Position numbers and translations under genes: made by a program. 64,000 nucleotides of DNA from a virus: positions 1 through 64,000 of the IMG/VR virus record IMGVR_UViG_3300042934_000547, one strand, 5' to 3'. Positions within the stretch are counted from its first letter, which is position 1. Each line of letters begins with the position of its first letter. Of the stretch, positions 1-64,000 are shown one piece after another. The notes below the pieces were generated by a model. The model did no database searches and had not been told where the DNA came from. It saw nothing but the letters and a program-made list of their open reading frames with translations.

Positions 1-1
1 A

Positions 2-1351
2 CGACTATATCACACTAATAAAGAAGTTCGTGAGCATATGTGTGGGTGTATTAACTATTTCGAAAAGTATTTTGATAAAGATAAAGAATTAATAATGGTT
101 TATTTCAATATCAAATTACTTATTGATAGAGTTAAAGAATATAGTTTAGAAGCACTAATGCAAGATATTGACAGGTATGTAGTTGTTGGATTAAGAAGAA
201 AGATTGATAATATGAATTGTTATAATTACATTATGGATTTATCTAATAAGAATAATGTGACTATAAATCCAAAACTACATTATTCTAACTCTCATGGTAG
301 AGCTATCATGAAAGCTAGTTTATTGATAAATATTGTCATTCCAATTGTTACACATTTTATTTACATCAATAAGCTTACTAACACTGATGAGATATTGATG
401 GCTGTGTATGAGGTTATCTTGAATAGAATAACCATCCAAGACGGAATTAATGTGCTTAACAAAATAAGAGAAACATCAAAACGAGCAGCAGGACAATCAT
501 TATCACAAAATCCAGATAACTGGAAGACACAAGCGATAATTGGTTATAATGTAAGTATGCACGTTGAGGCATCAGTAATCAATCTAATTGTGAATGTATT
601 CTGTAAATATAGGTATGATTCACATTTAGTACATTTAAACCATAAAGCACTAAGAGAACTTGGTGGATGGAAAGTTAACAAAGCACCATTTGATTACAAC
701 TTTACACCAATTAACTCATATAAATCCGATGATGGAAAGACAACTGAAGCAGATAAATATGAGGGTAAGCTGGTTAAAGAAGATGAATCGATATATATTC
801 AAACAGTAGTAAATGGTGACCAAGTAATCAAATATATTGAGAGTAAGTTTGGTCAAGTATCTGATGAGGAAGTGAATTATTACATTGAGAACATTGGAGA
901 AATAAATATCTTCCAGAAATCATTGGTAAGTTATTTATTCTATAAATATTTCGGAGACCCACAATCGGTCAAGTTATTAAGCAATATTAATATCATTAAA
1001 TTAATGGTATGTGGGAAACGAATGTTACTCCATTTAGGTTTAACAGTAATGCCTTATATAATTTCAGGTAAGATAATAAGATTTCCAAATGCAAAGAAAA
1101 ATATAAGCAAGAAAGAAACTGAAAATGTTTCAAGCTCAATATATTTCAAACAGATACAAGATACATATAAATCTAAGAAAATTGAAGAACAAATTATGGG
1201 TATATTTGCCACTATATTAACCGCTGATTTCACAATAATAGATTATGATAATCAAGAGTTAACTGGAACGACTTTACCTAATATAGAATTGGCAAAGTAT
1301 AAGATTTCAGATGAAATTATAACTGTAATAAACTTAATCAACATGCGATAG
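2..1351 (+). CDS. hypothetical protein (5' end outside window)
   Basis: The frame of track ORF 38..1351 stays open back to base 2 (RLYHTNKEVREH precedes the first Met). TAG stop at 1349-1351. No motif recognised. Confidence 0.6.
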   Translation, partial: RLYHTNKEVREHMCGCINYFEKYFDKDKELIMVYFNIKLLIDRVKEYSLEALMQDIDRYVVVGLRRKIDNMNCYNYIMDLSNKNNVTINPKLHYSNSHGRAIMKASLLINIVIPIVTHFIYINKLTNTDEILMAVYEVILNRITIQDGINVLNKIRETSKRAAGQSLSQNPDNWKTQAIIGYNVSMHVEASVINLIVNVFCKYRYDSHLVHLNHKALRELGGWKVNKAPFDYNFTPINSYKSDDGKTTEADKYEGKLVKEDESIYIQTVVNGDQVIKYIESKFGQVSDEEVNYYIENIGEINIFQKSLVSYLFYKYFGDPQSVKLLSNINIIKLMVCGKRMLLHLGLTVMPYIISGKIIRFPNAKKNISKKETENVSSSIYFKQIQDTYKSKKIEEQIMGIFATILTADFTIIDYDNQELTGTTLPNIELAKYKISDEIITVINLINMR

Positions 1352-1364
1352 GAGATGATATTCA

Positions 1365-2402
1365 ATGTTATCTCCTGATCGTCTAAGAGAAGTTCTTCAA
1401 ATGACATTTCCAGTCGCTCGTATTGGTTCTGGTGGAAAAAATGTTGTAGTTAGATGTATGTATTGCGGTGATGCAGTTAATCCTAACCATGCCCATTTGG
1501 GTATTAACTTAGGATATAATGAAACACCAGTTATGTTTAATTGTTTCAAATGCGGAGCTTCAGGATTAGTAAGTAGAGATGTATTGGTATCGTGGGGAGT
1601 TTATGACCCTGAAATATTATCAGAAGTCATATCCCATAATAAGATAACTTTATCATTAGCTCAAAATCTTAAGTATAGGAGTTATAAACGATTACTCAAA
1701 AATGAATTTATTAGAAATCATGAGATATCTAAGCGGAAATTAGAATATATAAATCAACGATTAGGAGTTGATTTAGGATTTTCTGATATGCCAGCTAATA
1801 AGATTATTCTAAATCTAAAAGATTTATTACAGAGTAATTATATTACAACCTTCACTCGACATGATAATATCATTGAGCAATTAGACCAGCATTTTGTTGG
1901 ATTTATTTCAAATGACAACTGTTATGTAAATTTAAGAAAGATTGATGATGAACCTGTTCACCGAAGTATTGATAATAGATATATTTTATATAATATATTC
2001 AATAACTTTGATAATACAGAAAAGTTTTACACAATACCAAGCAATGTGAATCTAGATGTTAACAAACCTGTGAGGATTAACATTTCTGAAGGAAGTTTTG
2101 ATATTCTATCAGTGATGTATAATCTCAATAGTAATGATAGAGCACAATCGATTAACTCTGCTATATGTGGGAGTAGTTTTTATACACTATTTAAATTATT
2201 CCAGTGTAGATATGGGTTTATCGATATCGAATTACATACGTATAGGGACAATGACGGTAAGAGTAGGGGATTAGATTACTTATATGAAAAACTTCTCCCT
2301 TTACAAATACCTTATTATGACCATGTGAATGTATGTAATAAAGAAAAAGACTTTGGAGTGCCAAGATACAGAATTGACGAAAAAATTACTCAACTTATAT
2401 AA
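1365..2402 (+). CDS. DNA primase (Zn-ribbon + TOPRIM)
   Basis: N-terminal CMYCGD...CFKCGASG (CxxC..CxxC zinc ribbon). TOPRIM-like ISEGSFDILS (E-G-x-x-D) and YRDNDGKS (DxD). AGGAG RBS upstream of ATG. Confidence 0.75.
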   Translation: MLSPDRLREVLQMTFPVARIGSGGKNVVVRCMYCGDAVNPNHAHLGINLGYNETPVMFNCFKCGASGLVSRDVLVSWGVYDPEILSEVISHNKITLSLAQNLKYRSYKRLLKNEFIRNHEISKRKLEYINQRLGVDLGFSDMPANKIILNLKDLLQSNYITTFTRHDNIIEQLDQHFVGFISNDNCYVNLRKIDDEPVHRSIDNRYILYNIFNNFDNTEKFYTIPSNVNLDVNKPVRINISEGSFDILSVMYNLNSNDRAQSINSAICGSSFYTLFKLFQCRYGFIDIELHTYRDNDGKSRGLDYLYEKLLPLQIPYYDHVNVCNKEKDFGVPRYRIDEKITQLI

Positions 2403-2403
2403 T

Positions 2404-2429
2404 AAGAGATATCTGCGTAGATATCTCTT
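2404..2429 (+). terminator. intrinsic terminator after primase
   Basis: AAGAGATATCT-gcgt-AGATATCTCTT perfect 11-bp stem followed by TATTTTTTC. Confidence 0.75.
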
Positions 2430-2458
2430 TATTTTTTCTTTAAAAAGGAGGGATATCT

Positions 2459-3676
2459 ATGGGCAAGTTAATAAATTCAACTGGTTATATTGATAGTATG
2501 AAAAACATAGTTGATGGTTATAATACTAGACTAGAAAATCCGTATTATAAATTTACAAGAGAAAAAGGTACAATAGTCACTTATTATCATATCGATAAAA
2601 ATGCTTCATCATTAGATGAAAATCTTAAAATACCTGATGATGATCTTGGAGAAAATTCACCATTAAGATATAATAAGATACTTGGGTATGTTCTACATGG
2701 ATTGGATGCTATTCAATTGCAATTAGAATATGATGAAACTGGACTAGTAACCGAAGCTATCCAAGGTTCATGTACTAAAGTTTTTTCAGATGGATTGGTT
2801 CCATATCCAAATGATTTTTTTAAGATAGATTATGTCCAAGGTAGTATACTATTTAGGATAATTTCAACAACTCCAGATACACTCGAAAATGGTGCTAATA
2901 TGTGGAGATTGGATTATGAATTATCTAAGACAACCGATGCAACTATTGAACTACAAACTATCAATACTTTTAACTTTGTATTCGAGAATGTTGGTACAGA
3001 GAGCAATCCATTTATAAGAGATGCTGATTATACAGTTATCGCTGACTTAGATAAACAGATAGACGATCTCTACGTTATTTATCGCAATCTCTTCTTTAAT
3101 GATAGGGTAGAATCATTCACTACTGATGATGGATTATATGATGAATATTTAATTGAGTTCATGATACGTAATGAGATTAGATTTGATAAACCATATCTAG
3201 CATTAGTTCAGCGTACTCTACCAGAAAGAAAGTTCAATTTAAATTACAATCGTTCAATTTTTAAATCATTAGAAGAACCTACTGGTAATTTATATAAGAC
3301 TATACGAGTTATCAAGAGTGAAATTAGGGACATCATGTCTATATTTACATCAAGACAAGAAATTTATTATAGAATGTTATATTCAGAACCTGAACCTAAA
3401 CTGCCGAATATGAACTATGAGTATTTAGAAGTTTTTGATGAAATATTCTATAATAATATAGAACAGCAAATATTCTATGCTCCTGATAGATTAGAGAATA
3501 TCATTATTAAATATTTTAATGATTTAGGTTTGACTCAAGCTGATCTACAACTCATTAAAAACACTGATTATTATGATGGAAATGTAAAAAATTATTATTT
3601 GATACCCATTATAATCTTCATTTTGACCAATTATGGTAAGAATTTGATGGGTAAAGAGATAGCTAAAATTACATAA
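2459..3676 (+). CDS. hypothetical protein (405 aa)
   Basis: Long ORF with AAGGAGGG RBS directly upstream. No recognisable motif. Confidence 0.7.
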   Translation: MGKLINSTGYIDSMKNIVDGYNTRLENPYYKFTREKGTIVTYYHIDKNASSLDENLKIPDDDLGENSPLRYNKILGYVLHGLDAIQLQLEYDETGLVTEAIQGSCTKVFSDGLVPYPNDFFKIDYVQGSILFRIISTTPDTLENGANMWRLDYELSKTTDATIELQTINTFNFVFENVGTESNPFIRDADYTVIADLDKQIDDLYVIYRNLFFNDRVESFTTDDGLYDEYLIEFMIRNEIRFDKPYLALVQRTLPERKFNLNYNRSIFKSLEEPTGNLYKTIRVIKSEIRDIMSIFTSRQEIYYRMLYSEPEPKLPNMNYEYLEVFDEIFYNNIEQQIFYAPDRLENIIIKYFNDLGLTQADLQLIKNTDYYDGNVKNYYLIPIIIFILTNYGKNLMGKEIAKIT

Positions 3677-3714
3677 ACCAAACATTGATATAATTAAATT
3701 AAGGAGGTATTTTT

Positions 3715-4023
3715 ATGATAACACCATATAACGATTTGAAACGTCAAACCCTTGAAGATATAGTTTCTGAAGATGAAAGCTATTTAGTGGATAAAGATAG
3801 GAAACCTATTACTGAAGGGAATAGTGAAGATAATAATATCGAAGATGAAAGCGATATTGATGATCTTACTGATGAAGAATTAGAGGAACTTTTATCTGAT
3901 AGCGGCGAAGAACCAGAATACGAAGATGACGATTGTGGTGATGACTGCGGCGATGATTGTGACGACGATGACGACTGTGGATATGTGTATCCAGATGATG
4001 ACTGCGACGGGGAGGACGATTAA
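3715..4023 (+). CDS. hyper-acidic protein with Asp-flanked Cys repeats (DDC-G-DDC-G-DDC...)
   Basis: AAGGAGG RBS. 102 aa. C-terminal EYEDDDCGDDCGDDCDDDDDCGYVYPDDDCDGEDD has 5 Cys, each preceded by Asp-Asp. Stop overlaps the next start (TAATG). Confidence 0.7.
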   Translation: MITPYNDLKRQTLEDIVSEDESYLVDKDRKPITEGNSEDNNIEDESDIDDLTDEELEELLSDSGEEPEYEDDDCGDDCGDDCDDDDDCGYVYPDDDCDGEDD

Positions 4024-5189
4024 TGAATAAGCTAGTAAATATTTTTAGTAGGACCTCAATGCCGTATTTCCAAAATAGAAGAGGTCATATTTTAAAACAA
4101 GAATGTAACGCTGGACAGATAAAAATGTCTATAACACAGGGGTATCGAGTAGAAGAAATTTTATCAAATGGAAATTTAATGCCATTGAACTTCTCGAATT
4201 ATACTACAGAGTTCAAAGATGAAACTGATAGAAGTATGCTACAGGAGATGTTTGATAGATTCTCAATAATGAATTTAGATTTATATACTGTAGCTTCGAG
4301 TGAACCTTTCAAATTTTACATGACTCAATCAAGAAAGCTTTTAAACCAAATGTTATTGACTCAATGGCAGGTTAATGATGCGGCTAAAAAGTTGGAAGAA
4401 GCTTGGAGTCTTTTAGCTGAAAAAGCTGATGCATCTGAGTTAATTGAATTAATTCAAACTATCAATACTGATAATTTGCTTTCATCTTGCAAAGCAGACA
4501 TTACTCGTGTTATTGATAAATTAAACAGTTGTATCGACAATGGAATATCAGAAACTGAAATTAGTGATGGTATTGTATTGATAAACGGTATAAAAGAAAA
4601 AATGAGCGAATTCATTAAGGGTAATCTTGATGAATTAACTACCATGATTAATACATTAAAAGAAGACGTTGCTGCTGAAAAATATAGTGAGCATTGCTTA
4701 CCTCGTATCAATGAAGTAATTGATGCTTATGATGAGCTTGGTAAGTATATAGAGGTTCCAGCGGTTCATGTTGATGGTATTACAGGAACAGCTAAGAATG
4801 TCATTTCGAATTTATTGACAAAAGCCACAGAGGAGACAGCTATAGCTAAATATGATGAATTACAAGAATATGAAGGCACTTCTGAATTAGTTGAAGAGTA
4901 TACAAATATATTCAAAACTGTAGAAGAATCTAAGTATCAAGAATTCATAACTAAAGTTAATAACTTTATTGAAGAAGCTAATTCAGGTGATCCGACTGAA
5001 CTACAAGCTGTTTTAACTGAAATATCCACATTGGAATTAGGTACTACTAAAAATGAGAAGAACCTAAAAAACAAAGTTAAAGAAGCTAATACGTTATTAG
5101 AAACTAATAAGTATGCTCAAACTGCTTTAGATCAATTAACTGTCGAACTGAGAAGTTTAATGGAAAAGATTGAGAGTGCTAAAAAGTAA
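4023..5189 (+). CDS. acidic coiled-coil protein (scaffold-like?)
   Basis: Translationally coupled to the upstream gene, with a GGGGAGGA RBS. Glu/Lys/Leu-rich helical composition. No catalytic motif. Confidence 0.65.
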   Translation: MNKLVNIFSRTSMPYFQNRRGHILKQECNAGQIKMSITQGYRVEEILSNGNLMPLNFSNYTTEFKDETDRSMLQEMFDRFSIMNLDLYTVASSEPFKFYMTQSRKLLNQMLLTQWQVNDAAKKLEEAWSLLAEKADASELIELIQTINTDNLLSSCKADITRVIDKLNSCIDNGISETEISDGIVLINGIKEKMSEFIKGNLDELTTMINTLKEDVAAEKYSEHCLPRINEVIDAYDELGKYIEVPAVHVDGITGTAKNVISNLLTKATEETAIAKYDELQEYEGTSELVEEYTNIFKTVEESKYQEFITKVNNFIEEANSGDPTELQAVLTEISTLELGTTKNEKNLKNKVKEANTLLETNKYAQTALDQLTVELRSLMEKIESAKK

Positions 5190-5321
5190 TAAAAAAAATA
5201 AAGAGTTGGGAGCTCCTTATTTTTCTCTTTCTCTTCTTCCGTTAATTTGTGCTAAATTATCTTCAAGTTCCTTTAGTGTGTGGTAAATGTATCCAATGAA
5301 AATGAAGATATTGTCCCAAAT

Positions 5322-5396
5322 CTAATCTTCATAATCTGTCTCGTCATACGATGGATCTAAATAGATATCATCATACTCTTCATAATCATTGTACAT
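5322..5396 (-). CDS. candidate 24-aa Tyr/Asp/Glu-rich micropeptide
   Basis: Not in the ORF track. GAGGAGGTGA RBS lies 6 nt before ATG. Sequence MYNDYEEYDDIYLDPSYDETDYED, then TAG. The promoter motif lies about 115 nt upstream. Confidence 0.3.
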   Translation of the reverse strand: MYNDYEEYDDIYLDPSYDETDYED

Positions 5397-5508
5397 TTAC
5401 TGTCACCTCCTCTGCTGTCAATCTAACCTGTTAGGGTAAATTGTGATTCGAAAGGAGATAAAGGGTATTTTAAGTGGGTTGTTGTTTAAATACCCTCAAA
5501 TATCCAGT

Positions 5509-5531
5509 TCATATATATATAATATACACTT
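5509..5531 (-). promoter_or_regulatory. phage promoter-like motif (copy 1, 2-nt longer spacer)
   Basis: Gene-strand AAGTGTATATTATATATATATGA. Member of the recurrent intergenic motif family. Confidence 0.45.
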
Positions 5532-5561
5532 AAAAAAGCTAAATTTTGCAGTAGAAATATT

Positions 5562-5585
5562 AGGGTAGGTTTATAAACCTACCCT
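5562..5585 (-). terminator. palindromic hairpin after RNAP beta-prime gene
   Basis: AGGGTAGGT-TTATAA-ACCTACCCT lies 12 nt past the stop of 5598..7172. The T-tract is weak. Confidence 0.5.
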
Positions 5586-5597
5586 AGTTTTATTATC

Positions 5598-7172
5598 TCA
5601 AAATTGCATAGGTTGTAACTTCTCACTTGTGTAGGTCAAAGCATATACAGCATGTATTGCTTCATCCTTAGCTTGCCTAGAGTTTGTTCCTGTTAATCCG
5701 ATTAGATATTTCTTACTATGAATGTATGAACGTATTTCTTCATTTGCCTCATCAGTATATACACCTTTTACAGTTACCTGATCACCGTCGTAATCTCCGC
5801 CAATTGGTATAAGATGAAGATTAGAGAACCGTAATGTATCAATAAACATATTTGATGTATTTGTTCCTATATCCTCTTCATTTATTATCGGATATCTACT
5901 AAACTTACCAAGTCTATCAACTATTATGGATTTCTCAGTATGTTTTGTTGAAGATATGGAAACCTTAGTTGCAAATTGTCCAAAATGTGATTCTATAGGA
6001 TAACGGGTAATCGTTATATGACGATTTTTGACAGATTCTGAACAAGCCATAAAAATTATATCAATCCATAATAATTTACGGCTAATTACTCTACCATCTT
6101 CAGTTTTATAACGGATTTTTGGATGTATAATCTTACCATCTTCAGTTTCCACTGATACTGGAACCAATCGATTAGCGAATCCTTTTATGAATCTATCAAG
6201 TTCTTGCTTTAGTATGTAATCTGTAAATTGCCCATCAATACTTTTTAACCGTACAGGTTCTCCATTATACATCGCTTTATTATCTTCAAAGAATCTTCGT
6301 ATAATGAGTTTCATATTAAAGATATTAAACGGATAAAAAGCAACTGCTGTGGCAGCTAAAGGTACCGATGCTGTATATAAATCACATTCTAAATCATCGA
6401 CAGATTCAACGTTTACATCAGGACAAGTGATAACCAATCTAACTGCATAATCTGTAGTTTTACTCATACCAGCTCTGGCAGTAATACCACCCTTTTTAGC
6501 TAAATTAGGTTCTCTTGTAAACCAATCATATATTGCAACTAATAACGATTGTGTTCGATAGACTGTTGCACCATTCATATCCATTCCATAATCTATTAAG
6601 TCGGAAAGTGAATTGGAACTTATGATTAGTTTTGAGTAGAGTTTATTTATCTCACCAACACCGAATTTTCCATCGGCAGTATTAGCATCTCTAAAACCAG
6701 CAGGAATTACTATCCATTTATCAATAACTGCCAATTTGTCTTTAATCATTTTTTCAACGAATTTAATATTGATATCTCTCTTATTAGAATCCGTTGATTT
6801 AAATTTTATTTTATCTAAATTCTTAATAAGCCATTTGATTCCTGTGTTACCATTCTCAGCAGCTACGATATGACCGTTTTCATCAATTTTAAATGAACCT
6901 TGCTCAGCAATTATTTCATTAATTCTTCTATCCATTCTAGTCATTATGATATAAACTAGTGGATGTATAAATTGAGCTTTAAGATCGATATAAGCATATC
7001 TGTTTTTTCTGTCATTTATCGTAATTCCGAATATATCATTAGATAATAATCCATTAGGTGTCGGCAGATTATCCCTAACAAAATATACAGGATCGTAAAC
7101 TTCTTTTAAATTATTTAGTTTAATGAACTTATTCGTATCAAGTAAATTAAGAACTAAATTCTTCTGATTCAT
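5598..7172 (-). CDS. multisubunit RNA polymerase beta-prime-like subunit, N-terminal half (split beta-prime)
   Basis: GGDYDGDQV (5778-5795 region) matches the universal NADFDGDQM Mg-binding loop. TDYAVRLVI resembles VDYSGRSVI, GLLSNDIFG resembles GLFcErIFGP, and VIPAGFRD resembles PV.PPdlRP. The protein ends about 59 aa after the catalytic loop. The likely start is ATG 7172 behind AGGTGA; the track GTG at 7181 lies inside the RBS. Confidence 0.85.
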   Translation of the reverse strand: MNQKNLVLNLLDTNKFIKLNNLKEVYDPVYFVRDNLPTPNGLLSNDIFGITINDRKNRYAYIDLKAQFIHPLVYIIMTRMDRRINEIIAEQGSFKIDENGHIVAAENGNTGIKWLIKNLDKIKFKSTDSNKRDINIKFVEKMIKDKLAVIDKWIVIPAGFRDANTADGKFGVGEINKLYSKLIISSNSLSDLIDYGMDMNGATVYRTQSLLVAIYDWFTREPNLAKKGGITARAGMSKTTDYAVRLVITCPDVNVESVDDLECDLYTASVPLAATAVAFYPFNIFNMKLIIRRFFEDNKAMYNGEPVRLKSIDGQFTDYILKQELDRFIKGFANRLVPVSVETEDGKIIHPKIRYKTEDGRVISRKLLWIDIIFMACSESVKNRHITITRYPIESHFGQFATKVSISSTKHTEKSIIVDRLGKFSRYPIINEEDIGTNTSNMFIDTLRFSNLHLIPIGGDYDGDQVTVKGVYTDEANEEIRSYIHSKKYLIGLTGTNSRQAKDEAIHAVYALTYTSEKLQPMQF

Positions 7173-7476
7173 ACGCTTCACCTACTTTTATAATAATTTT
7201 ATTATTATTATGTTGTTGGGACACGCAGATTGGGTATATTTTATTGTATTTACTGATGTATGTCATATTAGAAATAGCATTCCAAAATATATTACACTCT
7301 GATGGATTAATGATATTTATAATAAACTCAACATGATTATCATTTTCATTTACTATAACTGAATCCGCAGAGTATGTCATAATTGAATTTACAACCATTA
7401 TTGATTCAAAAGTTTTTAAAATTAATGCTATCAAATCATCAGTATGAATTTTATTAACAAAATTAATCACATCCAT
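7147..7476 (-). CDS. hypothetical protein (109 aa)
   Basis: ORF with AGAGAGG RBS. Its 3' end overlaps the beta-prime start by 26 nt. Confidence 0.55.
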   Translation of the reverse strand: MDVINFVNKIHTDDLIALILKTFESIMVVNSIMTYSADSVIVNENDNHVEFIINIINPSECNIFWNAISNMTYISKYNKIYPICVSQQHNNNKIIIKVGEAYESEEFSS

Positions 7477-7533
7477 ACAACCAAACCTCTCTTTTATACA
7501 TAATTAATCCACCATATGAAATGGAGAGAACTC

Positions 7534-7698
7534 TTACAAGTTCTCTCCAGTCATTGTTTCCTGTACTTCTTCAGCAGCTTCTCTATCTCTATTCACCGTA
7601 TCTTGGAGATATTCTTCTCTATTTTTAACTAAGTTGTATAATGTGATATAATCATACTCCATAGCCTCCTTCAGAGATGTACCTTTAAAATATGGCAT
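7534..7698 (-). CDS. candidate small protein (54 aa)
   Basis: Not in the track. MPYFKGTSLKEAMEYDYITLYNLVKNREEYLQDTVNRDREAAEEVQETMTGENL fills an otherwise empty gap. Its stop sits inside hairpin GGAGAGAAC..GTTCTCTCC (7523-7548). The SD is weak (AGGA). Confidence 0.4.
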   Translation of the reverse strand: MPYFKGTSLKEAMEYDYITLYNLVKNREEYLQDTVNRDREAAEEVQETMTGENL

Positions 7699-7718
7699 AA
7701 AGATCCTGATTAGGAACT

Positions 7719-9260
7719 TTAAGAATTGATCGTAGCCTCCATACGGTGTCTGTAAAAAACCGTACTACGCATACTCATTTCTTCCCCGATGATAGTTTTA
7801 CCGCATTTAGGACACTTTGTATCAAGATATTTATAAGTAACAACTTCTTCAGAATCATCACCAATTATTTTATCTAATACAGATAATCCCTGAGTATCAA
7901 GTGAACGCACGAACTCAGAATAGGCTTTAACTTTAGAAATGTAAGTAGCCTTATCATCCTTCTCATACTTCTTGTAGTCAAGAGGGATAAGTTTTTTGGA
8001 AGCTTTATCGATTTCGTACACATCTTCAAGGAATATTATATACTGGATAGTATCATTGTAATCCTCTTTGAATTTCTCATTACCGTAGAATAACTCTATC
8101 TGAGTTTCAAATAATGATGGTTGTTTGATTTTGATAGCATACTTAGAAGATACCTGTTTAATCTTGTATTCCATTGTTGCTGCATCAGACCATGTACCGT
8201 CGTATTCTTCTAATTTCTTAAAGAAAGCATCTTTAGCTTGAGTAGTTTTGAAAACTGGGATGTCTTCACTCTGTGATGCTTCAGCAAATTCATGCAAACA
8301 TTTCTCATCAGTACACTGTCTTAGTATTGGATTATCTCCCGGGAATGAACTAATATAAGTTAAATAGAATAAACTGTTTTCGTCAGTTGCTTTAATAGCA
8401 CGCATCCAGTCTTCAAATTTAGGTTTATTAGCCATTACACAGTGTTTGTATATTGCTTTAAACATTTTTAGATTAGTTGCGTTATTATTCTGCATTGATG
8501 AACGAGGGTTCAATAACTCTATCTCAACAGCTTTCATTCTATCCATAGTCATGCCGAATCCACTATTTGGTAAATACCAATCAGCAGCTACGCTTGTATC
8601 CATATCAGCCATACTGTTTATAGAATCATATATGCTCTTTGGTTTATCAACAATGGTAAATTCTGTTAAATCAAGTACTTCGCCACTGTTCTGAGAATAT
8701 CCTATTTTACGGAATACATCTTTCATTTCTTTCTTTAATCTATCGCCATCTGCCTCAGATACAACATCTTCGATTTCTTCGCTTAAATACTTGCTGATAT
8801 CGTCATCTGATGTTTTTTCTTCATTGTCATTTACTGGTAACGCAATAGGATTTTTATACACTGGTTTTTTACCTCTATTTCTTTGGTTATAGTTCGAAGG
8901 TCTATTACCTCGTACCGGTTCATCTTCTACTTCAAGATCTGGCGTTGAATCATTTATCAAAGATTCAGTGTCCTTGGCATCTTCAACATCAGCAGCCTCT
9001 TTTTGTTTTTGAGCAAAGTATTCAGCAGCCTCATTTTCTTTCTCTGCAAGTATATCTGCAATCTGTGATTTCTTGACATCTAAGTATGATGGTGCTATTA
9101 CTGCGTTAGGATCTTCCAACTCTTCTGGTTTGAGTTCTTCCCTTTGAGTTGTAACTGGTTTAATAGCATTAGGATTTTCCTTTGGTATAACTACTGATGG
9201 TACAGTTTTATTTTCATCATCACCATCGTGATTTCTTAATTCATCTAAAGATATTGACAT
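7719..9260 (-). CDS. hypothetical protein with acidic N-terminal region and C-terminal CPKCGK zinc-ribbon-like motif
   Basis: 513-aa ORF with GGAGGA RBS. It lies next to the gp25-like gene, so it may be a virion/baseplate component. Confidence 0.65.
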   Translation of the reverse strand: MSISLDELRNHDGDDENKTVPSVVIPKENPNAIKPVTTQREELKPEELEDPNAVIAPSYLDVKKSQIADILAEKENEAAEYFAQKQKEAADVEDAKDTESLINDSTPDLEVEDEPVRGNRPSNYNQRNRGKKPVYKNPIALPVNDNEEKTSDDDISKYLSEEIEDVVSEADGDRLKKEMKDVFRKIGYSQNSGEVLDLTEFTIVDKPKSIYDSINSMADMDTSVAADWYLPNSGFGMTMDRMKAVEIELLNPRSSMQNNNATNLKMFKAIYKHCVMANKPKFEDWMRAIKATDENSLFYLTYISSFPGDNPILRQCTDEKCLHEFAEASQSEDIPVFKTTQAKDAFFKKLEEYDGTWSDAATMEYKIKQVSSKYAIKIKQPSLFETQIELFYGNEKFKEDYNDTIQYIIFLEDVYEIDKASKKLIPLDYKKYEKDDKATYISKVKAYSEFVRSLDTQGLSVLDKIIGDDSEEVVTYKYLDTKCPKCGKTIIGEEMSMRSTVFYRHRMEATINS

Positions 9261-9282
9261 TTATATATCCTCCATTTTATTT

Positions 9283-9645
9283 TTAATTTTTAAGTTCCAT
9301 TAAAGTTAGAGTATCAGAAGAATCTTCTTTTTTAAATAAATACGTCTTTTTATTGACAGTAATACCAAAGTACAAAGCATGATCTTTATAAACAACTTCA
9401 ACATTTGTATTCAATAATTCAGGAAGATAAGTTTGAATTTGTTTACTGATTTCTTCTTCTAATTCTTGTGTGCCGTCCATTAATGTATAACGACGTTTAG
9501 TGATTCCAATCCCCATTAACGGATGATAGATATTTTCCCCCGGATTTAGTATAATTAACCTAACTATTAAAATTGCTTTGGCGTAATCATCTTCATATCG
9601 GAGAGGTTTATTAAATTCATTTATAGACAAACTTGACTCTTTCAC
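9283..9645 (-). CDS. baseplate wedge protein, GPW/gp25-like
   Basis: ILIVRLIILNPGENIYHPLMGIG fits the gp25 family core (IL.T..GER.m.P.fG), followed by an EEEISKQIQTYLPE helix. GTG start behind a GAGGG RBS. Confidence 0.5.
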   Translation of the reverse strand: MKESSLSINEFNKPLRYEDDYAKAILIVRLIILNPGENIYHPLMGIGITKRRYTLMDGTQELEEEISKQIQTYLPELLNTNVEVVYKDHALYFGITVNKKTYLFKKEDSSDTLTLMELKN

Positions 9646-9760
9646 ATGCTTCAGCCCTCACTTCTATGTATTTTATTTAAATTTATTATATCGTTTTAGA
9701 TATTTAAATATTAATATTAAGTTTTTGACATATAAGTAATTGTATATAGGAGGAATGAAT

Positions 9761-12202
9761 ATGTATATTCTAAACGAAAGAATGCGAAACGCCCGTAAAG
9801 GTCGTAGATTTAAATGTAAATACTGTAATGAGAGTTTAGAAATAGCTGATTTGATAATTCATATAGATGAGGAACATGATGATTTAATTCCAAAGGATAT
9901 GACTGCTGCACAGGTAGTATATAATACGGTGAACAAACGAGACCGAGGTTCTTGTTTGATATGTAAAAGGGAAACCAAATGGGATGAAGAAAAATGGAGA
10001 TACGATTCATTATGTGGAAGACAGAAATGTTATGATGAATATATAGCTAGATTTAGGTCTAATATGAAACGTACTGGTAAAGATGATCAAATGAATAATC
10101 CGGAACATCAAAAGAAAATGCTCGAAGGACGCAAAATATCGGGTACTTATAAATTCGCCGATGGTGGTGTTAAATCCTATGTTGCTACTTATGAAAAACA
10201 GCTATTAGAGTTTTTAGATAAAGTATGTAATATAAATTCAAAAGATTTAGAAACTCCCGGACCTACGATTGATTATAATTACAAGGGTGAGAAGAAGTTC
10301 TGGATTACCGATTTATATTATACTCCATTTAATCTGGTATTTGACGTTAAACCGGGTGGTGATAATAAGAATACGCATCCTGATATGGAAGAAAACCGTC
10401 AAAAACAAAAAGCAAAACAAGACCAAATTATTAAAGACGGTGTATATAATTATATTGAATTAACTGATAATAATTTTGCTCAGCTATTCACTATTCTTAA
10501 AGAGATTAAACTCAATATGTTTGACAATATAAATGATAAGGTCATTAAGATATATGAGGATACTCAAATGGGTTTAAAATATTTGATTCCGTATTCAGAT
10601 AATGGATATATAATTACTGGATATGCTGCTAGTAATAGTATATTGATGGAAGATCTATTCATTGAAGAGAATGGAAAGATGATAAGAAAAGATAAATCTT
10701 TTCTGGAAGATAAATCTTACACAATATATAAAGGTGATTTATATGACGGAACCACATCTACTATATTAGAAGCATTTGGGATTGAATTACCATCTGATAT
10801 AAATTATCTACAAAAGATTTATGATAATAACGGGAAATATGATTTATCTGATATTCTTAAACACGAAGAATTTAAGAATAAGAATACAAACCAGATAGAA
10901 TCATTAGTTGAATCAGCATTACTGAATGAAGTAAATACTAAAGAGGAAATGACAATAACTAATGATTACCCAGACAATGATGAACCAATAAATGAGTCAT
11001 ATATATTTAATCAGAAAGATTTATATATTAATTTTGATAAATTTGAATCTGGTCAATCTAATATGGTATTTATTACAGGATTATCTGGTGGAGGTAAATC
11101 AACTCTAGCTACTAAATTGGCAAGTAAATATAATGCAGAAGTTATAGAGTTAGATATATTCGAGCATAATGCTGGATATACCGATGAAAACCTCAATCAA
11201 GCAGGTGACGTATTTGTAGAATATTTCTTGAATAAACGCAAAGATTTGAGAGTGCCTATTAAAAAATTAGCTAATATGGATTCAAAAACATTTCGTATGG
11301 AATTCGAGAAATTCTTCAATTTTGTAATAGAATATTGTAAGAAAAATAAAGACAGGAAATTTATAATAGAAGGGGTTCAGATATACAGTAGGGACTTAAA
11401 ACAAATCAAAGGAAATCCAATAATATTGGTTAATACATCAGTAAAAACTTCATTACTTCAACGTTTTAAACGTAATGATTTTGATGGTAATAAAATTGAT
11501 TGGAAAGCTGAATTAAAAAATGAATTTCCTCAATTAATTTCTTGGTATATAGATAATGAGCATGAATACAGTAGATTTAAAAAAGAATTATTAGCAGAGG
11601 ATGTTGGACATGAAAATTTTAGCACCTTGTATTATCTCAGTGCTGAAAAGTTGGATGATGATGAATTAATTGTTCACCCATCGAATCATCCTCCTATATA
11701 TATTCATAAAAATACTTATAGTGCCCAGAAAAAGATTTTAACTTCTACTAGTGTTGAGAAACTATTGAGATTGGTACCTACTAACTTTAAAAACAGAATA
11801 TTTCATATTTATGAACCTTTCTATTATCCTGATATCATATATGAAATACCATCTTCAAATCAATATGAAGATGTGCAACTGACTGATGTTGTATGGATAA
11901 CTAACGATTGTAAAATGAGCTATGTTGGTGCGATACTGCTCAAGGAACCAGATTTATCAGAACCTATGGCAAGTTCGGATCATAAGGTTGGAGTATTATA
12001 TGACTGGAATTGGTCATGGGAAAATAAACCTAATACTTCAGATTTAACCAATACAATCGTAGAAAATACTAATATACTCGATTCAATCAGAAAGAATGTC
12101 AATACCATTCCTCCAGTTCGTTTATCAGAATCAGAGGAAATTAATACTTATCAAGGTTTACTGGAGGATTTTACTCAATACTCTAACATATTTATTGAAT
12201 AA
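9761..12202 (+). CDS. multidomain protein: Zn fingers + PD-(D/E)xK-like segment + P-loop kinase/NTPase domain
   Basis: Zn-finger candidates CKYCNES..HIDEEHD and CLICKRE..CGRQKC. YEKQLLEFLD...ITDLYY...FDVKPGG resembles a restriction-endonuclease-fold core. Walker A is ITGLSGGGKSTLATKL. The best start is ATG 9761 behind AGGAGG; the track TTG at 9740 is unlikely. Confidence 0.6.
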   Translation: MYILNERMRNARKGRRFKCKYCNESLEIADLIIHIDEEHDDLIPKDMTAAQVVYNTVNKRDRGSCLICKRETKWDEEKWRYDSLCGRQKCYDEYIARFRSNMKRTGKDDQMNNPEHQKKMLEGRKISGTYKFADGGVKSYVATYEKQLLEFLDKVCNINSKDLETPGPTIDYNYKGEKKFWITDLYYTPFNLVFDVKPGGDNKNTHPDMEENRQKQKAKQDQIIKDGVYNYIELTDNNFAQLFTILKEIKLNMFDNINDKVIKIYEDTQMGLKYLIPYSDNGYIITGYAASNSILMEDLFIEENGKMIRKDKSFLEDKSYTIYKGDLYDGTTSTILEAFGIELPSDINYLQKIYDNNGKYDLSDILKHEEFKNKNTNQIESLVESALLNEVNTKEEMTITNDYPDNDEPINESYIFNQKDLYINFDKFESGQSNMVFITGLSGGGKSTLATKLASKYNAEVIELDIFEHNAGYTDENLNQAGDVFVEYFLNKRKDLRVPIKKLANMDSKTFRMEFEKFFNFVIEYCKKNKDRKFIIEGVQIYSRDLKQIKGNPIILVNTSVKTSLLQRFKRNDFDGNKIDWKAELKNEFPQLISWYIDNEHEYSRFKKELLAEDVGHENFSTLYYLSAEKLDDDELIVHPSNHPPIYIHKNTYSAQKKILTSTSVEKLLRLVPTNFKNRIFHIYEPFYYPDIIYEIPSSNQYEDVQLTDVVWITNDCKMSYVGAILLKEPDLSEPMASSDHKVGVLYDWNWSWENKPNTSDLTNTIVENTNILDSIRKNVNTIPPVRLSESEEINTYQGLLEDFTQYSNIFIE

Positions 12203-12605
12203 TTTTTCACAAACGCATCTAACCATATAATAAGCATTCTAATAATCTATTATTAGGAGAGCTATTATATCACTATATGCTCTAACTTGTATATTATACA
12301 CTTGTACTGAGTGAGTATGTTTGTTTAATATAAAATCCATCAATTAAATCAAGCTAAGCTCAACGATAAATGATTTCTTAGGACTTTGATTATTGATATT
12401 TTTGTGTTACAAACCGTTGTAGTATACTTATGATAGTACACAAACAATTAACGCACTAGCCAATTTATCCCCCGATAAGATTTAACTATTTGAAGTTAAG
12501 TGCGTTAATTATTTTGGCAATAAGAAACTGACACCTCCGTTTCTTTTAATATAAATTGACTCCTTTTGGTTAAGACTCATTTGTTTTTAATTCTATTTGC
12601 CTCCC

Positions 12606-12629
12606 GGGAGTGGATTAATTTCCACTCCC
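12606..12629 (+). terminator. intrinsic terminator (+ strand)
   Basis: GGGAGTGGA-ttaatt-TCCACTCCC followed by ACCTTTTTTC. Confidence 0.7.
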
Positions 12630-12661
12630 ACCTTTTTTCAAAAAAAAAATAAAGTATGGAA

Positions 12662-13279
12662 TTAACCATGCTTTATGATATTATCAATAAGTGATTCACG
12701 AGATTTCATAAATTCATCAAGAGTGTTATAATCTTTCCAAAGAAACGATAAATCATTATATGATCTAGTTAATAATTTATTTATCCGTCCCTTTATCAGA
12801 TAATCAGGTTTATTAAATGTATCTAATGTAAATTTCTCTAAACAGTAGCTAATCAATCCTATATTATTTACGATTATACAACTTATGAAATGCTCAGGGT
12901 TAACTCTAAATGCCTTGGTCTGTTTAACAATTTCGAATAACCTTTTAGTATTCATAGTATACAACATACCCCCGATGATATATGGGGCTACATATTCACC
13001 AATTTCCCTATTATATGATTCACTATCAATATCAATTAATTCATATAATGATTTATAGAATTTGCTGTCATAGAGTTCTATCATGTCAAAAGTTGTTATA
13101 TTTGAATCTGCATATAATAGGTTTTCAAATAGGTCCTTCACACTTCTTAAATCATTGGTTACTTTAAATCGGTCTAACCAATCTGCTATATTATCGAGAG
13201 TCTTCCAGTATTCACCCATCTTAATTCCATAGCCTAGTTTAGCATTTATGAATTGAATTTTACCAGTACATTTTTTCAT
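12662..13279 (-). CDS. hypothetical protein (205 aa)
   Basis: ORF with GAGGAGG RBS. Its start overlaps the upstream stop (TAATG). Confidence 0.65.
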   Translation of the reverse strand: MKKCTGKIQFINAKLGYGIKMGEYWKTLDNIADWLDRFKVTNDLRSVKDLFENLLYADSNITTFDMIELYDSKFYKSLYELIDIDSESYNREIGEYVAPYIIGGMLYTMNTKRLFEIVKQTKAFRVNPEHFISCIIVNNIGLISYCLEKFTLDTFNKPDYLIKGRINKLLTRSYNDLSFLWKDYNTLDEFMKSRESLIDNIIKHG

Positions 13280-13614
13280 TATAATGCCTCCTCATCCTGA
13301 AATAGTATTTGTGAACGTTTATGTATTGATTCAATATATCCCAGTTCATTGATTACTACAACGTTTTTATTGTTATGAACGAAATAGAATGCATCTTCAC
13401 GTTTTTCAAGACATATATCACACTCATTCGATGATTCGAAAGTTTCAATCACAACACATTCGTCGTATTTTGGGGAGAAGATATCTATTTCCGAACACGC
13501 ATCCCGTCGTGTAATTTTTAATATCCTCCATTTATCATTATAATAAACTACTAAACAATCTTCATCATTGGTGATTGGAAATTTGATTAATGTATTCCTA
13601 AATAATGTTCCCAT
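13279..13614 (-). CDS. hypothetical protein (111 aa)
   Basis: GGGAGGTG RBS. Operon packing. Confidence 0.6.
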   Translation of the reverse strand: MGTLFRNTLIKFPITNDEDCLVVYYNDKWRILKITRRDACSEIDIFSPKYDECVVIETFESSNECDICLEKREDAFYFVHNNKNVVVINELGYIESIHKRSQILFQDEEAL

Positions 13615-13626
13615 TATTACACCTCC

Positions 13627-13935
13627 CTAATTCCATATAATATATGTGATAATATTACCGTATTTGTCAATTGATAATACCTGTGTATTATCTTTCCTGA
13701 ATTTAAATGAATCTTCATCTTCGGTAATCACAATTCCAGATTCAGATTGTTGATTAATCTGCTTAATCTTTTTATTTTCATCGTATTCGAAAGTTATAGT
13801 ATTTATAACACTACTATTTTTATTATGTATAATTTTAACAACTGTTCCTAGTTCATTGCTTAGATATTCTACGAGAAAATCTTCAGATTTATTTACACGT
13901 ACAACTATTCCATATACAGTTCTCGCATATTTCAT
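13627..13935 (-). CDS. hypothetical protein with YD-like repeat remnants
   Basis: FEYDENKKIKQI and DKYGNIITY resemble the YD repeats of the neighbouring gene. Confidence 0.55.
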   Translation of the reverse strand: MKYARTVYGIVVRVNKSEDFLVEYLSNELGTVVKIIHNKNSSVINTITFEYDENKKIKQINQQSESGIVITEDEDSFKFRKDNTQVLSIDKYGNIITYIIWN

Positions 13936-13953
13936 CTCTAATCATCCTTTCTA

Positions 13954-14520
13954 TTATCTATTCCACCATTGGTCAACTTCGTTTGAATCATCTCCAGTTT
14001 CTTCCTGACATATATTTTCATTACTATTATAGATAGTCTCTATTTGTTTTAATGAACCCATATTATCATAAAGATAATTATTTCTTTTACCATTTGAATA
14101 GTTAACATGAATCAAATTATCTTTATCATCATATTCCATCATTTCTTCATAATTGTTTGAAGTTTTTATTCTGATTAGATTATTTCGTTCGTCGTAACTG
14201 TAATTTACTTCAAATCCTTCCTCATCCCTATAATGAACCAATCTACCTTCTTCATCATATGAACTCCACTGTTGATGGTTATCTGTGTCTTTATAATAAG
14301 TGATATTATTATCCTTATTATATTCATGCCATGATTGGAATCCATTGGAATTTTTAGTATGAATTAGATTACCTTTATCGTCATACTCTTTCCACATCTC
14401 GATTCCATTTAAAAACTTGACATATACTTCCTTTCCAAAATCGTCATATCTGCGTATAGGTAGTAATTCACCTGCGATATATTTTCGTTTGCTATCAAAT
14501 AATTCCAATACTCTACTCAT
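13954..14520 (-). CDS. stand-alone RHS/YD-repeat protein (188 aa)
   Basis: About 20-aa periodic repeats: WKEYDDKGNLIH / WHEYNKDNNITY / WSSYDEEGRLVH / YSYDERNNLIR / MEYDDKDNLIH / YLYDNMGSLKQ, matching the YxYDxxGxL pattern. TAGGAGG RBS. Confidence 0.7.
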   Translation of the reverse strand: MSRVLELFDSKRKYIAGELLPIRRYDDFGKEVYVKFLNGIEMWKEYDDKGNLIHTKNSNGFQSWHEYNKDNNITYYKDTDNHQQWSSYDEEGRLVHYRDEEGFEVNYSYDERNNLIRIKTSNNYEEMMEYDDKDNLIHVNYSNGKRNNYLYDNMGSLKQIETIYNSNENICQEETGDDSNEVDQWWNR

Positions 14521-14546
14521 ATTTATAACCTCCTATGCCTTATTAT

Positions 14547-14567
14547 TCAGTTATATAATATATACTT
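14547..14567 (-). promoter_or_regulatory. phage promoter-like motif (copy 2)
   Basis: Gene-strand AAGTATATATTATATAACTGA. It lies 27 nt upstream of ATG 14520 and immediately downstream of the RNR terminator. Confidence 0.55.
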
Positions 14568-14580
14568 AAAATAAAAAATA

Positions 14581-14606
14581 AAGAGTAGGAAATTATTCCT
14601 ACTCTT
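14581..14606 (-). terminator. intrinsic terminator after RNR gene
   Basis: AAGAGTAGGA-aattat-TCCTACTCTT, followed on the minus strand by TATTTTTTATTTT. Confidence 0.8.
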
Positions 14607-14656
14607 ATAAATCATAATCCATTAATACTATTAATTTTCCCACAGTTACATCCTAG

Positions 14657-17011
14657 TTATTTTATAGGACAAATTCCAGCATCGCAACCATCAGTTCCTA
14701 TATCTAACTCTGTTTCATAAGTTTCATATTTAGAAAGAAGTGATGTTGAGAATGGTCGCATTTCGGATATACGTTTATTATATTCTTCTTCAGTAATAGC
14801 TTCATATGGCATTAATTGGTAGAAAGTATCATCTAAAGATAAGAATGTCAATGCAACACAAATATCCCAATTATCCCATACCCACTGTTCAACACCTTCC
14901 CACTCATTTTCTCTTACGTGAACTGTTATTGAACAGTTATGGTCTACATAATGTGCCATAAACATTTTATAGTTCTCTAATTGTTGGATAGCAGATACAT
15001 CATATTTAGTAACCCCTTCAGGAGCTTTACATGGAAATTCTAAAACTACTGTACTAGCTGTCTCCATAACTTGTCCAACTTCTGGGAATATTGAATAATT
15101 CAATTCCTTGCACACCTTTACTATAGGATCATGAGCATTAATACGAACTCTTCTTATATAGTAAGGGGCATGAGCGTAATGAACACCACTAGATACGGTA
15201 GGTAATTGAGATAATGTACCTTCTGGTTTAACTGTAGTTACTAATAGTGGAACATTTTCTCCTATCTGTTTAGCATATTTTTCAGACTCATCATGAGCAA
15301 TATTACGCATATTATATAACAATGCAGCCTCTTGTGAACTATTGATTTTGGTAGCATTGACCATATCCTGCCATCCAGTTAATGAGCATCCAAGGAGCTT
15401 ATCACGTTGTTGTACGTTATTCCATTCATTTAATTCTAATTCGATGCAAGTCATTCGATACGCAGCTCTTGCTGAAAGTTTCTGAGCTTCATATAAAGCT
15501 TCTGTATCAATTTCTCCAGTTGGAGTAACAAATGCCATAGTATTAAGAGTTGTAAGATTACACAAACCTTTGCTATCTAATAAGATTTCACCACATGGGT
15601 TTACACCATTCATGTTAGGTCTACGTTTAGATGCAGCCTCAGCATTCACCCAGCCCGGTTCTCCAGAAAATCTCATCTGTTCTATATGCCAATGTAATTG
15701 TTCTCTAGTAGGTCTTTGTTTATAATATATAGAGTTATTACTCATTGAACGATGGATTATCTCTTTATTTGGAACCCATTTACCATTTTCTTGGATATAT
15801 AGGTTCTTCTTAGCATTAATACAATCATGGTCATCAGAGTCTATTAACACTACTTCACTAGTACGTCTTACTCCACCAACAACTACATTTTCTCCAATTA
15901 TATTAACAATATCCATACAATCGATTGGTTTTAATTTGATTTTTGAACCCATGATCGATTGTTTTTGGATTACGTTAAGTATCTTAGTAAACATATTTTT
16001 TATTGAACCGTGACCACTAGCTGTACCGCCAAATGTTTTTAATGGTTCACCTTTAGGACGTACGTTGTTATAGTTGACAATTATCGTGTTAACTTCCTTG
16101 TAACTTGGATTGGCAACTAATTCAAAGAAGAAATTTAATGATTCAACCCAACCTTCTTTACTATCACCTATTGTTATAGTGGCAGTATCATTGTGAGCAA
16201 AAGTTAAACTTGTATTATTTTCTCGTTTACTCTTTGCTAGAGGTGAATAATCTTCATTGATTAATTTGAAATTAGTTCTAACTTTCGGTAATTTAGCAAC
16301 ATCATCTTTTAATATTCTTACACCAACACCAGCTCCGACCATGAGTAGATAAAATAAGTCCCCAAACGCATCAAAATTATCTATAATCTCAAACGCACAG
16401 TTAAAATTTCCAGAAGGGAAACTATATGCTACTTTAGTACCACCAACCCAGAATGTTCTACCTGATAAAAACTGTCTTAGATTGAATATATTGTCATATA
16501 ATTTTTCAGCTTCTTCTTTACCTGTTGGTGCTAATGAGCAGTTATATTCAACAGCCCTTCTAACGGTTTCCCACCAATATTCTCTTCTATTTTCTTCTGG
16601 TAAATATCTTGAATATGTACGTAGATAAACGAACTTACCTAATTCTGTCATAGGTGGTTCTATGTGTTTATATTTACTGATAAATTCATCAGATAACAAT
16701 CCCGATTTTTCTTCTTTTTTAGTATTACGTTTTTTATCTCTTTCATACCTGTAAACTATGTAAGTCTTAGCAGCATCTCTACGATCACTTGCCATCAATA
16801 AGTCTTCTACTAAATCTTGAATATTATCGACTTCTAATGCAAATGACAACGATTCGGCATGTTCATGTATCTTTGTTGTTATAGAATTGATAAGGTCTTC
16901 ATTTATACCTGCTGGTGTTTCTTTCATAGCATTTCTGATGGCATTTTTAATTTTGTCATCTTCAAAGGTAACAGTGTTACCATTACGCTTTATAATCTGT
17001 AAGTTGCTCAT
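14657..17011 (-). CDS. nrdJ: class II (adenosylcobalamin-dependent, RTPR-type) ribonucleotide reductase with N-terminal ATP-cone
   Basis: IIKRNGNTVTFEDDKIKNAI matches an ATP-cone. Other motifs are LSGRTFWVGG, the NPCGEILL active-site Cys, and TVKPEGTLSQL. The C-terminal CDAGICPIK matches the Lactobacillus leichmannii RTPR tail CEGGACPIK. Confidence 0.9.
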   Translation of the reverse strand: MSNLQIIKRNGNTVTFEDDKIKNAIRNAMKETPAGINEDLINSITTKIHEHAESLSFALEVDNIQDLVEDLLMASDRRDAAKTYIVYRYERDKKRNTKKEEKSGLLSDEFISKYKHIEPPMTELGKFVYLRTYSRYLPEENRREYWWETVRRAVEYNCSLAPTGKEEAEKLYDNIFNLRQFLSGRTFWVGGTKVAYSFPSGNFNCAFEIIDNFDAFGDLFYLLMVGAGVGVRILKDDVAKLPKVRTNFKLINEDYSPLAKSKRENNTSLTFAHNDTATITIGDSKEGWVESLNFFFELVANPSYKEVNTIIVNYNNVRPKGEPLKTFGGTASGHGSIKNMFTKILNVIQKQSIMGSKIKLKPIDCMDIVNIIGENVVVGGVRRTSEVVLIDSDDHDCINAKKNLYIQENGKWVPNKEIIHRSMSNNSIYYKQRPTREQLHWHIEQMRFSGEPGWVNAEAASKRRPNMNGVNPCGEILLDSKGLCNLTTLNTMAFVTPTGEIDTEALYEAQKLSARAAYRMTCIELELNEWNNVQQRDKLLGCSLTGWQDMVNATKINSSQEAALLYNMRNIAHDESEKYAKQIGENVPLLVTTVKPEGTLSQLPTVSSGVHYAHAPYYIRRVRINAHDPIVKVCKELNYSIFPEVGQVMETASTVVLEFPCKAPEGVTKYDVSAIQQLENYKMFMAHYVDHNCSITVHVRENEWEGVEQWVWDNWDICVALTFLSLDDTFYQLMPYEAITEEEYNKRISEMRPFSTSLLSKYETYETELDIGTDGCDAGICPIK

Positions 17012-17081
17012 ATTTACCTCTCATTTTATGTATTTTTATTCATCTATTATATTGTTCTACCGGAGTTAAAAACAAAAAAAA

Positions 17082-17107
17082 AATAAAGGAAAATATTTTC
17101 CTTTATT
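17082..17107 (-). terminator. intrinsic terminator
   Basis: AATAAAGGAAAA-ta-TTTTCCTTTATT, followed on the minus strand by a long T-run. Confidence 0.7.
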
Positions 17108-17109
17108 GA

Positions 17110-17322
17110 TTATTTAGCAAGACATGCGAAGTACTTTGCGTGAATAATAGCTAATGCCTCTTCTTTATTCTTACCTATAAATTCACTTTCAGAAAAACTT
17201 ATTTCATCTGAGAAGTAATTAAATAATGATTCCTTAATATTGTTAATAGTGATGAAGATTTCATCTGAGTCTTTCCATGTAGCTCCCTTTATTATTTCGC
17301 AATCTGTAATCTTATCATCCAT
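17110..17322 (-). CDS. hypothetical protein (70 aa)
   Basis: AGGGGGA RBS. It has its own promoter motif and terminator. Confidence 0.6.
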   Translation of the reverse strand: MDDKITDCEIIKGATWKDSDEIFITINNIKESLFNYFSDEISFSESEFIGKNKEEALAIIHAKYFACLAK

Positions 17323-17381
17323 TTTATATCCCCCTAGATATTTTTATGAAAAGGTTTATTTATTACATTTATTTTTCCTTA

Positions 17382-17402
17382 TCATATCTATAATATATAT
17401 TT
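17382..17402 (-). promoter_or_regulatory. phage promoter-like motif (copy 3)
   Basis: Gene-strand AAATATATATTATAGATATGA, identical to copy 5. Confidence 0.55.
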
Positions 17403-17433
17403 GAGGAAATTGACTTTTACAATAAAAAAAAAG

Positions 17434-17455
17434 AAGAGAGAAATTAATCTCTCTT
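17434..17455 (-). terminator. intrinsic terminator
   Basis: AAGAGAGA-aattaa-TCTCTCTT, followed on the minus strand by CTTTTTTTTTT. Confidence 0.7.
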
Positions 17456-17598
17456 AATTTAAAAATTGTATTATTTGTTTTGAGCACTTCTTTGTGCTGC
17501 GGCTGTAGCAAGACCCATACGTTCTATTACCGCTCTACTATACATTTACGGTTAAACCATTTATATTTATGTAGCATGAATTACATAATTATTTATGA

Positions 17599-18252
17599 TT
17601 AGAGTATCCCTCTATTATAAGTTTTCAATTCCCTATTACAGATTGGGCAACGGTTTATATCAATGCTGTCTGACCAGTCACTGACACTCGTTCCGTCAGA
17701 TATTTTAACTAAACCATGTTGAATATCTAGTTGTGCTTTATACTCGGGATAGTTATCCATATCCATTCGTAGACGTGCAAACAGTTCATAGTCTTCACCG
17801 TTTATAGTGGTTTTTATGCGGTGTTCTAATACACAATTTGTTTCACTACAGAAAGTACATTCTTTCATCCATTCATCTAACGTACCAGTAATTAAATTAT
17901 ACATCGGTTCGATTTCATTCTGAATATTTGACATGATCTTTTGTTCAATTCTAAACTCATCATTCTTAGAAAAATATACACCCTGACTGCGTCTATTATT
18001 AATTTCCTGATGTATTTCATCTCGAATACCTTGGTAAAGTTTACTTTCATCACATTCAGATTCAGGTGACTTTATGTTTACTTTATTTTCTGGTTGTTGT
18101 TTAGGTGCATCGGGTATTACAATGTCATTAAAATGACCGGGTTTATAATTTGTTCGTTTTATTATCAATATCGGGTCTGAGTCTAATGGTAATATTGACG
18201 GTATCATAAAACTACCACCACGGTTTCTATTAACTTTTTTATCACGTCTCAT
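17599..18252 (-). CDS. hypothetical protein with CxxC pairs (CTFCSE..C, CPICNRE)
   Basis: 217-aa ORF in operon packing. Confidence 0.6.
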   Translation of the reverse strand: MRRDKKVNRNRGGSFMIPSILPLDSDPILIIKRTNYKPGHFNDIVIPDAPKQQPENKVNIKSPESECDESKLYQGIRDEIHQEINNRRSQGVYFSKNDEFRIEQKIMSNIQNEIEPMYNLITGTLDEWMKECTFCSETNCVLEHRIKTTINGEDYELFARLRMDMDNYPEYKAQLDIQHGLVKISDGTSVSDWSDSIDINRCPICNRELKTYNRGIL

Positions 18253-18255
18253 TTG

Positions 18256-18870
18256 TTATTTTTCTCCCTTTTCATTTAATGATGTTTCAGGGGAAATAAT
18301 TTGGGGTTTCCATCTATCTCGGTGATAAAATTCGAAAGTTCGTTTGGTGTGCTTATTTAATGATTTATAATATACACTACTCGGCAAATCATTACCAATC
18401 GTTGCACCCCCATCCATGAAATAATACCCTAATTCACAGGTTATAAACTTTGATATATAGATATCTTTATCATATACCCATTGTTTACATTCTTCATAAC
18501 CCATTTCAGTGAACAGGTGTTCAGCCATAAGTGTTACTATATAACGTTGCTCCATGTAATCTGGATTAGATTCGTCAACAGTAACTTCAAATAAGGCTTC
18601 AGAACCGAATGATGTTACATATAAAAACATTCCTAAATAGTTATCTGTACCAACTTCTCTTACCATTAAAATCCTGTCACTCTTGAATTCCTCATCTTTT
18701 TTCTCTTCCTTAATATCAAGAAATCCGAAGAATTTAATTCTGGAACACATATAGATAGTATAGCTAGATGACTTATCCAGATGTTTTCCAAATTTTTCTT
18801 TTGCCTCACTTAATGTTTCATGTGGTCTCTGTAATACAACCTCATAGAACTTTCCATTAATGTTTTTCAT
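18256..18870 (-). CDS. hypothetical protein (204 aa)
   Basis: AAGGAGA RBS. Operon packing. Confidence 0.6.
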   Translation of the reverse strand: MKNINGKFYEVVLQRPHETLSEAKEKFGKHLDKSSSYTIYMCSRIKFFGFLDIKEEKKDEEFKSDRILMVREVGTDNYLGMFLYVTSFGSEALFEVTVDESNPDYMEQRYIVTLMAEHLFTEMGYEECKQWVYDKDIYISKFITCELGYYFMDGGATIGNDLPSSVYYKSLNKHTKRTFEFYHRDRWKPQIISPETSLNEKGEK

Positions 18871-18873
18871 AGT

Positions 18874-19347
18874 TTAAATCTCCTTTTCTCTTTGTTTGAT
18901 TTTTTTATCTATTGCTCTATATATAGCACTATCAACTTGTTCCCAGAAATAGTCATCATTATCGACTATATCTTTCCGTTCTTCATCAGTTAATTCAACG
19001 TCAAGAACTTTTTCTCTAACTTCTATAGCATTTATTATACCATATTTTTCATGAGATACTTCTCTTTCTCTTCGAATAAAATCAACTAAATGATTGGTGA
19101 TACACTCATTTTCATCAGGACAATTAGTTATAAAATCTTCTAATTCATCAACAGTGAAATCAGTCGATTCATACTTGTAAACATTACCATCGATATCATG
19201 GTATATACCCTCAGTAGTATTAAGGGAGTTAACGTTACAACTATTTCTTAGTATTTTTTCTGGAGCTTGATTAGTCATATCGAGTCCTACTATTTGAGGT
19301 TCTCCCCCAATCGTTCTTGTTATTGCTCTTATTTTTTCCGTAAACAT
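18874..19347 (-). CDS. hypothetical protein (157 aa)
   Basis: AAGGAGAG RBS. First gene after promoter motif copy 4. Confidence 0.6.
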   Translation of the reverse strand: MFTEKIRAITRTIGGEPQIVGLDMTNQAPEKILRNSCNVNSLNTTEGIYHDIDGNVYKYESTDFTVDELEDFITNCPDENECITNHLVDFIRREREVSHEKYGIINAIEVREKVLDVELTDEERKDIVDNDDYFWEQVDSAIYRAIDKKIKQREKEI

Positions 19348-19373
19348 TTATTCTCTCCTTTCATTTTCCCATT

Positions 19374-19394
19374 TCAATTATATAATATATATTT
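19374..19394 (-). promoter_or_regulatory. phage promoter-like motif (copy 4)
   Basis: Gene-strand AAATATATATTATATAATTGA, 27 nt upstream of ATG 19347. Confidence 0.55.
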
Positions 19395-19450
19395 GAAATT
19401 CTATTAAGTAGTCGACATTATTGTAATTATATATTTAGAGAGGGCGTTTT

Positions 19451-19972
19451 ATGAATACAGAATTATTTTTCAGTAGTAACGATCAAACTTGGGCTACTCC
19501 TATAGATTTCTTTCTACGTTTAGATAATGAATTTGATTTTACTTTAGATCCTTGTTGTACTAAAGAGACAGCAAAATGTAGTACATATTTTACTCCAGAG
19601 ACAGATGGATTACATCAATCATGGGACGGTCATTCAGTGTTTATGAATCCACCGTATGGCGATGAAATTAAATACTGGATCGAGAAAGCATATGTCGAAA
19701 GTAATAATAATAATGCCCAAGTGGTTTGTTTAATACCCTCACGCACAGATACTAAATACTGGCATGATTATTGTATGAAAGCAGATGAAATAAGATTCAT
19801 TAAAGGACGATTAAAGTTCGGTAATAGTAACTCAGCAGCCCCATTTCCAAGTGCTGTGGTTATATTTAATAATTCTAATAATGTTCCAAAGATCGCATAT
19901 ATGAATAACAAACCTGAGTTAATCGGTCAACCTATAGATAGATCATTAACTCCTATAATTCGTAAAAAATAA
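19451..19972 (+). CDS. phage-type DNA N6-adenine methyltransferase (Dam family)
   Basis: DQTWATP..FDFTLDPC, FMNPPYG (the NPPY catalytic motif), LIPSRTDTKYWH and RFIKGRLKFG are typical of the small phage Dam family. Confidence 0.85.
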   Translation: MNTELFFSSNDQTWATPIDFFLRLDNEFDFTLDPCCTKETAKCSTYFTPETDGLHQSWDGHSVFMNPPYGDEIKYWIEKAYVESNNNNAQVVCLIPSRTDTKYWHDYCMKADEIRFIKGRLKFGNSNSAAPFPSAVVIFNNSNNVPKIAYMNNKPELIGQPIDRSLTPIIRKK

Positions 19973-19991
19973 TGAATGTGAGGATAATTGT

Positions 19992-20279
19992 ATGGATATA
20001 AAATTTATATGTAAAGAATGTGGACGAGAGATTAAAGAGAAAAGTAATTTCTGTCCGCATTGTGGAAAAGAATTGGAAATGGTTGAAACGACATACAAGA
20101 TATCAGTCGAAATTGTTTTTACTGAGAAACCTAAAAACTGTTGTGGATGTAGATTTAGTAAAGATGAAATTGATGGATATTGTCTATTAAATCCAGATAT
20201 TATATTTAAGAACTATCATAAAAATAAATACTATGGTTTTTATGGTGATAAAAATGAAAAATGTCCAATAATATTATAA
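19992..20279 (+). CDS. zinc-ribbon protein (95 aa)
   Basis: CKECGRE-x9-CPHCGKE. GTGAGGA RBS. Confidence 0.6.
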   Translation: MDIKFICKECGREIKEKSNFCPHCGKELEMVETTYKISVEIVFTEKPKNCCGCRFSKDEIDGYCLLNPDIIFKNYHKNKYYGFYGDKNEKCPIIL

Positions 20280-20312
20280 TAATTCAAATAAAAAAAAATA
20301 ATGGAGGAAGAT

Positions 20313-20624
20313 ATGAAACGACATGAAAATTTATTTCTGACTGTAATGGAAGAATGTGATGAAGTTTCACAGGCGGTATCTAAATCTTTAAGATTTGGAT
20401 TGGATAATCACCATCCAGAATCAGATACAACAAATGCATATGATATTATGAAAGAATATTATCAGTTAACTGCATTAATTACATATTTACAAAAGGTTGA
20501 TTATTTACCTATTTTAGATGATGATAAAATAGAGAGTATCATGGAAGATAAAATGAAAAATGTATTTAAATACCAAGAAGTATCATTTAAAGAGGGAACT
20601 TTAGATAGTATTAAAAATTACTAA
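20313..20624 (+). CDS. MazG-like nucleotide pyrophosphohydrolase (tentative)
   Basis: LTVMEECDEVSQAV resembles the EExxE metal-binding helix of all-alpha NTP-PPases. The start is moved to ATG 20313 behind GGAGGAAG. Confidence 0.4.
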   Translation: MKRHENLFLTVMEECDEVSQAVSKSLRFGLDNHHPESDTTNAYDIMKEYYQLTALITYLQKVDYLPILDDDKIESIMEDKMKNVFKYQEVSFKEGTLDSIKNY

Positions 20625-20632
20625 AAAATATG

Positions 20633-20658
20633 GAGAGTAGGTTTATAAACCTACTCTC
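20633..20658. terminator. bidirectional palindromic terminator between convergent genes
   Basis: GAGAGTAGGTTT-at-AAACCTACTCTC with T-runs on both sides. The minus-gene stop lies inside the hairpin. Confidence 0.75.
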
Positions 20659-21053
20659 ATTTTTTCATAATAAATTACTACTTGAACCCATGCCATTAAT
20701 AGCATACATATATGCATTAACTGGTCACTAACTAAATCTCCATTACCATTACATTTACGATTGTCAATTACACTATGAGCAATTGATATCAATACCAGAT
20801 GCACTAAATAATTGACAAATAGCCATTCACTTTTCATGTATAATGCATAAATTAGTATTGGTAACATGGCGACAAATGTTGTTTTAAATCCATGTAATAT
20901 CAATGCTATAATATAATCATATTTACATGTTTGGTTACTAGGTACATTCTCTTTCCACCATGATTTTTTCTTCATTTGTGAAATAATACCTTGATTAAAA
21001 TCATCTTGGATATGTAAAAATATCATAAATAACAATATAGTTCCTTTAATCAT
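20643..21053 (-). CDS. integral membrane protein, DUF3307-like (tentative)
   Basis: Multiple hydrophobic helices with His/Asp motifs (LHIQDDF, LILHGF, HSVID, DQLMH). The start is moved to ATG 21053 behind TTGGAGG; track start 21194 has no RBS. Confidence 0.55.
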   Translation of the reverse strand: MIKGTILLFMIFLHIQDDFNQGIISQMKKKSWWKENVPSNQTCKYDYIIALILHGFKTTFVAMLPILIYALYMKSEWLFVNYLVHLVLISIAHSVIDNRKCNGNGDLVSDQLMHICMLLMAWVQVVIYYEKMRVGL

Positions 21054-21270
21054 TTTAAACCTCCAAAAGCAAAGCAGAAGGGGGTTACCCCTTCTACTAG
21101 AGTTGTTTATCCACCCCGATAACTTCATAAATTTATCCCCATTTGTAAACCGTCCGTTTCCTAGTATGTAATTATAGGTGATATTGTTATACATTTAAGT
21201 ATTCATCATCATCGTCCCCACTAATAATGAATCAATATCTGATAACATTTTAAACTATTCATATCTGTTA

Positions 21271-21291
21271 TCATATCTATAATATATATTT
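21271..21291 (-). promoter_or_regulatory. phage promoter-like motif (copy 5)
   Basis: Gene-strand AAATATATATTATAGATATGA. Confidence 0.5.
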
Positions 21292-21328
21292 ATAAGAATT
21301 GAATTTTACGATTGGGTATAATTAGTTG

Positions 21329-21928
21329 TTATTCGGGTGTGGATTCGTTATCATTTGATTGACGAATTATTCCGACATGACTAAGCATCTCAAACATTTC
21401 ATCATCAGTCATATCTGTTGTTTCATTCACCACAATTAGTTCCCCGCCAAATCTCACAATTATATTATCTATATAGAGTTTGATTTCTTCAGTGAATTTT
21501 TTGGTGAATATTTCAGTATCATCCTTTATAAAGGTTTCAGGGATAATCAGATATAGGGTCTTTTCATTACTCACATATATAAAATTGACTATATCACACT
21601 CATACTCATCATTATCAATTCCTATTGATATTTCAACACCAGTTTTCAAGATAATACGAGAAGTTACAACAACTGAAGATAGTTGTATATCTCGTAAATC
21701 CTCTTCTACTGGTGTTATATTATTAGTTATAGTGCCGATATCAACTATATTACGTACAGCTGTGTTGTTACCCATCGTATGATTAACACCTTCCATAAAC
21801 TTTTTAACCATACTTTCGATTATATAATTACTAGACATACCATTTTTTAAACAGAATGTATTGAATTCTTTTGCTACGTCATTATCAATATTTGTCTTAA
21901 TATTGAATTTTCTTTCTAGGTCCTTCAT
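21329..21928 (-). CDS. hypothetical protein (possible N-terminal ribbon-helix-helix)
   Basis: AAGGAGA RBS. DVAKEFNTFCLKNGMSSNYIIESMVKKFME is CopG/Arc-like in pattern only. Confidence 0.55.
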   Translation of the reverse strand: MKDLERKFNIKTNIDNDVAKEFNTFCLKNGMSSNYIIESMVKKFMEGVNHTMGNNTAVRNIVDIGTITNNITPVEEDLRDIQLSSVVVTSRIILKTGVEISIGIDNDEYECDIVNFIYVSNEKTLYLIIPETFIKDDTEIFTKKFTEEIKLYIDNIIVRFGGELIVVNETTDMTDDEMFEMLSHVGIIRQSNDNESTPE

Positions 21929-21939
21929 TGCTATCTCCT

Positions 21940-22977
21940 TTATTGTAACATTTGTTTTACTAAATGAGTCACACCCTTTACCGTATCATCAGATACAATA
22001 GTATTGTAATGGTTAAATGGTGTAGTTGTGTAATACTCACCGAAATTAAAGTCATCTGGTAGAGCCTTAATACATCTAGTGAAATCATTTATGATATCTG
22101 TTCTCAATCTTGTGTAAGTGGATTTGTTATACTTACTAAGCATAGTTATCCTACTATTTAATTTCTTATCAACTAAATGATTCATATAGTGTAGTTTAGC
22201 CGCTTCGAATTTCAATCCTTCTTGATTGTTATCCTTTAAATAGAGCATAACCAATCTATGAGTATCTCGGTACTCCTTAACTAAATCTATATTATGATTG
22301 ATAATCATATTTTTATCCTTATCAAATTCAATCATAGTTTTAGCTTCAGATAAAGGTTCTAAACTTTGTATATTACTAACTGGTATACTGTATTCATTTA
22401 TGACTGTGGAACGATATGTTCCATCTTCTTTAAGAACTTGTGGGTCTGGGATAATAGAAAAATACATCATAGTTAGAGAATTAGCGTCATTCATCATCTC
22501 ATTATATGTTTTATACCATTTCTCATTACCATTTGTGTTACTAGATGTAAAGACCATAATTGAATTCGCCATTTTACTATACTGGTCTACGATATCCTCT
22601 TTAATTTTTTCATATGCTTGATTACGCACATCACTACTACATAAAATAATAGGTGGATGTGCCTTTATAATATCACGATACGATTCTGCATAATAGACGT
22701 TCATTTCATTTAAGTCTGTGTATTTCACACATAATGGAAATGTATTGCTATTACCAGTTTCCAGAGTACCAGCAACTGTACAATCTAATAGTCTTGCTAG
22801 TCTATGAGCTTTATCTGATGCCATATCCATATTTTCAGCTATGACCCATATAGTTTTAGTACTCTTTTCTCCTCCGAGAACTATATCGCCACTATCAAGA
22901 CATTCCGATAATTGTTGAAAATATTCTCCTTGATATTTTGTTGTTTCCTGAAATATTTGTCTATTACTCTTTCTCAT
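21940..22977 (-). CDS. hypothetical protein (345 aa)
   Basis: GGGGAGG RBS. Operon packing. Confidence 0.65.
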   Translation of the reverse strand: MRKSNRQIFQETTKYQGEYFQQLSECLDSGDIVLGGEKSTKTIWVIAENMDMASDKAHRLARLLDCTVAGTLETGNSNTFPLCVKYTDLNEMNVYYAESYRDIIKAHPPIILCSSDVRNQAYEKIKEDIVDQYSKMANSIMVFTSSNTNGNEKWYKTYNEMMNDANSLTMMYFSIIPDPQVLKEDGTYRSTVINEYSIPVSNIQSLEPLSEAKTMIEFDKDKNMIINHNIDLVKEYRDTHRLVMLYLKDNNQEGLKFEAAKLHYMNHLVDKKLNSRITMLSKYNKSTYTRLRTDIINDFTRCIKALPDDFNFGEYYTTTPFNHYNTIVSDDTVKGVTHLVKQMLQ

Positions 22978-23451
22978 TTAAAATGGTACCTCCCCAATTA
23001 GTTCTGCTGTATTCAGTCTTCTATGATAACGACGTACTGGATACGTACATCTGTTATTCAAAACTGTCATTATCTCATTATCATTTTGTTCTATGAAATA
23101 AACTAGATCATCATTTATGACTTGAGTTAAATTATCCAAAACGTAATCATCTAATATAGTGAGAACTTGATACAGTGTTTTAGAGTCTGTTACGTCTTTA
23201 TAAATATTCTGTTTAATGCTGCTAATCACACTACTTGTTATATTGTTTTTAATCATATCCATACGAGTTGTTTTTGGATCGTTTACGACGTATAATGTAT
23301 CATATAAAATCCAACTACTATCGAGAGCGACATATTGATTCAAATTAAGTGATAAACCAATTTCATTCTCCAATTTATTAAAATAATTATGGATACTTGT
23401 TACCAATACTGTACTTATTTTACTACTTAAATTAATTCTGTTATTGTTCAT
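22978..23451 (-). CDS. hypothetical protein (157 aa)
   Basis: AAAGGAAA RBS. Abuts the downstream gene. Confidence 0.6.
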   Translation of the reverse strand: MNNNRINLSSKISTVLVTSIHNYFNKLENEIGLSLNLNQYVALDSSWILYDTLYVVNDPKTTRMDMIKNNITSSVISSIKQNIYKDVTDSKTLYQVLTILDDYVLDNLTQVINDDLVYFIEQNDNEIMTVLNNRCTYPVRRYHRRLNTAELIGEVPF

Positions 23452-23475
23452 GATTAATTTCCTTTCTTATTTTAT

Positions 23476-24003
23476 TCAATCAATTTCATAATCAATATTC
23501 AATAAATCACAAATCTCTGGTATATGAAGGGCGTCTGGTATCGTTACTCGACCATCATTGGATATATTGAATTCCTCAGTGAACTCAAGTCCGGGTTCCT
23601 CTGAGTATACTTCAATCGACACATTATATAGTTTGCACATATCCATTATTGTTGGTAGATATATATCAAAATTTCCAAATATTAAACAATGTTCAGCACT
23701 CCACGCACAATGAACTAGCATTTCAACTTCTTGATTGATTTCGTTATAATTATTCACTATTTCATCAAAAACTTCTTTAGCAGTTTTGAATGTAAATGAA
23801 CGTGCAAATCTTTGTCTGTATACTGGTGATTTATACTCGGGTTGTACACGAGTATAATTAATTAAATGTATACCATATCGTGATGTAGGCATATTTATTT
23901 TAAATATACCTTCTTGTTCGATTGAAACAAACCTGTTTAAAAGATTTAAACAGTTATCTCTACTACCTTTAATCTTAAGTCGTGTTTCTGTCCAATTTGG
24001 CAT
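23476..24003 (-). CDS. MPNW-family protein, paralog 2 (DUF1281/Api92-like ferredoxin-fold N-terminus, tentative)
   Basis: MPNWTETRLKIKGSRDNCLNLLNRF is near-identical to the N-terminus of the upstream gene. The shared core is SFTF.TAK...CAWS.E.CL...MD.CKLYNV..E.YS.EPG..F.EE. Start at ATG 24003 behind AGGTGA. Confidence 0.65.
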   Translation of the reverse strand: MPNWTETRLKIKGSRDNCLNLLNRFVSIEQEGIFKINMPTSRYGIHLINYTRVQPEYKSPVYRQRFARSFTFKTAKEVFDEIVNNYNEINQEVEMLVHCAWSAEHCLIFGNFDIYLPTIMDMCKLYNVSIEVYSEEPGLEFTEEFNISNDGRVTIPDALHIPEICDLLNIDYEID

Positions 24004-24013
24004 TATCATTCAC

Positions 24014-24670
24014 CTACTTATGATATCGTCTAACTAATCCAACATGACCGCACTCTTCGCATATTAATTTATTTAAATCAGATTCTGTTAATTCAATTTG
24101 TTCCCGATATGCTCCATAATATACGTATTCCTCACATGCTGGGCATATAACATATGAAGCCATATCATATGAACAGTCACGAGTTATATTACCATTATTA
24201 TTTACAGATAATTCTTCAACAAACCCCATGCCGGGTTCATCAGAATAAATCTCACAAGCTACATTATACAATTTACATATGTCCATTATTGACACACAGT
24301 TTAAATCAGCCGGTGGACGATCTGAAAAGATACCACCTCCCTTGAGTACTAAACATCCCTCGACACTCCATGCACAAGCCACTATTACTTCAACACATTG
24401 ATTTACTGCATCATAGGTTTCTTCTACTGCATCTCGTAATGATTTAGCAGTCTGAAATGTAAATGAACGATAAAAGAATTTTCTGAAATAGAGTTGTCTT
24501 TTTTCCATTTTTCTATCATATAATCCATTTCTACGCCATGGCATTTCTCGATAAAATATCATTGGAGTTCTCATTCCTGATTGTTCTTCAGATATAAATC
24601 TATTTAATAAATTTAAACAATCATTTTTTGATCCTTTAAGTTTTAGATACGTTTCTGTCCAGTTTGGCAT
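24014..24670 (-). CDS. MPNW-family protein, paralog 1, with extra C-terminal CxxC..CxxC tail
   Basis: MPNWTETYLKLKGSKNDCLNLLNRF. C-terminal CPACEE...CEECGH zinc-ribbon-like addition. Confidence 0.65.
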   Translation of the reverse strand: MPNWTETYLKLKGSKNDCLNLLNRFISEEQSGMRTPMIFYREMPWRRNGLYDRKMEKRQLYFRKFFYRSFTFQTAKSLRDAVEETYDAVNQCVEVIVACAWSVEGCLVLKGGGIFSDRPPADLNCVSIMDICKLYNVACEIYSDEPGMGFVEELSVNNNGNITRDCSYDMASYVICPACEEYVYYGAYREQIELTESDLNKLICEECGHVGLVRRYHK

Positions 24671-24910
24671 TTAATTATCACTCCCATCTTTTGTTACCGA
24701 AAACTGGTATTCAGCAAGCATTTTTTCGTTTAATTTATGCACGATAATAGCTTGCTCAGCATTCATGATTGCTCCATAACGTGCAAATTCCCCACTTTCT
24801 TCATCTATAATGATCACATCACTAGTTACATCTAATCCTAATTTGTCAATCATTTCTTTAGTGTAATATTCTGGGTTTGTGATTATATTTACCTCTTTAA
24901 GTCTTATCAT
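24671..24910 (-). CDS. hypothetical protein (79 aa)
   Basis: AAGGAGGT RBS. Abuts the downstream gene. Confidence 0.6.
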   Translation of the reverse strand: MIRLKEVNIITNPEYYTKEMIDKLGLDVTSDVIIIDEESGEFARYGAIMNAEQAIIVHKLNEKMLAEYQFSVTKDGSDN

Positions 24911-24937
24911 CTGTTACCTCCTTTAATAAAAATATTC

Positions 24938-24963
24938 GGGTAAGAGAAATTAATCTCTTACCC
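24938..24963 (-). terminator. palindromic terminator (GGGTAAGAGA type)
   Basis: GGGTAAGAGA-aattaa-TCTCTTACCC, followed on the minus strand by GAATATTTTTATT. Confidence 0.65.
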
Positions 24964-24983
24964 TATGTAGTATATGAATATAA

Positions 24984-25544
24984 TTATTTATGTACTTCCT
25001 CTTCTTCACATAATGTACAACTTGTGTTAGCCTTTTTCCATTCTTCAGAATATTCTTCATACCCATCATCAAGTCCATATTTATATCGTAAAGCATTTGT
25101 GCAACGTTCACAGCTTATAGATGCTAATATTATTGCTTCGCTTAATTTGTAATCACCACTTTTTACCATGGCTAGAACTAAATCTTCACTAAATGTGGTG
25201 TGAACTGTAAATACTGAACGGGAACCATTTCCATTCCATTTCTTATCCCATCTATGAAATAAACCTTTCTTCTTAGTTTGTGAACCACCACATACGTTAC
25301 ATTTCCTTCCAACTATACCTTCTACCCAACCATATGTAGGTACAACGTGTTTCCTCGGATGTTTACATTTATCAACATCTTCTTGATTAAGCAACTCCAC
25401 ATGGTTTGTATACAATGAGTTAGGGAATCTACTTACCTGATACAAAGCCCCTTTTGGTATTCCATCATCATCAGATGTTTCTATCATATTACCATTTGCA
25501 TCCTCATACCATAAAATTTTTAATTTGCTTTTATCGATTTTCAT
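24984..25544 (-). CDS. Cys-rich hypothetical protein (186 aa)
   Basis: TAGGAGGT RBS. CNVCGG, CERC and CTLCEEE motifs. Confidence 0.6.
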   Translation of the reverse strand: MKIDKSKLKILWYEDANGNMIETSDDDGIPKGALYQVSRFPNSLYTNHVELLNQEDVDKCKHPRKHVVPTYGWVEGIVGRKCNVCGGSQTKKKGLFHRWDKKWNGNGSRSVFTVHTTFSEDLVLAMVKSGDYKLSEAIILASISCERCTNALRYKYGLDDGYEEYSEEWKKANTSCTLCEEEEVHK

Positions 25545-25570
25545 GATTACCTCCTAAAATAAAATTATTT

Positions 25571-25596
25571 GGGTAAGAGAACTTAATCTCTTACCC
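25571..25596 (-). terminator. palindromic hairpin, near-duplicate of 24938-24963
   Basis: GGGTAAGAGA-acttaa-TCTCTTACCC, with one loop difference from the copy 630 nt away. Confidence 0.55.
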
Positions 25597-25606
25597 TATA
25601 TGCAAT

Positions 25607-26128
25607 TTAGAAACGTATTTCATCTAATATAGACAATACTTTTTCAAGGTCACGTCTAGTATTAGGGTGTAATATAAGTTTATTGCTTTGTTTTTCATAC
25701 CATTCAGTAGCATTACCACCAAATTTAAGTCCCATAGCTTCCCAATCGTATACCATTTCTACGATAAACTGCATTGGCATTTCTTTAGCTGACTTTTTAT
25801 CAATAAGGTAATGTTCAGGGTGATGACGATTTACCTTATAATGATGATCACATGCTGTTTGGAATATCACATCATTAGGGGTTTCATCTTTAATAGGATA
25901 AAATTTCTGCCTATATTGAGCAAATTCATTAGCCCCATATTTAGACAAATCATGAAGCTCTACATTCAGTTCAATGTCTTCCTTTATTTCATCTGAAATT
26001 GGAAATCTAGAACAGATTTCATTGTTATATTTAGCAGATACCTTTTGTACATTTGATACATGATTTCGAATATATGTTTTATATTCTGATTCTTTTTCAG
26101 CAATAAGGGCTGTATTATTTTTCAGCAT
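25607..26128 (-). CDS. HD-motif protein (DUF5662-like, tentative)
   Basis: ELHDLSKY ... DHHYKVNRHHPEHY histidine-rich motifs. Start at ATG 26128 behind AGGAG. Overlaps the thyX 3' end by 14 nt. Confidence 0.5.
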   Translation of the reverse strand: MLKNNTALIAEKESEYKTYIRNHVSNVQKVSAKYNNEICSRFPISDEIKEDIELNVELHDLSKYGANEFAQYRQKFYPIKDETPNDVIFQTACDHHYKVNRHHPEHYLIDKKSAKEMPMQFIVEMVYDWEAMGLKFGGNATEWYEKQSNKLILHPNTRRDLEKVLSILDEIRF

Positions 26129-26963
26129 AACGTCCAACTCCTGACAACTGTCTTGGCATCTTTAATAATTGGAAAGCTTCATCTTTAGTATAAATACCGG
26201 CAGCTTTACATTTAGGATCTTGTCTCTTATTTTCAGGACAATATCCTAATACTTTACAGTTTGGTCCAGCATTAGCAAATAAATCGGGAGCTGTATCTTT
26301 ACATAACCCCATCATTTTTGTAGCTAAATCTCTTATTTCTGTTTGTGCTTTACGACATGTTCTTATTTGGAACCAGTCGAGTAAAGCGTGAGCATTCATT
26401 CCGATTAAAGCTTTAAATTCGGTTGCTTGCGGTTTCATATATCTTAATTCTTCCTCTGGAACTCCAGCAGCCGCATGGAAATTATACCATTCTTCGATTA
26501 TTCCTAGTATCATATTAGTATCAAAGTCCACTCTACATTCAGTAATAGGACCATTAATCCAATCTTGTAACATCTTGCCGTTAACTAATATACGGTCTGG
26601 ATCTACATCCACGGTCACACTAAGGTCCTCGATAGCTTTAGGTAGAACAACATCAAACTGTCTCTTACCACCTTTATTGTTTCTACCTGATTTAATTAGA
26701 TAAGAAGCAAGTCTTTTTCTAACTAATTGTACTTCTGTTACCCTAGCAAATCCTTCAATACCAAAGACGAAATAATCAAATTCAGTAGCAGCTCTATGAT
26801 TGCTATTTAGTATATTATCAACTATCTTTTTATCATAGTCAGATGCGATTAATTCATCTAAATTTCTCTCAGTTCCTACAAATCTAGCAGCAAGGTCTGT
26901 AAATACTTTACCTCCACCAGATAATAAAACAACGTTTCCTTCTCCTACATAACTTTTATTCAT
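26115..26963 (-). CDS. thyX: flavin-dependent thymidylate synthase ThyX-like (RKR variant of signature)
   Basis: EFDYFVFGIEGFARVTEVQLVRKRLASYLIKSGR aligns to ThyX LEH..FTF.I.G.SR....QLVRHR.AS.S..S.RY, so the R-x-R-x2-S-x4-S-x-R spacing is kept. C-terminal GPNCKVLGYCPE...C is also ThyX-like. Confidence 0.75.
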   Translation of the reverse strand: MNKSYVGEGNVVLLSGGGKVFTDLAARFVGTERNLDELIASDYDKKIVDNILNSNHRAATEFDYFVFGIEGFARVTEVQLVRKRLASYLIKSGRNNKGGKRQFDVVLPKAIEDLSVTVDVDPDRILVNGKMLQDWINGPITECRVDFDTNMILGIIEEWYNFHAAAGVPEEELRYMKPQATEFKALIGMNAHALLDWFQIRTCRKAQTEIRDLATKMMGLCKDTAPDLFANAGPNCKVLGYCPENKRQDPKCKAAGIYTKDEAFQLLKMPRQLSGVGRYAEK

Positions 26964-27117
26964 TTTTATCTCCCTTAATATTATTTTTTGATCTTTTTAT
27001 TTCCATTGCTTTTTCAAGTGCTATGTAATCGTCATCGCTATTTGGCAGCACTGACAATTTATCCCGCTCAACTTCATAGACTTCCCAAAATGATAACTCA
27101 TTATGATTATCACTCAC
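26956..27117 (-). CDS. candidate 53-aa protein, translationally coupled on both sides
   Basis: Not in the track. GTG overlaps the stop of 27110..27649 (cGTGAGTGA) and its TAA overlaps the thyX ATG (AAATGAATAA). Sequence: MSDNHNELSFWEVYEVERDKLSVLPNSDDDYIALEKAMEIKRSKNNIKGDKNE. Confidence 0.35.
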   Translation of the reverse strand: MSDNHNELSFWEVYEVERDKLSVLPNSDDDYIALEKAMEIKRSKNNIKGDKNE

Positions 27118-27649
27118 GTGGCTTGTCTTCCTTTTTTATATTATTAATATTTATAACTTTTGATGTACCATCTTGGCTTGGCATAACAATAATATCAGGT
27201 ATGATACCAGCTAACCCAAATATTGATGACAAAAATGAATTTATAAGTTTATCACTATTTTCGTGTATTTCCGCACTTCCTTCACTTGATGCACATGCTC
27301 TGCAATCACATCCAGATAATTCATCCAAGTGTACTTTTTTCTTATTAATATCTTCTAAATACTTAACTTCGATGCCCTCTGATTCAGCATAAGCGATTTC
27401 AAATGACGTGTCATCCCCAATATAGCCGTGTTTATTGATGACAAATATTGCATCAGATCTTTTAATCTTTTCCATATGTATCAATTCTAGTAAATTACGC
27501 TGATCCCTATTTAGGGTTTCTCCATTATTAAAAACGCCAACAGGAAAAACAATATTACCTTCTAATGTCAATTTTTCATAAGCCTCTTGTATTTCTTTTT
27601 TAAATCTCGTACTACCACAGATAGTAATAGTCTTGTGTGTTAAACCCAT
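27110..27649 (-). CDS. nucleoside 2-deoxyribosyltransferase-like fold protein with Cys-rich C-terminal extension (tentative)
   Basis: ITICGSTRFKKE...GNIVFPV...IKRSDAIFVINKHGYIGDDTSFEIAYAES fits the NDT-like family pattern. TAGGAGGAAG RBS. Confidence 0.45.
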   Translation of the reverse strand: MGLTHKTITICGSTRFKKEIQEAYEKLTLEGNIVFPVGVFNNGETLNRDQRNLLELIHMEKIKRSDAIFVINKHGYIGDDTSFEIAYAESEGIEVKYLEDINKKKVHLDELSGCDCRACASSEGSAEIHENSDKLINSFLSSIFGLAGIIPDIIVMPSQDGTSKVININNIKKEDKPRE

Positions 27650-27680
27650 TTGTCTTCCTCCTAAAAATTATTATTATTAT

Positions 27681-27701
27681 TCAAATATATAATATATATC
27701 T
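27681..27701 (-). promoter_or_regulatory. phage promoter-like motif (copy 6)
   Basis: Gene-strand AGATATATATTATATATTTGA, 32 nt upstream of ATG 27649. Confidence 0.5.
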
Positions 27702-27762
27702 AAATTATAGTTTGAATATTGTTAAAACTATATTATAAGTATTAAATCACAAGGAGGAAGTT

Positions 27763-28611
27763 ATGTTACCATTTTATATGCCAAATGAATTGTTAGAATA
27801 TAGTGAGATATATGATAATATGCTACAAGAAGTACTATCAGAGAATCTTGGAGAAGCTTTTGAGATATGGAGGAGTGAAGTAATAAAAAATCGGGATAAT
27901 AAAGTTGAATTAGAGAAACTTGGGTGGAATTATAGATATAGCCCTATCACTGAGGAAGGTATCAATAAGTCTGAATTAGTATTTAATTCTAAGCTGAATC
28001 TTAATTATGTCTTAGTAGAAGACATAAAGGATATGGTTACGACTGAATTAACACCGGTATTCATAGTTATCACTGGTAATAACTCACTGGTTGCTAAAGG
28101 AATTAAATTTGTTACTAATTCTAAGTATAGCCATGTGAGCTTATCCTTTCACGAGAATTTAGATAGATTATATAGCTTTGGTCTTGACCTAAGTGGTAAG
28201 GTCGGATTTGCCATTGAGAATTTCCAAAAGACATTTATGAAGGATAAAAAGTTCGATCCTGATTTAAAGGTTTTTTGTGTATTAGTTCCTAAGCAACAAG
28301 CTAAACAAATGAAACTTAAACTTGATACAATACTAGCTAGAAAAGATAAACTTGGGTATTCTTATATTGGTATAATGGGATATCTATTTAATAAAAACAT
28401 CAATATATCAGATAAGATGTTTTGTAGCCAATTTGTAGATTCAATGTTTAAGTTTGTCGGAATTGATTTAACCCATAAACCATCCGGATTAGTTAGTCCT
28501 GATGATTTAAGTAATATTAAATCTGATAAAGACATGCATATATTTAAATTATTTGAAGGTAAAGCATCTGAATACGATTATAATAAATTAAAACTTAAAG
28601 CTGCTATTTAG
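27763..28611 (+). CDS. permuted papain-like (YiiX/C92-type) cysteine peptidase/amidase (tentative)
   Basis: SKYSHVSLSF (His) precedes DKMFCSQFVD (Cys), the permuted NlpC/P60 order. AAGGAGGAAG RBS. Confidence 0.45.
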   Translation: MLPFYMPNELLEYSEIYDNMLQEVLSENLGEAFEIWRSEVIKNRDNKVELEKLGWNYRYSPITEEGINKSELVFNSKLNLNYVLVEDIKDMVTTELTPVFIVITGNNSLVAKGIKFVTNSKYSHVSLSFHENLDRLYSFGLDLSGKVGFAIENFQKTFMKDKKFDPDLKVFCVLVPKQQAKQMKLKLDTILARKDKLGYSYIGIMGYLFNKNINISDKMFCSQFVDSMFKFVGIDLTHKPSGLVSPDDLSNIKSDKDMHIFKLFEGKASEYDYNKLKLKAAI

Positions 28612-28623
28612 AAAAAAGAATAA

Positions 28624-28645
28624 GGGTAGACTTATAAGTCTACCC
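28624..28645. terminator. bidirectional palindromic terminator
   Basis: GGGTAGACTTATAAGTCTACCC flanked by an A-run and TATATTTTTAT, between convergent genes. Confidence 0.75.
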
Positions 28646-28652
28646 TATATTT

Positions 28653-29444
28653 TTATACTGTAAACATGATTGGTATAAATTGATTACCAGCGGTAATAAA
28701 TGTATCTTTTAACAACTTAACAAAATCTTTGCGGTTATTCTGAGCTTGTGCCCAATCATCCATTTTAAGATCTATATTACCACCGTATATTGATTCAAGT
28801 CCATCGAAGAACTTTAACTCTTGATATAAAAAGTCCTGTAAATCGAATAGACATAATTCCTCAAACGTTTCCATCTTCATAGGTGATATAGTTATAAGAT
28901 CCTGATGTTCTACATATAGTAGTAATGTAAGAGTTTCCATACATTTAATTACATCCTGATAGTTACCGGCGGTTACTCTTATCTTATTTGGCTTAACGAA
29001 TTCAATCCTTAATCCATTATTATATAAACTAGCCAAATCTGAGAATCCCTGTTGTAATCCTATATCTAATGGACTATATGAACCAATATCATTCATATAA
29101 CTTCCAGTAACCCCATATGGATTTAAGGAAAATTCCTTTAGAAATCTTTCTTTTGATAAGTCTCTTAGACCAATGATATCAACTCTTCCCGGAAGCCTAT
29201 GTTCATCAATATAGTAAAAGTTCGATGGTACTCCATCATCAGCTCTCGCAACTTTATCCCTACTTGGTATTAATACATATTCAATTTGGTGAGGATATAA
29301 TCTACTAAATGATGGCAATGTAATAGGTTTAATACAATTATCCCACCAAGTATCTTTATTGATTTCTTTAGGTAGATTCATCAATCTAGTACCAAGACGT
29401 CTCTCCATCTTTTTTATTAAGTCACTAATGTTATTATCATACAT
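28653..29444 (-). CDS. hypothetical protein (263 aa), possibly head-associated
   Basis: GTGAGGTGA RBS. Immediately downstream of the prohead protease gene. Confidence 0.6.
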   Translation of the reverse strand: MYDNNISDLIKKMERRLGTRLMNLPKEINKDTWWDNCIKPITLPSFSRLYPHQIEYVLIPSRDKVARADDGVPSNFYYIDEHRLPGRVDIIGLRDLSKERFLKEFSLNPYGVTGSYMNDIGSYSPLDIGLQQGFSDLASLYNNGLRIEFVKPNKIRVTAGNYQDVIKCMETLTLLLYVEHQDLITISPMKMETFEELCLFDLQDFLYQELKFFDGLESIYGGNIDLKMDDWAQAQNNRKDFVKLLKDTFITAGNQFIPIMFTV

Positions 29445-29462
29445 CCTCGGTTCACCTCACTA

Positions 29463-30284
29463 CTAAATTAAAGAGTCGTATATTTGTTTAGTCACATAAT
29501 CTTCCAATCTAATTACGATTTTTTCATCATCATTAGCTATAGTCATATATTTACCATCTTTAGAAACTGTTTGAATTGGGAAAGCATATTCTAATAAGTT
29601 TGTAATTAGCTTAACTTCTTTAGATTCAGATGTAATAAATTCTTTTACAGCTGCTTCCTGTAATAGTATTAATTCACATGATTCTTTTAATGATTTCGAT
29701 TCTGAAGGTGTTCCACCTAATATCTTAGTCATATAAGCTGTCTTATGACTAGGGAATACTACCCAGTCCCATGTGATTATTTTTAGATCTCTTACACATG
29801 CACCTTTTGATGTTTGTTCAAGTCCACCTAAGGCTCTCATAGAGAATGCTGGTATAAGTCCACCATACACGATTTCATTATGAAATGCTGTTCCAACAGG
29901 CATATAAGATGCTCTCACAATACCCATAACCTGCTTGCCTTGAGTCCATGTTTTGACAATTGCATGAGAAGCTCTGTCTTGAATTACTTTAGCCTGTCTA
30001 GCTAATGATGGATCATCTGGATGGGCTACTTCCCCATATAGTCCCTTTGTGTTGATTAATTCTGTTAATCTGTCATCGTTCAATGCAGGGAATAATGTTT
30101 TTTGTTCATATATTCTTCTATTTCTATTTAACCAATCAGCATCGATAAGTCCAGTTTCAATATGAACTCTATCCATACCCTTCTTATCGATACCATCATC
30201 AGCTTCCTTCAAAATTCTCATTTTTGTTTCTGGAACAAGAGAAGTTTCGTTTATTATATACATAGCATTTAATGATTTGCTCAT
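29463..30284 (-). CDS. prohead protease, T4 gp21-like
   Basis: NRNRRIYEQKTLFPAL, GLYGEVAHPDD (gp21 GEL.HP His motif) and IPAFSMRALGG (gp21 S-x-R-G Ser motif). AAGGAGGAAA RBS. Confidence 0.65.
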   Translation of the reverse strand: MSKSLNAMYIINETSLVPETKMRILKEADDGIDKKGMDRVHIETGLIDADWLNRNRRIYEQKTLFPALNDDRLTELINTKGLYGEVAHPDDPSLARQAKVIQDRASHAIVKTWTQGKQVMGIVRASYMPVGTAFHNEIVYGGLIPAFSMRALGGLEQTSKGACVRDLKIITWDWVVFPSHKTAYMTKILGGTPSESKSLKESCELILLQEAAVKEFITSESKEVKLITNLLEYAFPIQTVSKDGKYMTIANDDEKIVIRLEDYVTKQIYDSLI

Positions 30285-30404
30285 GATTTTTCCTCCTTAA
30301 ATAACATTATTAGATAGTTTAAACTATAAAAACGTACAGCGTAGCTATAATGAATTAAAAGACAAAACATCTAAATAAATGAAATAATTAGGAGGAAATA
30401 TAAA

Positions 30405-32543
30405 ATGAGTAATCCAGAATATTTAAAATTAATGACTTTCTTTGTTAAACCAAGCGTAACTCCCCTAACTAAAGAAGCTATTAGGAATCTTTTAGATACA
30501 GATAAACCATTGGATTTAAAATCTACTATAAATCATTGGAGAGAATATGACCCAGATCCAAATCTAGCATTCGGAATGTTGATGAACCGAATAAATAACG
30601 CTGATAAAGAACTTGAGAATTCATCTATAGAACAAATAGATGAAAAAACTCTAAAATATTTTAATAACATAGACCAGTTCGATATTAAAACAGCATTACG
30701 AGATACATCTTATTGGTGTGCTGAATTTGATGATGAGCTTAGTGTTGTTAAACAGGCAAAAGAAAAAATATCTGAATACCTAAAGCATCTATCAGAAGCA
30801 CATATCTACAGAAGTAATAACGATAAGATGTATAAAAAACTAGATTTCTTTTCTTATACAGAAACGTACAGAATGTATGAAGACGAAGAATTTGCTTATG
30901 AAGGTATATATGCTATGGTAGAGGCTTTAGATAAATTATATTCTAAAGTACCAGTACATAACAAGATTACTTTATTTACTGAATTTGCTTTTGATTTAGT
31001 AAATAGAAAGGCTTTACCGATATCAGAAGATAAAGCAGTAGGTGTTATTAGAGAATACTTCTATCATCAGCGTAATATAAATGAAGATACAATCGAGATA
31101 TACGCTAATAAAAGTTTAGTTTATAAATCACAAGATGGAGAGAATCCTGCATTTATAACACAAGCTGATGATTTAAACGATTATGACGATGATAATTTAC
31201 TATTTGAAGCTGTAATTGGAATACATGAATCCAAAAAGAATATAGGTAAGTCAGCATCTCCAGCTAAAAAGAAAAATCCTTACACAACTTTAATGGAATA
31301 CTTCAGTAAAGGTTCTAAGGTAACTAAAGAAGGATTAAAATCAGTACTATACAGTATTTATGGTACTAATTCCGATTCTATAATTAATGATACCCCTAAT
31401 TTATTAGGTGTAGTGAGAAGGGGGTTAACTGTTGTTGGAGCAGCATCATTATCGCTTTGGTTAGTATTACCAGTATTATTGATTGATATGGCTTTTGCTA
31501 ATAAAGTTGATAAAGAACAAACTGGCAAACTTTTAAAGAAAGTTCAGAAAGAACAATCTAAGGTTAAAACTCAATTAAATGACAGCAAAATTTCTGATAA
31601 GAAAAAAGAAAATCTAAAAGAATACCAGAAAGTTCTAAAACAACAAGAAGAACGTATTAGATCTCATAGAACTCAAACTATGAGTGAAAGGGAAAATGAT
31701 AAAGAGTTGTATGATAACACTGATACTGATGACGAATTTGATTTTGACCTAGATGAAATGTGTTCACCTGAAGATGACAGATTGATTCCAGTTCAGGAAG
31801 AAGCTGAAATCATTTTAGAATATTGTGATATGGACTTAATGACAATGGTCGTTGCTGTTGCTGAAGCTACTGATGAACCTACAGAGGTTTTTCTAGAAAA
31901 AGCTAAAATCGTTGTTAAGAAAACCAAAGAAAATATGCAGAAAAGAACTTTTGCAGATAAAATAAAAGATAAAAAAGATGAAGCCTTAAAGAATATGGAT
32001 GAAAATAAACGTAAGGCTTACATTAAATCTAAAGAAATGAAAACTGGTACAAAATTAGTTGCTAATCAAATAGCAACTAAAACTAAATCTATAACTGAGA
32101 AGGAAAAAGAGCTATCTAGAAAACTTGATGACCAAGTTGATTTAACGATGATGAAAGTTAAAAAAGGATTGGAAAATAATAGAAGAGATGCTGTTATTAA
32201 AGGTTCTATCGTCCCATCGTTCAGTAAAACTGTAAAGCTGGGGATAGTATTAGCCGGGATTGCTGCTATTGACCCAGTATTAGGTGTGATAGGGGCAGTT
32301 GGTGGATTATTAGCTTCTAAGAAGTTAAACGACCGTCAGAAGTTTTTATTATTAGATGAAATAGAAATTCATCTTAAAGTTACAGAAGAAAAAATAGAGA
32401 AAGCTAAATCTAGTGGAGACACTAAAGCTTTAACTGACTTATATAGAATTCAAGCCAAATTAAGACGTGAAAAAAATAGAATTAATTATGGTAAACGTGG
32501 AAACTATATAAGAACTATGGATGACGGTAAAGACGAAGATTAA
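30405..32543 (+). CDS. large coiled-coil protein with two hydrophobic segments (712 aa)
   Basis: TAGGAGGAAA RBS. Hydrophobic segments are VVGAASLSLWLVLPVLLIDMAF and LGIVLAGIAAIDPVLGVIGAVGGLLA. Long Lys/Glu-rich helices. Function unknown (internal virion, scaffold or tape-measure-like?). Confidence 0.65.
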   Translation: MSNPEYLKLMTFFVKPSVTPLTKEAIRNLLDTDKPLDLKSTINHWREYDPDPNLAFGMLMNRINNADKELENSSIEQIDEKTLKYFNNIDQFDIKTALRDTSYWCAEFDDELSVVKQAKEKISEYLKHLSEAHIYRSNNDKMYKKLDFFSYTETYRMYEDEEFAYEGIYAMVEALDKLYSKVPVHNKITLFTEFAFDLVNRKALPISEDKAVGVIREYFYHQRNINEDTIEIYANKSLVYKSQDGENPAFITQADDLNDYDDDNLLFEAVIGIHESKKNIGKSASPAKKKNPYTTLMEYFSKGSKVTKEGLKSVLYSIYGTNSDSIINDTPNLLGVVRRGLTVVGAASLSLWLVLPVLLIDMAFANKVDKEQTGKLLKKVQKEQSKVKTQLNDSKISDKKKENLKEYQKVLKQQEERIRSHRTQTMSERENDKELYDNTDTDDEFDFDLDEMCSPEDDRLIPVQEEAEIILEYCDMDLMTMVVAVAEATDEPTEVFLEKAKIVVKKTKENMQKRTFADKIKDKKDEALKNMDENKRKAYIKSKEMKTGTKLVANQIATKTKSITEKEKELSRKLDDQVDLTMMKVKKGLENNRRDAVIKGSIVPSFSKTVKLGIVLAGIAAIDPVLGVIGAVGGLLASKKLNDRQKFLLLDEIEIHLKVTEEKIEKAKSSGDTKALTDLYRIQAKLRREKNRINYGKRGNYIRTMDDGKDED

Positions 32544-32557
32544 AAAAAAAATAAATC

Positions 32558-32580
32558 AGGGTATGCGTTATGCATACCCT
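32558..32580. terminator. bidirectional terminator
   Basis: AGGGTATGC-gttat-GCATACCCT flanked by an A-run and AATCTTTTTT. Confidence 0.75.
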
Positions 32581-32596
32581 AATCTTTTTTAAAAAT

Positions 32597-33013
32597 TTAT
32601 TTATTGATAATCTTTGTTTTTGCAAAGAATTGGTCAATCCTTTCACATGTTGAAATAATATTCGAAGCACAGAGAGAAAACTCTTGTTCTGTTGTTTCTA
32701 ATTGATTCATCAATGCAAATTGTCTTAATGATGAATTTAATATGTACTTAAAGTAATTCCATGTATTAGAATCTCTCCTGTTTATTAAATCTTCGATATT
32801 GATCAAGTTCATTGCTTGAGTTAAGAATATTCCGTAATTGTTATAAGGGATTTCTTTCCCCTTAGCTAACACATTTGCATATGTCAGTAAATCTGTTTGT
32901 ACTAACGTACGGATAATTCCCGGAACATGACCAGTATTACACTGACCAATGTTTTCCACATACTTATTTTCTGGTATTACTGCCACTCCATTTAATTCTT
33001 TTAACTTTGCCAT
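32597..33013 (-). CDS. hypothetical protein (138 aa)
   Basis: TAGGAGGA RBS. Start overlaps the upstream stop. Confidence 0.6.
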   Translation of the reverse strand: MAKLKELNGVAVIPENKYVENIGQCNTGHVPGIIRTLVQTDLLTYANVLAKGKEIPYNNYGIFLTQAMNLINIEDLINRRDSNTWNYFKYILNSSLRQFALMNQLETTEQEFSLCASNIISTCERIDQFFAKTKIINK

Positions 33014-33753
33014 TATAATCCTCCTAATTGTTTGTCTAACGACATTTCTTGTTGTTCCCCTCTGGGAACTCTTGAGCTTACTTTAGTCATAATATCTGAT
33101 TGAGAATTACTTCTCATATCTGTATTGAGTCTTATTCTCTTAATCACATTAGGTTTCCCTATATAATTAATCATTATTTGTGCTGATTGGAACATGTTAA
33201 ATCCATCTATGTAATACTTAAATCCCATAAATGAACTCACTGATAAATCTATGAAAGTTAATTTACCTCCTAAATTTATCCTAATCCCTTCAACCCTTCT
33301 ATCAAATTCATCCACAATACATGGAGTAAATTCTAAGATAATATTATTAAAAGTTTTTAACTGTAATGGTTGTAAATTTTGCATATATACAGTTAATTCT
33401 TTTTGTTTATTATATACAAAAAGATTCTTATATTTAGTATCTAAGAACCATTTCATACAATTATCTAAAACCATTCTTAATGGTATCATATCATTTGCTG
33501 TAATTTGAATCCATGGTTTTTGACCATCATATTTAAGCATTTCTATTGTTAAATATGATTGAAAGTTTCTCTTTAATGAAATTAAATCACCAGCATTGTT
33601 ATACTTATCTCCATCATAAACATATTCAGTATGATAATGATTTCGATTATTTGATTTATCTTTTCTAGCTAATGATACATTAAATCGCAATAATGCATTA
33701 TTCCCTAAGAAACATACATCATCACTAATTTTTTCATACTGAATGTTATCCAT
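33013..33753 (-). CDS. hypothetical protein (246 aa)
   Basis: AAGGAG RBS. Confidence 0.6.
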   Translation of the reverse strand: MDNIQYEKISDDVCFLGNNALLRFNVSLARKDKSNNRNHYHTEYVYDGDKYNNAGDLISLKRNFQSYLTIEMLKYDGQKPWIQITANDMIPLRMVLDNCMKWFLDTKYKNLFVYNKQKELTVYMQNLQPLQLKTFNNIILEFTPCIVDEFDRRVEGIRINLGGKLTFIDLSVSSFMGFKYYIDGFNMFQSAQIMINYIGKPNVIKRIRLNTDMRSNSQSDIMTKVSSRVPRGEQQEMSLDKQLGGL

Positions 33754-33814
33754 TACAAACTCCTTAAATCATATTACATTATAGTTTTACCAAATATAAA
33801 ATATGATTTTAGGG

Positions 33815-34210
33815 CTATTTATTATGGATAAGTTCCACGGGTTCTGTTTTATATGCAACTAATAAAGGTTCATTAAGTTTCTTAATTTTGTCCTTATATA
33901 CAAGTTCCATTTTCTCTATGATATCTAATTTATATCTAGATATCATTTCTTCAAGGGATAATGTTGGTAATTCATTGAAGGTTATTTTACCTAAATAAAA
34001 TCTATTAAGATGACCTTTAACTATTACAACAAATCCATAATATTCATCCCATACTTTAACAGATACATTTTTGTCATCAACGATGTCTGGGGTGAGTTCA
34101 CAGTTAGTTAAAAAATGCGATATTATTGTATCATCCTTAAAATAATTATTAACTAGATTAACTGCTTGAATGTAATTCTTTATTACTTCTTTTGTGATTT
34201 TCGTTTTCAT
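33815..34210 (-). CDS. hypothetical protein (131 aa)
   Basis: AAGGGAGA RBS. Confidence 0.6.
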   Translation of the reverse strand: MKTKITKEVIKNYIQAVNLVNNYFKDDTIISHFLTNCELTPDIVDDKNVSVKVWDEYYGFVVIVKGHLNRFYLGKITFNELPTLSLEEMISRYKLDIIEKMELVYKDKIKKLNEPLLVAYKTEPVELIHNK

Positions 34211-34241
34211 ATTTTTATTGTCTCCCTTTCTATCTCCTTCG

Positions 34242-34802
34242 TTATTTTAATATTTCAATTATTTCCTTATTAAATTTAATCCATATGATTGGAAACCATC
34301 TATATGCAAATTTATCTGCATATAATTCATTATATAAATTGTGATATCTAATCACTGAATTTAATTTAGGTTTTGTTCCGCTTAACATTAATCCTGTTGC
34401 GTTTGAAATCATAGTAGCCTGAAATGGATTTTTAAATAATGTACATTGGTCGACGTGACCAAATTCATGTAATGTACTAAATAAATAGTATGCAGAATAA
34501 TGTAATTCTAATGATATTTTCATATCATTAAAATAATCAGATAATCCAAAATGTTTATTATCCATCAATTCTGATTTATCACCCTTACTGAATTCAGTTT
34601 TATCATACAATTCTATTATATGATGATTATTGGTTGAGCTAGTAGATACAACAAATCTGCTTCCATATTCATAATCAATATTCATTGAATCTAATTTTAT
34701 TATTTTTTGTATTTCAGTTACCAAATTAATGATTTGTTTCCGTTGTGTAATATTAAGAGTTTTCAATTTTTTCTCCTTTATTATAAATTTCATTCTATTC
34801 AT
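34242..34802 (-). CDS. putative zinc metallopeptidase (HExxH)
   Basis: STLHEFGHVDQC contains HEFGH. The track ATG 34802 sits 3 nt from the promoter motif. An internal TTG at 34766 behind AAGGAG is an alternative start. Confidence 0.55.
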   Translation of the reverse strand: MNRMKFIIKEKKLKTLNITQRKQIINLVTEIQKIIKLDSMNIDYEYGSRFVVSTSSTNNHHIIELYDKTEFSKGDKSELMDNKHFGLSDYFNDMKISLELHYSAYYLFSTLHEFGHVDQCTLFKNPFQATMISNATGLMLSGTKPKLNSVIRYHNLYNELYADKFAYRWFPIIWIKFNKEIIEILK

Positions 34803-34819
34803 AGCTATAATATATACTT
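34799..34819 (-). promoter_or_regulatory. phage promoter-like motif (copy 7)
   Basis: Gene-strand AAGTATATATTATAGCTATGA. The ATG inside TATGA is the track start codon of 34242..34802. Confidence 0.5.
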
Positions 34820-34894
34820 ATTCTAGGATTTATTTACAGGTAGTAAAAACATTAATATAATGAAAATCAACCTAGATATAAGGAGGTTTTAAGA

Positions 34895-36439
34895 ATGGGT
34901 TTAAGTAGATTAAATGATCTCGAGATACTTGGTCAATTGTATGTGCGGGAGTTTATGAATAAAGCAACACTTACTACAGAAGGTGTGGTACAGTTAACAA
35001 GTGATTTAAACAATGTCAGCGAAACTTTAGCTCTAACAGCTAAGGGAGCAAAGGTATTAAATGATGCAATTAATGACAGAGTTAAAAAAGCTGGAGATAC
35101 TATGACAGGAGTTCTGTCATTATTTAGTGGTGCAAATTTATTACACGCTACAAATAAAATGAGTATCAATGCTCAAGATTCTGCCATCGGTAATATCAAT
35201 CAATTGATATTTAGTAATCATGCAACCAGTGTTTCTGGAATGGGTATATTATTCCTAAAAACTGATAAAATCGCAGGTAGTACTAATGTTGCTGATTATG
35301 ATAAGATGCGAATACACAATTCAATCCCATATTTTAATGACTTTGAATTAATATACCAGAATCCTGTAAGTAAAGATACAAGTTATTACACGAAAACTGG
35401 AACCGATAATGCAATTACTGCTGCTTTAGCTCAACTTGTTGATGGTTCTCAAGAGACATTAAATACGTTAAAAGAATTAGCAGATGCTATTGGTAATGAC
35501 CCTGATTTTGCTGCTAATATAGCTACTGAAGTTGCTAAAAAATTACCTAAAGCCGGTGGTACAATGACCGGTGATATAATTTTAGAGAATGCAGTTAAAT
35601 TAATTTTTCAGGATATTGATTCATTTATACATAAGTACAATAATGATACCATTTTGTATAGTACTACTGGGGCTGGCGGTCATCTATTTAATAATAATGT
35701 GAGTGTCGAAGGTGATATTTATACACTTAAAACTGTTGATGGAAATGTGATTAAATCAAAAGTATGGACAGTCGACACATTCAATCCAAGTGAATATTTC
35801 AAAAAGAGTGACGATTTTGAAATCACTGGTCCAATTATAAATAATGGAGTTGCTGGTGTAAGTAATACAATATTAGATTTTGGTTCACATACACCAACTG
35901 TTCCAGAGACAGATTATTACTGGAATATAAATTATTTAGGTGCTAATTCTGGAGTAGCTGGTAATCAATTTGAACTTAAATCAAATATCGGTGCATCATT
36001 ATTATTTGACCATCAGGGTGATTTAAGAGTTTCTAGGGATATATATACAAACGGTGACAGAAAAGTATGGGATTCTGAATCATGGAAACCAGATGCTTAT
36101 CTTGGAGCTATTAGTATTATTCAATTAGGTCAATATATTTCTTTAGGAGACCATACAGGTGCTGGACCATCAGATTTTGGTATAGTTGATTTGAGTGGTG
36201 AAATCCAATCAAAATTACTTATACACAATGTACCTACAGGTGAAACCGCCAAATTACTTTCTATGGAATTATCCACTAATAGTGGAACCCTATTTACTGA
36301 AATGATGACATTACTCCAAAACGGGTTATTGAAAATTAAGGGTGGTGTTGAAACAACAGAATATAAGTTTTCTGAAAGTAATAGTAAGATTGCTTATAAT
36401 AAGGTAACAAACTGCTTGGAATTTATAGTTAAGAGGTGA
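34895..36439 (+). CDS. tail fibre protein
   Basis: GVVQLTSDLNN.SETLALTAKGAKVLNDAI, KKAGDTMTGVL, ETLNTLKELADAIGNDPDFAANI and LPKAGGTMTGDI are classic phage tail-fibre N-terminal motifs. AAGGAGG RBS. TTTACA-17-TATAAT lies upstream. Confidence 0.8.
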   Translation: MGLSRLNDLEILGQLYVREFMNKATLTTEGVVQLTSDLNNVSETLALTAKGAKVLNDAINDRVKKAGDTMTGVLSLFSGANLLHATNKMSINAQDSAIGNINQLIFSNHATSVSGMGILFLKTDKIAGSTNVADYDKMRIHNSIPYFNDFELIYQNPVSKDTSYYTKTGTDNAITAALAQLVDGSQETLNTLKELADAIGNDPDFAANIATEVAKKLPKAGGTMTGDIILENAVKLIFQDIDSFIHKYNNDTILYSTTGAGGHLFNNNVSVEGDIYTLKTVDGNVIKSKVWTVDTFNPSEYFKKSDDFEITGPIINNGVAGVSNTILDFGSHTPTVPETDYYWNINYLGANSGVAGNQFELKSNIGASLLFDHQGDLRVSRDIYTNGDRKVWDSESWKPDAYLGAISIIQLGQYISLGDHTGAGPSDFGIVDLSGEIQSKLLIHNVPTGETAKLLSMELSTNSGTLFTEMMTLLQNGLLKIKGGVETTEYKFSESNSKIAYNKVTNCLEFIVKR

Positions 36440-36446
36440 TAAAACA

Positions 36447-38558
36447 ATGAGTCTGTTAAACTATTATCCGTTAAACGGAAATGGCAATGATGTAGCTATG
36501 AACTATGGATTCTATATAGATCCAGATTCGCTAACTTACGTTGATTTTGGTATTGGCAAAGGTGTAAATAGTGATATGATAATCGGGGAGCCACAAAGTC
36601 AATATAATATCAATATTAATGAATTTTGTATTTCATTCCTCTATAAATTTCCAAGCGATATACCAGTAGATGGCGGACAAATATTTTTTAGTGGTAATGT
36701 TGGTATAGTTTGTTATCCTGATAAAATTGAAGTTTATAAAGGATTCGAATACGAGCATGGTTCTGAGAATACCCCATTTACAAAAATGGAATACACAGGT
36801 ATATCATTGAGTGATTCTATTCAATTTTTTACAGTTGGATATGATGAAGATAATGTGCATTTATTCATGAATGGTAAGCACATACAGAGTATGCCTAATA
36901 CAATAAAAAGTGAACCCATAAGATTATTCGGGTTTATAAATATTGGGGTGGTGAGTAATATTTGGACATATGATGAATTTCCGTCTGATAAAATTATTAT
37001 GGAGATGTATAAAAATAAACTTTTCCAGTATGATTTTGATGTGAATTTAAATATGTATCCAAATATGTTAAATAAAGTAAAAAATGGTAATACTGAACGA
37101 GGAATTTTATATTGGGAATGTGGGATTGATAATATATTAGAAGAATCTTATATTAACCATGGAAATCAATCCATTAAGTTCTTTAAGTTGTCCAGAGATA
37201 TAGGAACTGGGGTTTCTATGAAACAAACAGTAACTGATTTGGATTCTTTAAAGAGTTACTGGTTAACTTATAATGAATTCGATTCAAATGCGAATATCAT
37301 CGTTCATAGAGAAATTCTTATAAGCAATGTATCAACATATGATGTTATTATAACATCAGAAAACAGTGAATTGCTTATAAATGAGATTATGGTTAATGAG
37401 ATGCAATCCATTCCATATATATCATATATACCAGCCGAATATGTTACAAACGAGATACAAGTACGCCCATGTGATATTAGTCAAATTGAATCACAAATTC
37501 AATTAACACCGAATGTACCTATATGGGATAAAAAAGGATTTTATGGTGATGGCTCCTTAAAATTAGAAAATTCAAAAATTATATTTCCAACTGGATTACA
37601 ATTATTGGGTGGAAGTTATATAATCAAATCGACATGTATGTTTACTAAATTTGCAACTAATACACCGTTGATGTTATTTCATTTAGGAGATGCTATTCCG
37701 ATATCATTATCAATTGTATCAGGTAATTTAATGCTAGGTGATGTAAATTTGAATCATACTCTGGATTTAAATGTTTGGTATTCATTCACGATAGTAGTCA
37801 TAAATGCAGCAGAGATGAAACTCTACATTAATGATATGCTTATCGGTACATATGCATTTCCTATGTCATGTTTCAGAATAAAAAATTTCGGATTTAATGA
37901 TGAACCAGATTGTACTGGATTAATAGATGAAATATCAATGTATTATCATCACAAACTATTATCCGAAGCTGAGATTAATGAGATGTATTTGGATAGTGAA
38001 TTGGTGGCAGTAATCGATAATAATGGCGGCATATGGGCAAAGGGGTTTACTCAACAAAGAGGTAATATTGGAGATGTGAAGTTAGCTGTAGATGCTGATA
38101 AACGAATTCTAAACCTACCTCAATTACGTGAAGTTGGTAGAAACAGTCGTTATATTAGGGTAATATGTGATGATACTGTTGATACTATAACGCCTAGATT
38201 TATGGAAATTAGTAAAATTGAATGTGTGGTTGATGGTAATATAATAAAGACTATTTACGGTACTCATATTTCAAATGAATCTGGAGAATTGATACTAGAA
38301 TTTGATTTGGGTGCAGTTTATAACGTGGAAATATTTAGAGTTTACTTCAATGCATATACCAACACAACTGAATATGTCAATAAAAGATTTTCTGTAAGTG
38401 TTGATAATGATAAATGGAGCTCCAATTATTATCCACATGATACTAAATCTAAAACCGAACAAGTTAATGTTCCAACAGAATTCCTAATGTATGATAACAT
38501 AGTACATGTTGATGGAGATTCAAATATAACAAATGCTTATAAAGTTTATAAATTGTAA
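36447..38558 (+). CDS. LamG (concanavalin-like) + discoidin-like receptor-binding protein
   Basis: MSLLNYYPLNGNGNDV is a LamG_3-type start. LIDEISMYYHHKLLSEAEINEMY is a LamG end motif. C-terminal RYIRV..., FDLGAVYNVEIFRVYF and SVSVDNDKWS are F5/8-type-C-like. Confidence 0.7.
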   Translation: MSLLNYYPLNGNGNDVAMNYGFYIDPDSLTYVDFGIGKGVNSDMIIGEPQSQYNININEFCISFLYKFPSDIPVDGGQIFFSGNVGIVCYPDKIEVYKGFEYEHGSENTPFTKMEYTGISLSDSIQFFTVGYDEDNVHLFMNGKHIQSMPNTIKSEPIRLFGFINIGVVSNIWTYDEFPSDKIIMEMYKNKLFQYDFDVNLNMYPNMLNKVKNGNTERGILYWECGIDNILEESYINHGNQSIKFFKLSRDIGTGVSMKQTVTDLDSLKSYWLTYNEFDSNANIIVHREILISNVSTYDVIITSENSELLINEIMVNEMQSIPYISYIPAEYVTNEIQVRPCDISQIESQIQLTPNVPIWDKKGFYGDGSLKLENSKIIFPTGLQLLGGSYIIKSTCMFTKFATNTPLMLFHLGDAIPISLSIVSGNLMLGDVNLNHTLDLNVWYSFTIVVINAAEMKLYINDMLIGTYAFPMSCFRIKNFGFNDEPDCTGLIDEISMYYHHKLLSEAEINEMYLDSELVAVIDNNGGIWAKGFTQQRGNIGDVKLAVDADKRILNLPQLREVGRNSRYIRVICDDTVDTITPRFMEISKIECVVDGNIIKTIYGTHISNESGELILEFDLGAVYNVEIFRVYFNAYTNTTEYVNKRFSVSVDNDKWSSNYYPHDTKSKTEQVNVPTEFLMYDNIVHVDGDSNITNAYKVYKL

Positions 38559-38566
38559 AAAAAAAA

Positions 38567-38592
38567 TAGAGTAGACTTATAAGTCTACTCTA
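38567..38592. terminator. 26-nt perfect palindrome terminator
   Basis: TAGAGTAGACTTA|TAAGTCTACTCTA preceded by an A-run. The minus-gene stop lies inside it. Confidence 0.7.
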
Positions 38593-38965
38593 AATTTAAT
38601 TCATATTTTTTCATCATCTCTTGATTTACCACATCAACTGAAGCAGCTGAGTCCATCTTCACAAATCCAAATTTTTCAACAATCTCATCATCTAAATAAG
38701 TAAAATAAATTATTGACTTAGCTTGTATTGTTGATAAAGTTTCTTTAATAAACTTTTTAACAACTGCACAATCTTCATCAGTTAATTCATCCATGAGTGT
38801 ATAGTTAAATACTAATTTGCCATCATGGTTTTTACCGATGAATATGTCTCCAAGATATTTTTTATTTATACCATTTTGGTCAACTTCCATGATACCATAC
38901 ATATACGTGTATTGTGAATCATCACCTGTTTGATTATTTAATTCATTTTTAATTACAGCTATCAT
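38585..38965 (-). CDS. hypothetical protein (126 aa)
   Basis: AAGGAGGAA RBS. Confidence 0.6.
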   Translation of the reverse strand: MIAVIKNELNNQTGDDSQYTYMYGIMEVDQNGINKKYLGDIFIGKNHDGKLVFNYTLMDELTDEDCAVVKKFIKETLSTIQAKSIIYFTYLDDEIVEKFGFVKMDSAASVDVVNQEMMKKYELNLE

Positions 38966-38996
38966 TATTATTCCTCCTTATTTAAAATAATATTAA

Positions 38997-39019
38997 AGGG
39001 AAGAAATTTAATCTTCCCT
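38997..39019 (-). terminator. hairpin terminator
   Basis: AGGGAAGA-aatttaa-TCTTCCCT, followed on the minus strand by TTAATATTATTTT. Confidence 0.55.
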
Positions 39020-39053
39020 CAATATATTGTTTACCGGGTATTAATTTTTGTAA

Positions 39054-39410
39054 CTAGCCGATTGAACCTGTTCTTATCTTATGATATTTCACAAGGAAAT
39101 CAGGGTTATTATCAGCAAATACTGCCATTTGATGATTTAATAAGAGATAGATTATATCTGTATAGATTGCATCTATTTCTTCTGCTGTTAATTTTTCAGC
39201 ACCATCCCATGAATAAACACGGTCTTCTGTGAATCCATCATAAAGCTTGGATAGTTCCTCAAATGTACGACCATGTTGGTTAACGCAGTATACAACAAAC
39301 ATAGATGCCGCAACACCTAAATCTGGACAGTCAAGAGCTTCTCTCTTTTTACGTATAGCGATTAAATATGGTTTATATTTTTCTATAAACTGTGCTTTCG
39401 TCATTTTCAT
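39054..39410 (-). CDS. hypothetical protein (118 aa)
   Basis: AAGGAGGAA RBS 6 nt before ATG 39410; the track TTG at 39416 is too close to the RBS. Confidence 0.6.
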   Translation of the reverse strand: MKMTKAQFIEKYKPYLIAIRKKREALDCPDLGVAASMFVVYCVNQHGRTFEELSKLYDGFTEDRVYSWDGAEKLTAEEIDAIYTDIIYLLLNHQMAVFADNNPDFLVKYHKIRTGSIG

Positions 39411-39528
39411 AAACAATTCCTCCTTAGGATTTAATTACAATAATGTTGAAAATAATAACTATATATTTGATATCTTTATATTAAGTTAAACTATAATATA
39501 ATGATTTCGATATAGGAGGAAATATGAT

Positions 39529-40905
39529 ATGAAACATTTAGTTATATTGGATTCTAGTTTTGGTATGAATACGGTTGGTCATCAAAGTCCAGAACTAGAA
39601 GATGGTAGACGCATTAAAGAAAATACATTTAATAGAAGTGTAGTAAGAAAAATTGATGCCATATTAGAGCATTATCAGGATATAGACGTAGTGATATTAA
39701 ATGGCGAGAAAACAGAAATCACTAACGAAGAAAAACGGTCTAGAGCTAATCTGGTTATAAATTCATTTGAAAGAAATCATGGGTTTACTGGAAAACAGGT
39801 ACTAGTATCAGTAACTACTGGTATTACCAATTCATTATTATGGACAAATGAAGGTGGAACATTGATTAAATATTTTGGTAACCCAACTGGATTTCCAGAA
39901 TTGATGCATGACTCGTTACACCATTACACTCAATTGGAAGATAAAGGATTAATTACAATAACTAATTCACCGTTATTGCACCTTAAACCTTCCGGAGTAA
40001 TATGTCAATGTGCTTACATAGACAATAAAAAAGAATTGAATCTGATACTTAGTGACACCTTCAAAGCACAGTGTGCCGAAGGTATGGTAGATGCAATTTT
40101 GAAATACTTCGAGATTGAGAAGACTCATCCACTCACAATCGAAAGAGATCTATATAAGGCTCCGGTAGTTGAACCACCTAAAGTTGACACAAAGGTTAAC
40201 CTAGAAGTGACACCTACTAATACTTATATAATGAGTGGTGATCCACTATTATTATCTATGGAATTGATTAATTCTAAAATATCTAGATTAGAATACAAAA
40301 ATGCTGTTAACGGTGTTAGCGAACGAGTTGTTGCTAGTGAAAATAAGATTAACCAGATTTATCAAAACGATATACTTGTAATTGACGGAAAGGTTATAAA
40401 TAATCAAGCTGCAAATTTTAGCAAATTTGGTTCTCCACAAGGAGTATTTGTAATCTATAATTCAGGTCTTATCGAGTTGAAACGTTATAAACGTGCTGAA
40501 GAAATAGTAAACCTAGCTGATGTTAGATTAGCTGTTGGTGGTGTTAGTTTAGTGAATAGATTTGATAATAGATTCAAGTTTAATCCAAGTTTAGAGGGAT
40601 ATAAGATCGGAATTGCTAGAGATACCGGAGAAGAAGTTGATACTACTGGTATATTAAAATCTGGTAAGAAAACTATTCTTGGATACAATAAAAAGAAAAA
40701 TCTTATTTATCTAATTTGTAAAGCTGACATAGCCATCACAAGTGAAAATAAAGACGACGTTACTTTATCAAAACTGGCTTTAGATTACGGTTGTGATATA
40801 GCTATAGCTGTAGGTAATGCTGGATTTATGATAAATAACGGTAATTTTGTTTTTAAATCTGATGACCAAGATATAGAAACAGGTAATGTATTAGTATTTA
40901 AATAA
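39529..40905 (+). CDS. putative cell-wall hydrolase: amidase-like N-terminus + NAGPA/DUF2233-like C-terminus (tentative)
   Basis: The N-terminal LVILDSSFGMNTVGHQSP..ENTFNRSVVRKIDAIL layout recalls MurNAc-LAA, but the GHGG motif is absent. C-terminal VIDGKVIN...LAVGGVSLVN...TILGYNKKKNLIYLICKAD...LALDYGCDIAIAVGNAG follows the NAGPA domain order. Confidence 0.4.
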   Translation: MKHLVILDSSFGMNTVGHQSPELEDGRRIKENTFNRSVVRKIDAILEHYQDIDVVILNGEKTEITNEEKRSRANLVINSFERNHGFTGKQVLVSVTTGITNSLLWTNEGGTLIKYFGNPTGFPELMHDSLHHYTQLEDKGLITITNSPLLHLKPSGVICQCAYIDNKKELNLILSDTFKAQCAEGMVDAILKYFEIEKTHPLTIERDLYKAPVVEPPKVDTKVNLEVTPTNTYIMSGDPLLLSMELINSKISRLEYKNAVNGVSERVVASENKINQIYQNDILVIDGKVINNQAANFSKFGSPQGVFVIYNSGLIELKRYKRAEEIVNLADVRLAVGGVSLVNRFDNRFKFNPSLEGYKIGIARDTGEEVDTTGILKSGKKTILGYNKKKNLIYLICKADIAITSENKDDVTLSKLALDYGCDIAIAVGNAGFMINNGNFVFKSDDQDIETGNVLVFK

Positions 40906-40911
40906 AAAAGA

Positions 40912-40935
40912 AGAGTAGGAATTAATTCCTACTCT
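40912..40935. terminator. bidirectional palindromic terminator
   Basis: AGAGTAGGAATTAATTCCTACTCT flanked by an A-run and GTATTTTATTT. Confidence 0.75.
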
Positions 40936-41599
40936 GTATTTTATTTCTTGTCAAAAATTCAAGTAACAGTTTATTTAACTCAAAGTTTACTGCTGAAAGG
41001 GTATCTTTTATTAGAACTGATTTTTGCGGTACACCATTTAACATGATTTCATTATTATATCTATCCACTCGTTTTATTGCAATGGAATTACCATTAAAGT
41101 GTATCACCTCGGCGGTACGGCTATCAAGCATTGCAAACTGATGTAATATATCTTTCGATATCCTTATCAATAAGCCAAATTTATCTGCTTTATCGTCATC
41201 CTCATCAGTTAATTCATCTGCATTCTCTAATAATACGACTTTATCTTCTGTCTTTGATGTCACGGGTTGAATATCATTTCCTGAACCTATCAACCATTCA
41301 TTGATAACTACAGGATCATTCTTATAATTTCCGCTCACATTCATAAATTGTATCAAACAATTATCAGTAATATTTGACAATATAAACATAGCTATTCTGC
41401 CCATAACAATATCGAGTGTACATTTTTCACCATCGGTTTTCAAATCACCCACAATAAATTGTGGTTCCAGTGTTCTTTTAACCCCCAGTGTTTCTATTTT
41501 TGACTCACTTGCAATACCAATTGCTGTCTGTTTATCTAATCCAATAATACTGTATATTTCTTTCAAATAATTTAGTATCTCTTGTAATTGTTTTATCAT
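40922..41599 (-). CDS. paralog-family protein F1 (225 aa)
   Basis: Shares ..IAMFILSNI.. and ..INEWLIGSGNDIQPV.. blocks with the three upstream ORFs. Confidence 0.6.
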   Translation of the reverse strand: MIKQLQEILNYLKEIYSIIGLDKQTAIGIASESKIETLGVKRTLEPQFIVGDLKTDGEKCTLDIVMGRIAMFILSNITDNCLIQFMNVSGNYKNDPVVINEWLIGSGNDIQPVTSKTEDKVVLLENADELTDEDDDKADKFGLLIRISKDILHQFAMLDSRTAEVIHFNGNSIAIKRVDRYNNEIMLNGVPQKSVLIKDTLSAVNFELNKLLLEFLTRNKIQSRN

Positions 41600-41982
41600 T
41601 TATCGATTTCTCCTCTATTTATTTCTATAACTGTGCTCTTTCTTCCATCAGCTACTATTATATATGGGTCTTCTGGATATTCATATATCACCGTATCCTC
41701 ATTTTTCATCACAATACGAACCGCATGAATGTTATTCATTACGTTTGAAATTAAGAATAGAGAAACTCTACTATATATATTATCATGTATAGAGCTTGAA
41801 TCATTAATATCATCATCAATGAAAAAGTATCCATCTACATGTTTTGTTATTTTCATTTCTTTAGTGATGAAATTGGATTTATTATCGTACATTACCTGTA
41901 CAAAAATAGATTTATTAGGTTCTATATCATCCATAGTAGAACTTAATTTTGATATAATATCATATGTTTTAATTGTTATCAT
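41596..41982 (-). CDS. paralog-family protein F2 (128 aa)
   Basis: RVSLFLISNVMNN block. TAGGAGG RBS. ATGA overlap with F1. Confidence 0.6.
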   Translation of the reverse strand: MITIKTYDIISKLSSTMDDIEPNKSIFVQVMYDNKSNFITKEMKITKHVDGYFFIDDDINDSSSIHDNIYSRVSLFLISNVMNNIHAVRIVMKNEDTVIYEYPEDPYIIVADGRKSTVIEINRGEIDK

Positions 41983-42002
41983 AAATGCCTCCTAAAGTTA
42001 AT

Positions 42003-42419
42003 TTAAATCCATGAAGTAAGCCCAATATTCTGCTCAGGTTCTTTCGATCTATACTTTCTAAGCAAGAATAATTGACGTGGAACATTGTTTGGATTACTAT
42101 GTGGTTCAATAAACCAATACGATAAATCCATCTTTGAATCGCTAACTTCTCGTTGTGTACTAAGAACTACAGAATAGCTGCGTAATTCAAAAATGTTTCT
42201 AATCATAAATAATGACGCTTGTGCAATTACCCCAGATTTAGTATATTCTATATTATTGATTTTATATAAATCGTCAGTTTCTTTGAATACTGAAAACCCA
42301 ATAATTTCTTCTGGTGTCATCGATTTAATTGTAATATCCATAGTAGCACCATTCATAATTGTTTCTATGTTATCCCCTACTGCTACTACTATTTTTTGTA
42401 TTTGATCTAGATGTGCCAT
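42003..42419 (-). CDS. paralog-family protein F3 (138 aa)
   Basis: QASLFMIRNIFE and LSYWFIEPHSNPNNVP blocks. AAGGAGAA RBS. Confidence 0.6.
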   Translation of the reverse strand: MAHLDQIQKIVVAVGDNIETIMNGATMDITIKSMTPEEIIGFSVFKETDDLYKINNIEYTKSGVIAQASLFMIRNIFELRSYSVVLSTQREVSDSKMDLSYWFIEPHSNPNNVPRQLFLLRKYRSKEPEQNIGLTSWI

Positions 42420-42439
42420 TTAATTTCTCCTTATGAAAA

Positions 42440-43081
42440 TTAGATACTCATATTAAATTCATCGGATTCATCAAATACAAATGTCTCCATTATTGTATTT
42501 AGAATTCGTTTCTTAATATCCCAATCATCGAGAACTTCTTCCCAATCATCGACAGTAAATCCATCCGGACATGTTTTTTGGATGTATAATATAGTTTCAC
42601 CGACACTACTCTTTACTGTAAATTTGACAGTTTCGTTGATATTCATATCAGCAAGTGTTTGGTGTAATTCATACATACCTTCCACTAATGCCTTCCCTCG
42701 ATTGATAATTAGTGATTGAGTTATATCTGATACTGGAACATCTTCATTTCCATCTTGCGGTGAACATATAAATTTCCATTCAGATATACTATCAATTGGG
42801 CGTCGTGTTAATAATCGTATGAATATTTCACACTCAGTTTTTTGGATTTTAATATAGGAATGTATAAATTCATTTATTTTATCCTGCAATTCAACACTGA
42901 ATACTCCATGATCTAAATCACCAAAATTTATTGTAAATGTATCGGTATTCAATTTACAAATATCCATATAACCCTTAACCATATTTGGATTACCTATAGT
43001 TAATGTCACTTCTTTACGATTTGCCATATTTTTTAAATATTCATTAACTTGTTCTATAATTTCTTTAATTTTTTCTTCCAT
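42440..43081 (-). CDS. paralog-family protein F4 (213 aa)
   Basis: ISEWKFICSPQDGNEDVP block, aligned to F1/F3. TAGGAGGAAA RBS. Confidence 0.6.
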   Translation of the reverse strand: MEEKIKEIIEQVNEYLKNMANRKEVTLTIGNPNMVKGYMDICKLNTDTFTINFGDLDHGVFSVELQDKINEFIHSYIKIQKTECEIFIRLLTRRPIDSISEWKFICSPQDGNEDVPVSDITQSLIINRGKALVEGMYELHQTLADMNINETVKFTVKSSVGETILYIQKTCPDGFTVDDWEEVLDDWDIKKRILNTIMETFVFDESDEFNMSI

Positions 43082-43092
43082 TTTATTTCCTC

Positions 43093-43473
43093 CTATTGAT
43101 AGATGTCAAATCTCATCCAATTATTGTATTTGTAACCAAAATTACATCTCAATTTTTTACCCTTAAATAAATAAGAGTTATTAAAGTATTCTCTAATAGC
43201 GTCGACTAATTTAAAGAAGTCAATTTCATCCTTATCCTTTATCTTAAAGGATATTGTTAATAATTTAGGATTACTAGTTAGTTTATAAAACTTAATTCTA
43301 GCATTTAAAATATTAGAATCGAATTCCTGTATTTTAGACTGTTCAATATCTAATAATACATAAGTTGGATTATCAATAACATCTGATTTACCCATATGAC
43401 CGTTCATATATTTCCAAAATCCGGCTTTAATATTATAGACATCTTGTTTGGATATCTTCATCTGTTGGTCCAT
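43093..43473 (-). CDS. hypothetical protein (126 aa)
   Basis: Start moved to ATG 43473 (MDQQMKISK) behind AAGGAGGAAATA. Track start 43515 has no RBS. Confidence 0.55.
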   Translation of the reverse strand: MDQQMKISKQDVYNIKAGFWKYMNGHMGKSDVIDNPTYVLLDIEQSKIQEFDSNILNARIKFYKLTSNPKLLTISFKIKDKDEIDFFKLVDAIREYFNNSYLFKGKKLRCNFGYKYNNWMRFDIYQ

Positions 43474-43569
43474 TATTTCCTCCTTACTTCTCACAGCATC
43501 ATAGCTAATAGACATTAGTGAGTTATTATTCTATCTGAAGAATAATATCAAATACAATTATTTTATCTA

Positions 43570-43590
43570 TCATAGTTATAATATATACTT
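43570..43590 (-). promoter_or_regulatory. phage promoter-like motif (copy 8)
   Basis: Gene-strand AAGTATATATTATAACTATGA, just downstream of terminator 43615-43638. Confidence 0.55.
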
Positions 43591-43614
43591 AAAATTTTCT
43601 AGTTTTACAAAGAA

Positions 43615-43638
43615 AAGAGTAGAAATTAATCTACTCTT
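43615..43638 (-). terminator. palindromic terminator
   Basis: AAGAGTAGA-aattaa-TCTACTCTT. The stop of the upstream gene lies inside the stem. Confidence 0.6.
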
Positions 43639-44752
43639 ATTTATGATCAAATATAATAGTAACTGTATTGTCTGGATGAATTTTAATCGTGATAAATAAT
43701 CTTGTTTGTTCATTAATGATCATACCTGTACCATCATCAAGTGTTTTCATTATGCATTGTGAGAATTTTATTTCATTATGCTCAGTTATTTTTGCCATTA
43801 AATCATCTCTCTGCATTATATCCCTAATCTCAACATCCGAACACCCTAAAGCATATAACCAGTCAGGTTCTACCTGAATAATTTGTGTCCATGCTGTGAT
43901 ATTCGGTAAAAGTTCAGCTCTAAGGATTCCCCCAGAATTTTTATAGGTCACTGAATGAACCCTGTGTGAGAAATTCATTTCCTTTGCAACCTCAACTGGT
44001 ACCTTTATAGTATCTGGTAACATTAAGAATTTATTAACGTTATCAAAATACTTTGATAACATAATTCCTATTAATGGTATAGGAATATATTCTTGAATAC
44101 GATAGAATGCAAATAGATTTTTAATAACAAAATCTCTATTAATTTCGTGCCCGTCAATAATCATCATAACTTCTTCATTATCTAATATAGCTATTGTATT
44201 TATTTTGTCATTATCAAAATATGTCACATGAAGTCTTAATTTATGATCGTAACCAATACGTATATCATAATTATCCACAATATGATTATCTCTTGTATTT
44301 ATTATAAATTGCACTGGTGATGACATAAGTGCTCTTTTCTTTATATCATACCATTTTTTCTTCTCATAAACCGCATAAACAACATGCATTGTGCTCAATA
44401 ATGAACTACCGAATATTTGTTTATACATCTCAGATAGAACTGATTCAACAAATCTGTATGCATTAATTTCCATTAGATTCATTTCATCGCCAATATTCAT
44501 TAACAAAGCTTGTTTATGATGCGAATCTTTTAACGTTTTAGTTATAAGAATCATTTTAAGACGCATTGATGGTGATTTTATGTAATACATATTAGTGAAT
44601 TCGTGAAAATCCACGTAACTAAACTTTTCACAACGGTGCTGTCTCAATAAATTATTTGCGAATTCTGGATCGATTTCTGTATAACTTAAATCAAATCCTA
44701 TGTTTTTAATTTTACACTCCTCATATCTCGGTGTTATGTATATTGCAGCCAT
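43637..44752 (-). CDS. hypothetical protein (371 aa)
   Basis: Start moved to ATG 44752 (MAAIYITPRY) behind AAGGGAGAA. Confidence 0.6.
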   Translation of the reverse strand: MAAIYITPRYEECKIKNIGFDLSYTEIDPEFANNLLRQHRCEKFSYVDFHEFTNMYYIKSPSMRLKMILITKTLKDSHHKQALLMNIGDEMNLMEINAYRFVESVLSEMYKQIFGSSLLSTMHVVYAVYEKKKWYDIKKRALMSSPVQFIINTRDNHIVDNYDIRIGYDHKLRLHVTYFDNDKINTIAILDNEEVMMIIDGHEINRDFVIKNLFAFYRIQEYIPIPLIGIMLSKYFDNVNKFLMLPDTIKVPVEVAKEMNFSHRVHSVTYKNSGGILRAELLPNITAWTQIIQVEPDWLYALGCSDVEIRDIMQRDDLMAKITEHNEIKFSQCIMKTLDDGTGMIINEQTRLFITIKIHPDNTVTIIFDHK

Positions 44753-44765
44753 AGTTATTCTCCCT

Positions 44766-45002
44766 TTATCTATTTTTTGTTTGTGTAACCTCAATCTTGA
44801 TATTTTTTATAATCACATAAGTTATTACTGCGAGTATAACTGCGATAATTACTGAAGGTAGTAGAGCGTGTAATCTACCTAATTTCATAATCAAAAACTC
44901 AACACTAAATGATAATATCACATTTGCGAATATTAACGTTGTAATGAATACCAATAACCTGTTTCTTTCTTTATTCATTTTCTTTTTTCTATTATTTCCC
45001 AT
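44766..45002 (-). CDS. small membrane protein (two hydrophobic helices)
   Basis: MGNNRKKKMNKERNR then LLVFITTLIFANVILSF and ALLPSVIIAVILAVITYVII. Start at ATG 45002 behind GAGGAG. Confidence 0.55.
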   Translation of the reverse strand: MGNNRKKKMNKERNRLLVFITTLIFANVILSFSVEFLIMKLGRLHALLPSVIIAVILAVITYVIIKNIKIEVTQTKNR

Positions 45003-45015
45003 AGTTTTAATCTCC

Positions 45016-45399
45016 TCAATTACACTCGTATTTGATATTTTTATTTGTACCATAAACATGTAAATATTTTACCATAGTTTTAACAAATAATTGAAAATCT
45101 TCTTTAGTATATACAATAAATAATTGGTCTTCATCATATAAACCGTCTCGTGATGTATTCATATCAATTACTGGTATATTAATAGATGAGTCTTTTGTCA
45201 TCCCGTTTAATATATCATATCGTTCGCCAGAATCATCAAAATTTGGCTCAAATGTACAACTATTTACTACCCAATCAATACCATTTATATTTTCACAATT
45301 AATGGATAATTCTCCTTCAGTATTACCAAATTTGTCACATTTGATATACATAAATGGAGTTGGTAATTTTAAAAATTCGTTTCGCTTAACTATTTTCAT
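45016..45399 (-). CDS. hypothetical protein (127 aa)
   Basis: AGGGAGGGAAA RBS. First gene after promoter copy 9. Confidence 0.6.
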   Translation of the reverse strand: MKIVKRNEFLKLPTPFMYIKCDKFGNTEGELSINCENINGIDWVVNSCTFEPNFDDSGERYDILNGMTKDSSINIPVIDMNTSRDGLYDEDQLFIVYTKEDFQLFVKTMVKYLHVYGTNKNIKYECN

Positions 45400-45422
45400 T
45401 TATTTCCCTCCCTATATTATTC

Positions 45423-45443
45423 TCATATTTATGATATATACTT
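45423..45443 (-). promoter_or_regulatory. phage promoter-like motif (copy 9)
   Basis: Gene-strand AAGTATATATCATAAATATGA, 24 nt upstream of ATG 45399. Confidence 0.5.
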
Positions 45444-45454
45444 ATAACGGATTT

Positions 45455-45730
45455 TTAAGGATGACAAATATTATTTTTGACTTTTTTCTTTTTTGGCTGC
45501 ATTTTCTTTCGTATCCACGAATTTTCATATAGTCTTTCGATAGTATAAACAATTTCTGTATTAACCTGTTTTGGAGACATTGGCATAACTACATAAAAAT
45601 CATCACCGAGAAGAAACCTAGTTAATTCATTGAGTGCTACTTGGGCATCCATAGGTGGACTACATATACCATAATCAAAATCTTGATTTTCTGTAAGAGA
45701 CAAAATTCTTTCAGCCGTTTCATCTTTCAT
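45455..45730 (-). CDS. hypothetical protein (91 aa)
   Basis: GTGAGGAA RBS. Confidence 0.55.
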   Translation of the reverse strand: MKDETAERILSLTENQDFDYGICSPPMDAQVALNELTRFLLGDDFYVVMPMSPKQVNTEIVYTIERLYENSWIRKKMQPKKKKVKNNICHP

Positions 45731-45747
45731 TTTTAATTCCTCACTTT

Positions 45748-46173
45748 TTATATATAATAAACTTTAATATTCATATTTGTATCACTAAATACCTTATGAA
45801 TAAGTTTTCTAACTCTATTCCAATTTAATTTATCTAATCTACAACCAATCTTTGGCATAGCGATATCGGTAATACCAAAATGGTTACAGAGTATTTTCAT
45901 TTTATATAAAGATTCTTCTAAAGTTTTGTAGGTAGGTTTATGAAAATATTTGTCTTTAGTGACCAGATTTATTATCCTTCCAACTATAAGGCAGTTTGGG
46001 AAAACACCGTATTGAGACTGATATCTAGATAACAATATCTCTTTTATATGAAATTTATTCTCTATATCAAGTGCTATGCCTGCACCAAGTTTATAATCAG
46101 ATGATATACAATGGGCTATAAAGTAACTATCAAGGCAAGTAAATAAATCTTTATTAATCTCCTCATATATCAT
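45748..46173 (-). CDS. macrodomain protein, TARG1/OARD1-like ADP-ribosyl hydrolase
   Basis: [27 protein letters not shown] aligns to human OARD1 [60 protein letters not shown] aligns to HKPTYENLQKSLEAM..VTDLSMPRIGCGLDRLQW. Start at ATG 46173 behind AGGAGGTG. Confidence 0.85.
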   Translation of the reverse strand: [141 protein letters not shown]

Positions 46174-46228
46174 ATAACCGCACCTCCTATTCAATAGAGT
46201 GTTTTCGAAAAATTAGAAAATAAAAATA

Positions 46229-46250
46229 AGAGAGCTAATTAAAGCTCTCT
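46229..46250 (-). terminator. intrinsic terminator
   Basis: AGAGAGCT-aattaa-AGCTCTCT, followed on the minus strand by TTATTTTTATTTTC. The upstream stop sits in the loop. Confidence 0.7.
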
Positions 46251-46637
46251 CGAATTTAACCACGTTGCAATACTATGTAGTGATTTAAATGTCTTTCCAC
46301 CATTCTTCTTGACCATTTCCCCAACTTTTTTAAGTGATTTTAATTGACCTTCATCAAAGGTCTTATCACCATCACTCTCAAGCACGCAGAATAAAGCCTT
46401 TTCTGGACGTTTATTACTATCATCAACTATTTCGGCAATAGAATAAACCCCAGTCATTTTAGGTGTAATTACGTATAATACATAATCACATACTTCTCTT
46501 TGATGAAGTTCTTCTTTATAAGCTTTATCATCCCAATTTTCTACAACTGGATTGAAATAATTAATCTTTAATAGTGGTATTAATTCATCTCTCCAAGTGG
46601 ACTCATTACATGTTCCACCCAAAAACACTTTACTCAT
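46239..46637 (-). CDS. nucleoside 2-deoxyribosyltransferase-like protein (Nuc_deoxyri_tr2-type, tentative)
   Basis: MSKVFLGGTCNESTWRDELIPLL...CDYVLYVITPKMTGVYSIAEIVD fits the family pattern. Confidence 0.5.
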   Translation of the reverse strand: MSKVFLGGTCNESTWRDELIPLLKINYFNPVVENWDDKAYKEELHQREVCDYVLYVITPKMTGVYSIAEIVDDSNKRPEKALFCVLESDGDKTFDEGQLKSLKKVGEMVKKNGGKTFKSLHSIATWLNSREL

Positions 46638-46960
46638 TTTGAGACCTCCTTATTCTTATTTTGAATATAGGTCTCGCCCTGAATTACATAACCTAATATT
46701 TCGTAGCGTTTCTTATGTTGACTCTCGATAAATTCTTGTGCCTTTTTAACTTTCTCAGCGGGGAATCTATCTTCATCATATATTATACCTTCTGGATCAT
46801 CTCTGCAATCCAATATTCCATCAAGTTTTTGATTTCCATCATCATCAATTTTAACTGCTAATGCCAATCCTAATGGATGTAAAAATGTTCTATTAAGTTC
46901 TACTAATAGACCCATCTCTCGGAATTCTTTAATGTCTATTTTCTTAGTTTCATTATCCAT
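46634..46960 (-). CDS. hypothetical protein (108 aa)
   Basis: TAGGAGGGAA RBS. ATGA overlap with the downstream gene. Confidence 0.6.
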   Translation of the reverse strand: MDNETKKIDIKEFREMGLLVELNRTFLHPLGLALAVKIDDDGNQKLDGILDCRDDPEGIIYDEDRFPAEKVKKAQEFIESQHKKRYEILGYVIQGETYIQNKNKEVSK

Positions 46961-46986
46961 TAATATTCCCTCCTATGGATATTATT

Positions 46987-47664
46987 TTATTTCCATAAAG
47001 GGTTATCCTGAATTCTCATTGCTATGATCATATTTCTAACCATATCTTTAGTCATATCGATAGTGCCATCAGTGTTTCCTTTGATTATCCCTCTATCAAC
47101 AGCTTTCTGTATTTCGTCCTGATAGAACTTATCAAATTCGTCAATTTTCTTATATCTTTTATTTTCCTGCTCAAGTGTTGCTACTTTTTCTGCAAGTTCC
47201 TTAACTTGTTTAAGTAATTCATCCATAATAACCTCCATGTTATATATTGTTCCGACTTTTAAAGATGCGATATCATGATACACTAGTGGATTTATCCATA
47301 CATTAGATGTATTTCTAATACCATAATGAAGATGAGAGCCAAAACTGTAACCAGTATTACCCATAATTCCTATAGGCTGTCCAACTTTAACAATAGTGCC
47401 AACCTTTACCAATCTTGATGATAGGTGGCAGAAATAATGCTTGTGTTTATCAGGGGATTCTATTGCAACATAATTACCCCATTGCCAAGTGATGTTACCT
47501 CTATCTGTAATCATTTGGCTGGAGACTACTTTACCAGATACTGGAGATAACACGGTTATATCTCCAACCCCTACAAAATCTACTCCATGATGATAACTAC
47601 TGTCACCATTTTCTAAAATACGTGGACCAAATTTACTAGTTATTTTAAATTTCTTAAATAACAT
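46987..47664 (-). CDS. M23 (LytM/lysostaphin-type) metallopeptidase with C-terminal coiled coil
   Basis: YHHGVDF (HxxxD) and GNTGYSFGSHLHYGI (HxH). C-terminal LKQVKELAEKVATLEQENKRYKK is followed by an AVDRGIIKGNTDGT SLH-like motif. AAGGAGGTG RBS. Confidence 0.85.
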   Translation of the reverse strand: MLFKKFKITSKFGPRILENGDSSYHHGVDFVGVGDITVLSPVSGKVVSSQMITDRGNITWQWGNYVAIESPDKHKHYFCHLSSRLVKVGTIVKVGQPIGIMGNTGYSFGSHLHYGIRNTSNVWINPLVYHDIASLKVGTIYNMEVIMDELLKQVKELAEKVATLEQENKRYKKIDEFDKFYQDEIQKAVDRGIIKGNTDGTIDMTKDMVRNMIIAMRIQDNPLWK

Positions 47665-47701
47665 TCCTGATACACCTCCTTAATTTATATTTATCAATAA
47701 A

Positions 47702-48535
47702 TTAATATTGATTTTCATATTGATGATATAATTCAGCCAACTTAATATCAACTTTTTGCCTTTCGGTCAATTTGTCGCTATTAAATCGTTCCTCAGATAT
47801 CAGTTGCCCATTTCCATCTTTGTTTTGAATAGTGAAATAAGCTTTAACATTAGTATTACACATATTCTCAACAATAATTTGGTGCTTATTAAAATAACCA
47901 GAAATAATATACTCTGTCATCAGATTTATATATTGGTCTCTTATAATATTATAATCAGCACTCACAAATCCAAATTCAATTCGTTTAAACCCCAGATTAA
48001 TTAGATTAGTTATACCTTCTTTTAAATATCCAATATTGAGTCTATTAATTGTAAAGTGGGCGATAGGATTACGCCCACTCTTAACGAAATTATTGATATT
48101 ATCAACAATATAATCATAAGACCCTTTCCCTGTTCTCATGATACGATTACTATTATGAGAAACTTTATTACCATCAATCGATATACATAGCAATATGTTA
48201 TACTTCTCAATGATGTCAATAACCCTATCTGAGTAAATAGTACCGTTAGTTGATGTGATGAATCTAAATTTATGATTTGGATAATTTGTCACAATATATT
48301 CACAAATATTTTCCAATCGATTTATAAACAGAAATGGCTCACCACCCAAAAATTCGACTGTAATTGTTCCAGCTGATGTCTTTTGCATACTGGTTTCAAA
48401 CGTCTGTATCATTTCTTCAAGTGTGATATCTAATAGATTATTCTCATCTTCTACGTTATTGTACACATAACAATATTTACATCGCATATTACACAACTTA
48501 GTTATATACAACGTTATATGACGAAGTTTATCCAT
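47702..48535 (-). CDS. radical SAM enzyme, core domain only (no SPASM Cys cluster)
   Basis: LYITKLCNMRCKYCYV (CxxxCxxC), FLGGEPF, and STNGT..D...I.ISIDG. The start shares one base with the upstream stop (TTAATG). Confidence 0.8.
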   Translation of the reverse strand: MDKLRHITLYITKLCNMRCKYCYVYNNVEDENNLLDITLEEMIQTFETSMQKTSAGTITVEFLGGEPFLFINRLENICEYIVTNYPNHKFRFITSTNGTIYSDRVIDIIEKYNILLCISIDGNKVSHNSNRIMRTGKGSYDYIVDNINNFVKSGRNPIAHFTINRLNIGYLKEGITNLINLGFKRIEFGFVSADYNIIRDQYINLMTEYIISGYFNKHQIIVENMCNTNVKAYFTIQNKDGNGQLISEERFNSDKLTERQKVDIKLAELYHQYENQY

Positions 48536-49659
48536 TAAAACTTTCCCTTCTGTATATTAAATTTCTTTGCTATGTTTTCATAACCAAGTTCATTTATATA
48601 TCTTTCAGATGCTTTATAAAAAATTTTCAGAGCTTTACATACACCATCGATTGGTTCGCATATATCCCTTTTACCTTGTTCCATTATGGCTGCAAAACAT
48701 TGTCCATAACAAACCTTATAAAGTTCACAATTTCGGCATTTTGGAGATATATCATGGGTGAAATTTTTATAAATATTAGCTACATTATGATTCTCATCAA
48801 TAGTAGTAAAAATGCTTCCCATCTTAGTACGCTCTAACCGACTATTAAAGAATCTTTGACATGGATATATATCACCGTTTGGTGCTATAGCAAGTATAGT
48901 TGACCCAGCGGTACAAAAATGCATTCTTTTCTCTCTTCTAGTATTGTAAGGAAGTAATAATCCATTATCATTAAATGCTTCATTAGAATTAAATTTTTCT
49001 ATTAAAAATGAAACATATTCATCATAAAATTTCTCTAGTCTTGCTAGATCATCATCAGACCATTCACAATCTCTTACAATACTTAAATTAGTTCGTCGAA
49101 ATCCATCATTTATAGAATCACGAATTCCATCCATGAGATAATCAATATTATCGGGTGCAATCATAGATTTAAAAATACGAGATCTAAGTGGAACATTATT
49201 TACCTTACAGTATGTTTTTATTGCTTTTAGACAGTCATCATAACTTCCTTTACCATTACTATAAACCCTACAACGGTCATGAGTAGTACGACCTCCATCT
49301 AATGACATACTGATTCGTATATCTTTATCTCTTAAATATATTAATTTCTCTTCATCTAACAAAGTTAAATTTGAGGTGGTCGCAATGGATATATTTACAT
49401 TTGGATGTAAACTTTGTACCATATTAATTTTATCAACAATTCTACAGAATTTATCCCATTCTAAAGTTGCTTCACCACCAAATAGATTAATATAAAAATA
49501 TTCTAAATTATTTTTAACGATGATATCATTAAAAAATGTTGGAAGTTGTTCAATAACATCATCAGTTATTGTTACGCCATTTTCCTTATCTACATAACAG
49601 TATTTACATCTTAAGTTACATTTTTCAGTAACTATAATAAGTATACTTTCAATCTTCAT
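48535..49659 (-). CDS. radical SAM / SPASM-domain enzyme
   Basis: VTEKCNLRCKYCYV, LFGGEATL, and the SPASM-type CTAGSTILAIAPNGDIYPCQRF ... CRNCELYKVCYGQC. AAGGAGAA RBS. Confidence 0.85.
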   Translation of the reverse strand: MKIESILIIVTEKCNLRCKYCYVDKENGVTITDDVIEQLPTFFNDIIVKNNLEYFYINLFGGEATLEWDKFCRIVDKINMVQSLHPNVNISIATTSNLTLLDEEKLIYLRDKDIRISMSLDGGRTTHDRCRVYSNGKGSYDDCLKAIKTYCKVNNVPLRSRIFKSMIAPDNIDYLMDGIRDSINDGFRRTNLSIVRDCEWSDDDLARLEKFYDEYVSFLIEKFNSNEAFNDNGLLLPYNTRREKRMHFCTAGSTILAIAPNGDIYPCQRFFNSRLERTKMGSIFTTIDENHNVANIYKNFTHDISPKCRNCELYKVCYGQCFAAIMEQGKRDICEPIDGVCKALKIFYKASERYINELGYENIAKKFNIQKGKF

Positions 49660-49690
49660 TACATTCTCCTTATTTTGTTAATCAATAATG

Positions 49691-49711
49691 AACATGGTAG
49701 CCTACCATGTT
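49691..49711 (-). terminator. hairpin between Cys-rich gene and downstream rSAM genes (attenuator/stabiliser?)
   Basis: AACATGGTAG-c-CTACCATGTT lies 29 nt after the stop of 49740..50141. There is no strong T-tract. Confidence 0.4.
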
Positions 49712-49739
49712 TAAGGTGTTAACTACACCCAACCCAATC

Positions 49740-50141
49740 TCAGGTGCATGTGCAGCAATCGCAATCACATGCACATCGATCACAAGTACATGCACATCGA
49801 TCACAGTCACAGTCACAGTCATTACAATTACATGAACAATAGTTATTATATATCGCAGTAGCAGCAGTTTGTGCTGCCGAAAAAATAGCTGGATAAATCA
49901 GTTTACCTGCTTCAAAGTTTATTAATGTACTTAAATCAGCTTTCGGATTGACATATGCATTAGCATTTGCTGCTGTTAAATTATTCTTAATTGATAAAAA
50001 TAATGCTGACATAACTTTCTGATTAGCTACAGCTGCCGTAGTATCAGCAGCTTGACCAACTCGTGTTCTGGCATTATTAACAGCAGTAACAACAGCAGTT
50101 CCATCAGCCGCCAATATCGCTGTACCTTTAGTTAACGCCAT
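49740..50141 (-). CDS. Ala/Thr-rich protein with extreme Cys/Asp C-terminal tail (candidate rSAM substrate)
   Basis: 133 aa. Residues 1-101 lack Cys. Residues 102-133 (CSCNCNDCDCDCDRCACTCDRCACDCDCCTCT) hold 15 Cys and 7 Asp. The start overlaps the upstream gene by 14 nt. Confidence 0.75.
   Translation of the reverse strand: MALTKGTAILAADGTAVVTAVNNARTRVGQAADTTAAVANQKVMSALFLSIKNNLTAANANAYVNPKADLSTLINFEAGKLIYPAIFSAAQTAATAIYNNYCSCNCNDCDCDCDRCACTCDRCACDCDCCTCT
49767..49820 (-). repeat. in-frame direct repeats inside the Cys-tail coding region
   Basis: The 18-nt ACATGCACATCGATCACA occurs twice (49767-49784 and 49788-49805, period 21 nt, encoding CDRCAC). It is followed by (ACAGTC)x3 at 49803-49820, encoding DCDCDC. 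Confidence 0.9.
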
Positions 50142-50451
50142 TTACACCACTCTCTTTCATAATAAAATCGATACTTTCATACACCATATCACTAATCGTA
50201 AACTTATAAATTCCATGTGAAATATTAGTGATATTCTTTATGATATTATCTCCAATTATAATTTTAACTGCCTCTACTGGTTTTTCCCTATAATATTGAT
50301 TTAGCACTTCTCCATTGATTCCTGCTAATTCATTAATAAGTCTAACTTGAACCACATCACTACTAAGGTTCATGAAAAATCCGATACCGTATGCCTTTTC
50401 GATTATGACATCTTCATCTTGATATTCGATTTTGATTTTTATATTGTCCAT
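50128..50451 (-). CDS. small Cys-free protein, paralog of upstream ORF (107 aa)
   Basis: KIKIEYQDEDVII.. and IIKNITNISHGIYKF parallel KIKILIDDVEVIV.. and AIKNITTIGFSDKF of 50453..50890. AAGGAGAC RBS. Confidence 0.65.
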   Translation of the reverse strand: MDNIKIKIEYQDEDVIIEKAYGIGFFMNLSSDVVQVRLINELAGINGEVLNQYYREKPVEAVKIIIGDNIIKNITNISHGIYKFTISDMVYESIDFIMKESGVNGVN

Positions 50452-50452
50452 A

Positions 50453-50890
50453 TTATTGGTCTCCTTTCAATGTGGAATTTACTAGTTTAGTATTAGAGAG
50501 AAACATTCTTTCATCAGAGTGATCCCTAAAATAATATATTGCATAACTTATACTCTTGATATCATGTATTTCATCATATACCAACCCAGCATCATCTAAT
50601 AATTTTACGGATATATTTTTATTATTTAATACTGCATTTTCAAGCATATCGAACTTATCACTAAATCCTATAGTGGTGATATTTTTAATTGCTAGGGAAT
50701 TTATTATCATTTCAGTTAAAGTCTTAGCAGTTTCTAGTGTTTCTTTTTTAAAATAAACACCTAATACTGCCGGAAATGATGGAAGTGTTGATTCTGATAA
50801 ACCTACTTCAGATATAACATCGAATACTATTACTTCAACATCATCAATCAGAATTTTGATCTTTGTCATGACAGTTACACTCTCTTTCAT
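50453..50890 (-). CDS. small Cys-free protein (145 aa; alternative start 50869)
   Basis: Overlaps the 3' end of the rSAM gene by 26-47 nt. Paralogous to 50128..50451. Confidence 0.6.
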   Translation of the reverse strand: MKESVTVMTKIKILIDDVEVIVFDVISEVGLSESTLPSFPAVLGVYFKKETLETAKTLTEMIINSLAIKNITTIGFSDKFDMLENAVLNNKNISVKLLDDAGLVYDEIHDIKSISYAIYYFRDHSDERMFLSNTKLVNSTLKGDQ

Positions 50891-52142
50891 TCATCATAAG
50901 TGAGAATTTTTCAGTCAATAACACTTCTTGTAACTCTAACAAATGTTGTAATGTCACGATTTGTCCTTCTGTAAAATTCTCACTCAGTAATCTTCCCATT
51001 TCCTGTAAAATAACAATAGAGTTTTTGTCAGGTTTATTTATTTTTCCGAATAATTCCTCATAAACATAAATTGACAATTCTTTCTCAATTTCTAAGAGTT
51101 TACAATTTTTTGGAAAACCATATGCAATGTTTCCATTATGATTATAATTAATAGCCATACAACTTCTACAATTATAATTATCACAGTCCGAACAAGCTTT
51201 ATATCCAATCATATATTTTCTATACAATTCTTCATATTGCACACATTTTGATTTATCAACCCCATCAAATACTGAACCGATTTTAGTATCTGGATCGGTT
51301 AAAAATCCATGACATGGATACACATCACCATTAGGGGTAATAGTGCAATATGATACTCCGGCACCACAGGATTTATCAGCACGTTTATCTTTATATTGTA
51401 ATGATGTAAATACATCATGTTCTTGAATACCATTAGTATTGCAATCGATGATAATATCATTTGCGATTTTTGTATATTCTCGTCTAAAGATATCGTAGTC
51501 ACTATCATCCCAGTCTTCTTCATGTAATGCCATGAACCATATTTTTTTAAATCCTAATTCATCTTTGAAAAATTTGTATGTCTTATGTGCGTATGGTAAT
51601 GTGGCTTTTGTTACAACACTATGCACTGATATTTTATTTTGCGGTACATTAATTCTATTAAATAAATCCCTTATCTTCTTTATAGAATTAATTATATTAT
51701 TAGAAGAACCTTTTCCATTTAAATCAATTCTTTGTAGGTCATTAATTTCAGGGATAGAATCAAATGAGATTTGAATAGAAAAACTTTCAGGGCTATTTGT
51801 CCACCAATTAATCAAGAATTGTTCATATTCATCACTATATAGAACTCCATTAGTGATTAATCCAGATGTGTATACCAGATTATTTTCCTTTGTTTTCATC
51901 ATAGCATAATTAAATATGTGGTTCATCACCTCAACATTTATAGTCGGTTCTCCACCAAAATATGTAATATCAATACCTTTCTTTTCATTCTCTAAAGCTT
52001 CATTAATCAAAAAATCAACAGCTTTTTCGGCTATTTCTTTTGTCATAAAGATTCCTTTACCTGTTCCCTTTTCAAAACAATAAGTACAATTTAAATTACA
52101 AGCATCTGTTAACATCACTGATGCACTTGTTAATCCTGACAT
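50844..52142 (-). CDS. radical SAM / SPASM-domain enzyme (anSME-like architecture)
   Basis: LTDACNLNCTYCFEKG, YFGGEPT, and the SPASM-type CGAGVSYCTITPNGDVYPCHGF ... CSDCDNYNCRSC. AAGGAGGAAAACA RBS. Confidence 0.85.
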   Translation of the reverse strand: MSGLTSASVMLTDACNLNCTYCFEKGTGKGIFMTKEIAEKAVDFLINEALENEKKGIDITYFGGEPTINVEVMNHIFNYAMMKTKENNLVYTSGLITNGVLYSDEYEQFLINWWTNSPESFSIQISFDSIPEINDLQRIDLNGKGSSNNIINSIKKIRDLFNRINVPQNKISVHSVVTKATLPYAHKTYKFFKDELGFKKIWFMALHEEDWDDSDYDIFRREYTKIANDIIIDCNTNGIQEHDVFTSLQYKDKRADKSCGAGVSYCTITPNGDVYPCHGFLTDPDTKIGSVFDGVDKSKCVQYEELYRKYMIGYKACSDCDNYNCRSCMAINYNHNGNIAYGFPKNCKLLEIEKELSIYVYEELFGKINKPDKNSIVILQEMGRLLSENFTEGQIVTLQHLLELQEVLLTEKFSLMMNERECNCHDKDQNSD

Positions 52143-52218
52143 TGTTTTCCTCCTTTATTTCAAGGTCTACACCTTGTATTCTTATAAAAATGTTTCAATT
52201 TGTTTTAAATAAAAGAAT

Positions 52219-52239
52219 GGGTTGGTATTATACCAACCC
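52219..52239 (-). terminator. intrinsic terminator ending the fibre operon
   Basis: GGGTTGGTA-tta-TACCAACCC sits immediately after the TAG of 52240..53253, followed on the minus strand by ATTCTTTTATTT. Confidence 0.75.
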
Positions 52240-53253
52240 CTATCTATTCATTATGAGAATCTCTATTAATTCTATTTCATCAGTAGTCTTATTTTGTAGA
52301 GATTTACCTACAATAGTACCGGGAATATTTTCTATCGATTTCATTCCTACACCTTCTATATCGGATGAAGTAATTAAATCTCCAATTTCTATCTTTCCAG
52401 TAATATATACTTTCAATCTACCAGCCAAACCAATAGGGATATAATTTTTCAAATTATCTTCATTTGATACGTCTTTATCCCCACCTAATAAGAATCCATA
52501 ATTGTCAGAAACAACACCTACTATCTTTTTAGAATTAGCTGATGATGAATAACAATATGTATTAGTGTCTGGTTCTAACTCGATAATATGATTAGGTTCG
52601 TAAGTGACATCTGGTTTATGTTTCTTAAATAACTCAGCGTAGTCATTCCATACAGCATTAGTTATTAAATCCCCTTCAATCCAGACTTTTTTCATTACAG
52701 CACCCATTGACCAACCACCAACAGCTAATGCATTACTCTTGTTTAACCCAAAATTTAATGCATATGCACCCGCTCGGTGAAATGATATAAAGGCGGCTGA
52801 TGCACTGTCTGAACGTATTTCTAGACCACCAGCTGCATATGCTGGTGAATAACTAACATCGGCACCACCAACAATTGCAGCTGTGAATAATCTACTACTA
52901 AGCGTTCCACCAGCAATGCCGTCTCTCCATAATGATTTATTTTTAAATCTGATATCAGTATTACCATTAGTTATTGATAATCCTACTGCTGGGAAATCAC
53001 TACTACCTTGTGCAACACCCCAAACGTTATTTGGGTCTGTGTAAATACCCCAAGCCTGAGTTTCTATTCCCTGAATATCAGCTGTTGGGGTTAATCCCAT
53101 GAGAATATCAGTCCAACCACCACTACTACTTTTAGATATTCTAATTCCTTCCTGATAATTATTTTCAGAAGGTTTAAGTATTAATCGTTTAAGATATGAA
53201 TTACCATTAACATTTAAGCTTCCATTTACAATAGTTGAATTTAACCTACCCAA
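52240..53253 (-). CDS. tail fibre/spike paralog P3 with conserved C-terminal chaperone-like domain
   Basis: N-terminal MGRLNSTIVNGSLNVNG and a C-terminal block of about 130 aa (ITNAVWNDYAELFKKH...VGVVSDNYGFLLGG...IPIGLAGR...GDLITSSDIEGVGMKS) are shared with P1/P2. TTG start behind GGGAGGTG. Confidence 0.7.
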   Translation of the reverse strand: MGRLNSTIVNGSLNVNGNSYLKRLILKPSENNYQEGIRISKSSSGGWTDILMGLTPTADIQGIETQAWGIYTDPNNVWGVAQGSSDFPAVGLSITNGNTDIRFKNKSLWRDGIAGGTLSSRLFTAAIVGGADVSYSPAYAAGGLEIRSDSASAAFISFHRAGAYALNFGLNKSNALAVGGWSMGAVMKKVWIEGDLITNAVWNDYAELFKKHKPDVTYEPNHIIELEPDTNTYCYSSSANSKKIVGVVSDNYGFLLGGDKDVSNEDNLKNYIPIGLAGRLKVYITGKIEIGDLITSSDIEGVGMKSIENIPGTIVGKSLQNKTTDEIELIEILIMNR

Positions 53254-53296
53254 TATTAAACACCTCCCGTCTCTATATTATAAATATTTATATTAT

Positions 53297-54229
53297 TTAG
53301 CAGTTCATAATCAATACATTGATCTTTTTTATATCTTCATTTAAATCAGTATCTAAGGCTTTAGCAATTATGGTTCCCTTAGGATTATCCAATTCCGATT
53401 TCATTCCTACACCTTCTATATGTGAAGATGTTATTAAATCTCCAGCCTCTATAGGTCCTATTACCCAAAGCTCAACTCTCCCTGCTAAACCAACGGGAAT
53501 ATATGTTTTTAAATTTTTCTCAGTAGATTGTTCTTCTCCACCAAGTAAGAATCCGTAACTATTTGATACAATACCTACTGCTAACTTAGAATTTGGAGTT
53601 GAAGAATATTTATACGTTTTGCTTTTTGGTTCTACTTCAATAATATGATGTGCTTCATAATTAACAGATGGATCGTGTTTCTTAAATAACTCGGCATAGT
53701 CATTCCACACAGCATTGGTTATCATATCACCAGCTAACCACGCACGTTTATTATATGATGGACCAGCAAGAATATCACCAGTTACATACAGTGGTTTATT
53801 TGTATGAAATCCAACGGTTGCATCAGTAACAAAATGACAATAACTTGTGTTTTCAGCACCAAAAGATGATGTACGACCACTTTTTAGTGATACTAGGTTG
53901 CCTTTTGATTCTACATTACTATTTCCTGTTATTTTACCAGCGACGATGTTTGCAGTACCAGTAGCACCACCAAACGTAAATTCGATTGGAATAGGTTTAC
54001 TATCCTTAGCCCTATAGCCAAAACGAATAGTACTCGCATTATTACTTCCACCAAAATTTATTTCATTATTATTTTCAATATATAATTTTACATTACCTAC
54101 AACACCCTCACCTGCCATTAATCCGTTTTTGCTATATAAAGCCCCATTCACATTTACATCACTACTTAAATGAGTCTTTCCGCTAACGTTTAAACTCCCA
54201 TTTATAACAGTTGAATTTAATCTACCCAA
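53297..54229 (-). CDS. tail fibre/spike paralog P2
   Basis: Same N- and C-terminal blocks with a divergent middle. TTG start behind AAGAGGTG, in an identical GGTGTTTAATATTGGGTAG context. Confidence 0.7.
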   Translation of the reverse strand: MGRLNSTVINGSLNVSGKTHLSSDVNVNGALYSKNGLMAGEGVVGNVKLYIENNNEINFGGSNNASTIRFGYRAKDSKPIPIEFTFGGATGTANIVAGKITGNSNVESKGNLVSLKSGRTSSFGAENTSYCHFVTDATVGFHTNKPLYVTGDILAGPSYNKRAWLAGDMITNAVWNDYAELFKKHDPSVNYEAHHIIEVEPKSKTYKYSSTPNSKLAVGIVSNSYGFLLGGEEQSTEKNLKTYIPVGLAGRVELWVIGPIEAGDLITSSHIEGVGMKSELDNPKGTIIAKALDTDLNEDIKKINVLIMNC

Positions 54230-54276
54230 TATTAAACACCTCTTTTCGAGCTGAAATGATAGATTTTATCTATATT

Positions 54277-55344
54277 TTATCCAGCCATAATTAAAACATT
54301 TACTTTCTTTATATCTTCATTTGGATTGGTTTCTAAGGCTTTTCCTATTATCGTTCCTTTAATCTTTAACTCTGATTTCATTCCCACACCTTCTATATCT
54401 GATGAAGTAATTAAATCTCCAGCACGTATTGGTCCGGTTACCCATACTTTAACTCTTCCAGCTAAGCCTATAGGGATAAAATTTTCTAAGTTCTCTTCAT
54501 TGGTTTTGTTTTCTTCTCCACCAAGTAAGAATCCATAGTTATCAGAAACCACTCCTACTAATAATTCCGAATTAGCTTTGGAAGAATATTTATATGTATT
54601 AGTATGAGGATCTAGCTCGATGATATAACCAGCCTCATAATCCTTATTATCATGTTTTTCAAATAACTCAGCATAGTCGTTCCATACTGCATTAGTTATC
54701 AAATCACCAGCCAACCATACACGCTTACTTGATTGAGCATATATATCGCCCTTAACAAATAATCTACCAGTATTTGAACCCAATGTCATCATTGTGACTG
54801 GATTATCAGCACCAGCATTACTACGTGATTCCCATGACCATCCATACCCTGTTGAATTTTCTACAATCTGTCTTATAGCCCATGATGATACATCACCTAA
54901 AGCTACACCAGCACCACCACCCGGGGCAGCACCAGTGATTGGTAACATAAATATTCGCCAAGTTTTTTCATAACCGGCACTATAGAATCTAATTCCGCTG
55001 GCTGCTCCTCCTGCATTAAAACTTAAACCACCAACGAGTGTAGCATTGTTTGCAATTAACCCAGCACTTCCACCTGAACCACCGAATACAAAGGAGCTAG
55101 GGATAGGTTTACTATCCTTAGCTCTATATCCAAAATAAATAGTACTTAAGGCATTACTCCCGCCAAAATTAACTTCAGAATTAAATTCAGGATATATTTT
55201 CATCAATTCATTGTATCCCGGCTGGTCAGTAGTAAATCCACTATTTCCATGCACTGTGCCTGATACATCTAAATTATTTCTTATATATGCCTTACCATTA
55301 ACAGTTAGAGTTCCATTTATAATGGTTGAGTTTAATCTACCCAT
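54277..55344 (-). CDS. tail fibre/spike paralog P1
   Basis: Same N- and C-terminal blocks with a Gly-rich divergent middle. ATG behind GGAAGTGA. Confidence 0.7.
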   Translation of the reverse strand: MGRLNSTIINGTLTVNGKAYIRNNLDVSGTVHGNSGFTTDQPGYNELMKIYPEFNSEVNFGGSNALSTIYFGYRAKDSKPIPSSFVFGGSGGSAGLIANNATLVGGLSFNAGGAASGIRFYSAGYEKTWRIFMLPITGAAPGGGAGVALGDVSSWAIRQIVENSTGYGWSWESRSNAGADNPVTMMTLGSNTGRLFVKGDIYAQSSKRVWLAGDLITNAVWNDYAELFEKHDNKDYEAGYIIELDPHTNTYKYSSKANSELLVGVVSDNYGFLLGGEENKTNEENLENFIPIGLAGRVKVWVTGPIRAGDLITSSDIEGVGMKSELKIKGTIIGKALETNPNEDIKKVNVLIMAG

Positions 55345-55356
55345 ATTATCACTTCC

Positions 55357-58300
55357 TTAATTTTCAATAATCTGCTTACAATATACGTATCCGTCATTGG
55401 TAAATATGGATTCTTTAGGATTAAGATAAAAATCCTTTCCGTCAGGGGGTTCTACATATTCCCCTTCTATATCTGAATCAAAAATAGTAATCCAGTCAAC
55501 CCCATTCGTTGATACTTCTAACTTATTTTTGTAATAACTGCGTGTATCATGACCATAATGGTTTAGATTTATTCTGGTTATTGTAGCTATATAACCTATA
55601 TCAACCTGAATATAACAGTGCTCATTAGTTGTAGTATCAATATAACCGAGAGAACCATCTCTAACATTCATACACGGTAATGCTAACATACCGCCATATA
55701 ATATATTTGGATCAAATGGAACAGCGACTGTCCTCATGGTAGCAGCATTAGTTGTACAAACTTTCCCCGTTAATATTTCTTCTTCAGTTTCGTTATAAGC
55801 CCTTAATCCAAACCAGTGATTATTTGGTCCAGTTGTGTTACCGGCAATCCAGTTTCTTATATATCTAATAGGCATTCCACCAGCAATTACTTCAGATGCA
55901 TCTAAAATACCTTTATCAGAAACATTTCCTCCAGAATTAAATGGCATTATCATATTTTGTGGAAAGGTTATATTTTTAAATGTCATACCACCAAATCTCC
56001 ATGGTTTATATCCCGGTCCATAACCAGCAAATATTCCAACCCTTACATATTTGGTTCCTACCCAGAAATTACCTATTTTTGGATTGAATTTAAATGAGTA
56101 TTTAGTCCATTGTTGAGGTATTGAACCACTGAATGGGTAAATATATGTGCCACCATCATAATCGTTAGATACTTTCGTTCCAGCCTTAATTAATCCACGA
56201 CTCCATGGATTTAATAGTGTGATAACATTTCCTTCTACCTTAAGATAATAATCATCTATTCTAGCTACTTCATAATTCCTATATTCAGGTCTATCAAATA
56301 TACCTATTTTCTTATCGTATCGTCTGACACCCGGTTCAAGATTGTTCCAATTGACTCCAGATGTTAACTGTACTGTAGTATCACCATCTTTTAAATCAGC
56401 AGCCAAAGTAGTTCTAGTATTTCCAACATTAGACACCATAGAAACACTTATAGGTTTCATCTCTCGATCATAACAAGCAACACACATATATCCCAGAGAT
56501 AGTTCAGTAGTTGTACTACGTAACCACATATTGAATTCATAAACGCCATTATCATTATTAATCGGAATCAATGTATCATCAAAAACTTCACCATATCCCG
56601 GGAAATCTATACAACCATTACCAAATACACCATCTGTAGCAATAAAAGTCCCAGTGATTGGAGCAAAAATCCCGTGTCCAGAATTTTGAAACCCCCTTAT
56701 CGACTTATCTTCCAATCTACCATTCCAAACTAAGTTGTCGTCATCATTTTCAACTATTTCTTCACAAAATAAACTTCCTTTATCATCAATGAATGCACGT
56801 GTCTCATAAACTTCTTTAACATCTTGTGCACTAAGTGCATTAGCATATATTCTCACATCGTCAATAACTCCATTGAAATGTCTACTTGGTGATGTACCTT
56901 GCTGTTCCCCACCTATATATATTTCACCTGTATTAGTAAAATATCCAGTATTTACAACAGTGTGTTTTAATTCTCCATTTATATAGAACTTCAAATTATC
57001 CGATTCCCAAACGAGTGTTAACATACTCCATTGATTTAACGGAATTACCTGTCCAGTATAATCGTGATATCCGGGTGTAACTTTACCATATGCATGTGCT
57101 GATAAATATCCATCTTTATTAATTGTAAGATATATTCCTTTGTATCTCAAAATCATATCCCTATCACTAATTATTTGTCTCGCTATTGGGTATACCCAAG
57201 TTGTTAATGTAGCCGTTTGATACACTAATATATTTGGTTGTACTTTTACTAATCCTTGAGTATCCATAAATCTCATAGCATTACTACCAACTTTAGTATT
57301 AGATGAAATGATAGATGGAGAAAATATTGATAGAGTTTCTGATATATCCTCATGAAAATCACTACTATCAGTTATAATAGCATGTCTTATTCCATTGACA
57401 AATGGTGTAACATGGTCTTTAGCTTCCAATTGTGGAGCACAAAACCAAGTTCTTTGAGATTCACCATTTGGATTTCCAAAAAAGAATTCAAAACTTAACG
57501 ATTTAGATTGACTGTCCATTGGATTTAAAAATGGTTGCCAAATTATTCTATGCCATTCATCATCGCCCGGAACATTTATGTATTCACTATTATATCTACC
57601 AACTTCAGAATTATCAGCTGTATAGAATTTAATTCTAAAGTTAGAGTCTCTTGTTTTCACATATAACGAACAAGTGTATGTTTTTCCGGGTTCTTGTGGA
57701 GCATAATCTCCATAGCTATACCAATAACATTCTGCTGCGGAACTTCTATAGAAACTAACTACTGGAGAACTTATACCTTTAGGTGGTTCTATATCATTCC
57801 ATATTATTCCGGTGCAATAAGTTTTACTCCAACCAACATCTAAGTCAGTATTAATAATCACATTTTGTGTAGATTCTTCATATGGATTGTCAAACTTATA
57901 ATGAGCGATTTTAGTTCTATAAAGATCTCTAACTTCCTTTTGTGATAGCGTGTGATTGTATACTCTTATATCGTTCATTCTTATGGGAAGAACGGCATTT
58001 GGACCATTTCCAGCATATACGGTAGGTAAGTTAATGAAAAAATTTGATATATATCGAGTATTAGTGGTTGATGGTTTTATACTAGTTAATTTTTGTGAAT
58101 TTATTAAATTTCCATCGAGAAAGACGGATATTGTTTGATTAAGTTTATCATAGGTTACATATACATGAACCCATTTATTATAAGGAATTATTTCACTTAT
58201 AGTGATTCCATATGACGCATCTGAGCGTACTGTTGCCAGTAATGATATATCAATTTTATTTGATACCCATGTTAATGCCAATCCACCATAAGCATTATAA

Positions 58301-58587
58301 CCTAATAATGTTCCAGTAGGGGTTGTAGATATGGTATCTGTGACTATAGTTGATAAATGAGCTTTACATTCGGTTTCATCGAAATAAAGCCATCCACCGA
58401 ATGAACAGTCAGTTTTAAATAAACCCCATTCCTCATATTTAATACCAGTATCTATAGAATATGGAATTTTCATACAAGTCCCTAGCATACCATTATTAAT
58501 TTTAGTACCTCCAGTTACTGGTGTATTTTTGTTTCTTATTATATCAATTGTGTCCTGTGTAAACGGATAATGTGCTATCAATCCCAT
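55357..58587 (-). CDS. giant LamG + discoidin-like receptor-binding protein L1 (1076 aa)
   Basis: MGLIAHYPFTQD is a LamG_3-type start, with two DD.R.Y...LS..E...LY LamG end motifs. C-terminal RYIRNWIAGN..., YIQVDIGYIATITRINLNHYG and LEVSTNGVDW are F5/8-type-C-like. It ends with YCKQIIEN. Confidence 0.75.
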   Translation of the reverse strand: MGLIAHYPFTQDTIDIIRNKNTPVTGGTKINNGMLGTCMKIPYSIDTGIKYEEWGLFKTDCSFGGWLYFDETECKAHLSTIVTDTISTTPTGTLLGYNAYGGLALTWVSNKIDISLLATVRSDASYGITISEIIPYNKWVHVYVTYDKLNQTISVFLDGNLINSQKLTSIKPSTTNTRYISNFFINLPTVYAGNGPNAVLPIRMNDIRVYNHTLSQKEVRDLYRTKIAHYKFDNPYEESTQNVIINTDLDVGWSKTYCTGIIWNDIEPPKGISSPVVSFYRSSAAECYWYSYGDYAPQEPGKTYTCSLYVKTRDSNFRIKFYTADNSEVGRYNSEYINVPGDDEWHRIIWQPFLNPMDSQSKSLSFEFFFGNPNGESQRTWFCAPQLEAKDHVTPFVNGIRHAIITDSSDFHEDISETLSIFSPSIISSNTKVGSNAMRFMDTQGLVKVQPNILVYQTATLTTWVYPIARQIISDRDMILRYKGIYLTINKDGYLSAHAYGKVTPGYHDYTGQVIPLNQWSMLTLVWESDNLKFYINGELKHTVVNTGYFTNTGEIYIGGEQQGTSPSRHFNGVIDDVRIYANALSAQDVKEVYETRAFIDDKGSLFCEEIVENDDDNLVWNGRLEDKSIRGFQNSGHGIFAPITGTFIATDGVFGNGCIDFPGYGEVFDDTLIPINNDNGVYEFNMWLRSTTTELSLGYMCVACYDREMKPISVSMVSNVGNTRTTLAADLKDGDTTVQLTSGVNWNNLEPGVRRYDKKIGIFDRPEYRNYEVARIDDYYLKVEGNVITLLNPWSRGLIKAGTKVSNDYDGGTYIYPFSGSIPQQWTKYSFKFNPKIGNFWVGTKYVRVGIFAGYGPGYKPWRFGGMTFKNITFPQNMIMPFNSGGNVSDKGILDASEVIAGGMPIRYIRNWIAGNTTGPNNHWFGLRAYNETEEEILTGKVCTTNAATMRTVAVPFDPNILYGGMLALPCMNVRDGSLGYIDTTTNEHCYIQVDIGYIATITRINLNHYGHDTRSYYKNKLEVSTNGVDWITIFDSDIEGEYVEPPDGKDFYLNPKESIFTNDGYVYCKQIIEN

Positions 58588-58601
58588 ATCTTCTCACTTC
58601 C

Positions 58602-61600
58602 TTAATTTTCAACAATTTGTTTACAATATAGATATCCATCATTGGTTAATATAGCTTCCTTAGGATTGAGATAAAACTCTCTTCCACTACTAGTTTCTGC
58701 ATATTCTCCATCCGCATTTGAATCAAATATTGTAGTCCAATTAACTCCATCAGTCGACACTTCTAATTTATTTCCGTGATAAGTTCGACCGTCGGAATAA
58801 TAATGCCATAATTTTATTTTGTTTATTGATGTAATGTATCCTATATCTACAGTAAGATATGGAACTGCCTCAACATAATTATTTGTATTTAAATTTCCAT
58901 TACATAATGCTGAACGAGGTCCTCCATATATAGGATAAAATAATCCAGCAATACCAGCATGTGCCACGGGAGTTTCTATTGTTAATTTGCCCAAAATGAT
59001 ATTCTCATCAACTTCATTATATGCTTCCATTTGAACCCAATGATTTCCACCATTAGCTGTGCTACCATTAATATGATTTCGTATATATCTAACGGGCATA
59101 CCACATGTAACAACTTCAGATGTATTTAAAATACCTTTTTCAGAAAGATCGCCACCATAGTTAAATGGAATTATTTTATTTTGAGGTGACGTTAAATTCT
59201 TCACAACTATTCCGCCAAATCTCCATGGAGTATACACTGAATTTACAGGTCTTGAGCTAATACCGAATAAAACATATTTAGTACCTGCACGAAAACTATT
59301 ATAACCGGGACCATATTTAGCCGAATAATTAGTCCATACTTGTGGATAATTTGGGATATGCGGGTATGAATATGTGCTACCACTAAAACAGTTAGCAACA
59401 TAGGTTCCAGCTTTAATTAATCCTCCATTCCATGGTTGAGTTAAAATAATTGTATTTCCTTCGACTCTGAAAAAATAAGCATTTAAACGTGACACTTCGT
59501 AGTTTCTGAATTCTGAATGATCAAATATACCAATCTGCTTAGTATGGTGTTGAAGTGTTGGATCAGTGTTAACCCAGCTTGCACTAGAAGTAAGCTGTAC
59601 GATGGTATCTCCGTCTTTTAAATCAGCAGCAAGTGTTGTTCTTGTAGCTGCATAATGCATAGTTCGGTCATGTGTAAGAAACCTTTTATCTTTATCAAAA
59701 CAAATAATAGAAACATATCCAGACGCCAATTCAGCACTCATACTACGTAGCCAAATATCAAATTGATAAACATCGTTTGTATTAATAGGAATAAGATAGT
59801 TTATATAATTCGAAATAGTACCATGACCTTGAAAATCCATGCATCCGTTACCAAATACACTATCAGTTGAAATAAATTGTCCACTTGTATCGGTACTAGT
59901 GGATTCAAATCGACCAAACCCCTTATTAGATTTATCTTCGAATCGACCATTCCAAACTAAATTATCGTCGTATTCTTCAATTATCTCTTCACAAAATAAA
60001 GCTCCTTTATCATCGATAAATGCACGAGTTTCATAAAGTTCTTTAATATCTTCTACGGTAAGTTGATTAGCATATATTCTAAAATCATCAATAAACCCAT
60101 TCATATCCCAACCTGAATGATAGTTGTTGATAAACAAATAAGCCCATGCGGATAGATTTACTCCCAATAAAGTATACAAATGCCATTTACCGTCATTAAC
60201 TGGTGCATAGCCTACATTTCCATCTATAAAAATCATAATAGCACCAGCAGCACTATGATAGAAATTACCAACTCCTTCAGCAGTAGCCATTATATAATTA
60301 GAACCATTTCCATAATCTAGACCAGTTCCATTCATGAATAACCAATTAGTTAATACATCTGAATTTTTAAACCAGAAACTTATGGTACCATTAATAAGAG
60401 CAGTTTTAACTATATCTGGTATTCTAATTGATTGATGTGTTTTAGCAAATCTAAGAGCACCACTACCAATTTTAGAATCGTTAGTAATGGTAATTGGATT
60501 AAACAAAAGCGTTCCATCATTATGAAAATCACTACTATCAGATATAACAGCATTTCGTATACCATTTACATATGGAGTATAATGATCTTTCTTCTCAAGT
60601 TGCACATCTCGAACCAAAATGAATGTATTGGTATTAGGTATAGACATCAATACATAAAATCTATAATATGAATTAACTTCAGCTACGAATGTTTTACTAA
60701 ATTGCCGTTCTTTAACGTTATGAGTTTTTGAATCAAATAAATTTACATCAGCACCATCTTTATATAGACCGAGATGTAATAGAATATTATCATTACTTTG
60801 TATTTTCAGTGAAACTGTATATGTAACACCAGCTACTAATCCCGTATAATCTTGATACATTCCCGGAGTAGAAGAAGCTTGGTTAGATTTACATTTAATA
60901 TAATCTATCCCATCTATTGTTTCCTTTGATAAAGTCACATTCTGATTAGGTTTCCATGATGCTAAATTTTCGCCATTTACAAATAGATTCTCAGTAGATT
61001 CTTCATATAGATTATCAAATTTATAATGACATATCTTAGTCTTGTAAATATCTTTAGCTTCTTTCTGTGATAGAGTATGGTCATAAACTCTCACATCATT
61101 ATAAAGTCCAGTAGTAGTATAGCTATTATAATTTACACTCCATTGATTTATCTGTAATGGCTGTTCAGTAAACTTAACTTTTATGGATGGTATAAACGAA
61201 TTAGTTAACACACCATTTACATAAAAACATATTTTATTTTCTTGTAAGTTATAAGTTAATATGATATGATACCATTCATTCAGATTTATTATTGGTCCAA
61301 GAAATTCATCCCAACTCCTATTTCCATTTATATATCCAACGGATGCTGATAATCTATTACCTGCTAGATTAATTCCAATATTTGATGTATTTACATAATT
61401 ATGCATAGTTAATATAGCTGTGGGACTAGTTGAATATGCGGTTAGTTTAACCCACAAACAAAAACTTTGATCCCCATTTAAATAGAAATTTCTATTAGAT
61501 GAAGCATATGCACCAATAACTGATGCTGTATAACACTTACCTAGTTTTCCGTTACTATCAATATTAAATCCATTATATCCAATTAAATGGTTATCATTTC

Positions 61601-61652
61601 CAGTATAATCTAGTAAATTTTCCATTAGTGGGTAATGGGCTAATAAACTCAT
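58602..61652 (-). CDS. giant LamG + discoidin-like receptor-binding protein L2 (paralog of L1)
   Basis: Collinear with L1, with identical blocks such as YETRAFIDDKG.LFCEEI, DDNLVWNGR and TRTTLAADLKDGDT. It ends with YCKQIVEN. Start at ATG 61652 (MSLLAHYPL) behind GGAGGTGAGG. Confidence 0.75.
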   Translation of the reverse strand: MSLLAHYPLMENLLDYTGNDNHLIGYNGFNIDSNGKLGKCYTASVIGAYASSNRNFYLNGDQSFCLWVKLTAYSTSPTAILTMHNYVNTSNIGINLAGNRLSASVGYINGNRSWDEFLGPIINLNEWYHIILTYNLQENKICFYVNGVLTNSFIPSIKVKFTEQPLQINQWSVNYNSYTTTGLYNDVRVYDHTLSQKEAKDIYKTKICHYKFDNLYEESTENLFVNGENLASWKPNQNVTLSKETIDGIDYIKCKSNQASSTPGMYQDYTGLVAGVTYTVSLKIQSNDNILLHLGLYKDGADVNLFDSKTHNVKERQFSKTFVAEVNSYYRFYVLMSIPNTNTFILVRDVQLEKKDHYTPYVNGIRNAVISDSSDFHNDGTLLFNPITITNDSKIGSGALRFAKTHQSIRIPDIVKTALINGTISFWFKNSDVLTNWLFMNGTGLDYGNGSNYIMATAEGVGNFYHSAAGAIMIFIDGNVGYAPVNDGKWHLYTLLGVNLSAWAYLFINNYHSGWDMNGFIDDFRIYANQLTVEDIKELYETRAFIDDKGALFCEEIIEEYDDNLVWNGRFEDKSNKGFGRFESTSTDTSGQFISTDSVFGNGCMDFQGHGTISNYINYLIPINTNDVYQFDIWLRSMSAELASGYVSIICFDKDKRFLTHDRTMHYAATRTTLAADLKDGDTIVQLTSSASWVNTDPTLQHHTKQIGIFDHSEFRNYEVSRLNAYFFRVEGNTIILTQPWNGGLIKAGTYVANCFSGSTYSYPHIPNYPQVWTNYSAKYGPGYNSFRAGTKYVLFGISSRPVNSVYTPWRFGGIVVKNLTSPQNKIIPFNYGGDLSEKGILNTSEVVTCGMPVRYIRNHINGSTANGGNHWVQMEAYNEVDENIILGKLTIETPVAHAGIAGLFYPIYGGPRSALCNGNLNTNNYVEAVPYLTVDIGYITSINKIKLWHYYSDGRTYHGNKLEVSTDGVNWTTIFDSNADGEYAETSSGREFYLNPKEAILTNDGYLYCKQIVEN

Positions 61653-61686
61653 ATTCCTCACCTCCATTGTAATTTAAGCAAAATAA

Positions 61687-61715
61687 ATGTAGGAAGATAT
61701 AATACCTTCCTACAT
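61687..61715 (-). terminator. hairpin terminator
   Basis: ATGTAGGAAG-atataatac-CTTCCTACAT, followed on the minus strand by ATTTATTTTGC. Confidence 0.6.
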
Positions 61716-61741
61716 TATTAATTATATGTCTTTTTAAATAA

Positions 61742-62695
61742 TTATAAGTCAGAAGCTAATAACATAGACGGTACTGGTCTCATATTAGCACCACTACTTG
61801 GTCTTTGGAATACTCCGCCGTTACCATCTGGAACTCTATATTGAGTAGAACCACCACTATCTAATCCAAGGATTAATATACAACCTAAATCTCTCATATG
61901 TTGTATACACTCTTGTCTTTCGAATTGGTAATGTCTAGCTAATATAATATATCCATCATGGGTTACACCAATGCTTGTATGGTCAGTCATTCTCAATACA
62001 TCTCCATATATACCAGAGAAACCTTCTTCTGCTGGATTGAATACTGGATATAATCCTATACCACCAATAGCCCAGAAGTATGGTTTAGTAATTTCAGACA
62101 CATTCTTGATCAATTCGATATTAAATGTTCCATCTTGATACGCTACTAAAGTTCTTTGAGGATACCATTTTGATACAGGCTCCCAAGGAACAGCATGAGA
62201 TGCATACTCACATAATATTTCGTCTTCTACTGCCAATATCCCTGCATGTGCCCATATAGGAGCAGTATTATTGGTATTAGGTATTAGTCTCTTACTTTCA
62301 TAACCAAAGAATGTTCCATTCATACCAAATTTATTGATTTGCTCAATTGTATAAGCCTGTTTGATATTTGGTTCAAATCCCATTCCTTTTTCTGGACCTT
62401 CCCATATAGCAAAGTTTGCAGGATGCATTTTAATGTATCTAACTCCTTCATTATAAGGACTAACCCCATGGATAGTTTTTATTGTGGATTTGTTTATAAA
62501 CTCATAAATATTACCAGTAGGAGTAGTTGTTTTTGTTATCCTATTAGTCGGCTCTGGTGTAATATTTAACATTTTGCATCCAAAAGCATATAAATCACAC
62601 CATCTGACATTAGATTCCATCTCCTGTTTATCTAATGTAATTCCATGTTGTTGTAATGCATTAAAATATCTGTCTCCCCAATGTTGGTCTAACAT
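61742..62695 (-). CDS. phosphodiester glycosidase (NAGPA/DUF2233) family protein
   Basis: KFGMNGTFFGYE (iNggfF-like), a middle G.I.V.DG-type block, and LGCILILGLDSGGSTQY (nLDGGGS motif). AAGAGGTGA RBS. Embedded among the fibre genes. Confidence 0.6.
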   Translation of the reverse strand: MLDQHWGDRYFNALQQHGITLDKQEMESNVRWCDLYAFGCKMLNITPEPTNRITKTTTPTGNIYEFINKSTIKTIHGVSPYNEGVRYIKMHPANFAIWEGPEKGMGFEPNIKQAYTIEQINKFGMNGTFFGYESKRLIPNTNNTAPIWAHAGILAVEDEILCEYASHAVPWEPVSKWYPQRTLVAYQDGTFNIELIKNVSEITKPYFWAIGGIGLYPVFNPAEEGFSGIYGDVLRMTDHTSIGVTHDGYIILARHYQFERQECIQHMRDLGCILILGLDSGGSTQYRVPDGNGGVFQRPSSGANMRPVPSMLLASDL

Positions 62696-62713
62696 ATTAA
62701 ATCACCTCTTTCA

Positions 62714-64000
62714 TTAATTTTCAATAATTTGATTACTAAATATATTTCCATATTGATCTATGGATATATCATCCATTCCTGATAAAAATAAGCTTGAATG
62801 TTCTGTACAAGCGATTAATTCTTCTAAGCTTGGTTCTGAACCATCACAAACTTCAAACCTAGGTCTATAAAAATAAGCCATTTCGTCTAATGATGTAGAA
62901 TAATACATATATGCTCTTATAGTATTTGTTGTAGCAGTTGATAACCATTTAAAATCATTGGCAATATTGAATCGCTTTCTACCTGTTATATCGTATAGTC
63001 CAGACTTGTCATCATTTACTGTTCCGGTAAAATCATATGGATGAATATGGGCAACCCATAAAAACCATTCATCACCTGTGTCAAGTGAATGATGAAAATA
63101 CGGATTAGATACAGCTACAGTTGAACCTAATAACGATATTGCGTTATTGGCACATCCGAGATATAATCTTCCATTAACGGGATTTTCTCTTCTCATCCAC
63201 ATGGATACCCGATATTTTTTAGTTTTATCTATACCCACATAACTATGGTCGAATCCACCGTCAGCATCACTTCCAATATCATTTCCCGGTGCCATCCACA
63301 TATAATCTGGTTCACCGTATGGATTACCTGCGATTAGGCGTTCATTTTCGTCCGCCGCACCATTCATGATCCATGGACCAATACTTCCCTTTCCTAACTG
63401 GTTCCAAATACTGTAATCAACCAGTGTAGGTTTATAAGGTTTAACTTCGATGAGTTCACTACATGATATTTGTGATTTGATATTTATATCTGGTTCTTTA
63501 TATTCAACAATTTTAGAATCATATGAATAATATACATAATCGCCAGTATGATAATATGTAGAAACTTTCTTAACCGATTTACCAGCTTGTGAAACACCCC
63601 GTAGTCTAATCCATCTCTTATATACACTGGTTATCAAAAAATGATCCTGCGTACTGTCGGAGTATGTTATAACCAATCCTCCCGGGATGTTACCATTATA
63701 ATAACAAGTATTATATACAATTATATCAAATAAATACCGAGTATTTGGTTTAAAATTATTAACCATATTTATCTGATTTGGTGCAACATTACCTATGTCA
63801 ACATCAACCTTATAAAATACAGCAGCACCTATACCAACACATGGAACCCCAAATATAGTTGCTCTATTACAAAATCCGTGTATATTTAATCTTTTTCCAT
63901 ATTCATATATATAATCTAAATCAAATAAATTTTGATTTTCTATCACTTCACCTACAAAAATATTATTTTTATCAGTATCAACTGTTAATTTAGTTTCGTA
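62714..64000 (-). CDS. receptor-binding/fibre module protein, 5' end outside window
   Basis: The track ORF starts at GTG 63946, but the frame stays open to base 64000 (YETKLTVDTDKNNIFVGE precedes VIENQN) and there is no RBS before the GTG. It ends with NIFSNQIIEN like L1/L2. Confidence 0.65.
   Translation of the reverse strand, partial: YETKLTVDTDKNNIFVGEVIENQNLFDLDYIYEYGKRLNIHGFCNRATIFGVPCVGIGAAVFYKVDVDIGNVAPNQINMVNNFKPNTRYLFDIIVYNTCYYNGNIPGGLVITYSDSTQDHFLITSVYKRWIRLRGVSQAGKSVKKVSTYYHTGDYVYYSYDSKIVEYKEPDINIKSQISCSELIEVKPYKPTLVDYSIWNQLGKGSIGPWIMNGAADENERLIAGNPYGEPDYMWMAPGNDIGSDADGGFDHSYVGIDKTKKYRVSMWMRRENPVNGRLYLGCANNAISLLGSTVAVSNPYFHHSLDTGDEWFLWVAHIHPYDFTGTVNDDKSGLYDITGRKRFNIANDFKWLSTATTNTIRAYMYYSTSLDEMAYFYRPRFEVCDGSEPSLEELIACTEHSSLFLSGMDDISIDQYGNIFSNQIIEN

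Follow-up and report, generated by a model that had tools for sequence, protein, structure and literature searches.

A phage radical-SAM cassette paired with a Cys-heptad protein as putative substrate for thioether-type crosslinking

Introduction

The locus at positions 47702–52142 of the viral DNA analyzed here (64 kb in its entirety, hereafter the window) raises the question of what three radical-SAM enzymes do in a phage and whether they act on the small Cys-rich protein encoded among them. A sequence-only reading had proposed that they crosslink this protein and had preferred a virion component over a bacteriocin as the product. With somewhat better than even confidence, we interpret the cassette as a phage radical-SAM maturation system that has the 133-aa protein as its substrate, thioether-type crosslinking as its inferred chemistry and a probably virion-associated product. 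The basis for this is observed, namely the family placement of the enzymes, the gene order, the conserved pairing of substrate and enzymes, restriction to viruses and S74/Hint fusions in relatives.

Results

Gene order and operon signals

The cassette comprises six translationally coupled minus-strand genes, as had been read from the sequence, in the order rSAM-A, small1, small2, Cys-rich protein, rSAM-B and rSAM-C (Table 1). Neighbors abut or overlap with the exception of a single intergenic gap of 80 nt, located 3′ of the Cys-rich gene. The CN(L/M)(N/R)C(T/K)YC signature described for the three enzymes was found as CNLNCTYC, CNLRCKYC and CNMRCKYC, and, the Cys tail aside, no further CX3CX2C radical-SAM motif occurs in the 64-kb window. 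No rSAM-core ORF was found elsewhere in the window.

Table 1. Coordinates of the cassette genes, substrate regions, RNA signals and neighboring genes.
Feature	Coordinates	Strand	Description
rSAM-A	50844..52142	-	radical-SAM/SPASM enzyme, 432 aa; C-terminal extension of ~90 aa without assignment
small1	50453..50890	-	Cys-free, 137–145 aa; place after rSAM-A conserved
small2	50128..50451	-	Cys-free, 107 aa; 56% identity to L001 counterpart
Cys-rich (substrate) protein	49740..50141	-	133 aa
Substrate N-terminal domain, residues 1–101	49839..50141	-	three predicted helices; homologous to heptad-family N-domains
Substrate Cys-heptad tail, residues 102–133	49743..49838	-	CSCNCND CDCDCDR CACTCDR CACDCDC CTCT
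rSAM-B	48535..49659	-	radical-SAM/SPASM enzyme, 374 aa; full CX2CX5CX3C auxiliary-cluster motif
rSAM-C	47702..48535	-	radical-SAM core only, 277 aa; start overlaps rSAM-B stop
Intrinsic terminator	52219..52239	-	9-bp stem, 5 GC pairs, T-run; ends upstream tail-fibre genes, cassette begins just past it
Hairpin, rSAM-A leader	52161..52176	-	weak, 6 bp; 3′ end 6 nt upstream of AAGGAGG Shine-Dalgarno
Hairpin, gap after substrate gene	49691..49711	-	9 bp, in the 80-nt gap; weak U tract
Neighbor, M23 peptidase + SLH domain (lysin)	46987..47664	-	Peptidase_M23 73 bits, SLH 23.2 bits
Neighbor, three paralogous tail-fibre-like genes	52240..55344	-	directly upstream of cassette; PHROG tail protein and pre-neck appendage matches

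The clean terminator reported ahead of the cassette proved strong, with a folding energy of -17.7 kcal/mol (z = -4.9) that was equaled in 0/200 shuffles. The hairpin said to cover the first ribosome-binding site does exist; it is, however, weak (z = -2.3, with equally good folds in 5/200 shuffles) and ends short of that site, and its significance is doubtful. The hairpin following the substrate gene was likewise located and is a possible partial terminator or attenuator, but it is not kept in the sister phage L001, where the corresponding gap measures 11 nt.

The M23+SLH lysin is a neighbor whose membership in the system was not shown; locus L004 has the same neighborhood, with an rSAM gene followed by Macro/M23. 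The three tail-fibre-like genes upstream have both their N-terminus and C-terminal region in common. By eye only and without an alignment, the terminal region of the L010 fibre genes resembles this C-terminal region, and fibre genes in L010 and L013 carry faint Pfam marks of Peptidase_G2.

Placement of the three enzymes

The Pfam cut-off for PF04055 (Radical_SAM) was passed by rSAM-A, rSAM-B and rSAM-C at 46.6, 50.6 and 58.4 bits, respectively. As the sequence-only reading had it, GDVYPC/GDIYPC and a CX2CX5CX2-3C auxiliary cluster are present in the two larger enzymes, and rSAM-C, which contains 6 Cys in all, is without a SPASM domain or auxiliary Cys. The SPASM cut-off of 21.5 bits was passed by rSAM-B (26.4 bits), and rSAM-A fell just short of it (20.3 bits) although the Cys pattern is there. 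The best NCBIfam match of each enzyme was the PapB ranthipeptide maturase (194, 188.5 and 131 bits for A, B and C, the last over model positions 2–213 only), followed by SCIFF, CXXX-repeat, nif11 and Cys-every-fifth maturases. The closest solved structure was in each case the thioether synthase CteB (5WGG; 122, 103 and 66 bits), on which the alignments of A and B begin at residues 102 and 97. At least 20 top profile matches of each enzyme are peptide maturases. Placement among nucleotide, cofactor or tRNA enzymes had been named as an outcome that would refute the proposal; none of the three falls there.

An N-terminal RRE (substrate-recognition) domain is absent from all three enzymes, and membership in the PapB or SCIFF equivalogs was rejected on this account and on the scores. 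Since none of the three comes near the equivalog cut-offs for PapB, SCIFF or CXXX, the reaction could differ from those known. The lack of an auxiliary cluster in rSAM-C is, in addition, unusual for thioether synthases and counts against a thioether reading.

The small proteins and the substrate

The likelier start of small1 is the ATG at 50866 (MTKIKIL), which gives 137 aa. Searches with small1 returned no Pfam, NCBIfam, PHROG or PDB match, and the same family profile searches gave no family or PDB match for small2, whose single-sequence AF2 model (pLDDT 41) was unusable. An RRE/PqqD signal was found in neither. The two had been described as Cys-free paralogs; they are Cys-free, but paralogy is unsupported (BLASTP E about 0.02, profile-profile probability 8.9%). 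A role of small1 as adaptor or chaperone is proposed.

In the 133-aa protein, an AF2 model built on a 36-sequence alignment placed helices at residues 11–27, 45–61 and 84–100 (pLDDT about 80), and a profile of family N-domains alone scored it at 52 bits versus at most 9.7 for 200 shuffles. The 15 Cys and 7 Asp counted from the sequence were confirmed within the 32-residue tail, which aligns with the sister protein P0002 and with family members. Its Cys-x-Cys spacing had been noted correctly; the unit, however, is a heptad, C-x-C-x-C-x-x, and not a simple C-D alternation. P0002 itself terminates in C-GLVIGDN, a sequence resembling a collapsed Hint remnant.

The substrate family is uncurated and amounts to about 480 clusters, in which the three-helix N-domain is followed by tandem heptads with the consensus C-[T/S]-C-[N/D]-C-[N/D]-[Y/H/R], computed from 1243 units. 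Its non-Cys positions are conserved as strongly as the Cys. Known ranthipeptide acceptors are Thr for CteB, Asp for PapB and Asn for NxxC peptides. As each consensus heptad contains three Cys and three residues of exactly these acceptor types, the acceptor logic fits the thioether reading.

Alternatively, the C-x-C-x-C heptads could coordinate metal or Fe-S clusters, in the manner of metallothionein or, as a trimer, of the HxH iron sites in the T4 gp37 needle, and the rSAM enzymes would then perform some other modification or rely on the array as cluster donor or scaffold. We consider this quite unlikely. Metal-thiolate proteins typically show Cys-x-Cys spacing, S74-type relatives imply trimers with Cys along the axis, the Fe-S demand of rSAM enzymes is high and the tail was disordered in AF2, where no structure and no intrinsic fold was obtained. 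Metal binding needs no enzymes, yet every inspected locus has peptide-maturase-like rSAM genes, and the conserved non-Cys positions of acceptor type are left unaccounted for. Moreover, no Fe-S assembly genes (Nif/Isc/Suf-like) were seen in the loci.

Conservation of the substrate-enzyme pairing

The window comes from a jumbo phage, and a second one, L001, has its cassette in the same order, A-small1-small2-substrate-B-C, at 57–68% protein identity (35% for small1). Chance is excluded because the tail is conserved there along with the whole gene order. The surroundings are different; the L001 cassette lies between ThyA/DHFR and an exonuclease, among nucleotide-metabolism genes and without fibre genes, and is directly followed by a CXXX-type rSAM (603 aa) and two CXXX-repeat proteins (551 and 421 aa). 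Orthologs of rSAM-A, invariably the first cassette gene in relatives, occur in L001, L006, L007, L012 and L013 (34–65% identity), those of rSAM-B in seven loci (31–68%) and those of rSAM-C in L001, L012, L013 and L007. Heptad proteins are flanked by A, B and C orthologs in L006, L007, L012 and L013. L004 has B plus a C-B fusion, in which the rSAM-C ortholog is joined to a B-like domain, and 3–8 rSAM genes surround the heptad proteins of L010, L015, L016 and L017.

All 11 distinct loci inspected pair a Cys-rich ORF with 3–8 adjacent radical-SAM genes. Related phages that keep the rSAM genes without such an ORF, which would also have told against the proposal, were not found among them. Among the 47 IMG/VR contigs (443 kb) picked by the heptad DNA pattern alone, 38 hold at least one radical-SAM gene and 26 at least three, with 131 rSAM-core ORFs in total. 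The same pattern was met in only 2 contigs among 185,579 prokaryotic species genomes. The heptad-protein/rSAM system is hence a large, virus-restricted family.

That the Cys-rich protein is an unrelated neighbor of enzymes acting on DNA bases, nucleotides, sugars or cofactors is very improbable in light of this pairing, kept across loci whose other neighbors are completely different, of the tight translational coupling and of the peptide maturases that fill the top matches of each enzyme. Such a coincidence would suit the sugar-nucleotide and glycosyltransferase genes in L010, L015, L016 and CP220 and the metabolic roles proposed by Timms et al. for Campylobacter phage rSAM genes. Phage rSAM enzymes are also known to take part in DNA hypermodification (PMC8989533).

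Association with virions

After their heptads, 44 of the 120 best family members run on into the SDxRLK start of Peptidase_S74, a trimerising, self-cleaving tail-fibre chaperone; the S74 domain of P0149 passes the Pfam cut-off. Genes ending in ...CNCNY have a C-terminus identical to that expected from S74 cleavage. A Hint/intein domain is C-terminal in L004, L005, L006, P0248, P0254, P0278, P0283 and P0316, and begins with its canonical Cys right behind the Cys repeats; the L004 protein passes the PF14890 (Hint) cut-off. Tail-fibre genes lie beside the cassette in the window, L006, L010 and L013.

The gene 3-9 protein of Campylobacter phage IBB_35, with seven such heptads, was found by MS in purified virions (PMC3322345). 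This evidence is thin, resting on a distant relative at 2.6% sequence coverage; its N-part scored 10.7 bits against the N-domain family profile, no better than shuffles, and the heptad module alone is in common. The 133-aa protein has neither an S74 nor a Hint domain, and its tail is Asp-rich versus the Asn/Tyr of the consensus, and its role may therefore have diverged. The setting of the L001 cassette among nucleotide-metabolism genes also tells against a virion role. Its virion association is inferred as probable on indirect support only, and the earlier preference for a virion component over a bacteriocin is upheld to that extent.

The modified tail, with or without the N-domain, might instead be a soluble RiPP-like effector that is freed at lysis and targets other cells or host defences as toxin, antimicrobial, signal or anti-defence factor, with no part in the virion. 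We hold this to be unlikely, though it retains some weight, as the enzymes are from ranthipeptide- and sactipeptide-making families, the L001 cassette has early or metabolic genes around it, an Acb2/Tad1-like anti-defence gene adjoins the cassette in L007/L008 and a fibre-type C-terminal domain is missing from the window protein. The substrate gene with its following hairpin recalls the layout of RiPP operons, but this hairpin is not conserved. Pfam-annotated ABC exporters, typical leader peptidases and immunity genes are missing from the inspected loci. The N-domain of ~100 aa is conserved and folded, and the S74 chaperones and fibre neighbors of many relatives, together with the Campylobacter virion protein, also speak against a released effector.

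Discussion

In the maturation system that we favor, the helical N-domain would serve after translation as a handle. Either the accessory pair small1 and small2 or the C-terminal extension of rSAM-A is proposed to recognize it, the enzymes being without a CteB-type RRE. The three CteB/PapB-like enzymes would abstract hydrogen from residues between the cysteines, here Asp, Asn, Thr and Ser and in the family consensus Thr as the second residue of the heptad and Asn/Asp as the fourth and sixth. Linkage of Cys sulfur to those carbons, which is inferred from enzyme and acceptor likeness, would turn each C-x-C-x-C-x-x heptad into a set of thioether (ranthipeptide/sactipeptide-type) staples. The enzymes may plausibly share the work, each serving particular heptad positions or a particular carbon (alpha, beta or gamma); this, like the part of the small proteins, is inference. 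Without leader cleavage or export, the product would be a small protein with a rigid Cys-derived stalk resisting protease and redox. It would most likely be a minor constituent of the virion or associated with its fibres, assembled late beside the tail-fibre genes and freed at lysis.

The nearest known systems, PapA/PapB (freyrasin) and CteA/CteB (SCIFF), likewise set radical-SAM/SPASM enzymes on Cys-rich substrates with Asp, Asn and Thr between Cys as at known acceptor sites. The window enzymes, however, reach 131–194 bits where the PapB cut-off is 340, and they lack the N-terminal RRE of CteB, with the A and B alignments beginning at CteB residues 97–102. Those systems use one enzyme per substrate, whereas the phage family has 3–8, in the window one without an auxiliary cluster. 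Their substrates are peptides of 40–50 aa, in contrast to phage proteins of 100–700 aa in which tandem heptads accompany a folded N-domain, and the phage system is virus-encoded, its inspected loci being without a Pfam-annotated exporter or leader peptidase.

The CXXX-repeat/radical-SAM maturase system (TIGR04115, TIGR04119; target PF27846) also presents a tandem short Cys repeat as presumed rSAM substrate, and TIGR04115 is among the top matches of the window enzymes at 116–127 bits (cut-off 350). Its repeat has period 4 and one Cys, unlike the phage heptad with period 7 and three Cys, and its N-domain differs. We know of no determined chemistry for it.

Campylobacter group II phages CP220, CPt10, CP21 and IBB_35 hold 11–12 radical-SAM genes each, an abundance termed "highly unusual" by Timms et al., who also remarked on a 21-bp repeat. 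They encode a 534-aa protein (CP220 gp140/CPT_0180; IBB_35 gene 3-9; phrog_26958) with seven CTCDCNY heptads, and SPASM rSAM genes ~24% identical to rSAM-B, but the rSAM genes are dispersed, with no compact cassette, and the N-part of the heptad protein is unrelated. A link between repeat protein and rSAM genes was not made in the published Campylobacter phage papers. The claim that no such phage architecture had been described stands, even though the family is present in these sequenced phages; the window cassette is one member of it and not unique to this phage.

Hint/bacterial intein-like domains, terminal in several members, are not in the window protein. In known fibres and tailspikes with S74 chaperones (endosialidases, T5 pb1), the stalk is a triple beta-helix or a coiled coil, with neither Cys repeats nor enzymes dedicated to its modification, and the window protein differs from them in having no S74 domain. 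Roughly a third of the best family members nevertheless carry the SDxRLK start or a full S74 straight after the last heptad, and a trimeric fibre-like stalk with self-cleavage is therefore implied.

The cassette and its phage context

Six minus-strand open reading frames were recovered at 47702-52142, exactly as the sequence-only reading had described them. The genes abut or overlap, the sole exception being an 80-nt gap 3' of the gene for the 133-aa protein. No other ORF in the window comes close to this protein in Cys density; its last 32 residues (CSCNCND CDCDCDR CACTCDR CACDCDC CTCT) hold 15 Cys and 7 Asp. Outside this tail, CX3CX2C occurs in the 64-kb window only three times, as the motifs of the radical-SAM (rSAM) enzymes. 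A strong intrinsic terminator (-17.7 kcal/mol, z = -4.9) divides the cassette from three upstream tail-fibre-like paralogs, and its downstream neighbour encodes an M23 peptidase with an SLH domain. Two hairpins had been pointed out. The one said to cover the first ribosome-binding site is weak, and it does not overlie the Shine-Dalgarno sequence but sits upstream of it; the one 3' of the 133-aa gene does exist, but as it is not conserved in the sister jumbo phage L001 it is not taken as evidence for a precursor attenuator.

Positions of the cassette genes and of neighbouring features in the window
Feature	Position	Strand	Length
Phage RNA polymerase beta subunit	5598-7181		
Macro-domain-type gene	45748-46194		
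M23 lysin	46987-47664		
rSAM-C	47702-48535	-	277 aa
rSAM-B	48535-49659	-	374 aa
133-aa Cys-rich protein (proposed substrate)	49740-50141	-	133 aa
small2		-	107 aa
small1		-	145 aa as listed; 137 aa from ATG at 50866 more likely
rSAM-A	50844-52142	-	432 aa
Weak hairpin	52176..52161		
Intrinsic terminator	52239..52219		
Three tandem tail-fibre-like paralogs	52240-55344		

Jumbo-phage genes in the window include those for a multisubunit RNA polymerase beta subunit (phrog_2986, 255 bits), primase, ribonucleotide reductase and virion proteins. The beta subunit makes it probable that late transcription depends on a polymerase of the phage itself; scanning for sigma-70-type promoters is uninformative in this window (40 found vs 43 expected). 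An identical 133-aa protein is present on a 232-kb JGI contig. The Macro-domain-type gene matches only phrog_335, annotated 'phosphatase', and its counterpart in the related viral locus L004 is a Macro-domain protein (PF01661). Together with the M23 lysin it lies downstream of the rSAM genes in both places (L004:4995-6110), a local synteny between two otherwise diverged phages.

Assignment of the three enzymes

The gathering cut-off of Radical_SAM PF04055 (29.5 bits) was passed by rSAM-A, rSAM-B and rSAM-C (46.6, 50.6 and 58.4 bits), whose cluster motifs are CNLNCTYC, CNLRCKYC and CNMRCKYC. Against SPASM PF13186 (cut-off 21.5 bits) rSAM-B scored 26.4 bits and rSAM-A 20.3 bits, just under the cut-off, with GDVYPC and CX2CX5CX2C nonetheless visible; rSAM-C gave no SPASM match, has no spare Cys and consists of the core only. 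The top NCBIfam match of each enzyme was the PapB ranthipeptide maturase NF047865 (194.2, 188.5 and 130.8 bits), followed by SCIFF, CXXX-repeat, nif11, Cys-every-fifth and other peptide maturases. The earlier suggestion of peptide-modifying enzymes thus agrees with the profile search, which placed all three among peptide maturases. None reached the PapB equivalog cut-off (340 bits, whole protein), nor those of the CteB-type SCIFF maturase TIGR03974 (153, 115 and 80 bits vs 425) or the CXXX-repeat maturase TIGR04115 (127, 119 and 116 bits vs 350).

CteB (5WGG), a SCIFF thioether synthase, is the nearest solved structure for all three. SCIFF/CteB enzymes are defined by an N-terminal RRE of about 95 aa. 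The 5WGG alignments pick up only at CteB residue 97-102, with no more than 4-10 residues of each phage enzyme ahead of this position, so the phage enzymes are without the RRE domain by which CteB binds its substrate. On these profile matches the three enzymes would work like ranthipeptide/sactipeptide synthases, yet outside the PapB and SCIFF equivalogs, the chemistry itself being inferred. A 633-aa natural fusion of a C-type (core-only) and a B-like (SPASM) enzyme occurs in two related loci (L004:3078-4979, L005:3170-5074) and suggests that C and B cooperate physically.

The two small proteins encoded between rSAM-A and the 133-aa protein had been taken for paralogs, for which BLASTP and hhalign gave no demonstrable support. 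They were also considered as RRE proteins. Of the proteins in their two alignments, 13 members were scanned with Pfam and none had a match, sequence and profile searches returned no PDB match, and a single-sequence AF2 model (pLDDT 41) was too poor for judging an RRE fold. Neither reading gained support, every approach having been negative or uninformative.

A family of Cys-heptad proteins

A single-sequence search with the 133-aa protein returned a lone relative, P0002 (59% identical), on the 246-kb viral contig of L001. IMG/VR scans with single proteins likewise returned just this sister contig, and an alignment query was needed for more. A profile of five Cys-repeat proteins then yielded 472 cluster representatives at 90% identity, and when 1.84 billion representatives were searched exhaustively by HMM, 484 were found at E <= 1e-3 and 283 at E <= 1e-10. 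The family so defined, which is uncurated, comprises about 480 clusters at 50% identity and is characterized by a homologous helical N-domain followed directly by tandem C-x-C-x-C-x-x units. The window protein as a whole was found at E = 9e-52, and its N-domain alone reached 52 bits with a family profile from which it had been left out (200 shuffles, at most 9.7). It carries 4.5 heptads. Elsewhere in the family up to 17 near-identical heptads occur, every one combining three Cys with three candidate acceptors. The consensus of 1243 units reads C-[T 67%/S 11%]-C-[N 60%/D 28%]-C-[N 84%/D 10%]-[Y 82%/H/R], one extra A, S or G being present in a third of them.

Because neither the N-domain nor the heptads are represented by a Pfam or NCBIfam model, the family is at present invisible to annotation pipelines and RiPP miners; the heptads match one PHROG of unknown function, phrog_26958. 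AlphaFold2 (36-sequence alignment) predicted a three-helix N-domain at a pLDDT of about 80 and a disordered tail. Foldseek returned nothing for the N-domain fold in the PDB (best E = 1.4) and only uncharacterised phage proteins in BFVD (best E = 0.016), which is uninformative. Among 50,697 cultured-phage records no match was obtained by blastn of the locus or tblastn of the 133-aa protein; the heptads were probably masked as low complexity in these searches. Four members (P0242, P0243, P0245 and P0327) have two or three separate heptad arrays or long extra domains, so the heptad module appears, by sequence, to be reused within larger proteins.

Pairing of heptad proteins with radical-SAM genes

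L001 carries the same six genes in the same order, with identities to the window of 65% (A), 35% (small1), 56% (small2), 57% (133-aa protein), 68% (B) and 59% (C). There the cassette lies between thymidylate synthase/DHFR and a 5'-3' exonuclease, and since the neighbourhood differs the cassette moves as a unit. Homologs of rSAM-B opened up more loci, and a gap separates these from the SCIFF maturases, which are about 28% identical. In L004/5, L006 and L007 the Cys-repeat protein lies amid 4-5 rSAM genes or domains, its gene often preceded by that of an A-type enzyme and by one or two genes for small proteins. Six further members picked for diversity are flanked by 7 (P0128), 3 (P0167), 6 (P0187), 7 (P0184), 3-4 (P0144) and 8 (P0142) rSAM genes. 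Co-occurrence in other phages, named in the sequence-only reading as a check on its proposal, was borne out: at least three rSAM genes lie beside the heptad gene in 11/11 inspected loci, and the window has three such genes. Minimal cassettes with exactly three enzymes are those of the window, L001 and L012.

An unbiased test was performed by scanning IMG/VR with a degenerate DNA pattern encoding CNCNYCTC[ND]CNY, which fetched 47 contigs of 20-214 kb. An rSAM-core profile, which in the window finds A, B and C only, identified 131 ORFs in 443 kb round the pattern sites. At least one rSAM gene was present at 38 of the 47 loci and at least three at 26. The nine without are mostly short stretches, and two are Campylobacter-type phages with dispersed rSAM genes. 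Among 185,579 prokaryotic species, each represented by one genome, the pattern occurred in only 2 contigs, both from metagenome bins. The pairing is therefore conserved and the heptad system essentially virus-restricted. The alternative of rSAM enzymes with non-protein substrates conflicts with the families in which they fall and with a pairing that persists across unrelated neighbourhoods.

Several of these loci hold further genes of interest. Directly after the L001 heptad cassette (L001:12458-17269) a 603-aa rSAM enzyme is followed by CXXX-repeat proteins of 551 and 421 aa with faint PF27846 matches, so that two distinct Cys-repeat/rSAM systems are adjacent in that phage; the second has no counterpart within the window's 64 kb. 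An Acb2/Tad1-hairpin gene (anti-CBASS/anti-Thoeris sponge family) lies immediately after a five-rSAM cassette at L007:6908-7264 and L008:10069-10425. Genes for UDP-glucose dehydrogenase, family-2 glycosyltransferase, carbamoyltransferase and sugar epimerase are interleaved with rSAM genes in L010, L015 and L016, and in Campylobacter phage CP220 (L014:5693-6463) a UDP-glucose dehydrogenase gene lies about 1.5 kb upstream of an rSAM gene. From these sugar genes, the heptad protein of some loci may also be glycosylated or further decorated.

C-termini and possible virion association

In 44 of the 120 best members the last ...CNCNY runs directly into SDxRLK, the start of Peptidase_S74, an intramolecular chaperone of tail fibres and spikes. 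Some members have a full S74 (P0149, PF13884 23.6 bits vs cut-off 22), and many S74-type members have a 14-residue stub only. Another 22 of the 120 end at most three residues after the last repeat Cys, mostly in ...CNCNY, which is what S74 cleavage would be predicted to leave. A different set ends in a Hint/intein-like domain whose catalytic Cys directly follows the repeats; the L004 protein scored above the PF14890 cut-off, L006 and P0278 just below Hint_2. S74 and Hint both remove themselves, and the mature C-terminus inferred from such processing lies where the Cys stalk stops; S74 additionally implies a trimer. The window protein has no S74 (PF13884) and ends ...CDCDCCTCT with no further domain.

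The stub, NYSD(E/I/K)RLKxNIxY(M/L/I)* in P0127, P0151, P0159, P0192 and many others, is no more than the first strand of Peptidase_S74; it may be a remnant, part of a split gene, or a tag for docking an S74 domain supplied in trans. P0002 (L001:10001-10390) ends ...CDCDQC-GLVIGDN and Hint-bearing relatives end ...(I/V)(I/V)GDG(N/F/Y).., so that the former looks like a collapsed Hint domain of which a first Cys and last strand would be left. Members without S74 or Hint (P0123, P0124, P0125, P0126, P0130, P0187, P0205) often finish in a short acidic stretch whose last residue is aromatic (..SEDDW, ..IHPEW, ..ESPGW, ..FADEW, ..DDAMF, ..QHDF), absent from the window protein, which may be a conserved C-terminal docking motif.

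In the window, and likewise in L006, L010 and L013, the cassette has tail-fibre/spike-like genes as immediate neighbours. The window paralogs begin alike, with MGRLNST(I/V)(I/V)NG(S/T)LNV(N/S)G, and are conserved towards the C-terminus as well, where a region (AVWNDYAELF...GFLLGG...GLAGR) matches the phi29 pre-neck appendage PHROG. Their C-terminal ends resemble, by eye only, those of the fibre genes adjoining the L010 cassette, which bear faint Peptidase_G2 marks.

Via the PHROG match and one long family member, seven CTCDCNY heptads were located in CP220 gp140 (CPT_0180, 534 aa) and its homolog, gene 3-9 of Campylobacter phage IBB_35. The 11-12 rSAM genes of CP220 and CPt10 have been termed 'highly unusual', and an in-frame 21-bp repeat was noted without connection to them (Timms et al., PMC2853527). 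The IBB_35 product (60.3 kDa, 'no homologs') was among 38 purified-virion proteins identified by ESI-MS/MS, at 2.6% coverage (PMC3322345). As only the heptad module is shared with the window protein, this evidence is indirect for the latter. The rSAM neighbourhood of CP220 gp023 holds no Cys-rich ORF, the heptad gene lying elsewhere in that genome.

It is possible that the product is not a virion part but a RiPP-like effector released on lysis, above all for the S74-less, Asp-rich window variant and in view of the non-structural neighbourhood of the L001 cassette. Such an effector is, however, left without export, cleavage or immunity genes: no Pfam-annotated ABC exporter and no typical leader peptidase were found in the inspected loci. 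On balance a product that stays protein, as a virion or fibre-associated component, is proposed. A location in or on the virion rests on indirect evidence only and is given slightly less than an even chance.

Proposed mechanism

We are confident, short of certainty, that the rSAM enzymes modify the 133-aa protein. It would be the substrate, its N-domain serving as recognition handle and its heptad tail as the modified part. Because the enzymes are without an RRE, recognition would probably be by small1/small2 or by a roughly 90-residue extension of rSAM-A. Known ranthipeptide acceptors are Thr for CteB, Asp for PapB and Asn for NxxC peptides. A heptad contains three thiols along with three residues of such types, and minimal cassettes have exactly three enzymes; it is for this reason proposed that A, B and C may each be responsible for a single type of Cys-to-carbon thioether in every heptad, producing a densely stapled rod. 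That the links are thioethers is somewhat favoured, with the chemistry inferred. The heptads could alternatively form a metal-thiolate array, which fits the CxC spacing and trimeric geometry but leaves unexplained the conserved non-Cys positions and the enzyme batteries. The full proposal of covalent stapling, in which virus-only batteries of 3-8 rSAM enzymes in large phages act on a small virion fibre protein, probably a trimer, at its Cys-heptad stalk, is advanced only tentatively; the staples may link separate chains.

Implications and comparison with known systems

The results suggest that some phages chemically harden a virion appendage by radical chemistry. If true, virus particles would contain enzyme-installed crosslinks of a new class. 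Such chemistry works only under low oxygen, and particle maturation would be tied to the host's anaerobic physiology. It would also account, in a testable manner, for the long-noted, unexplained rSAM excess in CP220/CPt10 and join two published curiosities of Campylobacter phages, the 11-12 rSAM genes and the in-frame 21-bp repeat gene. The heptads are a natural modular substrate for dissecting the regio- and chemoselectivity of several RRE-less enzymes, with possible use in engineering hyper-crosslinked scaffolds.

No description of a heptad/radical-SAM system was retrieved in a full-text literature search. The enzymes are of a known kind, the rSAM/SPASM peptide maturases, while the heptad system as a whole matches no described class. 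Its target differs from that of the CXXX-repeat system in being built of period-7 C-x-C-x-C-x-x units rather than a CXXX repeat. In comparison to described classes it is virus-only, its substrate is protein-sized with a folded N-domain and period-7 triple-Cys repeats, each substrate is accompanied by 3-8 RRE-less enzymes, and some relatives end in self-processing S74 or Hint domains.

Follow-up and report, generated by a model that had tools for sequence, protein, structure and literature searches.

What use would a phage have for a protein with a cysteine at every second residue of its C-terminal stretch, and do the radical-SAM enzymes encoded around it act on that stretch? The question is raised by a gene at 49740..50141 on the minus strand of the window, by which we mean the whole 64,000-nucleotide stretch of viral DNA analyzed here. 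It begins at an ATG, shares 14 nt with the end of the 107-aa gene upstream, has its stop codon at 49740-49742, and encodes a 133-aa protein identical to P0001 of a 231,975-bp JGI contig. A sequence-only reading of this DNA had described a 32-residue C-x-C tail, and the open reading frame does end in one (residues 102–133; 49743..49838, minus strand; C terminus CSCNCNDCDCDCDRCACTCDRCACDCDCCTCT). The tail is built from four 7-residue units, CSCNCND (49818-49838), CDCDCDR (49797-49817), CACTCDR (49776-49796), and CACDCDC (49755-49775), followed by a partial unit, CTCT (49743-49754), an array of 4.5 units on the minus strand in which the 21-nt period of the DNA equals one unit of the form C-x-C-x-C-[D/N]-x. 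It comprises 15 Cys (47% of the tail), 7 Asp, 2 Asn, 2 Arg, 2 Ala, 3 Thr, and 1 Ser, with no aromatic residue. For comparison, 25 long ORFs of the window have Cys at 1.25% of their codons, and across all six frames of the 64 kb only the Cys-tailed ORF has seven or more Cys in any 30 residues, reaching 14.

At the DNA level, the perfect 18-nt repeat with a 21-nt period reported earlier is exact: two copies of ACATGCACATCGATCACA on the minus strand, at 49767-49784 (residues 120–125) and 49788-49805 (residues 113–118), each encode CDRCAC. Three ACAGTC hexamers, likewise as described, stand in tandem on the plus strand at 49803-49820 and read (GAC TGT) x3 in the coding direction on the minus strand, giving DCDCDC. 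Tandem Repeats Finder delimits two arrays, one of period 21 (49758-49811) and one of period 6 (49801-49821). Both CDRCAC copies use the uncommon Arg codon CGA, and all three GAC TGT copies use the minor Asp codon GAC; under the codon usage of the window, two independent encodings of CDRCAC would yield identical DNA with P ~0.05, and CGA would occupy both Arg codons with P ~0.012. The local GC enrichment that had also been noted is real (0.47 at 49700-49799 against 0.31 for the whole window), but it is not specific to the tail: the N-terminal part of the 133-aa gene is likewise high, at 0.42–0.45, and the rise therefore follows from amino acid composition (Cys, Asp, Ala, Arg).

Repetition in the DNA, with rare codons in common, is what a low-complexity accident, a run made by slippage and devoid of function, might leave behind. 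Comparison with a sister phage (L001) makes such an origin scarcely credible. The sister's protein, the sole close homolog, is 59% identical to the 133-aa protein; the tails align gap-free and in register, with 23 of 29 positions identical (79%) despite nine synonymous changes, against 51% identity in the N-domain. Synonymous and nonsynonymous codon differences stand at 9:7 in the tail and 24:49 in the N-domain and, judged by these counts, purifying selection is stronger on the tail. Kept in its relative, and better conserved than the domain that precedes it, the tail is supported as a genuine selected module; conservation refutes the accident, against which there also stand 581 relatives built from the same unit.

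The same comparison splits the earlier claim of a recent internal duplication. In the sister tail, the units are equal in number and the CDRCxC-x-CDRCAC layout recurs; the array is therefore older than the split of the two phages, and recent duplication was rejected as the origin of the CDRCAC pair, which the sister phage shares. What is recent, to judge from the shared rare codons, is homogenization within the array: CGA is used twice and GAC three times across the units here, where the sister has AGA and GAT, and the longest exact repeat is 18 nt here versus 12 nt in the sister. The suggested capacity for variation in length is borne out at the level of the family, where the sole differences between proteins sharing at least 97% identity are complete units of 7 or 8 residues, but no length variation was seen in the 133-aa gene itself, which is represented by one contig, the sister protein being encoded identically on two.

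A profile search recovered the 581 relatives, which carry C-T-C-N/D-C-N-Y units, 2 to 24 per protein. The consensus unit, C-T-C-[N/D]-C-N-Y, is 7 or 8 residues long and has a near-invariant Tyr, with Asn or Asp at position 4 in 770 of 870 units and at position 6 in 825 of 870; the window tail is an Asp/Arg-rich variant, as are those of P0021, P0031, and P0057. The sequence-only reading had not recognized in the 21-nt period the repeat unit of a large family of phage proteins. In many relatives the array is followed by a self-cleaving Peptidase_S74 or Hint domain. The Cys array runs directly into the SDxRLK start of S74 in 55 of the family proteins examined, and precomputed PF13884 assignments fall on 8 of the 120 matches listed. 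Since the self-cleaving domain follows the array on its C-terminal side, the N-domain and the array stay joined after cleavage. The Hint domain of P0003 was considered as a bona fide intein and rejected, as its Pfam Intein_splicing match (E 0.07) is far below the cut-off; it is kept here as Hint-like.

Neither the Cys protein nor other family members match a Pfam, NCBIfam, or PHROG family. For the 133-aa protein, Pfam at E <=1 returned only a spurious tail-terminator match, and PDB sequence searches with P0034 and with the family profile gave nothing meaningful. In the literature, we came across neither C-x-C-x-C phage repeats nor radical-SAM-modified phage fibers, and no S74 fiber with Cys-heptad repeats or radical-SAM partners; one cyanophage paper treats a radical-SAM maturase as an antibiotic gene, without evidence. 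These fiber-like proteins with C-x-C-x-C repeats apparently constitute a large, undescribed phage family, of which the 133-aa protein is, by its predicted build, a short, minimal member: a helical N-domain of ~100 residues and the heptad array.

The N-domain (residues 1–101; 49839..50141, minus strand) has the junction motif IYNNY at its end. From a 22-sequence alignment, AF2 predicts three helices (residues 11–27, 45–59, and 84–100) with moderate confidence, pLDDT blocks ranging from 66 to 86 over residues 11–100 and falling below 50 in the tail; a 2-sequence alignment gave an uninformative pLDDT of 41. Foldseek found nothing significant for the predicted N-domain model in the PDB, and its best match in BFVD, an uncharacterized myovirus protein, is weak (E 0.036). 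By hhalign, the N-domain shares homology with the part that precedes the repeats in 60 S74-type proteins, whose arrays lead into the SDxRLK start of Peptidase_S74 (probability 98.8%, E 7.6e-17), and a profile search with the N-domain alone recovers P0003 (E 7e-10) and P0004 (E 3e-4). This homology, together with the location of the gene cassette beside tail-fiber and virion genes, speaks for an affiliation of the protein with fibers. Unlike S74 fibers and spikes, however, the window protein ends four residues past its last full unit, without the Peptidase_S74 intramolecular chaperone domain. Its small size, the lack of an S74 or Hint domain, and a hairpin directly after the gene count against a fiber.

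The cassette itself, which ends the tail-fiber block, consists of three radical-SAM genes, two small genes, and the Cys-tail gene, all on the minus strand. A bidirectional terminator-like hairpin (52219..52239, no strand assigned) between the last tail-fiber gene and the first radical-SAM gene probably marks its upstream edge. The first enzyme (432 aa; 50844..52142) has CX3CX2C at residues 15–22 and a full SPASM Cys motif; its best PDB match is 5wgg (E 2.8e-34), a chain entered there under the name "Radical SAM domain protein" and taken here to be CteB. Two accessory proteins follow, of 145 aa (50453..50890; counterpart 35% identical and likewise placed in L001) and 107 aa (50128..50451; 56% identical in L001, position conserved). 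Neither has a Pfam, NCBIfam, or PHROG match, although an HMM of the 107-aa protein finds weak relatives beside Cys-repeat genes in L005, L009, and L004 (E 1e-5 to 3e-3). Beyond the Cys-tail gene lie a second enzyme with Pfam Radical_SAM and SPASM domains (374 aa; 48535..49659; CX3CX2C at residues 14–21, full SPASM motif) and a third without SPASM (277 aa; 47702..48535; Pfam Radical_SAM and Fer4_12, CX3CX2C motif only). With CX3CX2C at residues 14–22, the enzymes begin at the radical-SAM core. The window contains no tRNA genes.

For all three enzymes the top NCBIfam match is PapB (NF047865), the SPASM maturase of the freyrasin system, at 194.2, 188.5, and 130.8 bits for the 432-, 374-, and 277-aa proteins, respectively, below its cut-off of 340. 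SCIFF/CteB, the CXXX-repeat maturase, QhpD, and CefB come next, all of them, like PapB, Cys-directed maturases; the anaerobic sulfatase maturase (anSME), of the SPASM clade, is also among the matches, the best of which are thioether-forming. As none of the three enzymes reaches a curated NCBIfam cut-off, the type of reaction is an extrapolation from relatives. The 80-nt gap 3' of the Cys-tail gene holds a nine-pair, terminator- or attenuator-like hairpin, AACATGGTAGGCTACCATGTT (49691..49711, minus strand), with a weak T-run. The folding of the gap, taken as 91 nt, is not exceptional, and with a z-score of only -1.48 the hairpin was rejected as a strong structured element; any role for it would be conjectural.

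Is this neighborhood peculiar to one phage? At least three Radical_SAM genes lie within 10 kb in 7 of 7 family loci looked up, spanning all three architectures. Among 31 loci selected solely by a DNA pattern for CTCNCNYCTCNCNY, radical-SAM-like ORFs, 1 to 9 per locus, are present in 27; of the remaining four, two span only ~1 kb. The repeat DNA pattern occurs on 29 viral contigs, as against 2 MAG contigs in 185,579 species genomes. The genes follow one another as radical-SAM, small, small, Cys-tail, radical-SAM, radical-SAM not only here but also in L001 and in L004, L005, and L006, loci much more distant than the sister phage; the Hint-type locus L009 has a shortened cassette with one small gene. 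Orthologs of each enzyme recur in loci of type a and type b: those of the 432-aa enzyme in L001, L004, L005, and L009 (34–65% identity), with a fragment in L006; those of the 374-aa enzyme in L001, L005, L009, and L004 (31–68%); and those of the 277-aa enzyme, similar in length, in L001, L004, and L006 (35–59%). Here and in L001, L004, L005, and L007, the cassette adjoins tail-fiber and virion genes. That a locus has between 3 and 9 radical-SAM genes suggests a variety of reactions and not thioether formation alone. A search of phage records found the module in no cultured phage: among 50,697 phage records, neither megablast of 47000-53000 nor tblastn of the 133-aa protein produced a match, and the sole matches to the 432-aa enzyme were 10 gut "Bacteriophage sp." contigs without annotation, at 25–30% identity. 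A related-locus search with the 133-aa protein alone found no relative, and with the 374-aa enzyme only the sister contig.

On balance, we think that the radical-SAM enzymes cross-link the tail of a fiber-family phage protein, probably through Cys-Asp/Asn thioethers. The co-encoded enzymes would act on the C-terminal array in the anaerobic cytoplasm of the infected cell. A Cys thiol would be held on an auxiliary Fe-S cluster while, at an Asp or Asn close by, the 5'-deoxyadenosyl radical removes a hydrogen from the side chain, at one of its carbons; thioether formation would follow, and the cycle would repeat many times along the array. The product could be a compact covalent rod or knot, resistant to proteases and redox change, to which the N-domain would stay attached; it would be no discarded leader but a handle by which the protein is recognized or assembled. 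Over time, the array would gain and lose whole units by slippage or unequal recombination. In this we infer that the tail is the substrate, that its thioethers run to Asp or Asn, and that the protein resides in the virion as a fiber-type component and not as a diffusible peptide.

Characterized enzymes offer precedents for such chemistry. The acceptors of PapB are Asp and Glu, with C-Xn-D tolerated for n = 0–6 (PMC9413430); the many C-Xn-D pairs of the window tail, mostly n = 0–2 with one C-X3-D (CNCND), do not have the canonical spacing but fall within this in vitro range. NxxcB uses Asn as acceptor and tolerates Asp (PMC9389541). PapB is active, leader-free, on C-terminal segments (PMC12715619), and QhpD places three Cys-Asp/Glu thioethers in a protein subunit (PMC7876137). 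The Asn and Asp at unit positions 4 and 6 are thus the acceptor residues of characterized beta-thioether enzymes, which supports the thioether reading. With 15 Cys to 9 Asp/Asn in the tail, not every Cys can pair with Asp or Asn. Cys at every second residue is, to our knowledge, unlike all characterized substrates and has not been studied with these enzymes.

The likeness to PapB/PapA is a SPASM maturase acting on a substrate with repeated Cys and Asp, in which Cys-S to Asp-C-beta thioethers are formed; the 432-aa and 374-aa enzymes both carry CX3CX2C and SPASM auxiliary-cluster motifs, as in ranthipeptide systems. PapA, however, is a short peptide with canonical C-X3-D, whereas here the closely spaced Cys belong to a 133-aa protein with a predicted folded N-domain, and at least three enzymes per locus are phage-borne, beside tail-fiber genes. 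QhpD/QhpC offers another parallel, in that several Cys-Asp/Glu thioethers are placed in a polypeptide retained in a protein assembly (PMC7876137). QhpC is nonetheless a nonviral enzyme subunit without a repeat array, with three cross-links and a cleaved 28-residue leader, and the QhpD model scores the enzymes here at 76–116 bits, short of its cut-off of 453. Cys-periodic targets beside SPASM maturases are also found in the SCIFF/CteB, CXXX-repeat (TIGR04115/TIGR04117), and Cys-every-fifth (CefA/CefB) systems, but here the Cys period is 2 within a 7-residue unit and no target-family model matches. For example, the SCIFF precursor (TIGR03973/TIGR03974) has ~45 aa and six Cys, whereas the 133-aa protein is without an NCBIfam match and the enzymes score 115, 80, and 153 bits against a SCIFF maturase cut-off of 425. 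Likewise, the CXXX-repeat models (TIGR04115/TIGR04117/PF27846) leave P0001 unmatched even at E <=1, and the maturase scores are 116–127 bits versus 350.

A small protein beside multiple RiPP-clade radical-SAM/SPASM maturases could also be the precursor of a diffusible phage RiPP, in which a protease would remove a 101-residue leader from a 32-residue cross-linked core, and a ranthipeptide-like product directed at competitors, host signaling, or defense would be released at lysis. Its putative precursor gene has a hairpin directly 3', as is frequent for RiPP precursor genes; tandem paralogous precursor-like genes occur in L004 (two), L020 (four), and L023 (three), and the self-cleaving Hint domains of relatives indicate that processing does occur in the family. 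We consider a diffusible product unlikely all the same, for that processing is C-terminal to the array and separates it from nothing upstream, and the supposed leader is a conserved, predicted three-helix domain common to S74-type fiber-like proteins. The features that classically mark RiPP clusters, a leader with a recognition element and a protease or exporter, are also wanting among the cassette genes: no RiPP recognition element (PqqD/RRE) was detected in the enzymes or small proteins, the cassette has no leader protease, C39/ABC exporter, or immunity gene, and the one peptidase gene in the vicinity is M23/SLH lysin-like. Placement among tail-fiber genes is, moreover, conserved.

A cysteine lattice of this density invites a further alternative: the tail may be a metal or Fe-S module, whether metallothionein-like, as the sequence-only reading had considered beside a thioether substrate, or a metal ladder on a trimer axis, with the radical-SAM enzymes acting elsewhere or sharing its Fe-S needs. 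Metallothioneins, too, have very high Cys content and C-x-C motifs, and the His-x-His iron sites reportedly present in the T4 long tail-fiber tip would be a phage counterpart. The window tail surrounds its Cys with carboxylate and amide neighbors and no aromatics; an extended C-x-C-x-C strand would put three thiols on one face; N-terminal Cys/His motif runs are present in some S74-type relatives; and sugar-modifying enzymes in L007 and L008 mean that not all neighbors need act on the tail. Yet no metallothionein or ferredoxin family of Pfam or NCBIfam matches, the strict heptad with two Asn/Asp positions per unit and, family-wide, a near-invariant Tyr is not metallothionein-like, and the Cys module here is fused to a predicted folded domain. 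A metal module alone would also not account for the close association of the array, throughout the family, with several Cys-directed radical-SAM maturases, and we hold it to be decidedly improbable. Since three PapB/CteB-like radical-SAM genes flank the tail and the linkage extends across the family, the thioether substrate fits the context better of the two. Metal binding and enzymatic cross-linking do not preclude each other, as the auxiliary cluster is itself ligated by substrate Cys in the course of catalysis (PMC9389541).

In relatives, the array directly precedes trimerizing S74 chaperone domains, and it could accordingly be a disulfide-bonded or structural Cys-stacked repeat, for instance in a trimeric beta-structure, oxidized after release. 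The radical-SAM enzymes would then perform epimerization, C-methylation, or Cys-to-formylglycine conversion instead, for which the inclusion of anSME in the SPASM clade and among the matches, as well as the one enzyme without SPASM, leaves room. We give this little credence, as the top matches are thioether-forming maturases rather than anSME, and the two conserved Asn/Asp positions per unit fit acceptor residues.

Should the array indeed be cross-linked by thioethers, phages would be using radical-SAM thioether chemistry on fiber-family proteins, a practice then not confined to bacteria and small secreted peptides. Virion biology would gain a new kind of covalent reinforcement, beside the isopeptide chainmail of HK97. 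At least 581 proteins without a Pfam, NCBIfam, or PHROG model would form a large unannotated substrate class, and the compact multi-enzyme cassettes may prove a source of densely cross-linked peptides. The length-polymorphic repeat could bear on host range or particle stability. More speculatively, and with more doubt than conviction, one can envisage that many large phages of anaerobic habitats bear fiber tips of C-x-C-x-C-N/D-Y heptads, stitched by dedicated, phage-encoded radical-SAM enzymes into thioether rods, possibly between chains, with a rapidly varying number of units. Virus particles would then carry a covalent structural modification made by radical-SAM enzymes, which would amount to a new, protein-scale branch of RiPP-like chemistry. 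The sister phage L001 also holds C-x3-C repeat proteins with a radical-SAM enzyme of their own.

The Cys-tail gene (49740..50141, minus strand) starts at an ATG and encodes 133 aa, MALTKGTAILAADGTAVVTAVNNARTRVGQAADTTAAVANQKVMSALFLSIKNNLTAANANAYVNPKADLSTLINFEAGKLIYPAIFSAAQTAATAIYNNY followed by the tail CSCNCNDCDCDCDRCACTCDRCACDCDCCTCT, and ORF translation bears out the span of 49743..49838 (minus strand) that the sequence-only reading had assigned to this tail. The repeats described there are likewise present: two identical 18-nt copies at 49767-49784 and 49788-49805 (minus strand; both ACATGCACATCGATCACA) each encode CDRCAC, three tandem ACAGTC hexamers occupy 49803-49820, and Tandem Repeats Finder independently recovered period-21 and period-6 arrays. 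Across all frames of the 64-kb window, this is the sole ORF with at least 7 Cys per 30 residues, reaching 14. The proposed local GC enrichment is real (0.47 over 49700-49799 versus 0.31 window-wide) but not tail-specific: GC is also high in the Ala-rich 5' portion of the gene, making the rise a by-product of amino-acid composition. Alignment with relatives divides the tail into CSCNCND, CDCDCDR, CACTCDR, CACDCDC and a partial CTCT, with the pattern C-x-C-x-C-[D/N]-x; full units have seven residues, and the 21-nt DNA period therefore corresponds to one unit.

Only one close homologue, P0002, was found among 5.8 billion proteins; it is 59% identical and comes from a 246-kb phage contig whose locus, L001, shares the cassette and its gene order. 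The two tails align without gaps, with 13/15 Cys in register, and agree at 23/29 positions versus 51% identity in the N-domain (residues 1-101). In the tail, 14 codons are identical, 9 differ synonymously and 7 non-synonymously, against 28, 24 and 49 in the N-domain. By these counts no part of the protein is conserved more strongly than the amino-acid sequence of the tail, and such conservation excludes a low-complexity accident. The CDRCxC-x-CDRCAC pair is common to both phages, so the duplication, previously thought recent, is older than their split. Both tail Arg codons are CGA in the window (11% of its Arg codons) and AGA in L001, while Asp in the DCDCDC run is encoded by the minor codon GAC, three times, in the window and by GAT in L001, where the longest exact tail repeat is 12 nt. 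This codon sharing suggests homogenisation of the array, through slippage or conversion, at unchanged net length, with statistics of modest weight (P about 0.05 and 0.012).

Searching 1.84 billion representatives with a profile of the N-domain alone yielded two proteins beyond P0002 in which the same N-domain precedes far longer Cys arrays: P0003, whose roughly 55 repeat residues are followed by a Hint-like domain, and P0004, with about 105 repeat residues. A fourth match, P0005, lacks a Cys array and looks spurious. A second profile, built from four proteins, matched at least 581 proteins at E <=1e-3. Across the 120 matches listed, 870 units give the consensus C-T-C-[N 522 / D 248]-C-[N 755 / D 70]-[Y 743 / R 35 / H 33], with 2 to 24 units per protein (median 6, mode 4). 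Neither repeat nor N-domain is covered by a Pfam, NCBIfam, PHROG or PDB entry, a search of phage records found the module in no cultured phage, and a full-text literature search returned no description of a C-x-C-x-C phage repeat family.

Family members adopt three architectures. In type a, which includes the window protein, N-domain and array are followed by a short end; in type b, by a Hint-like domain, for which some members have a precomputed PF13403 or PF14890 annotation; and in type c, a longer N-part and array lead into SDxRLKxNI, with which the intramolecular chaperone Peptidase_S74 of phage fibres begins. This motif occurs in 55 of the proteins examined, and PF13884 is precomputed on 8 of the 120 listed matches. 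By hhalign, the type a and b N-domain is homologous to the region preceding the repeats in 60 S74-type proteins (probability 98.8%, E 7.6e-17, 109 columns). Because the self-cleaving domain sits after the array, cleavage would leave a mature type b or c product terminating in the array, as the window protein natively does. P0018, P0025, P0049, P0054, P0061, P0063, P0084 and P0089 end exactly at '...CNCNY', where S74 begins in relatives, so these proteins natively terminate at the predicted S74 cleavage site. A Hint/intein-like domain abuts the array in P0003, P0006, P0008, P0011, P0023, P0028, P0031 and P0119 (e.g. L009:10001-11392), and such domains open on a nucleophilic Cys, as C[VFL]xP[DE]xxIxT. 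The end of P0002, 'C-GLVIGDN', resembles the last residues of Hint domains ('..VVGDGF', '..IIIGDGYV'), which hints that short forms arose through Hint-domain loss. Many S74-type members (P0009, P0010, P0012, P0024, P0033, P0039 and others) have a second, N-terminal Cys/His-rich run ('MAC.GH..', repeated C-x-x-H), possibly one more site of metal binding or modification. Tandem paralogous Cys-repeat genes, 2 to 4 per locus, occur at L020:4685-7282, L023:7389-9455 and L004:10001-11133.

Within clusters at >=90% identity, alignments reveal length variants that are exact whole-unit indels in proteins otherwise 97-98% identical. P0037, P0167 and P0171 have 5, 4 and 3 heptads; P0144 and P0058 differ by deletion of one heptad (7 residues); and P0119, P0199 and P0203, which form a type b lineage sharing the NIYNNYCSCNCN junction of the window protein, have 4, 3 and 2 CSCNCNNC octads. 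Unit-number polymorphism is thus a family property, and the suggested capacity for length variation holds at that level, with no variation observed in the window gene itself.

The cassette, entirely on the strand of the Cys-tail gene, is preceded by a strong bidirectional terminator-like hairpin (52219-52239). It opens with a 432-aa radical-SAM/SPASM gene (50844..52142), followed by genes for 145 aa (50453..50890) and 107 aa (50128..50451), the stop of the latter overlapping the Cys-tail start by 14 nt. An 80-nt gap containing a 9-bp hairpin (49691-49711) then separates the Cys-tail gene from a 374-aa radical-SAM/SPASM gene (48535..49659) and a final 277-aa radical-SAM gene without SPASM (47702..48535). 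At least three Radical_SAM genes lie within 10 kb in 7/7 family loci retrieved (L001, L004-L009), which cover all three architectures, and every window enzyme has recurrent orthologues, 31-68% identical, among the type a and type b loci. In a selection-free test, loci were picked by a DNA pattern encoding CTCNCNYCTCNCNY, ignoring radical-SAM genes. The pattern occurs in 29 IMG/VR contigs and, among 185,579 bacterial/archaeal species genomes, in only 2 contigs, both MAG-derived; with a few kb available for each locus, 27/31 contain one to nine radical-SAM-like ORFs, and two of the four others are only ~1 kb long.

All three window enzymes match PapB best in NCBIfam (188.5, 130.8 and 194.2 bits), ahead of maturases of the SCIFF/CteB, CXXX-repeat, QhpD and CefB types, and none reaches a curated cut-off. 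The closest solved structure to the 432-aa enzyme is 5wgg (E 2.8e-34), deposited as 'Radical SAM domain protein', which we take to be CteB. The 432-aa and 374-aa enzymes have complete SPASM Cys motifs and CX3CX2C at residues 14-22, too early for an N-terminal recognition-domain extension; in the 277-aa enzyme, only the radical-SAM motif is present. No recognition element was detected in the cassette.

The array is most likely a substrate of the adjoining radical-SAM/SPASM enzymes, which would cross-link its Cys to Asp/Asn as thioethers. This reading draws on a Cys-directed enzyme clade, on two near-invariant Asn/Asp per unit of the kind that characterised beta-thioether enzymes use as acceptors, and on QhpD, whose chemistry is the same and takes place on a protein subunit (PMC7876137). 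Of the characterised enzymes, PapB joins Cys to Asp/Glu, tolerates C-Xn-D spacings of n = 0-6 and can dispense with a leader when acting on C-terminal segments (PMC9413430, PMC12715619); NxxcB joins Cys to Asn, tolerates Asp and holds the thiol on an auxiliary cluster (PMC9389541). A metal-binding tail would suit the amino-acid composition, but leaves the radical-SAM linkage unexplained and lacks family support, and we regard it as improbable. That the enzymes catalyze a different radical-SAM reaction, or that the Cys form plain disulfides, also appears improbable. Difficulties for the thioether reading are that the window tail has 15 Cys against 9 Asp/Asn, an excess of Cys over acceptors, and that loci carry several radical-SAM enzymes.

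We infer that the cross-linked product would be a fibre-type virion component, given that S74-bearing proteins are homologues, that the location among tail-fibre genes is conserved and that the pattern is almost confined to viruses. Upstream of the cassette lie three tandem tail-fibre paralogues (337, 310 and 355 aa; 52240-55344) with a common N-terminus, MGRLNST[IV][IV]NG[ST]LNV, and a Peptidase_G2/pre-neck-appendage-like C-domain (41-68% identity among them) that recurs beside the cassette in L001, L004, L005 and L007. Beyond them are two adjacent paralogous virion/tail proteins of ~1,000 aa each (55357-61667), matching phrog_26670 N-terminally and tail protein phrog_21973 C-terminally. A diffusible RiPP with a 101-residue leader would also fit the small protein, the hairpin after its gene and the enzyme set; yet the cassette has no protease, exporter or RRE, and such a product must discard a conserved folded domain common to fibre-like proteins, leaving this a minor possibility. 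AF2 (22-sequence alignment) places three helices at 11-27, 45-59 and 84-100, with 10-residue blocks of the N-domain at pLDDT 66-86 and the tail below 50. Foldseek found no relative in PDB (best E-value 3.7), so the N-domain is not a recognised RiPP leader or known fold; the sole BFVD match is an uncharacterised myovirus protein (E 0.036, TM 0.60).

Known kinds of system include Cys-periodic targets beside SPASM maturases and protein subunits cross-linked by thioethers. New together are the Cys-every-second heptad, fibre-family fusion with self-cleaving C-terminal domains, multi-enzyme phage cassettes and unit-number polymorphism; if virion cross-linking is shown, the system may be more than a variant of those kinds.

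Directly after the shared cassette, L001:12458-17269 encodes a 603-aa radical-SAM protein, then 551-aa and 421-aa proteins dense in C-x3-C repeats (TIGR04117 weak, E 0.021; PF27846 faint), a second, distinct set of Cys-repeat targets. Its position is occupied in the window by an M23 peptidase gene (46987..47664) with an S-layer-homology-like segment (PF00395, E 6.8e-5). The module has a Nuc_deoxyri_tr2 (nucleoside 2-deoxyribosyltransferase-like) gene nearby both in the window (46239-46637) and in the unrelated L008 (3448-4635), and sugar-modifying genes adjoin it elsewhere: glycosyltransferases in L007 and L008, the latter also with DegT and carbamoyltransferase. No tRNA genes were found in the 64-kb window. 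The M23/SLH segment, 31% GC and oxygen-sensitive radical-SAM enzymes hint that the host is anaerobic, Gram-positive and bears an S-layer.
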